This document shows, one piece after another, positions 1 through 43,570 of a DNA stretch of 43,570 bases. Source of the stretch: Bacteriovoracaceae bacterium (GTDB taxonomy: Bacteria > Bdellovibrionota > UBA1018); the NCBI GenBank assembly GCA_043759365.1, contig JAYVNB010000119.1:1-43570 (forward strand). Direction: 5' to 3'. Under the pieces are notes generated by a model. The model saw only the letters and a program-made list of their open reading frames with translations. It ran no database searches and was not told the DNA's origin. A program made the position numbers and the translations under genes. Position 1 is the first letter of the stretch. Each line of letters begins with the position of its first letter.

Positions 1-237
1 TGGGCCTATCTCTGGGTCGACAAGACGAAGAAAGAAGGAATCCTTTTCGAGATGATGTGGAGCAACGAGGGAGACTCACCGGTTCCGCGCTTGCAGAAGC
101 TCAAGGACATCTCCCTGACGAAAAACGAGATTCGTGCGGCGGGGGAGTTTGGATCCCTCGATCGGTATCGGATCGACCTGCACAAGAAGGAGATCGAATA
201 CGTGTACTCCGGGGACAACATCTATAAATTTTGGTGA
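1..237 (+). CDS. Hypothetical protein, 5'-truncated by the window edge
   Basis: Frame 1 is open from base 1 (WAYLWVDKTKKEGILFEMM...YKFW) to TGA at 235-237 and converges on the next gene's stop; no recognisable motif. Confidence 0.6.
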   Translation, partial: WAYLWVDKTKKEGILFEMMWSNEGDSPVPRLQKLKDISLTKNEIRAAGEFGSLDRYRIDLHKKEIEYVYSGDNIYKFW

Positions 238-242
238 GCCGC

Positions 243-1748
243 TCACGGTCGTCGATCGAGGTGAATCCGTAGCGCGACTTCCGAAGGAGAAGTGATGCTG
301 ACTCCTGCCACGCGCCGAGGCCCCGATAAGCCTTGGATCTCGATGGCGCGGATCCAGTCGCCTTGGGGCAACGGAACCCGATCGAGCTTCGCTTCCAACT
401 CGAGCCAATTCAAAAGCCTCACGAAGTCGGCCTTCGTCGGATAGGCGCCGATTCCCGTGAGATAAGAGTAACGGAATCTCCCCAGCCTCCAAGCCTGGCG
501 GGCGCGGTAGGAGAAATGCTCCTCATTCCCGGAATTTTCGATCGGATCTCCGGCTAAAAGAGGGTCGAGATTGACCGCTTTTCCATCCCTGAGTCTTCCG
601 ATCAGGATGTATTGACCCTGCCAGTTCGGGACTTGAGCATACATGTCAAAGGCCTGACGCCAGAGAACTCGATCCACCTCACGGGTGATCGCCCCGATTT
701 TTTCTCGAGTGGGAATGGGCACTCGGGTAATTGGACCGGCAACCCCCAGAAAGTTGCCTGCCCAAGAAACCAGCCCTGCGCATCCGATCAGGATGACGAT
801 CGCGCCTTTCGTCCGCAGCCAAGGAGTGCGCACCTTTCGAAGTTGGACCGAAGGCCCCTGCGGAAGCCAGTGGCAGATCATCAGGATCGCGAGGGACCAA
901 GCGATGAAGGTGGTGTGGATGGAAACCATGATCCCGATCGCGAGTGACAAGGCGCCCGCGCATCCGAGTGTCCGAGCGACTTTCGGTCTGAGCACGAGCA
1001 ATACCGGACAAAGGCATTCGATGGCGAGTGCGCCCAGTCCCAACGCGGCGAGGATCGAGTCAGGCCATGTCCTCAGATACTCCGACAAAGGTGTTGAATA
1101 GTGAGCATCGCTGATCGCCAGTGCAAGCGCGCTCCCGTTGAGCCATTCGTGCAAGTTCATTCCTTGGGTGCTGAGAACCTTGTTCCAACCCGCCGTCAGG
1201 AGAAACAGCACCCCCTGGAGGAGGAGGACGCGCGTTGGGATTGAAGCATCGATGAAACCGCTACCGAAGCCTCTCCATTCGAGTTTTCCATTTCGGAACC
1301 CCATCCGAAAGCAGTCCGCACAAGGAGTGAGCGCAAGCCAAAACAAGGTGGCGCCTAGGTAGTCGTATCCATAATGCATGATCATCGCGGGGTATCGGGC
1401 CGCCGCTGTGTAACCGATCGAAGCGATAATCCCGGACCAGACGGGTTTCAAGCCGAGGGAAAAAACCAACGCAGCTATCGAGGAAATGAGCAGGAACCAG
1501 GTCTTTCCGAGGTCGCCTGGAATCCACTGGAGTAGCGAAAAAAAATAGCTTCCCTCGGGTGAAATCAGTCCATGGGAGCCATACCAAAGGTCGAACTCCA
1601 TCAGCCGACAAGCCAGGTCGTAAGCGGTGGTCAAGCCGACCAGGACCCGCGCAAGGGCGAGCATGCGAACGTCTGCACTTAGCCGGGGTATCGGCCTAGG
1701 GGAGGGCCGGTTGGGTTGAACAGAAAGGGATTGATCGACCGAAAGCAA
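243..1748 (-). CDS. HTTM-domain membrane protein (VKGC/SdpB-like), paralog 1
   Basis: About 500 aa with multiple TM segments; DVRMLALARVLVG, LQGVLFLLTAGWNK, WLNGSAL and C-terminal QAFDMYA...GRLRDG match the family pattern. Start codon uncertain (TTG). Confidence 0.8.
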   Translation of the reverse strand: MLSVDQSLSVQPNRPSPRPIPRLSADVRMLALARVLVGLTTAYDLACRLMEFDLWYGSHGLISPEGSYFFSLLQWIPGDLGKTWFLLISSIAALVFSLGLKPVWSGIIASIGYTAAARYPAMIMHYGYDYLGATLFWLALTPCADCFRMGFRNGKLEWRGFGSGFIDASIPTRVLLLQGVLFLLTAGWNKVLSTQGMNLHEWLNGSALALAISDAHYSTPLSEYLRTWPDSILAALGLGALAIECLCPVLLVLRPKVARTLGCAGALSLAIGIMVSIHTTFIAWSLAILMICHWLPQGPSVQLRKVRTPWLRTKGAIVILIGCAGLVSWAGNFLGVAGPITRVPIPTREKIGAITREVDRVLWRQAFDMYAQVPNWQGQYILIGRLRDGKAVNLDPLLAGDPIENSGNEEHFSYRARQAWRLGRFRYSYLTGIGAYPTKADFVRLLNWLELEAKLDRVPLPQGDWIRAIEIQGLSGPRRVAGVSITSPSEVALRIHLDRRP

Positions 1749-1918
1749 GATTCGAGCTCCTTGTCTTGAAAGGAAAGGTGCGTAGGGGTCTATTGAAGTC
1801 TAAGGCCAAGGTGACTCAACCCCCCCATTGATTCAGGAAGCGCGAAGAGTCAGCCGGCAACGAGGGAGACCCGATGTTTTTTGGACGGTTGCCGCAACGC
1901 CTGGGATAGAATCGGGAA

Positions 1919-3373
1919 ATGCGTCTGCGACTAGTTGATCTCAAATCACTGGCGGCCTACCGGATTTTCACGGCGGGCTACCTGCTTTTTGACATCGGTC
2001 TGCGCTGGATCGATGCCCCCTTGGTTAACCATCCCAGTGTACTCGAGCCCGTCCGCCGTGAACTCACTTTCAGCCTTCTGCGCGCAACCGAAAATCTTCA
2101 GACTCTGCCGTTGGTTTGGGCCGCGATCGCGGCCTGTTACGTGCTTTTCCTGATCGGGTTCCGCACCCGGGTCTTCCATGCCCTGAGTCTGGCTGGATTT
2201 TTAAGCCTGCTGAACTACAACAACCACGTCCTATATGAAGGGGACGCGCTGGTTGCTTTCGGCCTCCTTTGGTCCCTCTTCACTCCCACGGGTTCGAAGT
2301 GGAGCATGGACTCCCTCCGGCAACCCGACTCCGCAAAACGGGTCAGGTCCTGGGGAGTGGCTGCTCTCAAGATCCAAGTGTGGGTCATGTATGCAGTGAG
2401 CGCCGCCTGGAAAATCACCAATCCCGATCATGATTGGACCTATGGTACTGCACTTTTTTACGGGTCGCGCTACGACTGCACGGCTTGGGGACTGGCTCCC
2501 TGGATCCAGTCCTTGCCATTTCCCCTGACCCGACTCCTGACCTGGTTCATCTTGGCCGTCTGGTGTGCTGTGCCTTTGATTCTGGTAGGTCGAGTTCGAA
2601 CCGCGGCTCAACGGCGATGGGGGGTCGGGAGTCTGGTCTTCGTCCATGCGCTTCTCTGCAGCACCCTCTACGTAGGAGCGTTTTTTTGGGCGATCCTTCC
2701 CTTGCTACTTTTGTTCTTGGAACCTTCCGATCTGGGGCTTCGAGAAACTGGGAGTGACTCGGGGACTCGAACTGAAGGGGGCTGGCGCTCGACCGCACTG
2801 ATCGCGCTCTTGGCTTACGTGAACTTCTTCACGCTGGCGCAAGTCTACGAGAGTTTGACCCGATCCTGGATTGGCGAAGTGGGTGCTCCCCTTTATTACC
2901 GACTCAAACCCGTCCGGCTCGTGAACTTGAACGCTGCCCTGTTTCCACCGCAATACTGGCGGATCCACGCATTTACGCCTCGGTTCGATACCACTTTCTT
3001 TTTTGAAGGGATTACTCGTGAAGGAAAGTCGATCGACCTGAGTCCACCCTTGAGCTCTTGGACCCGATGGTTCACCTTGACTTCCCCGGGGGGGATCGAC
3101 TGGGTACCCCAACACAACGGAAGGATCTATGATCGGATCGTTTACAACTACCTTTGGAACATGAAGAAGGGTGGAGATGCCAGGGATCGAGCGGCATTCG
3201 GAGAGTGGCTCCGCAACCTGTATCAGATGAAATTTCCAGGTCTCGTACTGGATCGGATCATCTGGCATGATTGGATGGAGGTCACTGCGGCGCCCGGCCT
3301 GCCTCAGCCCGCCGGACTGATCAAGGAGATCGCGCAAACCTGGGATTGGACTCCGAAGGCGGTGTCGAAGTGA
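1919..3373 (+). CDS. HTTM-domain membrane protein, paralog 2
   Basis: DLKSLAAYRIF, WSLFTPTGSKWSMD, QVWVMYAVSAAWK, WTYGTALFY, C-terminal QYWRIHA...GITREG. Confidence 0.85.
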   Translation: MRLRLVDLKSLAAYRIFTAGYLLFDIGLRWIDAPLVNHPSVLEPVRRELTFSLLRATENLQTLPLVWAAIAACYVLFLIGFRTRVFHALSLAGFLSLLNYNNHVLYEGDALVAFGLLWSLFTPTGSKWSMDSLRQPDSAKRVRSWGVAALKIQVWVMYAVSAAWKITNPDHDWTYGTALFYGSRYDCTAWGLAPWIQSLPFPLTRLLTWFILAVWCAVPLILVGRVRTAAQRRWGVGSLVFVHALLCSTLYVGAFFWAILPLLLLFLEPSDLGLRETGSDSGTRTEGGWRSTALIALLAYVNFFTLAQVYESLTRSWIGEVGAPLYYRLKPVRLVNLNAALFPPQYWRIHAFTPRFDTTFFFEGITREGKSIDLSPPLSSWTRWFTLTSPGGIDWVPQHNGRIYDRIVYNYLWNMKKGGDARDRAAFGEWLRNLYQMKFPGLVLDRIIWHDWMEVTAAPGLPQPAGLIKEIAQTWDWTPKAVSK

Positions 3374-4878
3374 AGCAAGGGTCCCACTCCGACCTGGGTC
3401 GATTCTACTTTTCGATCGACGACCGGAGCCTCGCGCTCTTTCGGATCGCGGCGTCGATGGTCCTGATCGAGGATTGGTTTCATCGGTGGATCGATCGCGC
3501 TGCATTTCTCGGGCCTGACTCCGTTCTTCCCGTCGCGTTGAACCCCTCCGCCTCGCTTTTTAACTGGGCTAGCACCCGCACCCAGGTCGATCTCCTGATG
3601 TTGGGTGGGCTGCTCCTTTACCTGGCTTTCGGACTGGGGTGGCGGACCCGGATCGTGCACTGGCTTGTTTTCGCTTTTCAGCTCTCCTTGAGTCATCGAA
3701 ACGACCTGACCAACAATGCAGGGGATTTCATCCTGTCCTGCATGTTGTTCTGGACCGCATTTCTCCCCTGCTCGAATCGTTTCAGCTGGGATGAGAGATC
3801 GGGGCGAGCGGAGGCGCCATCGGTGATCCACGCTTGGGCTGCTTTCGCGGTCTACGGTCAACTGGCTGTGATCTACTTCGCGTCGGCGCTCTCCAAGACG
3901 GGTCAAGCCTGGTCAGATGGAACGGCCCTCTACTATTTCTGGAACATCACTTTCTCGGGTGAGGTGGGGATATTCCTGTCTCGGGTACTTCCACGGTTCG
4001 TCATCGAGACACTCTCGTGCTTCGCGCTGGCGACCGAATTCGTTTGTCCCTTTCTGATCCTGGCGCCCTTCCCTCGCCTGCGCTTCAGGATTCTGGCCTT
4101 TGGGCTTCTGGTTGGAATGCATCTGGGAATCGACCTGACCTTTTTCACAGGCATTTTCCAATATGTCGCGATCGCTGCGCTACTCCCTTTGATCTCGTCC
4201 GAGGATTGGCTCTGGGTGTCCAGAAAGTTGCCAACTCTCGCTCTCCTGGGGGCGCGGGACCTCCGAAGCCCGCCCCAGACCCGATCGTCGCGTCGTACAG
4301 TGCCCTGGCTTGCGCGGTTGAGATGGGCATCACTGGCTCTCTTCATGGGTCTTTGCGGCTACCAGGCAGTCGCCGAAGCGGTGAACTACCGCTCGGGGGC
4401 CGAGACGATTCCTTCCTTGGCGGCTGGTGGCGCTCGTTTGCTTTCAGATCTCCAGCTGACCCAAATTTGGCGGATGTATGCTCCACAGCCCGCCGCATTG
4501 ACGCGTTGGTGGGTGGTTCAAGGGAGCTTTGCCGATGGGAGTCGCAGGGATTTGTTTTCAGGAGCACCGGTTGATCTCAATCGGCCCGTGGACTTGGGGG
4601 GGCGGCAGAGTCGATTCTGGACTCGCTACCTCTATGTGCTCCCTCATTCACCTGACCACGTCGCTCCCTTCCTCGATTATCTCGAGCGCGTTCATTCTGG
4701 GACTGGCCTGACTGGTCTTGAACTGATCTATGTTGAGCAAGTGACCACGCCTCCGGAGACCGGGGTGTCTAATCCGCCGAGAGTTTATTCGCTCATCCAG
4801 CGGGATTTGGTCACACGGACTGATCGCCAGTTGGCTTCGGATCGAGTCATGGATTGGAAGTGGGAGGCGATGAAATGA
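3370..4878 (+). CDS. HTTM-domain membrane protein, paralog 3
   Basis: GTG at 3370 overlaps the upstream TGA (GTGA); DRSLALFRI, WTAFLPCSNRFSWD, QLAVIYFASALSK, WSDGTALYY, QIWRMYAP, GSFADGSRRDL. Confidence 0.85.
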   Translation: MKQGSHSDLGRFYFSIDDRSLALFRIAASMVLIEDWFHRWIDRAAFLGPDSVLPVALNPSASLFNWASTRTQVDLLMLGGLLLYLAFGLGWRTRIVHWLVFAFQLSLSHRNDLTNNAGDFILSCMLFWTAFLPCSNRFSWDERSGRAEAPSVIHAWAAFAVYGQLAVIYFASALSKTGQAWSDGTALYYFWNITFSGEVGIFLSRVLPRFVIETLSCFALATEFVCPFLILAPFPRLRFRILAFGLLVGMHLGIDLTFFTGIFQYVAIAALLPLISSEDWLWVSRKLPTLALLGARDLRSPPQTRSSRRTVPWLARLRWASLALFMGLCGYQAVAEAVNYRSGAETIPSLAAGGARLLSDLQLTQIWRMYAPQPAALTRWWVVQGSFADGSRRDLFSGAPVDLNRPVDLGGRQSRFWTRYLYVLPHSPDHVAPFLDYLERVHSGTGLTGLELIYVEQVTTPPETGVSNPPRVYSLIQRDLVTRTDRQLASDRVMDWKWEAMK

Positions 4879-6389
4879 TTCGCAAGTGGATGCGTATCGA
4901 TTTGAGGTCCCTGGGTTTTTTCCGAATCCTCGTTTCGCTACTTCTGCTTCTCGACCTGTTGCGAAGGTGGGAAGTGAAGGAGTTGTTTTACGGTCCCGGT
5001 TCGGCGGGTGAGCTGGATTACTTCCGAGATTGGAGCTTTAGCCTTTTTCACGGGATCGTCTCGGACTGGCTCTTCGGCTACGCTTTGTTCGCCTGCTTCG
5101 TTTCCTATTTCTGCCTTTTGATCGGCTACAGGACCCGGGCCGCCACCGTGGTCTCCTGGGTCCTGTTCACCAGCTTGTTTCGTTATAATCACGCTTTGAT
5201 TCACGGCGGGCACATGCTCCTGTCGGCCTTCTTAATGTGGGCGTGCTTCCTTCCTTGGGGGGATCAGTTCAGTGTCGACGCCCGAAGGCCGCCGCGTGCG
5301 GCGAGTCCTTCGATGGGGAGTCCACCGCATGTGGCTATCCTCCTGATTCAGATGCAATATATCTTAGTCTACTTCAGCTCCTTTCTCGCCAAGACCCTCT
5401 ACCATCCACTCCTGCCTCCCGGAACGACCAACGACTGGATCGTCGGAACCGCCTGGTATTACGCCATGAACTACCGAACAGTGGCAGACGGCTTGGCGCC
5501 GTGGTTTGTGAGGACTCTTCCGACCTGGGCATTCTACGTGATGAATTACAGTGTCCTCGCGTTCGAGGGCTTCGGAGCGCTGCTCTTGCTCTCGACGAAC
5601 CCTCGACTTCGGAGGTCAGCACTCCTGATCGGAGTCGGATTCTCCATCGGCACGATGATGACCCTGTATGTCGGGGATATCGCCCGGATCATGTGCGCCG
5701 GAACTTTCCTTTTCGTGCGGACGGAGGATTGGGATTGGATTTTCGGGCGCTTGGGGCTCAATCCACGAAAAGGTGCCGCTCCCGTCGAGACCGCGAGTCA
5801 CCACCGGAACAACCAATGGAAAGACGCCTCCCAGTGGATTGCGCTGTTCCTGGGCTATTCGAATTTCTGGATGGTCTGCGACCAGTTCCGGGTGCAGCCT
5901 TTGCCGACTGTCTTTAGGCCTGAGGAGGCGATTCGACTTCAGCGGATCGTCGCGTTCGACCAAAATTGGGATTATTTCTGGAATGGTCCCCGCATCGATC
6001 ACTCTTTCGCGTTCTTCGGGATTCTCGACAATGGGACCGAGATCAGTTTGGAGGAGGCTTTTCGCGGAGGAAGCGCGTGGGACGGATTGCGTGCGCCCGC
6101 TCCAGCCACCCGCGCTCCGATCGATGGAGTCGTCACCTACTACGGCCTTCTCAGGTTTCGGTACCTGGATGCATTCTTCAACTTCGGTCAATCTCGCCCC
6201 GGCGAGACCTGGCCAGTGAATTTGGTTAAACTCTCGCGGTATTTGAAGGCCAAGTACGAGTCCCGGTTCGCAATCCACCTCACTTCGATCCGGGTCGAGC
6301 GGATCGATCGGTTCACGCCGCCGATCGACCATCGGATGGAGAGTTTGGGGCCAGGGACCGTCGGTGCCAGCTACTCCTGGAAGTACTGA
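4875..6389 (+). CDS. HTTM-domain membrane protein, paralog 4
   Basis: ATGA overlap at 4875-4878 with GGAGG RBS at 4863-4867; DLRSLGFFRI, WACFLPWGDQFSVD, QYILVYFSSFLAK, WIVGTAWYY, QNWDYF, GILDNG. Confidence 0.85.
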   Translation: MIRKWMRIDLRSLGFFRILVSLLLLLDLLRRWEVKELFYGPGSAGELDYFRDWSFSLFHGIVSDWLFGYALFACFVSYFCLLIGYRTRAATVVSWVLFTSLFRYNHALIHGGHMLLSAFLMWACFLPWGDQFSVDARRPPRAASPSMGSPPHVAILLIQMQYILVYFSSFLAKTLYHPLLPPGTTNDWIVGTAWYYAMNYRTVADGLAPWFVRTLPTWAFYVMNYSVLAFEGFGALLLLSTNPRLRRSALLIGVGFSIGTMMTLYVGDIARIMCAGTFLFVRTEDWDWIFGRLGLNPRKGAAPVETASHHRNNQWKDASQWIALFLGYSNFWMVCDQFRVQPLPTVFRPEEAIRLQRIVAFDQNWDYFWNGPRIDHSFAFFGILDNGTEISLEEAFRGGSAWDGLRAPAPATRAPIDGVVTYYGLLRFRYLDAFFNFGQSRPGETWPVNLVKLSRYLKAKYESRFAIHLTSIRVERIDRFTPPIDHRMESLGPGTVGASYSWKY

Positions 6390-6396
6390 TCTCGTT

Positions 6397-7860
6397 TCAA
6401 GGTTCTGAAATGAGGTTGTTCCGGTTGTCCCGATAGGTGTGATTGAGAATTTGAATCCGAGGTGATTCGACGATCTCGCCGCGAAAATCCAGGGGAGGGA
6501 TTTTTGTATCGATTTGAAAGATATCGACGGCCTCCAGCCTCGGATCATCCCTCATGAATTTCGAGGCCAATCCCTTCGCCAAGCGGTTCGAAGAGGACCC
6601 GGACAATCGGGGCGCGTAGTCGTTGAAGAGACTCGGATACCGCGTGGCCGCATCCCTGGGCTCGATGAGGGAGAGCATGGGTCCGCCTTTGAGGAGATCG
6701 ACGGGATGATCGGATGCGCCTTTGAAGCTGCCACGCACTCCGATGTACGGACGAGTCGTGGGGAGACTCCTGAACATGTCCCATCTTTGGGAAAAAAGGT
6801 CCTGCACGAAAGGGCAGCCAGCGATCGGACCTAGGATTCGTGGCCAGACATCGCCGAGGGGAGACTGGTTTTGCGTCGAATAGGTTCGGAGGACATTTTG
6901 ATTCAGAGCGCTCAACCCGAAGATCGCGCACACCGCGATCGACAAATTTCTCCAGACACGGCCCGTGGCAGTCGGGCAGGTGAGAAAGCCAGGCGCTGCA
7001 GGCAGGGGCAACGTGAGAAAAAGGCAGGTGATCATGGTCCAGCAAAACCGGTTCAGTTGGAGAAAAGGGGAGAGTGCCAGATGAAAAGCGATGAGGCAGC
7101 AGCCTCCCCAGGTGAGGAGGTTCCGCGCGAATCGTTGGCGAGCTTCCTGGGGTGAATGGATCCAGGCGGCGCCGAAAGCCAGGCAGAGTCCGCCTCCCCA
7201 CTCGACGGCGAGCGAGCCATAGGTCATTCCTCGAATCAGGGATGCCGGCAGCACTTCCGAGAGCTTCCTTCCGAGTTCGGTTCCATTTCGAGATTGGAGT
7301 GCGAGGTAAGTGGCACTCCCGTCTCGCCATGCGGAATTCGACAGCTTGGCGAGTGCGGCCCCGCAGTAAATGAAGGCGAGTTGCGCGAGGACCAAAGAGC
7401 CGGGAGCGGGCCGATAGACAGCGAGGCGAGCTTTTCCTCGCCAGCGGTCCCAAGACCAGGCCCGATTCAGTGGCAAGGGAAGCGTCAGTACGAGAAAAAG
7501 GGTTTCGACATGCGTGCTCGCGTTCGAGTGGAGCCACGCTCGGGCATTGAGCCCGATGTGGATGAGGATCATCAAGACTTGTGTCCCGCGGGTCCATGCG
7601 CCGACCGTGAAGCCGATCGTCGCTATCGCCATCATCCCAAGCATCCATTGCCAGGCGAAGCGGCTTGGGATCGCATCGTACCAGACGGGGGCGAGGCCGA
7701 CTCCTTCGAGCGCGGAGCCTGGGCCGATCAGGATCCCAAGGGATTCGAACTTGTCCCGAAGGTCGAGAAGCAAGACGAAGCCCATGCCGATCCGGAACGC
7801 AGCCAGACTTCGATCGGGGATTCGGGAGAGCGAGGTCGATGCCTGCATGGAGTCGGACAT
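6397..7860 (-). CDS. HTTM-domain membrane protein, paralog 5
   Basis: DRSLAAFRIGMG, LPLNRAWSWD, QLAFIYCGAALAK, WRDGSATY, QRWDMF. Start at 7884, 7860 or 7848. Confidence 0.85.
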   Translation of the reverse strand: MSDSMQASTSLSRIPDRSLAAFRIGMGFVLLLDLRDKFESLGILIGPGSALEGVGLAPVWYDAIPSRFAWQWMLGMMAIATIGFTVGAWTRGTQVLMILIHIGLNARAWLHSNASTHVETLFLVLTLPLPLNRAWSWDRWRGKARLAVYRPAPGSLVLAQLAFIYCGAALAKLSNSAWRDGSATYLALQSRNGTELGRKLSEVLPASLIRGMTYGSLAVEWGGGLCLAFGAAWIHSPQEARQRFARNLLTWGGCCLIAFHLALSPFLQLNRFCWTMITCLFLTLPLPAAPGFLTCPTATGRVWRNLSIAVCAIFGLSALNQNVLRTYSTQNQSPLGDVWPRILGPIAGCPFVQDLFSQRWDMFRSLPTTRPYIGVRGSFKGASDHPVDLLKGGPMLSLIEPRDAATRYPSLFNDYAPRLSGSSSNRLAKGLASKFMRDDPRLEAVDIFQIDTKIPPLDFRGEIVESPRIQILNHTYRDNRNNLISEP

Positions 7861-7932
7861 GGGTCTTCGGACAGTATGAACCAAACTGACTCCCGTCGGA
7901 AGGGATGGAGTTCCTGATCGCCTCGGCTTAGA

Positions 7933-9132
7933 ATGAGCTTCGTGTCGTCACCCTCGAAAGCCCGCTTCGCATGGATCGCCCTTCTGGTTTCAGTGTCCTG
8001 GGGAACCGGTCTTCCTCCGGCGACTGCAGGAGAGAAGGTCCAAGGCAAGAGCTTGGGCATCAAGCGTTCCAAAGCGATCGAGGCCTTGAGTCGCGCCCAA
8101 TGGCCGTTGGACGAGGCCTCGTTTTTCAGAGCCGTCCGTGAAAGACGGGTGGAGATCGTCCAGCAATACCTGGATGCGGGATTGAGTCCGGAGTCCGTCG
8201 ATCAGGGCAAGCCCGTCGTCTTTCTCGCAATCGCTCGACGCAGCAATGCTCTCTTGAAGGTCATCCTGGCTCGCAAGCCCCGTTTGGACGTGCTGGACGA
8301 TCTTGGGCAGACCCCTCTCATCTTGGCGACCAAGCTGGGGGAGATCGAAATGGTGAAAGCGCTCCTCAAAGCCGGCGTTAAAATGGATGCGGCTGATCCG
8401 GGTGGCCGAACTCCCATTTTTTTTACTGCGGCCGCAGGCCAGATTCATCTGCTCAAGTGGTTTCTGTCTCAAAGGGCGCATTGGGCGGGTTTTGCGCAGT
8501 GGGAGGGTCGTTCGAGGTCCATCCTGGAAGTAGCGGCATCAGAAGGGCAGCCCTGGTCGCTTGAAGTCCTTCTCAAGGCGGGTCTTGATCCGAATCTGAA
8601 ACCCTCCGCCGACGCAGAGGGTACGACCCCCTTGATGGCAGCGGTCTCAGCCGGAGTACCCGAAGCGGTTCAAGTGCTGCTTCGGGCGGGCGCTCATCCC
8701 TCAGCCTTGGACAAAAAAGGCAGGAACGCGCTTTTCTACCTGACTTCCCGGGGTAAGAGCGACTCACCTGCCAAAATCATCCCTCTCCTGACGAAAGCCG
8801 GGCTCTCGCTGGAGAGCCGGGATGCGACGGGCGATACGCCGTTGACCGCATCCATACGGGAGCTGCAGCCGATCGAGGTGCAGGAGGAGTTCCTGAGGGC
8901 AGGAGCGTCGACTGAGTATTCCGAGGAGGGACGGAATGGGCCACTTCAGCTCGCAGTCCGGATAGAACAGATCGATATCGTCGAGGCGCTTTTAAGGGCC
9001 GGTGCCAACCCCGTTGCGAAGGATGGCGCGCACGATTCGGCTCTCGCCATCGGATTGTTTCAAAAGCCGTTCCTATTCACTCTCAACTTCGCGCTTCTCA
9101 GGTCATGGATGAAAGGCGCTTACAGGCATTGA
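7933..9132 (+). CDS. Exported ankyrin-repeat protein
   Basis: Signal-peptide-like N-terminus followed by repeated ankyrin motifs (GQTPLILA, GRTPIFFTA, GTTPLMAA, GDTPLTAS, LLRAGA). Confidence 0.9.
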   Translation: MSFVSSPSKARFAWIALLVSVSWGTGLPPATAGEKVQGKSLGIKRSKAIEALSRAQWPLDEASFFRAVRERRVEIVQQYLDAGLSPESVDQGKPVVFLAIARRSNALLKVILARKPRLDVLDDLGQTPLILATKLGEIEMVKALLKAGVKMDAADPGGRTPIFFTAAAGQIHLLKWFLSQRAHWAGFAQWEGRSRSILEVAASEGQPWSLEVLLKAGLDPNLKPSADAEGTTPLMAAVSAGVPEAVQVLLRAGAHPSALDKKGRNALFYLTSRGKSDSPAKIIPLLTKAGLSLESRDATGDTPLTASIRELQPIEVQEEFLRAGASTEYSEEGRNGPLQLAVRIEQIDIVEALLRAGANPVAKDGAHDSALAIGLFQKPFLFTLNFALLRSWMKGAYRH

Positions 9133-9467
9133 AGCTCAGGTGATGGAACCCCTGCCGGGCAGCACCAGCACTCCTTGCCGATTCCGGCATCGGCCAATCG
9201 CGTGCCTCCACGGGCTTTCGCCAAGACACCGCAGCTGAAATCCGCTGCGCGCCCGCAATCCCCCTCCACCCAGCCCACTTCAAATCCCTGACGACAGCGG
9301 CAGGGCACCGTCCGGAGTGGGTGAACCGCTTGCTCCAAGACCGGGTCACGCCGAGGGCGGTGGAGAGGTGAGGTGCTGTAGATGAAGATTCCCGCGGCGA
9401 TCAGGACTCCTATGATGAGAGGAAGCAAAGGCTTCCAAGTCGATTCCGAAGGGCTTTTTTGGGTCAT
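9120..9467 (-). CDS. Small membrane-anchored Cys-rich protein
   Basis: One TM helix (LLPLIIGVLIAAGIFIY) then a domain with 8 Cys; same strand as and just downstream of the pilin-like gene. Alternative start at 9482. Confidence 0.6.
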   Translation of the reverse strand: MTQKSPSESTWKPLLPLIIGVLIAAGIFIYSTSPLHRPRRDPVLEQAVHPLRTVPCRCRQGFEVGWVEGDCGRAADFSCGVLAKARGGTRLADAGIGKECWCCPAGVPSPELQCL

Positions 9468-9548
9468 GGGATCTTGCTGCAAGCGTGTTTCTTCCAGGGG
9501 GAGTTAAGGGGTCGAGGGGGGGGCAAGTCCGATCGATGGAGCTCTCGT

Positions 9549-11363
9549 TCAATTGGCCGGGAAGCGAGTGCCGCCGCCGCAGGAGTTCGCGCCGCTGTAC
9601 GAATCATAGCAGCATTGCGTCCGAGTTCCATCGGATCCCATGACGACCGGCCCACAGAGGGGGTAGGTCGTCCGAACCACGAGGTTCTGACAATCCACTC
9701 CGGGCCTACAGGTGAGGTTGATCGCCATGCCGCGTGACCAAACGCCGTTGGCTCTCTCAATAATCGAAGACGGGCTCTGTTGAGTTTGAGTCTGAGTCTG
9801 GGTCTGGGTTTGAGCTTGGGTCTGGGTTTGGGTTTGGGCCTGAGTTTGGGTCTGAGTTTGGGTCTGGGTCTGGGTCTGGGTCTGAGTTTGGGTCTGAGTC
9901 TGAGTCTGAGTTTGGGTCTGAGTTTGTGTCTGGGTCTGAGTTTGAGTTTGGGTTTGGGTTTGGGTTTGAGCTTGGGTCTGAGTTTGGGTTTGGGTCTGAT
10001 TTCCCGTGCAGCTGGGGTCCTGCGGATTTTGGGCACAGATACAAGTTTGAAATGCAACAGCATTTGCGGTGGTATCACCGCAAGCATAGGTCATATCGGC
10101 TTCGGGATGACCTATGCAGTAGTTGGTGACCGTGCATGTTTGAGCTTGGGTCTGAGCTTGGGTTTGAGCCTGAGTCTGAGTTTGGGTTTGAGCTTGGGTT
10201 TGAGCTTGGGTTTGAGCCTGGGTCTGAGTTTGGGTCTGGGTCTGGGTCTGGGTCTGGGTCTGGGTTTGGGTCTGGGTTTGGGTCTGGGTCTGATTCGTTA
10301 CTCCGCCTTGGCAAGCTAAGACATAGTTCGTTCCCCCGGGAATCTGTTGACAAGCACACCGTGAAATTGAAGGAGACGCGGCTTGATCTCCGCAGGCACC
10401 GTTATTGCCGCCGGGGGACGGGCGAGCGTTGTCAGCCGCATTTGGATAGGGGAAGCAGGGCGTGCCTGTCCGATTGTCAGGATAGCAACCCGCGCGAGGG
10501 GGCGTAGGGACCAAGAACTCGCCCTGATATTTGGACAGGTCAATCGTACCGACTTGATTTGATGAGTTCGGAATCAGGTTGCCGCTCGCGTCCCGATTCA
10601 AGAAGAGGAGAGTACTTCCACTCGGCAGGCTTCCCAGTTTGTCACTGATTTCATAGGTCAGCCGGATGCGAAAGTTCGGCTGGAAGCAAGCTAGGCGCTT
10701 ACTACTACTACTGGGTGGGTTGCCGAAGTCGCAACTCATGCCGACCAATTCGATCACAGGTCGAATGGGGCAATTGAGCGAGGTAGTCGTGTCTTGCCCG
10801 TTTGGACTGTAGAGGCAGGGCGCTCCATTGAGCGAAATTCCCCAGTGGCCGCTGCCGGTCCCACCAAAGGGTGCGGCAGGGGCATTGTCGCGAGAGTCAA
10901 AAGCGACCTTGCCCGGATCTTCGGCTCCGCCCGTCAGAAACGCGCGCGCATGGAGCCTCAGCGGCTGACTACTGATGCTCCATGCGTTCTTTCTCCAGCA
11001 GTCGCCCTGAGGAGGAATATACGCGGGCCCCCCCCCTGTGATTGAAGTCCCCAATCCCCCTAAGGAAGCGCATTTGAGGAGTGAAGTCGCATTGCCCGTA
11101 AAGGCGGCTGGGCTGTTGTTTTCGGTGTCTTCAACCGTGTACTTCCACACCGCGGGATCCGAAAGAATTCGGTTCTGCGTCGAGTTACGGAATTCCTGGA
11201 GGGCAACTTTGATTTTCTGGGCTTGGCTGTTAGCCGTGAAGTTGCCCATCATCTGGGTGGTCAGGTAGAGCACACCGGACGTCAATCCCAAGCCGACCAT
11301 CACGCCGAGCAAGCTTTGCCCGCGACTCCGTGGATTGTTTTTTTGAATCCGCAATCGATCCAA
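9549..11363 (-). CDS. Type IV pilin/pseudopilin-like surface protein with Cys-rich modules and Gln-Thr repeats
   Basis: Basic leader plus G|QSLLGVMVGLGLTSGVLYL hydrophobic helix resembling a class III prepilin signal; many Cys; two (QT/QA)n tracts. Confidence 0.75.
   Translation of the reverse strand: MDRLRIQKNNPRSRGQSLLGVMVGLGLTSGVLYLTTQMMGNFTANSQAQKIKVALQEFRNSTQNRILSDPAVWKYTVEDTENNSPAAFTGNATSLLKCASLGGLGTSITGGGPAYIPPQGDCWRKNAWSISSQPLRLHARAFLTGGAEDPGKVAFDSRDNAPAAPFGGTGSGHWGISLNGAPCLYSPNGQDTTTSLNCPIRPVIELVGMSCDFGNPPSSSSKRLACFQPNFRIRLTYEISDKLGSLPSGSTLLFLNRDASGNLIPNSSNQVGTIDLSKYQGEFLVPTPPRAGCYPDNRTGTPCFPYPNAADNARPSPGGNNGACGDQAASPSISRCACQQIPGGTNYVLACQGGVTNQTQTQTQTQTQTQTQTQTQTQTQTQAQTQAQTQAQTQTQTQAQTQAQTQAQTCTVTNYCIGHPEADMTYACGDTTANAVAFQTCICAQNPQDPSCTGNQTQTQTQTQAQTQTQTQTQTQTQTQTQTQTQTQTQTQTQTQTQTQTQTQTQTQAQTQTQTQAQTQTQTQTQTQQSPSSIIERANGVWSRGMAINLTCRPGVDCQNLVVRTTYPLCGPVVMGSDGTRTQCCYDSYSGANSCGGGTRFPAN
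9780..9998 (-). repeat. Hexanucleotide tandem repeat (ACYCAR/GCYCAR)n encoding the distal QT tract
   Basis: About 36 units of 6 bp with synonymous codon variation. Confidence 0.95.
10137..10292 (-). repeat. Hexanucleotide tandem repeat encoding the proximal QT/QA tract
   Basis: About 26 units of 6 bp; pure QT first, then QAQT. Confidence 0.95.
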
Positions 11364-11519
11364 GATGCGTCCCGCCTTCTCGACTGGCCCTGCTAATCGG
11401 TCTTTCTAGTTTAGCAGCCGGGCATAGTGCCGTAAAAACTTAATTTCCCGATTCGGATTGGCGACTTCGGGTCTGGCGGGACCCAGTCGCGGGTGACACA
11501 CGAAACGAAGCCGGGGATA

Positions 11520-11536
11520 CGGGCATCCCTGTTGCA
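11520..11536 (+). promoter_or_regulatory. Putative sigma-54 (-24/-12) promoter
   Basis: CGGGCATCCCTGTTGCA: GG at 11522-11523, exactly 10 nt, then GC at 11534-11535 inside TTGCA; 40 nt upstream of the ATG at 11576. Confidence 0.55.
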
Positions 11537-11575
11537 TCGTTGAGAAGTACGCGACCGGAACGGGAGGTTCCTCAT

Positions 11576-11977
11576 ATGATACCGCTACGAATCCACAACA
11601 TCCTCGACTACGTGATTGCCGCGGTCTTAATCTTCACGCCTTACCTACTCGGTTTCTCGAGCCTCAATGCTGCCCGAAACGTTTTTGGGATTTTGGGCGT
11701 TTCTTTGGCCGTCTACAGTCTCATCACGGACTACCGCTACTCGATCGCCAAGATTGTGCCGCTCGGAGTGCACATGGCGATGGATGTAGTCACTGGATTC
11801 GGGTTGATGCTCGCTCCTTCGATCTTCGGGTACAGTTCCCTGATCACGGGAACCCAATTTGGTGCTCACTTCGTCCTCGGCTTGGGCGCAGTCGTTTTGG
11901 TGGCCCTGACCTATCCGAAATCCGGCCGAGTCATTCGAGCCAAGAGCGAAAAACCCGAACTCCGTCGAGTCGCCTGA
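11576..11977 (+). CDS. SPW-repeat-like small integral membrane protein
   Basis: Four TM helices as two repeats (HNILDY...TPYLLGF / HMAMDV...APSIFGY); GGAGG RBS at 11563-11567. Confidence 0.8.
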   Translation: MIPLRIHNILDYVIAAVLIFTPYLLGFSSLNAARNVFGILGVSLAVYSLITDYRYSIAKIVPLGVHMAMDVVTGFGLMLAPSIFGYSSLITGTQFGAHFVLGLGAVVLVALTYPKSGRVIRAKSEKPELRRVA

Positions 11978-11993
11978 AGCGGGCTTACGACCG

Positions 11994-14312
11994 TCAAAGT
12001 TCTGTCTTTGGAACGGACACGGGCCAGCGGGCTTCGCAAGAGGTTTCCTTGGGTTCGTGTCCGATTACGTACTTCTCGACCGACACCTGATCGTCGGGGC
12101 AACCGGAGGAAGCCAGTTTGCCGGTTCTGCGATCGATGCGCGATGCAGTCAGGTTGGGACTGATCGGAAACACGGCAGGAGGCTCGCCGGCGAGAGCCTC
12201 TTTCATGAAGTTCACCCAGATTGGAAGGGCTGAGTTCGCGCCTGTGAATTTGAGCTTACCTGCGCTCACGGTATGATCTTGATCGGCCCCCACCCAGACG
12301 ACTGCCGTCAACTGCGGCGTATAGCCTGCGAACCAGGCATCGCGATACTGACTGGTGGTTCCGGTCTTACCGGCGGCCGGCCGGTCGAAGCCCATCTTGA
12401 TCGCACCGGCCGCAGTTCCATCCACAAATACGTTTTGAAGCATGTCCGTGAGGAGGTCGACAGAGCCGGCGGGATAAAGCTGCTTGGGATGATAAATGAA
12501 CCGTGCGTAATCGCTAGCGTCGTTGTTTGCGATGCCGCGGATGACGGTGAGGTCGTCGCGTGAACCGTGATTGGCGAGGGTGGCATAGGCGCGCAGGAGT
12601 TCGATGGGAGAAAGCTCGGCAACTCCGAGGGAGAGGGAGGGGACTGACGGAAGGTCGGATTCAATCCCGAGTGCTCGCGCGGTCTCGATGATCTTGGGGA
12701 GGCCTACTTCCATGCCCAGGCGGGCGGCCACGGTGTTGATGGAATGGGCGAGTGCCTCGCGAGAGGAGATCCATCCTCGATAGCCATTTTCATAATTCCT
12801 GGGGTTCCAAGTCTGGCGACCATGATCATAACTGAGCTTCCAAGGTCCGTCCTCTTCCGGATGTCCGGGCCCGTAGGGAACTCCGGCCGCATCCCCGCCC
12901 TTGTCGATCGCCGCTAGATAGACGAACGGTTTGAACGTCGATCCCACCTGACGTTTCATGTTCAGGATGCGGTTGAAGTTCGATTGGGCATAGCTGCGAC
13001 CCCCGATCAAGGCCCGGATATAGCCACTCGACTGATCGACCGCAGCGAGCGCGCCTTCGATCCTGACAGTCGCGGGAATCCCCATCTGCTTCTCAAGATC
13101 AACGATGCCCGAAGCGACCGCACGCTGCGCGGAGGAGTTCAATTGCGAATCCAACGTCGTGTAGACCCGGAGTCCTGCCGCCGGGATATCGGCCTCCGCG
13201 ACTTTGCCCTTCAGTTGTCGAATCAGTTCAGCTTTGACGTAGTCCGTGAAGTAAGGCGCCCGCGAAAGGGAATTCTGGGGCGGAGCGAGGCGGAAAGGGG
13301 AGTTTGCGGCGGCCTGTGCCTCGCCGTCTGCGATGTAGCCAGCATCGAGCATCTTCTTGAGCACGAATTTCTCGCGCTCGACGGCGCGGTCCAGATGCTT
13401 GTAGGGATTGTAGAACCCGACACCTCGGTTCACTCCCGCCAGCATCGCCGCTTCTGCGAGGTTCAAATCGGCCACGCGCTTGCCGAAAAAATACTTCGCG
13501 CCTTCGCTGATCCCGTGAACCTCGAGATTGCCGACTTGGCCTAGATACACTTCGTTGAGGTAGCGCTCGAGGATCTGCTCTTTGGAGTATTTGACCTCGA
13601 GCAGGATCGCGAGCAGGAATTCGTTGGCCTTCAGGAAAAAGCTTTTCGAGTGACGGGCCATGAGGTTTTTGACGAGCTGTTGCGTGATTGTGCTGCCTCC
13701 TTGCGCGCGGGAGAGGGTTTTCAAGTCCACCCACAGCGCGCGTGCGAGACCCCGTGGATCGAAGCCACCATGCTCCAAGAACCGGGGGTCTTCGACCGCG
13801 ATGAAGGCCTTCCAGATCGGCGCAGGAATTTCGCTGAACTTCAGGTATTCGCGGATCTCCTTGTTGGGCGCATCGCCGCCCGTGCGGGAGAGCGTCGCGA
13901 TCAGCTCAGGCTCAAGGTAGAGCTCCGGGACTTCTTGCCCCCCCACTTGAATCGATGAAAGGAGAGCGCCCTTTTCGATTCCGTCGAAGTGGAGAGTCAC
14001 TTCCCTTTCTCCTGCCGTGAGCGTCGGATGATCCTCCGGCAGTAAGTAGGTGGGATAATTGAGCGAGTGGAACTTGAAGACCAGGGTGGCGTCCTGGTGC
14101 GTCGGGCTGTAGCCCAATCGGGTCAAGCGCTCTTCGACGGCTGCACGTGGTTGAGGAGCACTGAGGCGCGCTGCATCGGAATAAATCCGAGTGGGGATGA
14201 ACTGCTCTTGGCGATCAAAGGAGACTTCGAGCTGTTGATAGAGTCGGTAGAGATAAATAGGAAAAGACCCGGCGACGAGCGCGGACAAAGCCGCTGCAAT
14301 GCGTAAGCTCAT
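11994..14312 (-). CDS. mrcB: Class A penicillin-binding protein (PBP1B-like transglycosylase/transpeptidase)
   Basis: TG motifs EDPRFLEHGG and GGSTITQQLVKN; TP motifs STFK, SIN, KTG; UB2H-like LTRLGY segment; AAGGAG RBS before the ATG at 14312. Confidence 0.88.
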   Translation of the reverse strand: MSLRIAAALSALVAGSFPIYLYRLYQQLEVSFDRQEQFIPTRIYSDAARLSAPQPRAAVEERLTRLGYSPTHQDATLVFKFHSLNYPTYLLPEDHPTLTAGEREVTLHFDGIEKGALLSSIQVGGQEVPELYLEPELIATLSRTGGDAPNKEIREYLKFSEIPAPIWKAFIAVEDPRFLEHGGFDPRGLARALWVDLKTLSRAQGGSTITQQLVKNLMARHSKSFFLKANEFLLAILLEVKYSKEQILERYLNEVYLGQVGNLEVHGISEGAKYFFGKRVADLNLAEAAMLAGVNRGVGFYNPYKHLDRAVEREKFVLKKMLDAGYIADGEAQAAANSPFRLAPPQNSLSRAPYFTDYVKAELIRQLKGKVAEADIPAAGLRVYTTLDSQLNSSAQRAVASGIVDLEKQMGIPATVRIEGALAAVDQSSGYIRALIGGRSYAQSNFNRILNMKRQVGSTFKPFVYLAAIDKGGDAAGVPYGPGHPEEDGPWKLSYDHGRQTWNPRNYENGYRGWISSREALAHSINTVAARLGMEVGLPKIIETARALGIESDLPSVPSLSLGVAELSPIELLRAYATLANHGSRDDLTVIRGIANNDASDYARFIYHPKQLYPAGSVDLLTDMLQNVFVDGTAAGAIKMGFDRPAAGKTGTTSQYRDAWFAGYTPQLTAVVWVGADQDHTVSAGKLKFTGANSALPIWVNFMKEALAGEPPAVFPISPNLTASRIDRRTGKLASSGCPDDQVSVEKYVIGHEPKETSCEARWPVSVPKTEL

Positions 14313-14401
14313 TTTATCTCCTTGACTGCACTCGGGTCGGTCAATAAAACCTGACATACCTTGTTGAGTTGAGCAAGTGTACGTACAAAAAGGGGTAATT
14401 C

Positions 14402-15925
14402 ATGTTCTTGGCTGTCTTGGCGCTTATTTCTGCGACCACTTCACACGCGATGGATCTCGATTGGTCGGGACAGTTTCGCGCGGAAGCCCACTGGGTGAAG
14501 AACTACAATTTGGACAACGGGCTCATTCCCGGCACTGACCCTCGCAACACCTCGGGCGGCTATTACATCCCCGGTGGCGGATCCGACTCCGCACACTTCC
14601 AGTCGTTGTTCATGCGCTTGCGTCCCAAGCTCATCGTAAACGACAACGTGTACATCAAATCAGAATTCTGGCTCGGCAACCCGATCTTCGGTTTCTACGG
14701 CGATTCCGCGCCATTCAATCGCGACGAGCGACAATACTACTCCACGCAGTCGCGCGGTTCGAGCATCACTGCCCAGCGTTTCTGGGCTGAGTTCCTCACC
14801 GATGTCGGAACTGTTCAAGTTGGACGCGCGCCGCTCGACTGGGGTTTGGGGATCGTTTGGAGCGCGGGCGACGGCCTTTTCGACCGCTATCAATCCACCG
14901 GAGACGTGGTTCGCCTGATCTCCAAGTTCGGTTCGTTCTCATTCATCCCAAGCGTCGTGAAGTACTCGCTCGGCAATAACATCGGCGGCGCGTACAACCA
15001 AGTCGCGGGCGGTTCCGCTCAAGGCGGCGGCGGCGTTTCCGACTACTCCCTCGAGTTTAAATACGAGAACCCTGACGAGGATTTCGAGGGCGGGGTGAAC
15101 TTCATCAAGCGGATTGCCGGAGCGGCGCAGTTTGCAAGCGATCCGAACTCGGGCTTCTTGGGCGTCGGCAACAACGCCGGCACCAACGCCGTCCAAACAC
15201 CCTCGGGCGTGAATTACAATACCTGGGACCTTTATGGCAAAAAGAAGTTCGGCAAGGTCACCTTGGCCGCCGAACTCCCGATCACTTCGGGGGATATCGC
15301 TGGTCTCGAATACAAGACCTTCGCGGCTGCCCTCGAAGGCAAGGTCGATTGGACCGACTCCTGGGAGACCAATGTCCGCGCCGGCCACGCGCCAGGACAG
15401 CCGAACATCTCGGGTGCTTCCACGGACAAGTACCGGGCGTTCTATTTCAATCCGAACTACAAGCTCGGCTTGATCATGTTCAACTACCAACTGCGGAACT
15501 TCGCCGGACCGAACTCTCAAAACAATCCAGGGACTGCCGCAAGTTCCCTGAGCTCCCCCTACGACAACCCGATCGTCAACGCGAACTACCTCAACGTCGG
15601 TGGCGCTTACAAAACCGACAAGTGGCGGTTCAAGGCTAATTACATCGTGGCCGGTGCTCGCGAAGCGGCAGCGGGGACCCAGGGATTCTTCAACACTTGG
15701 GACCACCGGTATGTCGGTAAAGTGGCGGCTGCCCCAGACCAAAAGACCAGCCTCGGTTGGGAAATGGATTACGGCCTCGAGTTCCATTGGGACGAAGGCT
15801 TCGTGCTCGGTGCGGACGCGGGCTGGTTCTTTCCGGGCGACTTCTACAAGTTCTCCAACACGGCCACCGAGAACAACACCAACTCGGTATTCGCAACGGT
15901 GTTCCGTGCAGGCGTCAACTTCTGA
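14402..15925 (+). CDS. Outer-membrane beta-barrel protein (porin-like)
   Basis: Signal peptide (SHA|MD), amphipathic strands rich in G/N/Y/F, C-terminal Phe (FRAGVNF). Confidence 0.8.
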   Translation: MFLAVLALISATTSHAMDLDWSGQFRAEAHWVKNYNLDNGLIPGTDPRNTSGGYYIPGGGSDSAHFQSLFMRLRPKLIVNDNVYIKSEFWLGNPIFGFYGDSAPFNRDERQYYSTQSRGSSITAQRFWAEFLTDVGTVQVGRAPLDWGLGIVWSAGDGLFDRYQSTGDVVRLISKFGSFSFIPSVVKYSLGNNIGGAYNQVAGGSAQGGGGVSDYSLEFKYENPDEDFEGGVNFIKRIAGAAQFASDPNSGFLGVGNNAGTNAVQTPSGVNYNTWDLYGKKKFGKVTLAAELPITSGDIAGLEYKTFAAALEGKVDWTDSWETNVRAGHAPGQPNISGASTDKYRAFYFNPNYKLGLIMFNYQLRNFAGPNSQNNPGTAASSLSSPYDNPIVNANYLNVGGAYKTDKWRFKANYIVAGAREAAAGTQGFFNTWDHRYVGKVAAAPDQKTSLGWEMDYGLEFHWDEGFVLGADAGWFFPGDFYKFSNTATENNTNSVFATVFRAGVNF

Positions 15926-15952
15926 TTCTCGGCCCATCGATCGGGGATCGAC

Positions 15953-16591
15953 TTGTACATCCCGAGCCATAATCTCGAACTGGACCGCTCGCGCATCCTC
16001 AGGCTGATGCGCGAGCATCCTTTTGCCACTTTGATCAGTTCGGATCCTCGGTCCCCGTCCTCCGAGCCGTTCCTCAGTCACTTTCCCCTGCTTGCTTCTG
16101 AGAGCACTTCGTCCGGTGGGAGCATTCGGATCGAAGGACATATGTCGCGGCAAAACCCGCAGTGGCAGCATTTTGCGGCCGGCGCGGTCGCGGTCGCTGT
16201 TTTTCACGGCCCTCACGCCTACATTACTCCGGTTTGGTACGAGGAGGACGATGTCCCGACCTGGAACTACGCGGTCGTCCACGCCCGGGGGGACGTTCGA
16301 ATCATCGACGATGCTCCCGGAATGCTCAAGATCCTGGCTGCGGTCGTGAATCGGTTCGAAGGCACTCCTTCGGAAAGCCGCTGGAAATTCAGGCTTCCCG
16401 AGGATCTGGCGAGAGCCGAGGTCCTGGGGGCGTCGATTGTTGGCTTTGAGATCACCGTCACCGCGATCGAAGCCAAGTTCAAGCTGAGCCAAAACCGATC
16501 AGCGGAAGACCGCCGCCGGGTCATCGCCGGCCTCAAGGCCCGAGGCGATGACGAAAGCTTGGGAGTCGCGCGCTGGATGGAACTGGCTTAG
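15953..16591 (+). CDS. paiB: PaiB-family FMN-binding split-barrel protein
   Basis: MYIP start, HPFATLIS, GPHAYITPVWY, VPTWNYAVVH, KFKLSQNRS. Confidence 0.9.
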   Translation: MYIPSHNLELDRSRILRLMREHPFATLISSDPRSPSSEPFLSHFPLLASESTSSGGSIRIEGHMSRQNPQWQHFAAGAVAVAVFHGPHAYITPVWYEEDDVPTWNYAVVHARGDVRIIDDAPGMLKILAAVVNRFEGTPSESRWKFRLPEDLARAEVLGASIVGFEITVTAIEAKFKLSQNRSAEDRRRVIAGLKARGDDESLGVARWMELA

Positions 16592-17643
16592 GTCGCCAGA
16601 CTCGGGGTGTGAGCGGGATTGCCCGGATGCTGAGGAGGGATCGGTCGAGGACCGTGTCCTTCCGGAATCGCCATCGTGGGTTCCGTTCCAGCAGCCTGCC
16701 GCTCCAATCGGCCTTCGCGAACCACGCGGCTGTAGAGGCTGAGTTTCTTGTCCCAGATGAACTGGAGGAGGAGTCCCGGCCAGGACTTGTGCGCATGGAG
16801 ATGCTCGTAAAACTCGGGCGCCATGGCCTTGACTTGGGGGAGCTTGGACCAAGGAACGACCATGAGGTCATGGTGCTCGTTATGGTAGCCGACGTTGAAT
16901 GCGATCTTATTCAGGGGCCCGTAGTAGGAGTAGGTCTCCTGCCCCGCCTTGACCACATAGTGCTCTTGGATCCAACGGCCACCGACCGGGTGAAGCCCGA
17001 CCGAGAAAAGCGTCGAGACCGCGAGGTACAGGATCGCCATGGGTCCGATCGCCCAGAAGATCAAAGCCAGGAACGAGAGTTCGACCCCGATATTGGTGAC
17101 GACCCAGCGGTCCCACAGATTCACGCTCTTCAGGCGCGCCGGACGAACGACGCCTTCGATGAAGAAAAAAAAGAGAAGCCAAAGGGCTTTCAGGGTCCGG
17201 GAGTTGCCGACGATCTTGGCTTCAATCGGACCCGCCAAATCGGCGTCCCGGTCGAATTCGCCCTGATACCGGTGATGAAGCAGGTGATAGGTGCGGAAGC
17301 CCATGGCGGAAGGAAAAACGATCGGCAGGTTCGCGATCATCCCCGCCCAGCGGTTTGCCGCTGAGCTTTTGAAAATCAAGTTGTGAGTCGCATCATGGAT
17401 CATCACAAATAGCGCATGGTTGGCGTAGGCTCCGATCGCGAAACCGAGAGCGACGACCAGCCAGGGTGAGGAGTCCTTGAGGGCGAATGCCATTCCGATC
17501 TGGAGGAGGACGACTCCTGACAGCCAGATCATCGTCGAGGGAGTGTTCCCAAAGAGCGTCTTGATCTCGGGATGGCGTGCGACGATTTGTTTCAAACGTC
17601 CCAAATGCGGTTCCGGATAATCGACTGCGTGGTACTGGTCCAT
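16588..17643 (-). CDS. Membrane fatty acid desaturase, DEGS1/2-like sphingolipid Delta4-desaturase/C4-hydroxylase
   Basis: Three His boxes (HDATH, HLLHH, HNEHH); N-terminal EPH...HPEIK.L motif; SYYGPLN, FNVGYHNEHHD, APEFY. Start at 17643 or 17652. Confidence 0.85.
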   Translation of the reverse strand: MDQYHAVDYPEPHLGRLKQIVARHPEIKTLFGNTPSTMIWLSGVVLLQIGMAFALKDSSPWLVVALGFAIGAYANHALFVMIHDATHNLIFKSSAANRWAGMIANLPIVFPSAMGFRTYHLLHHRYQGEFDRDADLAGPIEAKIVGNSRTLKALWLLFFFFIEGVVRPARLKSVNLWDRWVVTNIGVELSFLALIFWAIGPMAILYLAVSTLFSVGLHPVGGRWIQEHYVVKAGQETYSYYGPLNKIAFNVGYHNEHHDLMVVPWSKLPQVKAMAPEFYEHLHAHKSWPGLLLQFIWDKKLSLYSRVVREGRLERQAAGTEPTMAIPEGHGPRPIPPQHPGNPAHTPSLAT

Positions 17644-17691
17644 ATTGAGCATCTTGGCCTGCAGATTAGGTGAAAACCAGGGACAACACAA

Positions 17692-18738
17692 ATGCGAAGA
17701 ACTCTCACTTTGGTGAAGCACGGCCGCCCGCAGGGGGCCTTTCGAATCAGCGAAACCGGCGATTTGCGACCTGGCCGGGGAGAGGTGAGGATTCAAGTCG
17801 AATATTCAGGGCTTAACTTCGCGGATGTGATGGCCCGGCAGGGACTTTATCCCGATGCTCCCCCGCTTCCCAGCGTCCTGGGCTACGAAGTCGTGGGAAG
17901 GGTCGACTCAGTAGGAGAAGGCGCGCTGCATCGCAGAGTGGGAGAGCGTGTTCTCGCTTTCACCCGCTTCGGAGGATACTCGTCCCAATTGGTCGTCTCC
18001 GAACTGACGGTGATCCCCATCCCCGAAGACATGGACGGCGCTTCGGCAACAGCATTGGCCACCCAATTCACCACGGGCTACTTCGCCGCCGAGGAAATGG
18101 TGAGGCTTCACTCCGGAGATCGGGTCCTCATCCAAGCGGCGGCGGGGGGAGTAGGGGTCGCCTTGGTCCAGCTGGCCAAACGCAAGGGATGCACGGTAAT
18201 CGGCTTGACCGGCTCCTCCTCGAAGCTTGGCTTTCTTCGGGAGCTGGGAGTGGATCATCCCTTGGACTCCTCGACCGGGGATTGGGTGAAAGAGGTTCGG
18301 GGTCTCATCGGCACAAAGGGACTCGACGTCGCCTTTGACTCCCTAGGCGGAAAGCCCGCTCGCCAAGCCTGGAAACTCCTGGGAAGCGGAGGTCGCCTGG
18401 TCTGTTTCGGGGTCGCGGGAATGGCCGGCGATCGCAAGAACCTTTTTCGTTCTTTGGGCACGGTCGCGGGATTCGGATTGCTGTCGCCGCTGGAGTTCCT
18501 CATTCAGTCCAAAGCACTCGTCGGAGTGAACATGCTGCGGATCGCCGACTCTCGACCCGAGATTCTGGCGCGCGCGATGGGTGAGGTCGTGAAGCTCGCG
18601 GCTCGCGGTGAGCTCAAGCCCCACGTAGGGAAGGTGTTCGCTGCTGAGGAAATCGCTGAAGCGCACGACTACCTGGGGTCGCGACAGTCAATCGGCAAAG
18701 TCGCTGTGAAGTGGGCTACTGGACCAGGAACTGGGTGA
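17692..18738 (+). CDS. MDR-superfamily NADPH:quinone oxidoreductase (VAT-1-like)
   Basis: GLNFADVMARQGLY, LGYEVVG, AAAGGVG nucleotide-binding motif, IGKV; no Zn-ligand Cys cluster. Confidence 0.9.
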   Translation: MRRTLTLVKHGRPQGAFRISETGDLRPGRGEVRIQVEYSGLNFADVMARQGLYPDAPPLPSVLGYEVVGRVDSVGEGALHRRVGERVLAFTRFGGYSSQLVVSELTVIPIPEDMDGASATALATQFTTGYFAAEEMVRLHSGDRVLIQAAAGGVGVALVQLAKRKGCTVIGLTGSSSKLGFLRELGVDHPLDSSTGDWVKEVRGLIGTKGLDVAFDSLGGKPARQAWKLLGSGGRLVCFGVAGMAGDRKNLFRSLGTVAGFGLLSPLEFLIQSKALVGVNMLRIADSRPEILARAMGEVVKLAARGELKPHVGKVFAAEEIAEAHDYLGSRQSIGKVAVKWATGPGTG

Positions 18739-19291
18739 AGAATACGTTGGTGACCGCGATATCCCTGTCCTTGGCCTCGGCCCTCAGCAGGTCGTTCACG
18801 AGATCCAGGATCTGCGTGCGGAGAACGTAACGGCCCTGGACCGTGGTGAGTTCCTCAAAGCTTTTTCGGCCGACCATGGAGAGGATCTTGTCGAGGAGGA
18901 TGGGTCGAAGTCCCTCGATGTCGTCTTTTTTCGTGATGTCCCGGATCTCGAAAGAGAACGCGATCGTCGCGTAATGGACCTTGCCCGGAAACTGCCCCGG
19001 CTGAGGCTCAGTCTCGGATTTGGGATTGGGCATCGTGGACTTGATGTTGACCGTGACGGGTTCGAAATTCACAAGTCCTACGACTGTGGGCGCTTTGGGG
19101 TGGGCTTGGGCATCCAGGAGTTTTGCGCGTTCGTCTTGCTCAGTGATCGCCGGGCGTTTGAACAAGATGCGCGTGTAGACGAAAGCGCCCAGAGCAGCCA
19201 GGATCGCGATCGTGTTCATCAGAACCACGAGAAGGGGAACTTTGGATTCGCCGGGTGTCGGTTTCTCGCTCGCTTCGACGGGATCTGCCAC
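18716..19291 (-). CDS. fliL: Flagellar basal body-associated protein FliL
   Basis: N-terminal TM; VTVNI, RPILLDKILSM, ELTTVQGR..LR..I, VTNVFFTQFLVQ terminus. Confidence 0.85.
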   Translation of the reverse strand: MADPVEASEKPTPGESKVPLLVVLMNTIAILAALGAFVYTRILFKRPAITEQDERAKLLDAQAHPKAPTVVGLVNFEPVTVNIKSTMPNPKSETEPQPGQFPGKVHYATIAFSFEIRDITKKDDIEGLRPILLDKILSMVGRKSFEELTTVQGRYVLRTQILDLVNDLLRAEAKDRDIAVTNVFFTQFLVQ

Positions 19292-19383
19292 GGATGAGAG
19301 TGTAACAGGTCCGAAGCAAGGTTCAACCCGCAGTGCCTCAATGTTGGGAGAGTTTTTGCCGAAGAGCTGTCAGGAGAACAACG

Positions 19384-20556
19384 ATGTCCAAGGTCTCAGC
19401 GTTTTCGGCCCTGTTCACGGTATTGATGAACGGATGGCTTGTCCAGGCGCAAGCTGCTTCTCCTCCTTCGGGCTTTGCCTATTGCGGAAGCCAGGGAGAC
19501 CAGTCGTGCTGCTACCACGTCGTTCCGACCTGGTGGTGCCCGAGCGACAAGCGAATCGAAACTGGAACCTGCTCAGTCAGCACCCAACGGTTCGGAGCCC
19601 TCAGTGGGACACTCTACAAATGCCTCGATCCTTCGAAGGCTGGATCGCCGGCCAAAGGCGGAAAAATCATCCCCCTTGAAAACACCGCGACCGTGGCGCG
19701 CAGTAAAGCCGCTTTGAGGTCTATTCCCAGACCCGTCCCAGGTCCCTCCGTGAGACCTCTCCCCAGCGGTTTCCCAGTTGAGCCGAACGAAGACCAGGAG
19801 TGCGATGGAGACGAAGACGGGACTTGCACGAGAGGTGAGACTCCTACCGGCCGGCCGAATCCAAAGCCCTCGAGGACGAGTGATTTCTCGTGGCCCCCCG
19901 CCAACTTGCCGAAGACCGCGGTGCCTTTGACGGGAAAGTGTGGAGCCACCGAAGTGAGCGAGGTTTTCGGGTCGAAGGCGTTCGTCACTCGGGCGGGTGT
20001 CCTGTTTTTCGACCCCCTGGATCCGGGCACCGTCGCATTCATGAGGATCCATGGTTCAGATTCGCTCTATTGTCAGGTCTCGGCGCAAGACGCAGTGGAG
20101 TTCGCGACTCAGGTGGAGAATAGGGCCGGAGATGCGGAATTCGACCGATTCGTCGGTCCCTATGCCCCGACTGCTTCGAAGAACGGCCGGACTCGACTCC
20201 TCAGCGCCCGGTATGGATGCAGTCTGTTGCCGAACACTTCGCATATCGATGTCACAGCCGCCCAAAGCAATACCCTTTTGGGCAGCTTGAGGAGGGTCGA
20301 TGGGCCGCGAGGATTCAGTCGAATCTCCGGAGTTTCCGAGCGTGGCAATTCTTCTCCCTTGGCCGCCATCGACTTCGCTCCGAACTCCTTGGGCGGATAC
20401 GTGTTTTCGGGGAGTTGCAAGGACGGCAGTCCGGCGTTTCGAGGATTGAACGACGTCAACGGGATCGCTTCCCAAACGGGCGGGATTTCCCCGGGCGGGT
20501 CCGGGTCCGGGAGCGACCCGGAGAAGGCCGGAGACGCAGGCGGCAGCTTCAGATGA
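19384..20556 (+). CDS. Secreted hypothetical protein (Cys-rich N-domain, Pro-rich linker)
   Basis: CAGGAG RBS, signal peptide ending AQA, Cys clusters, PRPVPGP linker. Confidence 0.7.
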   Translation: MSKVSAFSALFTVLMNGWLVQAQAASPPSGFAYCGSQGDQSCCYHVVPTWWCPSDKRIETGTCSVSTQRFGALSGTLYKCLDPSKAGSPAKGGKIIPLENTATVARSKAALRSIPRPVPGPSVRPLPSGFPVEPNEDQECDGDEDGTCTRGETPTGRPNPKPSRTSDFSWPPANLPKTAVPLTGKCGATEVSEVFGSKAFVTRAGVLFFDPLDPGTVAFMRIHGSDSLYCQVSAQDAVEFATQVENRAGDAEFDRFVGPYAPTASKNGRTRLLSARYGCSLLPNTSHIDVTAAQSNTLLGSLRRVDGPRGFSRISGVSERGNSSPLAAIDFAPNSLGGYVFSGSCKDGSPAFRGLNDVNGIASQTGGISPGGSGSGSDPEKAGDAGGSFR

Positions 20557-20843
20557 GGGTTCAAGGCTGGATGCTCTGTTGGCTGGGAGCTATCGGGTTG
20601 GATTCGGGGTTTTCCGAGGCCAGGATGCGGGTCGAATATTCGGCACCCCTCACCCAAGGTTGCACAGTCATGGGGTTTGATCCAAAAGAGGTTTCCATGC
20701 GGTGTAATGGGGTGATGGGACTCGCTCGCTACCCGCGAGCGAAGTTCGATCGCTATTTCGGGGAGCCGCGCGACGGGATGAAGGTGGGTGGCGATCCACT
20801 CCAACCGAGCTCCCGTAGTCCGGCATCCTCGAAGCGGCCCTGA
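20553..20843 (+). CDS. Small putatively secreted hypothetical protein
   Basis: ATGA overlap with the upstream stop (20553-20556); hydrophobic N-terminus ending SEA. Confidence 0.55.
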   Translation: MRVQGWMLCWLGAIGLDSGFSEARMRVEYSAPLTQGCTVMGFDPKEVSMRCNGVMGLARYPRAKFDRYFGEPRDGMKVGGDPLQPSSRSPASSKRP

Positions 20844-20886
20844 GTTCCTCTGAGGCGTCCGATTCCAATTGAGAAGCTTTGGAACG

Positions 20887-20925
20887 AAAAAAGGAGCGCT
20901 TCGGGATTCCCGAGGCGCTCCTTTT
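20887..20925. terminator. Bidirectional intrinsic terminator between converging genes
   Basis: AAAAGGAGCGCTTCGGG-ATT-CCCGAGGCGCTCCTTTT stem-loop with A/T tracts on both sides. Confidence 0.85.
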
Positions 20926-20952
20926 CGGTTTCAGACCGAAGTCTGTAAAAAA

Positions 20953-22059
20953 CTAGACCCGAACGGCTTCATAAGGAAGACCGAGGTCGTCGGCAACCTG
21001 CTTGTAAGCAACCTTGCCGTTGAGGATGTTCACACCCTTGAGGAGTGCGGAGTCCTTGGCGACGGCTTCTTTCCAGCCGAGGTTGGCAAGCATGACGGCG
21101 TATTTCATCGTCACGTTGGTCAAAGCATAGGTCGAAGTGCGGGGCACTGCACCTGGCATGTTCGGAACTGCGTAGTGGATCACGCCGTCAACTGTATAGG
21201 TGGGGTGTTCGTGCGAGGTCGGACGGCAGGTCTCGACCGAACCGCCCTGGTCGACAGCGACGTCCACGACGACTCCGCCAGGCTGCATGCGCGAAATCAT
21301 GTCGCGAGTGACCAGTTTCGGGGCTTTGGCACCTGGCACCAGCACGGCCCCGATGACGAGATCCGCTTGATTGACGGCCTTCTCGATCTGCTCGCTGTTG
21401 GAGTAGAGGGTAGTGACTTCGTTGCCGAAGATGTCGGAAAGATAGTCGAGACGGTGGACATTGGTATCGAGGATGGTCACTCGGGCGCCGAGACCGACTG
21501 CCATTTTTGCGGAGTTGATGCCGACCACACCTCCTCCGAGGATGACGACGTTAGCGCGATCCACGCCGGTCACGCCGCCGAGGAGCATGCCTTTGCCGCC
21601 GTGATCGTGCTGGAGGTAAGAGGCTCCGATCTGAGTCGCCATGCGGCCGGCAACAGCCGACATCGGGGCGAGCAGGGGGAGCGAACCGTCCGCGGGCTGG
21701 ATGGTCTCGTACGCGATGCCGACGATCTTGCGCTCCATGAGGGCCTTGGTGAGGCGTTCATCGGCTGCGAGGTGAAGGTAGGTGTAGAGGATCTGGCCTT
21801 CGCGGAGCATTGAATACTCCTCAGGAAGGGGCTCTTTCACTTTCACGATCATGTCGGACTTTTCGAAAATCTCTTTCGGACCTTCGATGATGGTGGCGCC
21901 TGCCTTGCGGTAGTCGTCATCGGATATTCCAGCGCCGACGCCGGCGTTGTGTTGAATCAGGACCTTGTGCCCAGCGGTGGTCAGAGCGCGAACGCCCGCG
22001 ACAACCATGCCTACGCGGTTTTCTTTGTTCTTAATTTCCTTAGGAACGCCGACAATCAT
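20953..22059 (-). CDS. ald: Alanine dehydrogenase
   Basis: [61 protein letters not shown]; GAGGAG RBS. Confidence 0.97.
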
Positions 22060-22093
22060 CTGAAAGCTCCTCACCGCATTTCAGCGCGGTATT

Positions 22094-22888
22094 TTAAGTG
22101 CGAATCGATAGTCCGTCGTAGGCGAGTTGCACTCCCGGGGGGAGCTTCTTCGTCCACTTTTCGTATTCGAAGTCATGTCCGAGATGCGTCAGAAAAGTCT
22201 TCTTCGGGCGCAGTTCGGAAATCACTTCCAGCGCTTGCTCGAGATTGAGGTGAGTCCCATGGGGTTGGATTCGAAGGCAATCCAGAACCAAAACGGACAA
22301 ACCTCTCAATCGATCAAGGGATGAAGGAGGGATATAGCTGCAATCCGTAACGTAGGCAACACCGTCGATGCGGTAGGCCACGCACTCCTTCGTGCCATGT
22401 TTCAAGGAGATCGGAATAATCCGGATCCCAGCGGCCTCGAACGAATCAACCTCGGTCCGGATACAGTTTAATTCGAGCTGGGGGATGCCGCCACCCTCGA
22501 TTGGGCCAGGCTTGAAGATATATTCAAATTTCTGGCGGAGATCCTGGCAGGTCCATTCGTTTCCGTAGACCGGAATCGACGAATTCTGGAGGAAGTTGTA
22601 ATTGCGGAGCTCATCGATCCCATGGAGATGGTCGGCGTGGGGGTGGGTATAGAGGACGGCGTCCACTCTGGGGATCTTTTCCCGGAGCGCTTGTTGCCGG
22701 AGATCGGTAGAAGTGTCGATCAGGAGACTCTTGCCCCGGGTCTGAATCCAGGCCGAAGCGCGGAGGCGCTTGTTCTTGGAATTCTTGGACCGGCAAACTG
22801 CACAGTCGCAAGAAATGAGGGGAACACCGGTCGAGGTTCCGCATCCCAGGATAGTCATTTCAACGGATGAGTTTAAAGAGGGAGTCAT
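22094..22888 (-). CDS. MBL-fold metallo-hydrolase (PhnP/YycJ-like phosphodiesterase)
   Basis: LGCGTSTGVP..CxCxxC, THPHADH, YVTD, THLGH, AYDG. Start uncertain. Confidence 0.9.
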   Translation of the reverse strand: MTPSLNSSVEMTILGCGTSTGVPLISCDCAVCRSKNSKNKRLRASAWIQTRGKSLLIDTSTDLRQQALREKIPRVDAVLYTHPHADHLHGIDELRNYNFLQNSSIPVYGNEWTCQDLRQKFEYIFKPGPIEGGGIPQLELNCIRTEVDSFEAAGIRIIPISLKHGTKECVAYRIDGVAYVTDCSYIPPSSLDRLRGLSVLVLDCLRIQPHGTHLNLEQALEVISELRPKKTFLTHLGHDFEYEKWTKKLPPGVQLAYDGLSIRT

Positions 22889-22999
22889 CGAAGAACTCAG
22901 GATGCCTGAGAGCCGACCCATCGGCAACTTCTGGCTCGTCGCCCCAAAATCATGTTAAGGAACACTCCACCTTAAAATCGTTTTCAACAGGGGTTCTTC

Positions 23000-23611
23000 A
23001 TGAAACTGCAAATGCTTTGCTGTCTGCTCATCTCGTTCGCTTTTGTGGCCTGCGCAGGTCTCCCGCAGGTCGATCGCCAACCCGAAGTGGCGCGCGAGCA
23101 CGGATATTTCGTTTCCAGCCAGGAAGCCACGGCGCGCGGGGGAGTCGGTGGCTATGTGCCTCGCGCAAGCCGCTGGAACTCCCGGTCCTCCGCAGCCCAA
23201 AAAACCGCAGTGGCCAACCCGGCGCCCGATACCCTGAGCACGACCAAGGCTGCTCCCGCTCGAACTGCAGCGATCATTGCGGCGGTCACTCCGCCAAAAG
23301 TGTATTTTGGAAGCGGTTCGGCCAAGTTGAGTGCGGAGGCTAAGAAGGAGCTTCGCGCTTTTGCTCAGGAGTCATCGGCTCACGGCAAGGCGATCCAGGT
23401 TCGGGGTTATGCGGACGCAACTGGCTCGAAGAGCATGAACCAGAAACTCACAGTGGTTCGTGCACAGAACGTCGCTGCTTTTCTCCGTAGCCAGGGGTCG
23501 CTTTCGTCATCGAAGATGCGAGTCGAAGGCGAGGGTGTGGATGTCGCTGCTCCGGTTGGAAAGCGTACTCCTGCCAGCCGCCGGGTCGAGATCGTGACCC
23601 AAGGCTCTTGA
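23000..23611 (+). CDS. OmpA-family peptidoglycan-binding lipoprotein
   Basis: Lipobox-like FVAC; VYFGSGSAKL, GYADATG...NQKL...RAQNV, RRVEI. Confidence 0.88.
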   Translation: MKLQMLCCLLISFAFVACAGLPQVDRQPEVAREHGYFVSSQEATARGGVGGYVPRASRWNSRSSAAQKTAVANPAPDTLSTTKAAPARTAAIIAAVTPPKVYFGSGSAKLSAEAKKELRAFAQESSAHGKAIQVRGYADATGSKSMNQKLTVVRAQNVAAFLRSQGSLSSSKMRVEGEGVDVAAPVGKRTPASRRVEIVTQGS

Positions 23612-23623
23612 CTCCATGAGCCA

Positions 23624-23650
23624 CCCTGGATCCCTTCGAGGGATCTGGGG
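23624..23650 (+). terminator. GC-rich stem-loop after the OmpA gene (terminator or RNA stability element)
   Basis: CCCTGGATCCCT-TCG-AGGGATCTGGGG hairpin with two G-U pairs; weak U tract. Confidence 0.4.
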
Positions 23651-23690
23651 TTGCTGTTCCGGCTCCGATTCAATATCCTGACTCCCTCGC

Positions 23691-24695
23691 ATGAAAGCAC
23701 TTGTCACCGGCGCCAGCGGATTCATCGGAAGCACCCTTATCCAAGAGCTCAATACACGAGGCTTTGAAGTCTTTGCGCTCATGCGCAAGACTTCAAGCGA
23801 CGCGAATCTCGAAGGGCTGAAGTATGAGAGACGCGAAGGCGATCTTTCCGATTTGCGATCCCTCAAGTCCGCAGTCAAAGGGATGGATTACGTTTTTCAT
23901 CTCGCCGGCACTATTTTCGGGCCGAACCGGCAGTATTTTTTCGAGCATAATTCCGAAGGGACGCGCCGCTTGGCCGAAGCAGTGGCAGAAGACTGCCCGA
24001 GCCTCAAGCGCTTCGTATTCGTCTCGAGCTTGGCTGCCGGCGGCCCCTCGTTGAGTGCGTCGCCGCGGACCGAGGCTGACAGCGATGCTCCGGTCTCCGC
24101 CTACGGGTGGAGCAAGCTTTCAGCTGAGCATACGCTTCTCAAGTTCAAGAACCGTTACCCGATTTCGATCCTTCGGCCTCCCATGGTTTACGGTCCCAAG
24201 GACAAGGCGACTTTCATCTTCGTCAAGACAGTCGCGGGAAACATCGTGCCCATGCTCCGAGGATCGAATCCCGAAGGGCACAAGTATTTCACCGCCATTC
24301 ATGTCTCGGATCTCGTCCAGGGCATCATCGCAGCCGCGCTCCCTTCGTTAGATCGGGTGGCATCGGGCGAAATCTTCTACCTCACCCATGACGAGATGTT
24401 CACTTACGAGACTTTGATGGACACTATCGCGCGCAATTTGGGCAAAACCCCCTGGAAGCTCCGGGTTCCGCGCGCGGCGATCACGATAGCCGCCCATGGA
24501 TTGGGTGTCTTGAGCAAAGTGACACGGAAGGTCTATTCGCTCAATCGCGACAAACTCAATGAGATCCACGCCGACTATTGGATCTGTTCGAGCGCCAAAG
24601 CGCAGGCGAAGCTCGGATTCGCGGCCAGTTACGATCTCGCCCAGGGAATGGCCGATTCCATCGGCTGGTACAAGAAGCAAGGATGGATCCGATGA
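23691..24695 (+). CDS. NAD-dependent epimerase/dehydratase (extended SDR)
   Basis: TGASGFIG, VSSLAA, YGWSK catalytic motif, RPPMVYGP. Confidence 0.92.
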   Translation: MKALVTGASGFIGSTLIQELNTRGFEVFALMRKTSSDANLEGLKYERREGDLSDLRSLKSAVKGMDYVFHLAGTIFGPNRQYFFEHNSEGTRRLAEAVAEDCPSLKRFVFVSSLAAGGPSLSASPRTEADSDAPVSAYGWSKLSAEHTLLKFKNRYPISILRPPMVYGPKDKATFIFVKTVAGNIVPMLRGSNPEGHKYFTAIHVSDLVQGIIAAALPSLDRVASGEIFYLTHDEMFTYETLMDTIARNLGKTPWKLRVPRAAITIAAHGLGVLSKVTRKVYSLNRDKLNEIHADYWICSSAKAQAKLGFAASYDLAQGMADSIGWYKKQGWIR

Positions 24696-26083
24696 AGTCT
24701 CAAGTCCTCAGTGCCTACTCGATCGCAGTAGCTCTCTCGGTCGGTTGGGTTGCCTGCTCCTCGGCGCCGGTCGCTCAGGTTGCGACTCTCGCCAAGATCC
24801 CCGATGAGCTCGGGATCCACCTCGACATGGATAGGCACGTTCTGTCGAATGGACTCACGGTGATTCTGGTCGAAGATCGAAGCACGCCGGTAGTCTCCTA
24901 CCAGACCTGGTTCAAAGTTGGGTCGGTCGATGAGCACGTCGGCACCACGGGGATGGCCCATCTCTTTGAACATTTGATGTTCAAAGGAACCCTGAAATAC
25001 GGACCCAAGAAGTTCTTCGAGAAACTGGAAGCGCGTGGCGCCGAGGTCAACGCCTACACCACGCGCGACTACACAGTTTACCACGAGTCGTTCACTCCGC
25101 AGCTCATCGACCAAGTCATCGACATGGAATCCGACCGGATGACCGGGCTCGTGCTCGACGCGGATACTGTCAACATCGAGCGCCAAGTTGTTCTGGAGGA
25201 GCGTCGGATGCGGACCGACAATTCGCCGGGAGGCAAGATGCAGGAAGCCCTTTGGAGCCTAGCCTACCGGGTACACCCCTATCAATGGCCCGTGATCGGT
25301 TATTCCGAGGATGTGATCAAGGTTCCCCTGGAAACAGTCCGGAAGTTCTACGGGGACTTCTACCAACCTTCGAACGCGACCTTGGTCGTGGTGGGGAACT
25401 TCGACAAGAAAGTCGTTTTCTGGAAAATCCAGGCCGCTTACTCCAGCATAAAAGGCGCTTTGCGTCCAAAACGCGAGATTCCGAAGGAGCCCCAGCAGAC
25501 CGGGGAGCGGCGAATCGTTCTCTATGACAACGTCGCCTCCGGGAGATTGAGCCTAGCCTACCATGTGACTGATGCCGACAGCGATGATACTTACGCCCTC
25601 GATGTGTTGGCCAACATCCTCTTCGCCGGCACGAGCGGACGAGGGTACCGGAGCTTGGTCGACGGATCCGAACTCGTGACTTCGGTGGGAGGGTCTGCAT
25701 TCACTCCGACTTTTCCGGGGCTCTTCATCATCACCTCGACCCCTCGCGCTGCCATTCGGAGCGAAGAAGTTGAAAAAGGCATTGAGAGCTTGATCCAAGA
25801 GGTCCAGAAGAGTGGAGTGACTCGCGAAGAGGTTCAAGTCGCAGTTCGTCAGCTGACGGTCCAGATGGTCGACAGCGTACGCACCCCCCACGGTCTCGCT
25901 CAGTTGATCGGCACGGTGACCACGGTATTGGGTGACCCGAGTCGCTTTTCGGAGGACCTCGCTAAATACACGAAGGTCACCGTCGGAGACGTACAGCGGG
26001 TCGCGCGCAAGTACCTCGTACCCGACAACCGCTCGGTCGTCACGCTCCTGCCGAAGCTTCAGGCAGAGAAAGTGTCCCCATGA
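24692..26083 (+). CDS. M16B zinc peptidase, catalytic subunit (probable lipoprotein)
   Basis: ATGA overlap; VAC lipobox-like; HLFEH inverted zinc motif, NAYT, EERRMR. Confidence 0.92.
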   Translation: MKSQVLSAYSIAVALSVGWVACSSAPVAQVATLAKIPDELGIHLDMDRHVLSNGLTVILVEDRSTPVVSYQTWFKVGSVDEHVGTTGMAHLFEHLMFKGTLKYGPKKFFEKLEARGAEVNAYTTRDYTVYHESFTPQLIDQVIDMESDRMTGLVLDADTVNIERQVVLEERRMRTDNSPGGKMQEALWSLAYRVHPYQWPVIGYSEDVIKVPLETVRKFYGDFYQPSNATLVVVGNFDKKVVFWKIQAAYSSIKGALRPKREIPKEPQQTGERRIVLYDNVASGRLSLAYHVTDADSDDTYALDVLANILFAGTSGRGYRSLVDGSELVTSVGGSAFTPTFPGLFIITSTPRAAIRSEEVEKGIESLIQEVQKSGVTREEVQVAVRQLTVQMVDSVRTPHGLAQLIGTVTTVLGDPSRFSEDLAKYTKVTVGDVQRVARKYLVPDNRSVVTLLPKLQAEKVSP

Positions 26084-27474
26084 AACGCATCTTCTCCCTG
26101 TTTTTCACTCTTTGCGCGTTATCGGCCTTCGGCGCCGAAGCCCCAGTGCTCCTGCAGCCCGAAATGGAGAAGCTCCCGAACGGGCTGACTGTCGCTTGGT
26201 ATCCGAACGACAGCTTGCCGGTCGTTGATCTGGTGCTGCTCGTGAAATCCGGCTATCGCAACGACCCGAAGGGTAAGTCAGGGACCTCCGAACTCCTGTC
26301 CGCCACATTGGACAAAGGGGCGGGCGGGATGACCGCACAAGCGATTTCCCAAGCAGTCGAGAGGCTCGGGGCATCCCGGTATGCGGTCTCTGATGATGAC
26401 GATTTCACCGCAGGGATGCACGGTTTGGCGCCGGACGCTCCTTTGTTGCTGGATATCCTGTCGAAAATGGTGATCCACCCGGAGTTTCCCGCGAACGAGG
26501 TCAGGCGCGAGCATTCGCGGCTTCTCGAGCGTTGGGCCCATCTTCCTGATTACGGGGATGCTTTGGCCTCGCTCGCCTATCACCGTTCGATTGCTGCTGG
26601 CACCGAGTACGGGCGCGGAAACTTCCTTCGAATTTCCGAATTCAAGAAGATCGATCGAACCGATCTCATCGCGTTCCATCGGCGGAACTTCACACCCGGG
26701 AATTCGATTCTCATGGTGGTGGGTCGTGTGGACCGGCAAGCCTTCGGCGAGCGGATCCGCAAGGATCTGGGAGGCTGGCAGGGAGAGGTTCCGAAGCCGA
26801 AGCCCGTCCTTTTCGCGGATGCCGGAGTGAAGCGGACCAGTCAGGACGAGATTCTCCTGGTCGAGCGCGAAGGCCTCACGCAGGCTCAGGTGCGACTCGG
26901 CTTCCGAGTGCCTTTGATCAAGAATCCGGACCGGTACTCGCTGGCGGTCTTGAATGCATTGGTGGGGGAGTATTTTCATAGTCGCCTCAACACGGTCATC
27001 CGCGATCAGCTCGGCCTGACGTACGGAATCGGGAGCTCCTTCAACTTCAGTCAGACGCTCGCGACTTTCGCGATCAGCTCGGCGACGCGCAACGAGACAG
27101 TCGGGAACCTGGTCAAAAAGACCCGCGAGATTCTGGAGAGCATCCGCAGCGGGGATATCTCCGAAGATGAAGTGAAAATGGCCAAGGAATACCTCGTCGG
27201 CGGATTTCCGCTGAGCGTTGCGACCCTGAACGACGTGGCATCGCGCTGGTTGAGCGGCTACGTCTTCGAGCTGGGGCCTGAGTATTTGAATGGATATGTG
27301 CCCCGGATTTCCGCAGTCACTCGCGAGCAGGTGCTGAGCGCAGCCAAGAAGCACATGGACCTCGACCATATGACCGTGGTGGTCGCCGGAGAGCCTGAGC
27401 CGATTTTGGGGAGTTTAAAAGCGGCCGGGTTCACTCGTGTGAAACGGATCAAGCCCAGGGCTTTGATGGATTAA
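26080..27474 (+). CDS. M16B peptidase, non-catalytic partner subunit
   Basis: ATGA overlap; signal peptide; LPNGL, SRLNTVIRDQLGLTY (R/Y pair); no HXXEH. Confidence 0.9.
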   Translation: MKRIFSLFFTLCALSAFGAEAPVLLQPEMEKLPNGLTVAWYPNDSLPVVDLVLLVKSGYRNDPKGKSGTSELLSATLDKGAGGMTAQAISQAVERLGASRYAVSDDDDFTAGMHGLAPDAPLLLDILSKMVIHPEFPANEVRREHSRLLERWAHLPDYGDALASLAYHRSIAAGTEYGRGNFLRISEFKKIDRTDLIAFHRRNFTPGNSILMVVGRVDRQAFGERIRKDLGGWQGEVPKPKPVLFADAGVKRTSQDEILLVEREGLTQAQVRLGFRVPLIKNPDRYSLAVLNALVGEYFHSRLNTVIRDQLGLTYGIGSSFNFSQTLATFAISSATRNETVGNLVKKTREILESIRSGDISEDEVKMAKEYLVGGFPLSVATLNDVASRWLSGYVFELGPEYLNGYVPRISAVTREQVLSAAKKHMDLDHMTVVVAGEPEPILGSLKAAGFTRVKRIKPRALMD

Positions 27475-27478
27475 GCGC

Positions 27479-28162
27479 TCAGGCTTGGCGGATCGAGAAG
27501 TGGCGATCTTCCCCGAACTGGATCCCCAGCCCGAGCGGCTCGATTTTTCTACGCAACTTGAAGAGATGGACGTCGAGGGTTTTTGAAACGACTTTCGTGC
27601 CTTTCCAGATTCTCCCGTACAGCTCTTCGCGGGACGCTCCTTTGGGGTAGCTCTCTTTCAGGATCAGGAGGATGTGGAACTCAGTGAGTGTGAGCTTAGC
27701 TTTGGCGCTTTTCACCCCGACTGTCAGCGAGAGAAAATCGAGCTCGGCCAAGAGCTTGCTTTCCGCCTGGATCCGATGCTTCTGGATCAGCCTTTCCAGT
27801 TTGATCCTCAGAAGCTCGGGATGGATGGGCTTGACGAAAAAGTCGTGGGCGCCGAATTCGAGGCTTCTCTCGATCAGGGACGCAGTGGGCTTGTTCGAGA
27901 CGATCACGAGCGGAAACTCGAGAGGAGCGCGATCCGCTAAAAAATTGAATAGGTTGCCGTCGATCAAGTCGGCCTCTGCGATCAATGCGCCGGGAGCGCC
28001 TTGATCCTGCAATGCTTGATGCAATTCCGCGAATTTTAGAAACCCCCGCACTTCGCGGGTAGCGCTGAAAAGGTCCCGGATCCCTTCGATATCGGACTTC
28101 AGTCGGTCTGCGACCCAGACTTCGTTGTCGTAACTTTTGTGCAAAGAGCGCCCGGAAGCCAT
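27479..28162 (-). CDS. OmpR/PhoB-family response regulator with atypical receiver domain
   Basis: C-terminal winged helix LTLTEFHIL...SREEL...IW...TLDVHLFKLRRKI; receiver keeps GAHDFFVKP but lacks the canonical acidic residues. Confidence 0.85.
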   Translation of the reverse strand: MASGRSLHKSYDNEVWVADRLKSDIEGIRDLFSATREVRGFLKFAELHQALQDQGAPGALIAEADLIDGNLFNFLADRAPLEFPLVIVSNKPTASLIERSLEFGAHDFFVKPIHPELLRIKLERLIQKHRIQAESKLLAELDFLSLTVGVKSAKAKLTLTEFHILLILKESYPKGASREELYGRIWKGTKVVSKTLDVHLFKLRRKIEPLGLGIQFGEDRHFSIRQA

Positions 28163-28236
28163 TGTTTCGGATAACCTATTTTGGCAACGGGGCGCTAGCG
28201 GTGGTTTCGATTGAAGCGGCCGGTAAAGTTTTCTTA

Positions 28237-28254
28237 TCTGAAAGGGTGTTCAGA
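28237..28254. promoter_or_regulatory. Dyad TCTGAA-N6-TTCAGA, candidate operator
   Basis: Perfect 6-bp inverted arms in the divergent intergenic region, 30 nt upstream of the ATG at 28284. Confidence 0.3.
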
Positions 28255-28283
28255 CTTCCGACGCACAAACCGAAGATCCAGGT

Positions 28284-28973
28284 ATGTTCATATCTGCAAT
28301 GGAATTATCGCTCCATGTGATGCGTCCAGAAAATCCCCTGCCCCAAGATCGGGAGGTTTTTGAACAGTGCTTCAACCTTTGGAAAGAGGTCTGGTCGGCG
28401 ACCTTCCAGGAGCTCGACGGGGATCCCACCATCCATTCAGACGGGTTTTGCAGGCAAACCCGGATGTTGGCGCTCCGGCATGGGTCGCGGGTCGTCGGGC
28501 TGGTGATGCAGCATGATCTTGATTTCTCACTCCCCACGGGACCACTGGACTCCTACTTCAAGATCTGGCCGGAGGGGGCGGTCCAAAAACTCCTACGGGA
28601 CGGTCCACGAGTCATGGTCGGCAGCAATACCACTGTCCATCTGGACTATCGAGGGGACCTCGGAGGCGGTCTGAAGCTGAAGGACCTTCTCGTCGGCGTT
28701 GGGGTGAAGTGTTTCGTGGAAAGCGAATCAGACGTCCTCATGGCGATCATGAGGTGTCAAAAGGGATTGCACAAAACAGCCCACCGCTACGGAGCGGTTA
28801 CCCTTCAAGAGGGGCTGGTGATGCACAACCAGCAGGTGGAGCTGATGGGATTTTATCGACGCCAGCTCTCCAGTCCCGGTGCGCTCGTTCCGGATCTCGG
28901 GGTTGAGGGAGTCTGGAAAAACCGAACTATCCATGATTCCGAAACCGTCTTACTTAGCCAAAGGACCGCCTGA
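28284..28973 (+). CDS. Hypothetical protein, probable GNAT-fold acyltransferase (LuxI/FeeM-like)
   Basis: SDGF..Q..MLAL..G..VVG strand pair and TVHLDYRG motif-A-like segment in GNAT order. Start at 28284 or 28299. Confidence 0.55.
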   Translation: MFISAMELSLHVMRPENPLPQDREVFEQCFNLWKEVWSATFQELDGDPTIHSDGFCRQTRMLALRHGSRVVGLVMQHDLDFSLPTGPLDSYFKIWPEGAVQKLLRDGPRVMVGSNTTVHLDYRGDLGGGLKLKDLLVGVGVKCFVESESDVLMAIMRCQKGLHKTAHRYGAVTLQEGLVMHNQQVELMGFYRRQLSSPGALVPDLGVEGVWKNRTIHDSETVLLSQRTA

Positions 28974-28975
28974 CT

Positions 28976-29626
28976 ATGTTGAACCTGAAGTCGATCGTCC
29001 AAGAACAGACTGCTGCCACGGGGAAACTTCTCCTCACTTTTCCCTGGGAGGACCGTACGGCCTACGCGCAATGGTTGGCGCAGACCTACCATATGGTGAA
29101 CCATTCGACCCGTCTCGTGGCTCTGGCGGGAGGTTTGACACCCTTGGATCGCAACGAGCTTCATGCGAGGTTCGTCGATCACTCCAAGGAGGAGCGAGGG
29201 CATCAATTAATCGCGATCTCGGATCTGAAGGCGTTGGGTTTCCGCATCGATGAACTGCCACGACTCGCGCAATCGGCCGCCATGTACCAGATCCAGTACT
29301 ATTGGATTCAACATCAGGGCCCAGTTTCGTTCTTCGGGTATTCGCTGGCCCTCGAGAGCCTAGCTGCAGCCTATGGACCGGAGATCTACCGGAGGACTTC
29401 GACTGCCCATGGGCCAAAGAGCACTGTGTTCCTGAAGGTCCACTCCGAGGACGACGTCGAGCACACCGACCGAGCGTTCAAACTCCTCGCCACGCTCTCC
29501 GAAGCTGAAGCGAAGCTTGTCGTTGAGAATCTGGAAATTTCATCAGAGCTCTATCGCGGGATGTTGACCGGTATCGTCAGTCGCTTGGGTTTGGAGTTCA
29601 GCGAAGGACGGCAAGCGGCTGCGTGA
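28976..29626 (+). CDS. Heme-oxygenase-like diiron enzyme (HDO / iron-containing redox enzyme family)
   Basis: All-helical; HSKEERGH, ALE and HSEDDVEH (HxxxDxxH) metal-ligand motifs; starts 2 nt after the upstream stop. Confidence 0.85.
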   Translation: MLNLKSIVQEQTAATGKLLLTFPWEDRTAYAQWLAQTYHMVNHSTRLVALAGGLTPLDRNELHARFVDHSKEERGHQLIAISDLKALGFRIDELPRLAQSAAMYQIQYYWIQHQGPVSFFGYSLALESLAAAYGPEIYRRTSTAHGPKSTVFLKVHSEDDVEHTDRAFKLLATLSEAEAKLVVENLEISSELYRGMLTGIVSRLGLEFSEGRQAAA

Positions 29627-30347
29627 GCTCGATCTGACTCGAGTCGGATGGAGAAGGTGAGCGCACCGGCGCGAGTCTCGCCCGATCGATCACGATCGAA
29701 GCACCTGCCGAGCTGGATCCGATCGGGTAGAGGGCGGCTCCCCATTGGAGGGTCAGCTCAATCGCGAATTTGTGGATCGAATGGGTCTCGTGGACCACGT
29801 GCACGGGGACGTCGAGCGGAACGATCCCGACCAATGCGCCAGAGTAGACTCGAGTTGCGAAATCGATCAACTGCGAGCTGATTGAATCCGGTCTCGTGTA
29901 GAGGGTGCTCCAGTGACCGCAATACATTTCCTCGAGCGAATAGCTGCAGAACTCGTAGTAGTTGAAACTCTGGAAAATAGGTTTTCCATCCGGGGAGTGG
30001 ATCTCGATGATGCTGTCGGATTGGATCCGATTAAAGAGATCGGAGGGCGGCCTGAGTCCGAAGGACTTGAGTGCAGCCCAGGTCAAAGTAGGAGCGTCCG
30101 ACATCGAGCCGCCCTGGGAGGCCGCGGACTTGCAGATCGAGACCCGCTGGGAGAGAGCTTGGAGAATCTTGGATTGCTCATCGACATCGAGCGAGCTGAA
30201 TGAAGGCAGGTTCTCGTCATGGTAGGGGATCATGCCGATCCCGGCCTCCTTGGCATAGGACGCGTAACGAGAGGCGAGCTCGATGAAAAGTCTCTTGTTT
30301 TCGGCCAAAAGGTCGGAGTCACCTTGTGCGAACTGAGGGCTGGTCAT
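29598..30347 (-). CDS. Hypothetical cytoplasmic protein with probable PAS-like C-terminal domain
   Basis: Helical N-half followed by IIEIHSPDGKPIFQSFNYYEFCSYSLEEMYCGHWSTLY, resembling the PAS core (d.dG.i...N.af....GYs.eEl.G); no output domain. Confidence 0.6.
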   Translation of the reverse strand: MTSPQFAQGDSDLLAENKRLFIELASRYASYAKEAGIGMIPYHDENLPSFSSLDVDEQSKILQALSQRVSICKSAASQGGSMSDAPTLTWAALKSFGLRPPSDLFNRIQSDSIIEIHSPDGKPIFQSFNYYEFCSYSLEEMYCGHWSTLYTRPDSISSQLIDFATRVYSGALVGIVPLDVPVHVVHETHSIHKFAIELTLQWGAALYPIGSSSAGASIVIDRARLAPVRSPSPSDSSQIELTQPLAVLR

Positions 30348-30424
30348 GGGGCTGGGTATACCTTTATTTTTAGTACACGTCACTAGTTGAATATTTAATG
30401 CGGAATTGGAGCCGCTCCGATCTC

Positions 30425-30461
30425 AGCGGGGACGGTTAGCGGGGACGGTTAGCGGGGACGG
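30425..30461. repeat. 13-bp tandem direct repeat AGCGGGGACGGTT (two full copies and one 11-bp copy)
   Basis: Units at 30425-30437, 30438-30450 and 30451-30461; overlaps the XRE gene stop. Confidence 0.9.
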
Positions 30462-30724
30462 AGGGACCTGATCAGCTGCATGATTTCGGTCGGGGAGACG
30501 TTCAGGAAATTGGAAAAGGCGTAAACGCGCATCAGCGGGATGGCGCGGAGTCCTTCCTCGTATTCCGTCAGCAGTTTGTCGCTGATTTCCAAGTAGGCCG
30601 CAGTGGCGGCGAGGGTTTGCTTCGCCTTCAGCCGCTTCTTCTTCAAGAAGTGACCGAGTTCAGGGTTTGGAGAATCCGTTTGGCTTCGACTGCGGGCTTG
30701 AATCCTGGATTTGGGTGTACTCAT
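30449..30724 (-). CDS. XRE/Cro-family helix-turn-helix regulator
   Basis: LGHFLKKKRLKAKQTLAATAAYLEIS..LLTEYEEG...IP......FSNFLNV. Confidence 0.85.
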   Translation of the reverse strand: MSTPKSRIQARSRSQTDSPNPELGHFLKKKRLKAKQTLAATAAYLEISDKLLTEYEEGLRAIPLMRVYAFSNFLNVSPTEIMQLIRSLRPR

Positions 30725-30826
30725 CGCCAGGGATTCGTAACAATCGAATCCAGGAAATGCACGCTCAATGCGGGTAAAGAAAGGACAACCGCTCGATCGT
30801 ATCCTAACTGTGCGAAGTTCCGGGCA

Positions 30827-32047
30827 GTGAACCCTTACCTTCCTCGACAATTTTCATCTTCCGCTACGGTTTCAGACGAGACTGAGCGACTACGCCAGTT
30901 GCGGACCTGCGGTATCCTGGACTCAGTCCCAGATCCTGCCTACAACGATCAGGCATGGCTGGCTTTGCGTATTTGCGACGCTGAACACGCGTGGGTGAGC
31001 TTCCTCGATTCGGATCGACAATGGATTAAGGCAAGCGTCTCGCGGGAGGGTTCGGAAGCCTTCAAGTATGTCCGGACTTTCCCCAGGGGCGAGTCGTTTT
31101 GTGCCTATACGATCCTGGGAAGCGCTCTGCTCGAAGTCGAAGATGCGTCCATCGACGATCGTTTCAAGTCTTTTCCCATCGTGAGCTCCGACCCCGGCGT
31201 CCGGTTCTACGCGGGAGTGCCGCTGACGAATTCACGCGGTTTCCGTCTGGGCACACTTTGCGTGCTGAGTTCGCAGGTCCGCCGCTTGGACGAGGTGCAA
31301 AGGACCTCTTTGAAGATCCTGGGTACGGTTCTTTCTGGCCTGGTGGATCGGCACGAAAGCCAGAAGATCCGGCTCTTCAATGAAATCGCGGGTTCGATCG
31401 CTCACGAAATCAAAAACCCGCTCTCGGTCATCGTGAGCCGGGCCGGTTACGTGAGGGCACTCGCCGAGAGTGATCGTTTGACCCCGACTCAGACCTCGGA
31501 GTTCATGAGGGGCATCGAAGCGGTTGCAATGCGGATCGATCGTATCGTCAAGGGCATGATCCGGGCTGCCCAGGCCGATCAGACCATGCCGACCGAGCAT
31601 GTGCTGATCAATCGTTTGGTCGAGGACACCCTACCGTTTTGCCGGGGGCAGATGGAGAGGGGTCAGATCGAGTTCCGCTACAAGCCGGCTCCCGCGGATT
31701 GGCAGATGGTATGCCAACCGGAGCGGATTTCCCAGGTTCTCATCAACGTCATCTGTAACGCGATCGATGCGATCAAAAGCGAGGAGCGCCGCTGGATCGA
31801 ATTGGACATCGAGCGCGACTACCGCTTCTTCCGGTTTGCACTGACCGATAGTGGTCCCGGGATTCCCCTCGCGATCCGTGAGCGGATCTTCGATCCATTG
31901 GTGTCTTCCAAGAGCACGGATGAAGGAACCGGTTTGGGACTGAGCATTTGCCGAAGCATCATCGACTCTCACGGGGGCAGGATTTTCTTGGATGAGGAGT
32001 CCAAGGTCACCCGTTTCGTATTCGAGGTCCCCGTCGGAGGAGGATGA
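30827..32047 (+). CDS. Cytoplasmic GAF-domain sensor histidine kinase
   Basis: GAF (ERL..L..CGILDS, SFCAYTI, DDRF, RFYAGVPL, GTLCV); H-box AHEIKNPL, N-box NAIDA, DSGPGI, GTGLGL; no TM segment. GTG start inferred. Confidence 0.92.
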   Translation: MNPYLPRQFSSSATVSDETERLRQLRTCGILDSVPDPAYNDQAWLALRICDAEHAWVSFLDSDRQWIKASVSREGSEAFKYVRTFPRGESFCAYTILGSALLEVEDASIDDRFKSFPIVSSDPGVRFYAGVPLTNSRGFRLGTLCVLSSQVRRLDEVQRTSLKILGTVLSGLVDRHESQKIRLFNEIAGSIAHEIKNPLSVIVSRAGYVRALAESDRLTPTQTSEFMRGIEAVAMRIDRIVKGMIRAAQADQTMPTEHVLINRLVEDTLPFCRGQMERGQIEFRYKPAPADWQMVCQPERISQVLINVICNAIDAIKSEERRWIELDIERDYRFFRFALTDSGPGIPLAIRERIFDPLVSSKSTDEGTGLGLSICRSIIDSHGGRIFLDEESKVTRFVFEVPVGGG

Positions 32048-32051
32048 GCGG

Positions 32052-32390
32052 CTAAGCTTTCTCCATCCAGGAGCGGCCTTCGAAAAACGAGCCGAACTCC
32101 AGGCTGAGCGAGGGAGAGTGGATATCGCCGATCACGCGTCCTGTGGCGGAGACCACCACTTTGGTACGGGCTCGAATCTCCCCTTTGACATAGCCTTCGA
32201 TCATCACGATATCGGCCTGGATCGAGCCTTCGACCCACGCGCTCTCCGCAAGGATCAAGGTGCTTCCATCGGCTGATTCAATCTGGCCTTTGAGGACACC
32301 ATGCACCCGTGAAACGTGCTCGAATCGGATCTTGCCTTCGAGCTGGGTGCCTTCTGCGATGATATTGACGGTATTTTCGGTAATGTTCAT
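32052..32390 (-). CDS. Bactofilin (polymer-forming cytoskeletal protein)
   Basis: IIAEGTQLEGKI, RVHG.L.G.I, VEGSI.AD.V.IEG.VKG.I, G.V.GDI....L....G..FEG. Confidence 0.9.
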   Translation of the reverse strand: MNITENTVNIIAEGTQLEGKIRFEHVSRVHGVLKGQIESADGSTLILAESAWVEGSIQADIVMIEGYVKGEIRARTKVVVSATGRVIGDIHSPSLSLEFGSFFEGRSWMEKA

Positions 32391-33307
32391 GGAGTGGCCT
32401 CGGGCGAAGGCGCACTCGTGGGAACGGGCGCGGCCAGGGGAATCTTCGGAACTGTGGCGACTTTGGCCGCGGGGGATGCGCTTTTTGGGATCACGAGTCT
32501 CTCGATGAAAAGCACCCTTCCTGCTTGATTGAGGATGAGAGCGTCGATTTCACGAATCGAGTCGTGGGAATCGAGCGGTCCGAGTGTAGCCTGCACTTCG
32601 CGGAACCGGCTGACCGAGAAATACTCGCCGCGCATATGATCGATGATCGAGTCGGAAGCGGGCGTCTCCAGGACACCATCCGGGTAGCCCATCAAAAGCT
32701 GTGGGCCGCGCGCAAGCACGATGATGCGGCCAGTTTGGTTGCCGCCATCGGTGGCGGTGTACTGGATGCTGAAGGTCAGTCGCAAGCTTTTGCTTTGCCA
32801 TTGGATATGGATCGGGCTGAGTTTGAACGGAAGTTGCGTGGCATCAGGCAGGGGATCCCGGCTCTTCAGAAGCGGAAGCGAGCCGAAGAAAAGATTGGCG
32901 CCGACGCCTGGACTGGGGGCAAGTACCATCGGTCCGTTCGCAATTGCGGGAGGGGGAACGGCGACCACGATCGGCGGGGCAGCGTGAGAAGGCTCGGCCG
33001 GCGGAGACGTCACTGCTTTGACGGCAACCGGAACGGTGTTGGGGACAGGATTCTTTGCGGCGTTTTGCCCAGCCAGCAGCTTGGCCCGAAGGTCATCGAC
33101 TTCTTCCTCCAGATCCTGGACCTTTCCAGGTCCCAGAGTTCGGGTTTTCCAGTAGAACCAGGCGGCAGCTCCAGCGCTCGTGATTGAAAGAAACACAAGG
33201 ATTCCGAGGAGAATCCCGAATCGCTTGAACCAACCCAGGGAGACGTTGAAATTCCGTGAGGAATAGCCGTCCTTGAAAATGAGTACGTTGACCGGCTCTT
33301 TGTTCAT
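32387..33307 (-). CDS. Bitopic membrane protein (TM, coiled coil, Pro-rich linker, beta-rich domain), bactofilin partner
   Basis: TM FGILLGILVFLSITSAGAAAWFYW; VQDLEEEVDDLRAKL coiled coil; ATGA overlap with the bactofilin start. Confidence 0.7.
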   Translation of the reverse strand: MNKEPVNVLIFKDGYSSRNFNVSLGWFKRFGILLGILVFLSITSAGAAAWFYWKTRTLGPGKVQDLEEEVDDLRAKLLAGQNAAKNPVPNTVPVAVKAVTSPPAEPSHAAPPIVVAVPPPAIANGPMVLAPSPGVGANLFFGSLPLLKSRDPLPDATQLPFKLSPIHIQWQSKSLRLTFSIQYTATDGGNQTGRIIVLARGPQLLMGYPDGVLETPASDSIIDHMRGEYFSVSRFREVQATLGPLDSHDSIREIDALILNQAGRVLFIERLVIPKSASPAAKVATVPKIPLAAPVPTSAPSPEATP

Positions 33308-33378
33308 GACCTCGAAAAGGTTAGCTTTTTGAAATTTGGGTGTCAATTTACGCAGGCATTGAACCGAAGAGCCAAAAG

Positions 33379-35259
33379 ATGAAGATTCTTCTCCTGAATC
33401 CTCTCGTCGACGCAGAGCAACAAATACTCAGACTCCTGAGGGAGAAGGGTATCGGCGTGCTTGTGTCTTCGGACGCCGCAGAAGCCTACGAGATCTTGAA
33501 GCTCCATCACCGGACTATCGAGCTCGCGATCATTCATCGTGAGGACGTACAGGGGAACGGCGAGCCGGGATTCCATTTCATTGATCTCATCAAAAAGGAT
33601 CCAGACCAGTCTGACCTCCCTTACGTGATCACCAGTTCAAAATGGGGTCCCGCCGATTGCGCGAAACACCAGGGTACCTCACAGGGCGCGAATGCCTACT
33701 TTCCGCTTCCAGGGGGCGAATCCCAGGTTTTAGGGGTTCTCGAAAAGATTTTCGAGGAGTCCCTTTCCGCCTTGCCGCAGGGTTCTCAGTCGCCCCCGCT
33801 CCGTGCTCCTACGATGGCGCGGGCTCCGGCAGCGGCCCTTCCTGCTCAGCGTGGCACTGAAGAGGCTCCCGAGTTGGTCCTCGAAGATGTCGCTACTTTG
33901 TTTGAAACGGGCGGACGCTCGGGCACCAGTGGTTCGATCCGCTTGGAAATGCCGGACTTCCTCGAAGAACCCAAGAAGTCGCCTCCCGCCCGAATCGAGG
34001 CTCCTGCGGCAGAAGCGCCCGTCCTGGACCTGATGGCCACTCAGGTTCTTCCTTCCCCGTTTTCCGAGCCTCACAGCGCAAATGTAGAAAACTCCGACGG
34101 GCCTGAGCTAGTCTCCATCGATTCGTTTGGCGAGCTTCCGGAGTCCGGAGAGAGTTTAAGCCAAGAGCCCGAGCGGTATGCGATCGAGCTTCCGGCGGAA
34201 CCGAGCGTCGAGAGTGAATCGCTCCTGGAGGAGCTGCCCGACCCCTCTCCGGCAAGCGAAGGGGGGAGTCTTCTCGAATCCCTTCTCGCGACGGCCCCTC
34301 AGTTTGACGAGCCCTCCGCTTTGCTGGAGATCCCGGTCGAGCCCGAATATTCGCTTGAAGCCGCTCCCGAAGACGACGAGGAGGAGCCTTCTCCGGTGGT
34401 CCGGCAGAAAAAGAAGCGCGCTCGTCCGGGACCTGAAGAAGTATACGACGATGCGGACGATGAGAGCATGATCGCCCGTGAGATGCCCTACCTATTCGGG
34501 GCAGGCTCACAAGGAGTGTCCAAAACATCGGCGTCGGGTTATGATTTCATCCAGCCCTTGGGTGACGCAGTAGTCCCCGGCGGAGCTGTTCACTCCCCGG
34601 ACGTGGAGACGCTCAAGAAGTACCTTCTGCTTCGCGAAGGGGATGTTGCCGCTCTCTCGACCCAGCTCAAGCTCGCCCGCGAGCAAGTGGGTGCGGTCGA
34701 AGGGGCTCTCCAGTTGGAACGTTCGCGCAGCGCGGAGTTTCAAAGGGTGATCGATGACCAGGGTCGGCGGATCGAGGAGTTTGAAAAGGAGAAGAAACTG
34801 GCGCTCGAAGGGTTGCAGGTTGAAATCGACGAACTCAAGTTCCAGACCAAGGCCAAATCTGACCGGGCCAGGGTTTTGGAATCGCATGTCGTCGAAGCGA
34901 CTGACGAGATGGACCGCCTGAAGGAGCGCGTCCGGGCCGACATCCGCAAGATCCGGGTTCGCGAAAAGGAGCTCGAAAACCGTCTCGAAATCATGAAGAA
35001 GGACTCGGAAGCGCTCATTGGGGCCCGCGAGAACAAGATTATCGAGCTCAAGCGGAAAGTCGACTTGCTCGAGTTCAACATGGACCTCCTTCAGGATCAG
35101 CATGCCCGCGAGAAGGAGAACTCCTCCAAGGTCAAGGAACGCCTGGCGCGCGCGCTTCAAGCGGTCCGCGTGGCCGGTGGTCTCTTGGACAACGAGCGGC
35201 CCGCAGTCTCGCGTCGCAAGACCGATGAAGAACCTGGCAGCGAAGCGGAGTCCGCATGA
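33379..35259 (+). CDS. AglZ/FrzS-like protein: pseudo-receiver, acidic Pro-rich linker, long coiled coil
   Basis: Receiver-like N-domain (KILLL, LPYVITSS, GANAYF) lacking the phospho-Asp; about 200-aa heptad-rich C-terminus. Confidence 0.7.
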   Translation: MKILLLNPLVDAEQQILRLLREKGIGVLVSSDAAEAYEILKLHHRTIELAIIHREDVQGNGEPGFHFIDLIKKDPDQSDLPYVITSSKWGPADCAKHQGTSQGANAYFPLPGGESQVLGVLEKIFEESLSALPQGSQSPPLRAPTMARAPAAALPAQRGTEEAPELVLEDVATLFETGGRSGTSGSIRLEMPDFLEEPKKSPPARIEAPAAEAPVLDLMATQVLPSPFSEPHSANVENSDGPELVSIDSFGELPESGESLSQEPERYAIELPAEPSVESESLLEELPDPSPASEGGSLLESLLATAPQFDEPSALLEIPVEPEYSLEAAPEDDEEEPSPVVRQKKKRARPGPEEVYDDADDESMIAREMPYLFGAGSQGVSKTSASGYDFIQPLGDAVVPGGAVHSPDVETLKKYLLLREGDVAALSTQLKLAREQVGAVEGALQLERSRSAEFQRVIDDQGRRIEEFEKEKKLALEGLQVEIDELKFQTKAKSDRARVLESHVVEATDEMDRLKERVRADIRKIRVREKELENRLEIMKKDSEALIGARENKIIELKRKVDLLEFNMDLLQDQHAREKENSSKVKERLARALQAVRVAGGLLDNERPAVSRRKTDEEPGSEAESA

Positions 35260-36848
35260 GTGCAGGCGGGCGAACCAACACGAAAATCCTCCTGATCGAA
35301 GAGGATCCCAAGCAAACCGAGCTCTATTCGGATCTCATCCGGGGAGTCGAGGATTGCCAGATCGACGTGATCGCCGATCCGGAGTCCGCTGCGGAGTGGG
35401 TGGGTCGATTCAGTTACCACCTCGTAGTGATGGATTGCGATGAGATCGGCAACTCCTCCAAGACACTGGGAATCGTGGAAACCATCAAACGCATCAGTCC
35501 GGTCACGAGCGTAGTGATGATCGCTGCTAATGCCACGGTCGAGCAGGCCGTAGCCGCCATCCGGATCGGGGCAGAAGACTATCTTAAAAAACCTTTCAAC
35601 GTTGAATCGTTCCAACTGGCAGTCAAGCGGGGTCTGGATCGAAAAACCGTGTTTGGGGAGAATTCGGGAGCATCGAGCTATCTCAACCTCGTCAACAGCT
35701 GCCAGATGATATCCGCCTCGCTCGAACAGGGTAGGATTTTCGGCATCATCCAGAGCTTCATCCTCAGGGAGCTGCGAAGCGATCACTCGGCGATCTACCG
35801 GATCGACAACGAGAATCCCGTGCGGGTCGAGGAAGGACAGACCGAGTTCCGCCGCGATCACGCGATGGAGGAGATCATCGATATCGCCCTCCACGCTTCC
35901 GGTTCCCTCGGAAAAATGGCTCAAGCCAACGAGGTCTACCGTTTCGTCGACCGCGGGCAGCTCACTCCGGGGCTTTTCGTCTTCCGGTTCCGTTGCGCAG
36001 GGGGGATCGATTTTTTCTGCGTCTGCCTTTCGCCCGAACGTCCCGCCGGGATGGAAGGGTTCGAGAGTCGCCTCAAGCTTCTCAAGGCGCAGATCGAAGT
36101 GACGGGCAAGAACATCGAAGAGTTTCAGGGAGTGCAGAGTCTGGTTTACGTAGACGATGCGACCGGCCTCTACAACACCCGCTACCTTTATAACATCCTG
36201 GATCGCGAGATCGCGCAGGCTCAGATCACTCAAAAGTCGTTCGCGATCCTTTTTCTGGATGGCGACCGCTTCAAGAGCATCAACGACAATTACGGACACT
36301 TGGCCGGAACGAAACTGCTGAATGAGCTCGGAGCGCGTCTTCGCCGCTACACTCGCGACCGAGACACGGTATTTAGATATGGGGGAGACGAGTTCGTGGC
36401 CGTGCTCCCCACTTGCGATCTTGAAACCGCCAAGCGGGTCGCGGAACGGATTCGCAGTTCGATCGAGAAGCACATCTTCCTGCAGGAGGAGGGCCTCAAC
36501 GTCAAGATCACCGTTTCGATCGGCGTAGCGCTCTATCCCGACCACGCCGACTCGATCAAAGCAGTCATCAATTGCGCCGATCACGCGATGTACAGCGCCA
36601 AGAAAACCACTCGCAACAGCGTGTTCATCGCGCCGCTGCCCCCCAAGCCAGGTGCCTCCCCGGGTGTTGATACCCAGGCCATCGTGACGCCCGGGCCGAC
36701 ACCGCTGGAACCCGAGGATGTTGCGGTCGTCTCTCCTCCGACGCCGGCAAGCGTGGCCTCGGCCATCGCAGCCGAGAGCTCCGCGAGTCAGCCGGTTTCT
36801 CCGAAGTCTCTGACCTCCAAGCCCAAAGTGGGTGGCGGCAGTGGATGA
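35256..36848 (+). CDS. REC-GGDEF dinucleotide cyclase, Hypr-type (DgcA/GacA-like) candidate
   Basis: Receiver with LVVMD and DYLKKPF; DDATGLYN, DGDRFKSINDNYGHLAGT, RxxD I-site RDRD, GGDEF at 36381-36395. Confidence 0.9.
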   Translation: MSAGGRTNTKILLIEEDPKQTELYSDLIRGVEDCQIDVIADPESAAEWVGRFSYHLVVMDCDEIGNSSKTLGIVETIKRISPVTSVVMIAANATVEQAVAAIRIGAEDYLKKPFNVESFQLAVKRGLDRKTVFGENSGASSYLNLVNSCQMISASLEQGRIFGIIQSFILRELRSDHSAIYRIDNENPVRVEEGQTEFRRDHAMEEIIDIALHASGSLGKMAQANEVYRFVDRGQLTPGLFVFRFRCAGGIDFFCVCLSPERPAGMEGFESRLKLLKAQIEVTGKNIEEFQGVQSLVYVDDATGLYNTRYLYNILDREIAQAQITQKSFAILFLDGDRFKSINDNYGHLAGTKLLNELGARLRRYTRDRDTVFRYGGDEFVAVLPTCDLETAKRVAERIRSSIEKHIFLQEEGLNVKITVSIGVALYPDHADSIKAVINCADHAMYSAKKTTRNSVFIAPLPPKPGASPGVDTQAIVTPGPTPLEPEDVAVVSPPTPASVASAIAAESSASQPVSPKSLTSKPKVGGGSG

Positions 36849-37953
36849 GGATCGAAAGCTTCCGCGCTTCAAGCTCGTAGTCAGCGATTTCCATCTGGGT
36901 AAGGGCCGCTATTTCAGGGACGGGACCCAGAACATCCTCGAGGATTTCGTCTACGATCGCGAATTCGCCGATTTCCTGGACTTTCACCGGGCGGGCGAGT
37001 TCAAGGACGCAGAAGTCGAGTTGATCCTCAACGGGGACATCCTCAACCTCCTGCAGATCGATACTTGGGGAGTGTTCACGCATCTGATCACCGAAAAGAG
37101 CGTGATTCGCGCCGTCGAGCGGATCGTCGCCGGTCACCCCGAATTTTTCCAAGCCTTGCGCCGATGGGCCGCCCATCCCGGGCATACGATCAGCTACGTG
37201 GTGGGCAATCACGACGTGGGCATGCTCTGGGGAGGGCCGCGCGGTGTTTTTTCGCGCGCCTGCGGAGTCAATGTGATGTTTTATGACGTGAGCTATGTTT
37301 TCGACGGTGTCCACGTCGAACATGGGCAGCAGCATGAGAGCTTCGCCCGTATCGACATGAAACGGCCCTTCATCACTCGCGGTCTACCCGAACCCGTCCT
37401 CAACTTGCCCTGGGCCTCGTTGTTCGTGGCGGTAGTCCTTCCCGGCATCAAGCAGGAGCGGGCCCATGTCGACAAGGTCCGACCGTTCCGTACTTTCCTG
37501 ATCTGGGCCGCGATTCACGACTTTTGGTGGGGAGTGAAAACGCTGGCTCGGATCGGGAAGTTCGTCTTCGATACGATCCTCTTCAAGACCCGCTATCGCA
37601 TCCGACACGGCGTGGGCACCTCCTTCGGCTCGCTTCAGGAGATCTCGGTCTACCCGAGCTATGACAAGATCGCCTTCAAGATCCTGGATGACAAAGAGGA
37701 TGTCCATACGGTGATCTTCGGCCACACACACGTGCTTCGGCATCGCAGATACCGTGAGGGGAAACAGTATTTCAACGAAGGCTCGTGGAATGAAGTCACC
37801 AATCTGGATCTGAGCGAGTACGGAACGCGCACGCGCCTCACGTATGCCCACATCGAATACCCCACCGCGGAACCGACCTCAGCCGGCCGGCCTCAGATCC
37901 GACTCAAAGAGTGGAGAGGTTTCTGGCGTCCGGAGATGGACGTCCTAGCTTAG
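36841..37953 (+). CDS. Calcineurin-like metallophosphoesterase
   Basis: SDFHLG, NGDI, GNHD, EHG, GHTH, N.GSW; the start overlaps the cyclase stop (alternative start 36832). Confidence 0.9.
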   Translation: MDEDRKLPRFKLVVSDFHLGKGRYFRDGTQNILEDFVYDREFADFLDFHRAGEFKDAEVELILNGDILNLLQIDTWGVFTHLITEKSVIRAVERIVAGHPEFFQALRRWAAHPGHTISYVVGNHDVGMLWGGPRGVFSRACGVNVMFYDVSYVFDGVHVEHGQQHESFARIDMKRPFITRGLPEPVLNLPWASLFVAVVLPGIKQERAHVDKVRPFRTFLIWAAIHDFWWGVKTLARIGKFVFDTILFKTRYRIRHGVGTSFGSLQEISVYPSYDKIAFKILDDKEDVHTVIFGHTHVLRHRRYREGKQYFNEGSWNEVTNLDLSEYGTRTRLTYAHIEYPTAEPTSAGRPQIRLKEWRGFWRPEMDVLA

Positions 37954-37983
37954 TGAGGGCGCTGGTTCCGTACGTGGCTGGGA

Positions 37984-38316
37984 TCATTGATCCTCCTGGA
38001 TGCCCCGCATTTTCAAGAGGTCGCTCGCCGGCGAGTGGCTCTTTTCGATGCATTCACAGCGGATCTGGTTGTCGCCGTCGGTTCCAGGTGCGCAGCTGAG
38101 TTTCTTTTTCGCGTTCTTATCGCAGGGAACTCCTGCTTGGGCGAAGAGGGCTCGGCAGGCGGTCTCCGGAGTTCCCGATTCGAGGCTGGCTGAACAATCG
38201 CAGTTCCCTTCCTGGATTCGGCACTCTGCGTCTGCCGCGAAAGTAGGGGGGGTCCACGCCAGGATCAAGGTCAACATGATCATCGAGTAGTTGAGGCTTT
38301 TGAAGGTCGGTTTCAA
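37984..38316 (-). CDS. Small secreted Cys-rich protein
   Basis: Signal peptide (MKPTFKS...TFA|A from TTG 38316, or ATG 38283); 8 Cys including two CxC. Confidence 0.6.
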   Translation of the reverse strand: MKPTFKSLNYSMIMLTLILAWTPPTFAADAECRIQEGNCDCSASLESGTPETACRALFAQAGVPCDKNAKKKLSCAPGTDGDNQIRCECIEKSHSPASDLLKMRGIQEDQ

Positions 38317-38413
38317 GGGACGTCTCGCGTAGGTGCTGCAGACTGAAAACGTAGGTCTGTCCTTGAATTCTATTCTGGGATGAAAGTTCCTGAAATGTGT
38401 CCAGACGGACACC

Positions 38414-38440
38414 GTGGAATTTATTTTGTGGAATTTATTT
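38414..38440. repeat. 14-bp-period tandem duplication GTGGAATTTATTT(T)
   Basis: Copies at 38414-38427 and 38428-38440. Confidence 0.85.
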
Positions 38441-38564
38441 CGGATCGCAGGCTTCGGGAGACCCGTAGGCGAAACAAAGGGCTTGGTCCGTGTTTTCGAT
38501 CAAGCTCTCGTCCGAAAGCGGTGCCACCGCGGCGAGATCGGACTCGGATTGAGATTTGCAGTCC

Positions 38565-38945
38565 TCACCGAGATCCGGCAAAAAGGCGGAAGCGGGCCTC
38601 CCCCACGTGGGCTCCCACAGGGCTCGGAAACTTCAGGAAAGGCTGCCAATCGACTTCATGTTTTTCAAAACCGATCTCCATGATCTTTCCGCCCAGGAAA
38701 TTGATTCCCGCATAAGTGTGGTTGACCGAGGAGGTTGGGGGCGGAACGTTGAAGTTGAAGCTGTTGCCAGTGAATTTCCCTGCAGTGACGTACTGCGCAG
38801 TGGTGCCTGAAGAGTGGGTCATCCCTTTTTCGGGGGGCGCCTCGAATTTCTCCGGGGGATAGGGGACTGAGTGGTCCGCCTTCGCCTGCGAGACGAAGAG
38901 TATGATCGAGGCCGTGAGCGCGGCGATAGGGATGAAGCGACGCAT
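38565..38945 (-). CDS. Secreted hypothetical protein, possibly frameshifted near its 3' end
   Basis: Clear signal peptide MRRFIPIAALTASIILFVSQAKA; a protein-like alternative frame continues to TAA at 38435-38437. Confidence 0.55.
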   Translation of the reverse strand: MRRFIPIAALTASIILFVSQAKADHSVPYPPEKFEAPPEKGMTHSSGTTAQYVTAGKFTGNSFNFNVPPPTSSVNHTYAGINFLGGKIMEIGFEKHEVDWQPFLKFPSPVGAHVGEARFRLFAGSR

Positions 38946-39024
38946 GACTCCAGTATATCCTGGAGACCCGGGGATTGAAGCCTGTTCTTGCCCTTCCCCT
39001 TGCGCTCGACTACTCTGCAGGTCC

Positions 39025-39810
39025 ATGAGGGTTATTGCAGTCATTCCTGCTCGGTTCGCCGCAACGCGGCTCCCGGGTAAGCCCCTCTCGGACATCCAAG
39101 GCAAGCCAATGGTTCAGTGGGTTTACGAGCGTGCCCGGCAAGCTCGGGGGCTCGAGCGGGTCATTGTGGCTACCGATGACGAGAGGATCGTGCAGGTCGT
39201 CCGAGGATTCGGGGGGGAGGTCATCATGACTGACCCGGCGCTTCCCAGCGGGACGGACCGAGTCGCCGCAGTGGCCGAAAAGGTCGGAGCGGATGTGTAT
39301 GTGAACGTCCAAGGCGACGAACCCCTGATGAGTCCTCGAGCGATCGAAGCCGCGATGGGCTTGGTGACGTCGGGCAAGTTTCCGATGGCCACCGTCATGC
39401 GCCCATTCAAGAACCCGGGGGATCTAGAAAATCGCAACCTAGTCAAAGTCCTTTCGGACCGAAACGGGCGCGCGCTTTATTTCTCGAGGCTGCCGATCCC
39501 TTACGGTCGCCAACCTGTTCCCCGGGATCCCTTATCGGGCGAAGTTCCCGAAGCGATCGTGCCGCGCAATCACGTCGGCCTGTATGTCTATACTCGCGAG
39601 ACGTTGTTTCGCTTCAGTTCCTTGCCGCCCTCTCCGCTCGAGAGAATGGAAATGCTCGAACAGCTGCGGGCTCTCGAGGATGGAATCCCGATCGGCATCA
39701 CAGAAGTGGATTTCACGTCCTTCGAAGTGAACGACCGGTCCGATCTCGAAAAGATCCGCGCCTATTTCGCCGCTGAAAGCGCCCTAAAAGACAATCAAAG
39801 AGGCAACTGA
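39025..39810 (+). CDS. kdsB: 3-deoxy-manno-octulosonate cytidylyltransferase
   Basis: [41 protein letters not shown]. Confidence 0.97.
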
Positions 39811-39814
39811 ATCC

Positions 39815-41479
<1,665 letters not shown>

Positions 41480-41480
41480 G

Positions 41481-42383
41481 ATGAGCGTACTCCACCCCGA
41501 TCCTGAACCGATCCTCGCACCGATGACCTTGATCGCGGGCCCCTGCGTGATCGAGGACGAAGGTCTGATCCTCGAAGTCGCATCGGAGCTAAAGCGTCAG
41601 CTTGCCGGACTTCCGGTGAAGCTCTATTTCAAAGCTTCGTTCGACAAGGCCAACCGGACCTCGATCGAAGGGTTTCGCGGCCCTGGACTCGCCGAAGGAA
41701 TGAGGCTTTTGGACAAGGTCAAATCGAAGACCGGGCTTCCCCTGCTGACCGATTTCCACACACCGGATCAAGCGGAGTCGGTTGCTGAAATGATCGATTT
41801 CCTCCAGGTACCGGCGTTCCTTTGTCGGCAGACGGACATGATCATCGCAGCTGCCGAGGCTTGTTTGAAGCATGGCCGTCGACTGAATGTGAAGAAGGGG
41901 CAGTTTCTCGCACCCTGGGACGCCAAAAACATTGTCGAAAAAGTTCACGCAGTCGAAGAGCGCGCGATGAAGCAGGGTTGGCTCAAGTCCAAACCGGATG
42001 CCGAGTGGTTTGCACTCACCGAGCGAGGGGTTTGCCACGGTTACAACACCCTCGTCGTCGACATGGTTTCGTTCCAGACCATGAAGGCGTTCGGCGTTCC
42101 CACGATTTACGATGCTACCCACTCGATCCAATCCCCTGGCGCGGGCGCAGGCGGAAAGAGCACCGGCGGCAAGCGTGAGTACCTTGAGACACTGGCCCGT
42201 GCCGCGATGGCCAGCGGCGCCGATGGGCTCTTCATGGAGTGTCATCCTCGGCCAGCCCAGGCCAAGAGTGACGGTCCGAATGCATTTTACCTGGAGCACG
42301 TGGGGACTTTCGTTCGGCAGCTCCTCGAGATCCGAGCGTTGGTCGCAAAGATGCCGAAGCTCCTCCCGGAGGCCCTGAAATGA
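41481..42383 (+). CDS. kdsA: KDO8P synthase (metal-dependent type, Cys in AGPCVIE)
   Basis: AGPCVIE, KASFDKANRTS, PAFLCRQTD, KKGQF, DATHS, ECHP, SDG. Confidence 0.97.
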   Translation: MSVLHPDPEPILAPMTLIAGPCVIEDEGLILEVASELKRQLAGLPVKLYFKASFDKANRTSIEGFRGPGLAEGMRLLDKVKSKTGLPLLTDFHTPDQAESVAEMIDFLQVPAFLCRQTDMIIAAAEACLKHGRRLNVKKGQFLAPWDAKNIVEKVHAVEERAMKQGWLKSKPDAEWFALTERGVCHGYNTLVVDMVSFQTMKAFGVPTIYDATHSIQSPGAGAGGKSTGGKREYLETLARAAMASGADGLFMECHPRPAQAKSDGPNAFYLEHVGTFVRQLLEIRALVAKMPKLLPEALK

Positions 42384-42904
42384 TCAAGCTCATCGAAACC
42401 CAGGAAATCCAGAACCGCTTGAAGAAAATCAGGCTTTTGATCCTCGACGTCGATGGCGTCATGACGGACGGCCGGATCTTTTGGCTCGAGAGCCACGGTT
42501 GGACCCGTTACTTCCACATCAAGGATGGTTACGGTCTCAAGCTTTTGATGAAGGCGGGCATTCAAGTGGCGGTCATCAGCGGGGGCGACTCCAAAGATGT
42601 CAGGATCCGAATGGAGTTCCTGAAGATTCCTTACGTGTTCCTGGGCGACGAGAACAAGGTCATCGCTCTGGACAAGATCACCGAGGCTACCGGCCTCACG
42701 CACGATCAGATGGCTTTCATGGGTGACGATCTTTTTGACATCCCCGTGCTTGAAAAAATGGGTTTCTCCGCGACTGTGCCCCACGCCGTGGATCCGGTGA
42801 AGGAGCGTGTCCATTACATCACCGAGTCGGCGGGAGGCTGGGGGGCTGTTCGAGAAATCGCCGATGCGATCCGCAAGTCGCAGGGGCTTCCTAATCCTTA
42901 TTGA
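42380..42904 (+). CDS. kdsC: KDO8P phosphatase (HAD family)
   Basis: ATGA overlap; DVDGVMTDG, KDGYG, MGDDLFD, GGWGAVRE. Confidence 0.93.
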   Translation: MIKLIETQEIQNRLKKIRLLILDVDGVMTDGRIFWLESHGWTRYFHIKDGYGLKLLMKAGIQVAVISGGDSKDVRIRMEFLKIPYVFLGDENKVIALDKITEATGLTHDQMAFMGDDLFDIPVLEKMGFSATVPHAVDPVKERVHYITESAGGWGAVREIADAIRKSQGLPNPY

Positions 42905-42971
42905 GGCCGGAGCGGGCGGTGTCAGAAACCCGACAGTTGGGGATCAGTTCCGGTTCCGGTATCCTAGAAGG

Positions 42972-43570
42972 ATGAGCTTTCGTGGAGCAACGCTCCTCCC
43001 TCTTCTGTTGGCTGGCATTTCGCATGCTGCTCCCCCGCGCAACCCCCTCGATTGCGGTTATGGAGGAGAGCAGGGAACGCAGCGAATCTGTCCCGTGGGC
43101 CAGAAACCAGATGCCGCTGTTTGTGATGCTTTCAGTTCGCGAACTCGGTCGGTCCCGCGCACGAGTGACTGCTGCAATGGGAGCTTTCAGAAGAGTGGAA
43201 TTGCGAAGCGCTCGAATGGTGCGCTCTACGACGTTTTTGAATGCGTACCGAGTCTGACGCTTCCGGCAGGCATGCCCGCCTATGTTCCGCGATACTCCAA
43301 CTCCGCTCAAGCCACCGGCTGGTACAAGGCCATCCATGCATTGAATCACACTGGACGCTACGAATTCAGCCCGCTCGCGGTGGTCGTATCCCCGCTCGCC
43401 CTCCCCACCTCAACCCCGATTGCTACGCCGCTCCCGCCTCCTGTAATTTCGCGGACAGTGGACGCGACCTTGCGAGTGAATCCCCAGAACCGCTCGATTC
43501 CTCCATTGAGTGACGCCGAGAAGTCGGCACTTTCGGCGACAGCTGCCGCCGGAGGCGGGCACGCCTGCAA
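42972..43570 (+). CDS. Secreted Cys-rich hypothetical protein, 3'-truncated (absent from the ORF track)
   Basis: Manual translation from ATG 42972 gives MSFRGATLLPLLLAGISHAAPPRNPLDCGYGGEQG... with no stop for 199 codons to the window end; signal peptide, Cys-rich domain, Pro/Thr linker. Confidence 0.75.
   Translation, partial: MSFRGATLLPLLLAGISHAAPPRNPLDCGYGGEQGTQRICPVGQKPDAAVCDAFSSRTRSVPRTSDCCNGSFQKSGIAKRSNGALYDVFECVPSLTLPAGMPAYVPRYSNSAQATGWYKAIHALNHTGRYEFSPLAVVVSPLALPTSTPIATPLPPPVISRTVDATLRVNPQNRSIPPLSDAEKSALSATAAAGGGHAC

Follow-up and report, generated by a model that had tools for sequence, protein, structure and literature searches.

The window analyzed here, a stretch of 43,570 nucleotides from a sediment-dwelling relative of the predatory Bacteriovoracaceae, contains five neighboring, intact genes (H1 to H5) for divergent membrane proteins of 484–504 amino acids, spanning positions 243–7884. 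A first-pass annotation regarded them as HTTM proteins that all retain the putative catalytic lysine of vitamin K-dependent carboxylases. The locus raises the questions of whether the five proteins share that active site, which of them still possess it, and whether they work separately or together.

Organization of the locus

Open reading frame calls bore out five genes of about 500 amino acids in the strand order -, +, +, +, - (Table 1). The translational coupling proposed for the middle three genes agrees with 4-bp stop/start overlaps, GTGA at 3370–3373 and ATGA at 4875–4878, with GGGAGG located 8 nt before the ATGA of H4. H4 and H5 are convergent, and 7 bp separate their stops. The end initially given for the array, 7860, is an alternative ATG start of H5; the longer H5 begins at TTG 7884. 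The spacer between H1 and H2 is presumably a promoter region, judging from the layout only. A sigma-70 consensus scan of positions 1–9300 found no site, and in a promoter and terminator consensus scan none exceeded shuffled controls.

Table 1. Coordinates of the genes and the intergenic spacer in the H1–H5 array
Feature	Position	Strand	Description
H1	243-1748	-	ORF of 501 aa
Spacer H1/H2	1749-1918		170 bp between divergently transcribed genes
H2	1919-3373	+	484 aa; gene 1 of the conserved trio
H3	3370-4878	+	502 aa; GTG start overlaps the H2 stop (GTGA)
H4	4875-6389	+	504 aa; ATG overlaps the H3 stop (ATGA)
H5	6397-7884	-	495 aa from TTG at 7884; 487 aa if ATG at 7860

The array is not a recent acquisition, as the GC and GC3 contents of all five genes match those of host genes. 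No biosynthetic genes flank it, and the nearest desaturase-like gene (16588–17796) lies about 9 kb away. A crude hydropathy scan, too coarse to fix topology, gave 4–7 hydrophobic segments per copy.

Paralogy and family membership

Pairwise identity among the five copies is 19–32%, and 19–22% in comparisons with H1. The five-way alignment has 22 invariant columns, among which the previously noted common, ordered motifs were found: the N-terminal D...R, the proline of WxxxxP, Q178...K190, W202xxG205xA207, and Q365/P374 opening the C-terminal domain (H1 numbering). The degeneracy of WxxxxP...SxD in H1 and H5 was also evident in this alignment. BLASTP comparisons among the paralogs, scaled to a database size of 1e6, gave E-values of 1e-24 (H3–H4), 5e-20 (H2–H4), 1.6e-15 (H3–H5), 3e-12 (H2–H3), 3e-5 (H1–H4 and H4–H5) and 1e-3 (H1–H3); H1–H2 (0.72) and H2–H5 (3.5) were not significant, and H1–H5 gave no match. 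The five genes are true paralogs, with similarity beyond chance. A sixth copy in the same genome, H6 (G000:C195:34465-35916), is closest to H5 (35.5% identical) and stands alone at another locus. In the tree, the copies of the window cluster at the base, every one on a long branch (end branches of 3.41 for H1, 2.35 for H2 and 1.67 for H4 versus a median of 0.81), and for this reason no order of duplication was drawn.

A profile built exclusively from 80 outside family members and scored at Z = 1e6 matched H3 with 243.8 bits (profile positions 10–481 of 496), H4 with 170.3 (8–398), H2 with 128.6 (14–399), H5 with 83.5 (5–418) and H1 with 59.8 bits (E 1.1e-14; 12–284 plus a weak second stretch). 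The Pfam HTTM model PF05090 (gathering cut-off 27.7 bits) was exceeded by H3 (40.7 bits) and H4 (37.6 bits), and by H2 with 38.7 bits in a six-frame genome search, while hmmscan of the H2 protein listed nothing; H5 scored 14.7 bits, below the cut-off, and H1 gave no match. The HTTM assignment made at first pass was thus upheld by Pfam for H2, H3 and H4, and solely by the family profile for H5 and H1.

Members of this family, about 500 amino acids long, consist of an HTTM core, a helix, and a C-terminal domain of about 150 amino acids with the motif QxWxMFxPxP, which is without a Pfam or NCBIfam model. The family profile recovered 20,409 representatives at E<=1e-3, of which 6,064 reach E<=1e-30, and nearly all of the best 150 were matched across both domains. 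A profile of the C-terminal domain alone was significant for H3 only (54 bits); in H1, H2, H4 and H5 only the opening QxW...P motif of this domain could be aligned. This lack of recognition in four copies was counted against the explanation preferred below. Against PDB sequences, the same profile gave only insignificant teneurin-like and muskelin matches. In the literature from 2015 on HTTM proteins, the subfamily was absent among the matches listed, a DUF5819 preprint aside.

Mapping of the active site onto GGCX

Among PDB sequences, the family profile matched GGCX alone (8 of 8 distinct sequences, best E 1.6e-12), and HMMER aligned profile positions 18–341 with GGCX residues 60–380. The K, W, E, R, H and F of the profile corresponded to GGCX K218, W223, D263, R276, H287 and F299, with D263 and F299, as cited in an excerpt of PMC12647623, serving to check the residue numbering. 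Roles of the mapped residues are given in excerpts of PMC12647623 and PMC13486548; according to the latter, GGCX D263E keeps 25% activity, other D263 variants lose activity, and viral epoxidases have Glu at this position. Conservation among 149 external family representatives was high for W, R and F (148 each), K and E (145 each) and H (131), and a family-specific aspartate, D127, was kept in 147. The conserved lysine singled out in the first-pass annotation fell on K218, and a tryptophan five residues on fell on W223; both are present in all five copies. The placement of the lysine in a pocket rests on this sequence-profile alignment, a point counted against the explanation preferred below. 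The D263 column holds Glu in H1, H3, H4 and H5, and Trp in H2.

The Glu-binding N159 and H160 of GGCX were not matched in any of the five copies, which have G/A/E/Y and G/S in these columns; family-wide, the columns hold G in 109/149 and 126/149 representatives, and the site reads Gly-Gly or Ala-Gly followed by D127. In the whole genome, nothing matched the VKGC lumenal domain (PF22777) at E<=10. The C-terminal domain profile likewise matched no GGCX chain at E<=10, the GGCX alignment ending at residue 380, and hhalign of this domain with 11 true bacterial VKGC-lumenal regions from the same phylum gave a probability of 0.07. A protein-atlas score of 0.76 to a VKGC-lumenal cluster is regarded as a lead only. 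The five proteins appear to be GGCX-like in the quinol-activating site, yet not carboxylase orthologs, because the N159/H160 site and the lumenal domain are unmatched. Identity as a GGCX/VKGC ortholog was rejected for lack of this Asn-His glutamate site and the lumenal domain.

State of each copy

Compared with the 149 representatives, H3 is the only canonical copy, keeping every near-invariant family residue: D119, Q164, Y169, K176 (GGCX K218), W181 (W223), E223 (D263), R240 (R276), F263 (F299) and W280. The other copies are described by profile positions. In H2, the Glu aligned with D263 is replaced by Trp, R20 by Lys and W289 by Gly. H4 keeps K, W, E and R, and has D127 changed to H, H260 to S and F272 to I. 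H1, the most divergent paralog, keeps Q...K...W..G.A, E and R and carries D127 to Y, Y179 to L, H260 to A and F272 to I. H5 keeps K, W, E, H and F, with T for D127 and L in the R249 column.

The proposal that all five copies keep the catalytic lysine therefore stands for the residue itself but not for the site around it. Keeping the lysine is not the same as keeping the active site, since all copies but H3 lack one or more further near-invariant residues and an H2 ortholog has Arg in place of the lysine. In this superfamily, lysine retention is a weak guide to whether the site is intact.

Orthologs and conservation of H2–H3–H4

Orthologs of the middle three genes were found in a genome of the same family and another genus (G420). 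One contig (C566) encodes an H2 ortholog (38%) followed on the same strand by an H3 ortholog (35%), with an ATGA overlap after GGAGG, and a second contig (C94) carries an H4 ortholog that is 44% identical. Scores between orthologs were 206–422 bits, versus 103 bits or less between paralogs. The G420 H2 ortholog shares the W and G at the derived positions of H2, so that Glu to Trp and W289 to Gly occur in 2/2 proteins of the H2 type, and it has Arg in the lysine position. H4 orthologs numbered three (39–45% identity), two of them lying beyond G420 and full-length, and all have the three derived states, which in the H4 type read D127 to H/N, H260 to S/C and F272 to I in 4/4. Additional H3 orthologs were found at 82% and 41% identity. 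H2-type genes were seen only beside an H3 type.

Because the trio was found in only 2 of the 116 genomes of the order, the case for its conservation consists of a single independent comparison and four orthologous proteins seen in isolation. Between G420 and the host, PyrG is 83% and PBP1A 65% identical, versus 35–44% for the trio orthologs; their fast evolution could reflect weak constraint. An H3-only search for related loci in genome contigs and metagenome contigs found none, and an alignment search with the H4 ortholog recovered only the known contig among genome contigs and none among metagenome contigs. For H1, a word-index search of a protein database of 5.8 billion clusters returned H1 itself only, and an all-candidate family-profile search found no H1-like copy in G420. 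The sole dedicated look for an H5 ortholog, a profile search of G420, found none. Four runs of one sediment study cover the stretch, with a single variant (1933 A>G), too few for pN/pS; no RNA run covering it was listed.

For each of H2, H3 and H4, an ortholog from another genus outranks all paralogs in similarity, in line with the original reading of the copies as old paralogs that are not decaying; by these comparisons, the trio core is old and maintained. It is extremely improbable that the array is a relic of tandem duplication whose divergent copies drift under relaxed selection, for the long end branches, the loss of near-invariant residues in 4/5 copies, the lack of an H1 homologue by word search and the low identity of trio orthologs beside PyrG are set against five intact frames despite 19–32% identity, full-length H2, H3 and H4 orthologs in another genus that share gene order, an overlap and derived residues, two more full-length H4 orthologs, and core motifs of both domains that persist in all five copies.

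Quinone and redox context

Searches of this 91%-complete genome gave 0 matches for MenA and for MqnA/D and found no UbiA-type quinone prenyltransferase; its two UbiA-family genes encode a haem O synthase and a DPPR-synthase-like enzyme. MenA was above cut-off in 6/12 genomes of the same family versus 0/21 genomes for UbiA_proteo, which points to menaquinone as the quinone of the lineage. The host encodes a VKOR homologue (69.8 bits), not adjacent to the array, and three DCC1-like genes. DCC1-like thiol-disulfide oxidoreductase domains are fused into 6/36 family members in one set and 3/81 in another, and into none of the five copies. Together, the DCC1-like fusions and the presence of VKOR suggest a link to redox chemistry.

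Twenty family loci had no conserved partner of known function, and no substrate candidate tied to this locus was found. Four loci from two other families within the phylum have family members next to co-oriented genes for large proteins; collagen repeats were recognized by Pfam in two of these large proteins, and the remaining two are related to them by BLAST. Other genomes hold 1–3 dispersed full-length family copies.

Proposed function and alternatives

The best explanation, which is put forward tentatively and as a whole, is that the five copies are anciently diverged members of a large uncharacterized bacterial inner-membrane family, that the translationally coupled operon H2-H3-H4 is the functional unit, and that H3 is its catalytic member, with H2 and H4 specialized. 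By analogy with GGCX, Lys176 of H3 would act as the base that deprotonates a quinol of the membrane, most likely menaquinol, with Trp181 stacking on the lysine and Glu223 beside it. The quinol would next react with O2 to form a strong base or oxidant, and this species would modify a substrate on the outer side of the membrane; the substrate would not be a Glu residue bound in the manner of GGCX. H2 is probably non-catalytic, having lost the acidic partner of the lysine, and its sister-genus ortholog has lost the lysine too. H4 would have stably altered substrate-side residues. H2 and H4 may be specialized paralogs made together with H3 for the same pathway or assembly, and H1 and H5 further, faster-evolving offshoots. 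Set against this explanation are the failure to find a quinone prenyltransferase in this genome, the finding of the trio in only 2 of 116 genomes, the fast evolution of its genes, and the lack of a substrate candidate tied to the locus. Membership in the family, the homology of the core with GGCX, the residue mapping, trio conservation and the losses at individual sites are shown by the results above; we infer the quinol and O2 chemistry, the topology, the co-operation of the paralogs and the nature of the substrate.

Alternatively, as in the distinct-substrates version of the first-pass annotation, the five proteins might be independent active enzymes, each with its own secreted protein or envelope lipid as substrate, the changes at D127, H260, F272 and E232 reflecting specificity. 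The retention of Q, K, W, G and A in all five copies is consistent with this, and the H4-type substitutions, stable in 4/4 proteins, would suit a new specificity, D127 lying beside the position of the substrate-binding N159/H160 of GGCX. The dispersed full-length copies in other genomes indicate that copies can work alone, and H6, the closest relative of H5, does stand alone. However, H2-type proteins are without the acidic residue paired with the lysine, and GGCX variants at D263 other than D263E lose activity (excerpt of PMC13486548). The Arg in the lysine position of the G420 H2 ortholog, the 4-bp overlaps kept in two genera, which suggest co-production, and the occurrence of H2-type genes only next to the H3 type also argue against five separate enzymes, and this alternative is judged somewhat unlikely.

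The proteins could also be independent of quinol and serve as membrane maturation, export or scaffold factors in which the Lys, Trp and Glu function in binding or structure. The best NCBIfam match is export_SdpB (TIGR04033; H3 57.3, H4 36.9 and H5 23.4 bits, none for H1 and H2), with 60/81 family members matching at E<=0.1, and the lipase maturation factor model PF06762 (LMF1) gave weak matches to H1 (18 bits), H3 (19.4 bits) and 7/81 members. The failure to find MenA in the genome and the four loci with large neighbors of the collagen-repeat type, which fit a client-protein relationship, point in the same direction. Nevertheless, in the checks against SdpB and LMF1 called for at first pass, all copies failed the cut-offs (178.4 bits for TIGR04033 and 27 bits for PF06762), and SdpA (TIGR04034) had no match at E<=1 in the genome in a search that passed its Bacillus subtilis control. 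Identity as SdpB was rejected on the scores far under the cut-off and the lack of SdpA, and identity as LMF1 on the sub-threshold scores of H1 and H3. Moreover, the near-invariant residues of the family are those of the GGCX quinol-deprotonation site, and the DCC1-like fusions and VKOR point to redox chemistry, which makes this second alternative decidedly unlikely. SdpB (an NCBIfam export protein) and LMF1 (a maturation factor) are relatives that are not simple enzymes, and this was held against the best explanation. To our knowledge, the mode of action of SdpB and LMF1 is not settled.

A more specific form of the best explanation, given only a slim chance, is a heteromer of H2, H3 and H4 in which H3 activates menaquinol with O2, while H2, having lost the Lys-acid pair, and H4, having lost substrate-side residues, present the substrate or regulate the reaction. 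A complex prediction for H2 and H3 scored 0.00 and was weighed neither for nor against binding. If the heteromer exists, it would be a pseudoenzyme-assisted quinol oxygenase modifying envelope or prey-derived molecules in a predatory lineage, and would give the vitamin K-dependent enzyme fold its first multi-subunit form.

There are tens of thousands of bacterial HTTM proteins, and a reaction or substrate is known for almost none of them. The trio offers a natural experiment, since its paralogs differ at residues that in GGCX serve quinol deprotonation and substrate handling; the pattern singles out H3 for assay, K176, E223 and D119 for mutation, and the other copies for testing as partners. 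The locus also marks a distinct C-terminal domain that is common in bacteria and lies outside the Pfam and NCBIfam models.

Comparison with known systems

Human GGCX has a homologous HTTM core in which K218, W223, R276 and F299 are identical to their counterparts and D263 corresponds to Glu; the counterpart of H287 is His in 131/149 representatives. GGCX differs in its length, 758 versus about 500 amino acids, and in that no Gla-type substrate is known here. SdpB of Bacillus subtilis resembles the array proteins as an HTTM-type polytopic protein acting on a secreted peptide, but its profile comprises 276 positions and is without a C-terminal domain of the array type.

MloH, described in excerpts of PMC12647623 and bioRxiv 10.64898/2026.08.19.745780 as a vitamin K-dependent carboxylase ortholog in malonomycin biosynthesis in Streptomyces, is similarly an HTTM enzyme of bacteria that has an extracytoplasmic domain fused to it and a non-Glu substrate. 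Compared by description, MloH sits in a natural-product gene cluster, whereas the array is without flanking biosynthetic genes; the fused region of MloH is said to match DUF5819 structurally, whereas here 1/81 family members touches DUF5819 (E 0.034). The HTTM-DCC1 proteins, which according to an excerpt of bioRxiv 10.64898/2026.08.19.745780 form a predicted complex with a DUF5819 partner, likewise complete a bacterial HTTM core with an extracytoplasmic domain in place of the GGCX lumenal domain, and DCC1-like domains occur as inserts in the present family too. In the array, however, the additional domain is part of the same polypeptide and HMM searches do not identify it as DUF5819, and no copy carries DCC1; DUF5819 was not found in the genome, and in the phylum it was matched in 4/201 genomes over the first 44 profile positions only.

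The giant-virus proteins VKE and VKED, as described in excerpts of PMC13486548, keep K218, have Glu at D263 and lack the GGCX 374–418 region, and on these grounds are read by their authors as quinol epoxidases and not carboxylases. The viral proteins are core-only and fused or adjacent to sterol desaturase and VKOR, whereas the array proteins carry a C-terminal domain of a distinct kind and have no VKOR gene next to them. By analogy, the same epoxidase logic may apply to H3.

Organization and paralogy of the array

Five long open frames, the divergent HTTM paralog genes H1 to H5, occupy positions 243–7884 with negligible gaps between them. The stop of H2 and the start of H3 overlap as GTGA (3370–3373) and those of H3 and H4 as ATGA (4875–4878), with GGGAGG located 8 nt upstream of the latter overlap; the divergent H1 and H2 are separated by a 170-bp spacer, and the stops of the convergent H4 and H5 by 7 bp. 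Forms of 502, 501 and 504 aa in a public protein collection have the same lengths as the genes called here. The GC content (0.57–0.59) and GC3 (0.66–0.72) of the five genes match those of PyrG, KdsA and PBP1A in the same window, and thus give no sign of recent import. A 15,095-base contig from one sequencing run, whose positions 5212–14985 correspond to 1–9774 of the window, extends about 5.2 kb further past the 3' end of H1, and the array may be longer than the five copies seen, continuing beyond window position 1.

Coordinates of the genes and loci discussed (window positions unless a genome, contig or locus is named)
Feature	Location	Strand	Description
H1	243–1748	-	501-aa open frame
H2	1919–3373	+	484-aa open frame
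H3	3370–4878	+	502-aa open frame
H4	4875–6389	+	504-aa open frame
H5	6397–7884	-	495 aa; 487 aa if from ATG at 7860
Ankyrin-repeat protein	7933–9132	+	399 aa; signal-peptide-like N-terminus
604-aa protein	9549–11363	-	No Pfam match; N-terminal hydrophobic helix, many Cys
Desaturase-like gene	16588–17796	-	Fatty-acid or sphingolipid delta-4 desaturase-like
H6, sixth full-length copy	G000:C195:34465–35916 (L030 5028–6455)		Same genome as the window (G000), other contig
Convergent HTTM-only pair	G154:C1:2863636–2865429		Example
Convergent HTTM-only pair	G271:C1:2813783–2815582		Example
Large protein beside family gene	L019 2135–4861		No Pfam match
Large protein beside family gene	L020 6499–9027		Pfam collagen triple-helix repeats
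Large protein beside family gene	L023 6501–6955		151-aa fragment at contig end
Large protein beside family gene	L024 2591–4948		Pfam collagen triple-helix repeats
Hint/PT-HINT-domain ORF	L036 3–1310 (G420:C94)	+	Convergent on H4 orthologue, in H5's place

In a five-way alignment, with 19–22% identity to H1, 22 columns were invariant, and every motif listed in the first-pass annotation was among them. BLASTP linked H2, H3 and H4 strongly in all pairs (E 3e-12 to 1e-24) and tied H5 to the set via H3 (E 1.6e-15) and H1 via H4 (E 3e-5) and H3 (E 1e-3); the H1–H2 and H2–H5 pairs were without significance alone, and H1–H5 gave no match. Circularity was avoided by building a family profile from 80 outside sequences only, scored at Z = 1e6, which returned 243.8 bits for H3, 170.3 for H4, 128.6 for H2, 83.5 for H5 and 59.8 for H1 (E 1.1e-14). 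The alignment and these scores identify H1–H5 as true paralogs. The C-terminal domain was matched by an outside C-domain profile in H3 only, of the five copies.

Family architecture and distribution

In members of this unnamed bacterial family, an HTTM core is followed by another helix and then by a C-terminal domain of ~150 aa that begins with QxWxMFxPxP. When 1.84 billion cluster representatives were searched exhaustively with the profile, 20,409 proteins matched at E≤1e-3, of which 6,064 reached E≤1e-30. The best 150 family matches (468–946 aa, median 522) were nearly all aligned from profile position ~10 to ~488, so that the family defined by both domains is very large. The Pfam HTTM cut-off was passed by H3 (40.7 bits), H4 (37.6) and H2 (38.7, six-frame search); H5 scored under it (14.7 bits) and H1 was unmatched, these two being placed with the others by the family profile. 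Matches to the SdpB and LMF1 models were weak, with a best score of 57.3 bits against a cut-off of 178.4 and 18–19.4 bits against 27, respectively.

Among the 81 members scanned, the C-terminal domain had no model in Pfam or NCBIfam: Pfam matches were HTTM in 63, DCC1-like in three and DUF5819 in one (E 0.034), and the weak SdpB match, in 60, was the sole NCBIfam match. A DCC1-like thiol-disulfide oxidoreductase separates the HTTM core from the C-terminal domain in 6 of 36 members, and AMMECR1 was fused C-terminally in 2 of 14 scanned, one of them also carrying Memo (P0095, P0101 and P0097 include examples of both fusions). In the protein atlas, the neighbours of the H3 C-terminal domain were unnamed bacterial clusters (0.91), and those of an H4 orthologue were 'HTTM domain-containing protein' clusters of ~490–520 aa from Bacteroidota, Myxococcota and Verrucomicrobiota.

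Of 401 sampled genomes of the phylum, with three candidates scored per genome, at least 177 had a family match at E≤1e-20. Ten genomes searched in full had one to three full-length copies, mostly on separate contigs; two had seven matches each, with adjacent copies in G305:C10 and G197:C399. In one genus of the phylum, many complete genomes have a convergent pair of ~310-aa HTTM-only genes. Tandem HTTM genes are therefore not uncommon, but a second array of five two-domain copies was not seen in the genomes examined. In the window's genome, the sixth copy, H6, is the closest relative of H5 (35.5% identity over 459 aa) and lies apart from the array. Genes for a CHASE2 histidine kinase and a sigma-54 response regulator are located upstream of H6, which also overlaps by 4 bp a 264-aa ORF without Pfam match. 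Shorter HTTM-only genes are also present, on contigs C97, C56 and C276.

Residue changes and age of the H2-H3-H4 trio

All near-invariant family residues, numbered here by profile position, are kept in H3. In H2 the family Glu is replaced by Trp, R20 by Lys and W289 by Gly; in H4, D127 is replaced by His, H260 by Ser and F272 by Ile; in H1, D127 is replaced by Tyr, Y179 by Leu, H260 by Ala and F272 by Ile; and in both H5 and H6, D127 is replaced by Thr and the R249 column lacks Arg. The putative catalytic Lys was, as first noticed, retained in all five copies, but to read this as evidence that all five active sites are intact would be misleading, since near-invariant residues are changed in H1, H2, H4 and H5. 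It is unlikely that the array encodes five independent enzymes, and a non-enzymatic role in maturation or export appears more doubtful still.

The old paralog expansion initially proposed was borne out by synteny in G420, a genome (74% complete) from a different genus of the same family. On contig C566 of this genome, an H2 orthologue (38% identity over 472 aa) precedes an H3 orthologue (35%) in the same orientation; the start of the latter and the stop of the former overlap as ATGA, with GGAGG before the overlap. An H4 orthologue (44%) is located on a separate 2.9-kb contig, C94. The orthologues scored 206–422 bits, far above all paralog scores (≤103 bits), and the H2-H3-H4 triplication is therefore older than the split of the two genera. 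H3 orthologues were identified at 82% and 41% identity and full-length H4 orthologues at 45% and 39%, and a word search yielded none for H1. Among 116 genomes of the order searched for H4 orthologues, only the window's genome and G420 were positive, and no H2-type protein reached E≤1e-25 in 400 further genomes sampled from the phylum, a set that did not include G420. The trio evolves fast, its orthologues being 35–44% identical between G420 and the window's genome versus 83% for PyrG and 65% for PBP1A.

The derived residues of the H2 and H4 types are inherited, as judged from these alignments: Trp for Glu and Gly for W289 occur in both H2-type proteins, that of G420 also having Arg for Lys, and all four H4-type proteins have His or Asn, Ser or Cys, and Ile at the three altered sites. 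All four H3-type proteins keep the canonical residues, apart from a D127 replaced by Glu in one of them. H2 and H4 are thus shown by sequence comparison to be old, maintained, co-translated paralogs with distinct heritable losses at the residues that correspond to the GGCX quinol-deprotonation site. That the copies are in decay is very improbable: the intact frames of H2–H4, and the order, overlap and derived states conserved in G420, rule it out for the trio, and for H1 and H5 the evidence against it is limited to intact frames and core motifs.

Genomic neighbourhood and quinone background

The window has the gene content of an ordinary chromosome (KdsB, PyrG, KdsA, KdsC, PBP1A, M16 peptidases and two-component systems), and the sequencing runs containing it are sediment metagenomes from a single study. 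An ankyrin-repeat gene is transcribed away from H5, and the two start codons are 48 bp apart (72 bp for an H5 start at 7860). It is absent beside the trio in G420, where the flanks are unlike those of the window: a gene for a PEP-utilising enzyme lies upstream, and the H4 orthologue faces a convergent gene for a Hint/PT-HINT domain of the type found in polymorphic toxins. Neither an H1-like nor an H5-like gene was seen in G420. The 604-aa protein beyond the ankyrin-repeat gene contains two long (TQ)n runs, encoded by 6-nt repeats at 9780–9998 and 10138–10286, at which assemblies break.

Across 20 family loci, no recurrent partner of known function was found. The exception is a set of BLAST-related large proteins located directly beside a family gene, on the same strand, at four loci (L019, L020, L023 and L024) in genomes that belong to two other families within the phylum. 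They are possible client proteins, a lead for the family and not for this locus. About 9 kb from the array, at 15953–18738, are genes for an FMN-binding protein, a desaturase-like protein and a zinc alcohol dehydrogenase. In giant viruses, GGCX-like epoxidases are paired with desaturases, according to excerpts of PMC13486548; a comparable pairing of the desaturase-like gene with the array would be hypothetical.

The window's genome (91% complete) contains a VKOR homologue (C202:10904–11296, 69.8 bits), three DCC1-like genes and a haem O synthase; MenA, MqnA/D and a quinone-type UbiA prenyltransferase were not found in it, reflecting either an assembly gap or reliance on outside quinone. Elsewhere in the same family, MenA exceeded its cut-off in 6 of 12 genomes and proteobacterial UbiA in none of 21, which makes menaquinone the plausible cofactor.

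Relation to GGCX and proposed role

When searched against all PDB sequences, the family profile returned human vitamin K-dependent carboxylase (GGCX) alone, in all eight distinct sequences (best E 1.6e-12), with profile positions 18–341 aligned to GGCX 60–380. The GGCX numbering was verified against the residues named in excerpts of PMC12647623. The family Lys aligns with K218, which is described there as the general base, and the Trp five residues further on with W223, which stacks on that Lys. The family Glu aligns with D263, where excerpts of PMC13486548 report 25% residual activity for D263E and the presence of Glu at the same site in giant-virus epoxidases, and the family Arg, His and Phe align with R276, H287 and F299, the last being the CO2-stacking residue (PMC12647623, excerpts). 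Among 149 outside representatives, these residues were conserved in 145 (Lys), 148 (Trp), 145 (Glu), 148 (Arg), 131 (His) and 148 (Phe). The columns of N159 and H160, the holders of the substrate glutamate in GGCX, are Gly-Gly in the family and are followed by a family-specific Asp (147 of 149). Of the GGCX site, the family thus conserves the half that activates quinol but not the half that carboxylates glutamate; judged by these residues it would act as a GGCX-type quinol activator, and it is not a carboxylase orthologue.

The VKGC lumenal domain was considered as the identity of the C-terminal domain and rejected on sequence tests: PF22777 had no match at E≤10 in the genome, the C-domain profile returned no GGCX chain at E≤10, and hhalign of this domain against 11 true HTTM plus VKGC-lumenal proteins of the same phylum, which are present in 15 of 401 genomes, gave a probability of 0.07. 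The VKGC-lumenal-domain cluster is the nearest named atlas cluster to the H3 domain (0.76), a lead only.

The residue comparison shows H3 to be the canonical member, in which the family invariants coincide with the GGCX quinol-deprotonation site. Our tentative overall reading is that H3 may be a quinol-based catalyst, H2 and H4 its partners in one pathway or assembly, and H1 and H5 further specialised offshoots. The H3 Lys, together with Trp and Glu, would deprotonate menaquinol; oxygenation would then generate a strong base or oxidant, which would modify a substrate outside the cytoplasm that is not a GGCX-style Glu. H2 probably lacks catalytic activity and H4 would have altered substrate-side residues, both acting with H3. 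Compared with GGCX, the family has the quinol-site residues, but lacks the Glu-binding Asn-His and a lumenal domain that matches by sequence.
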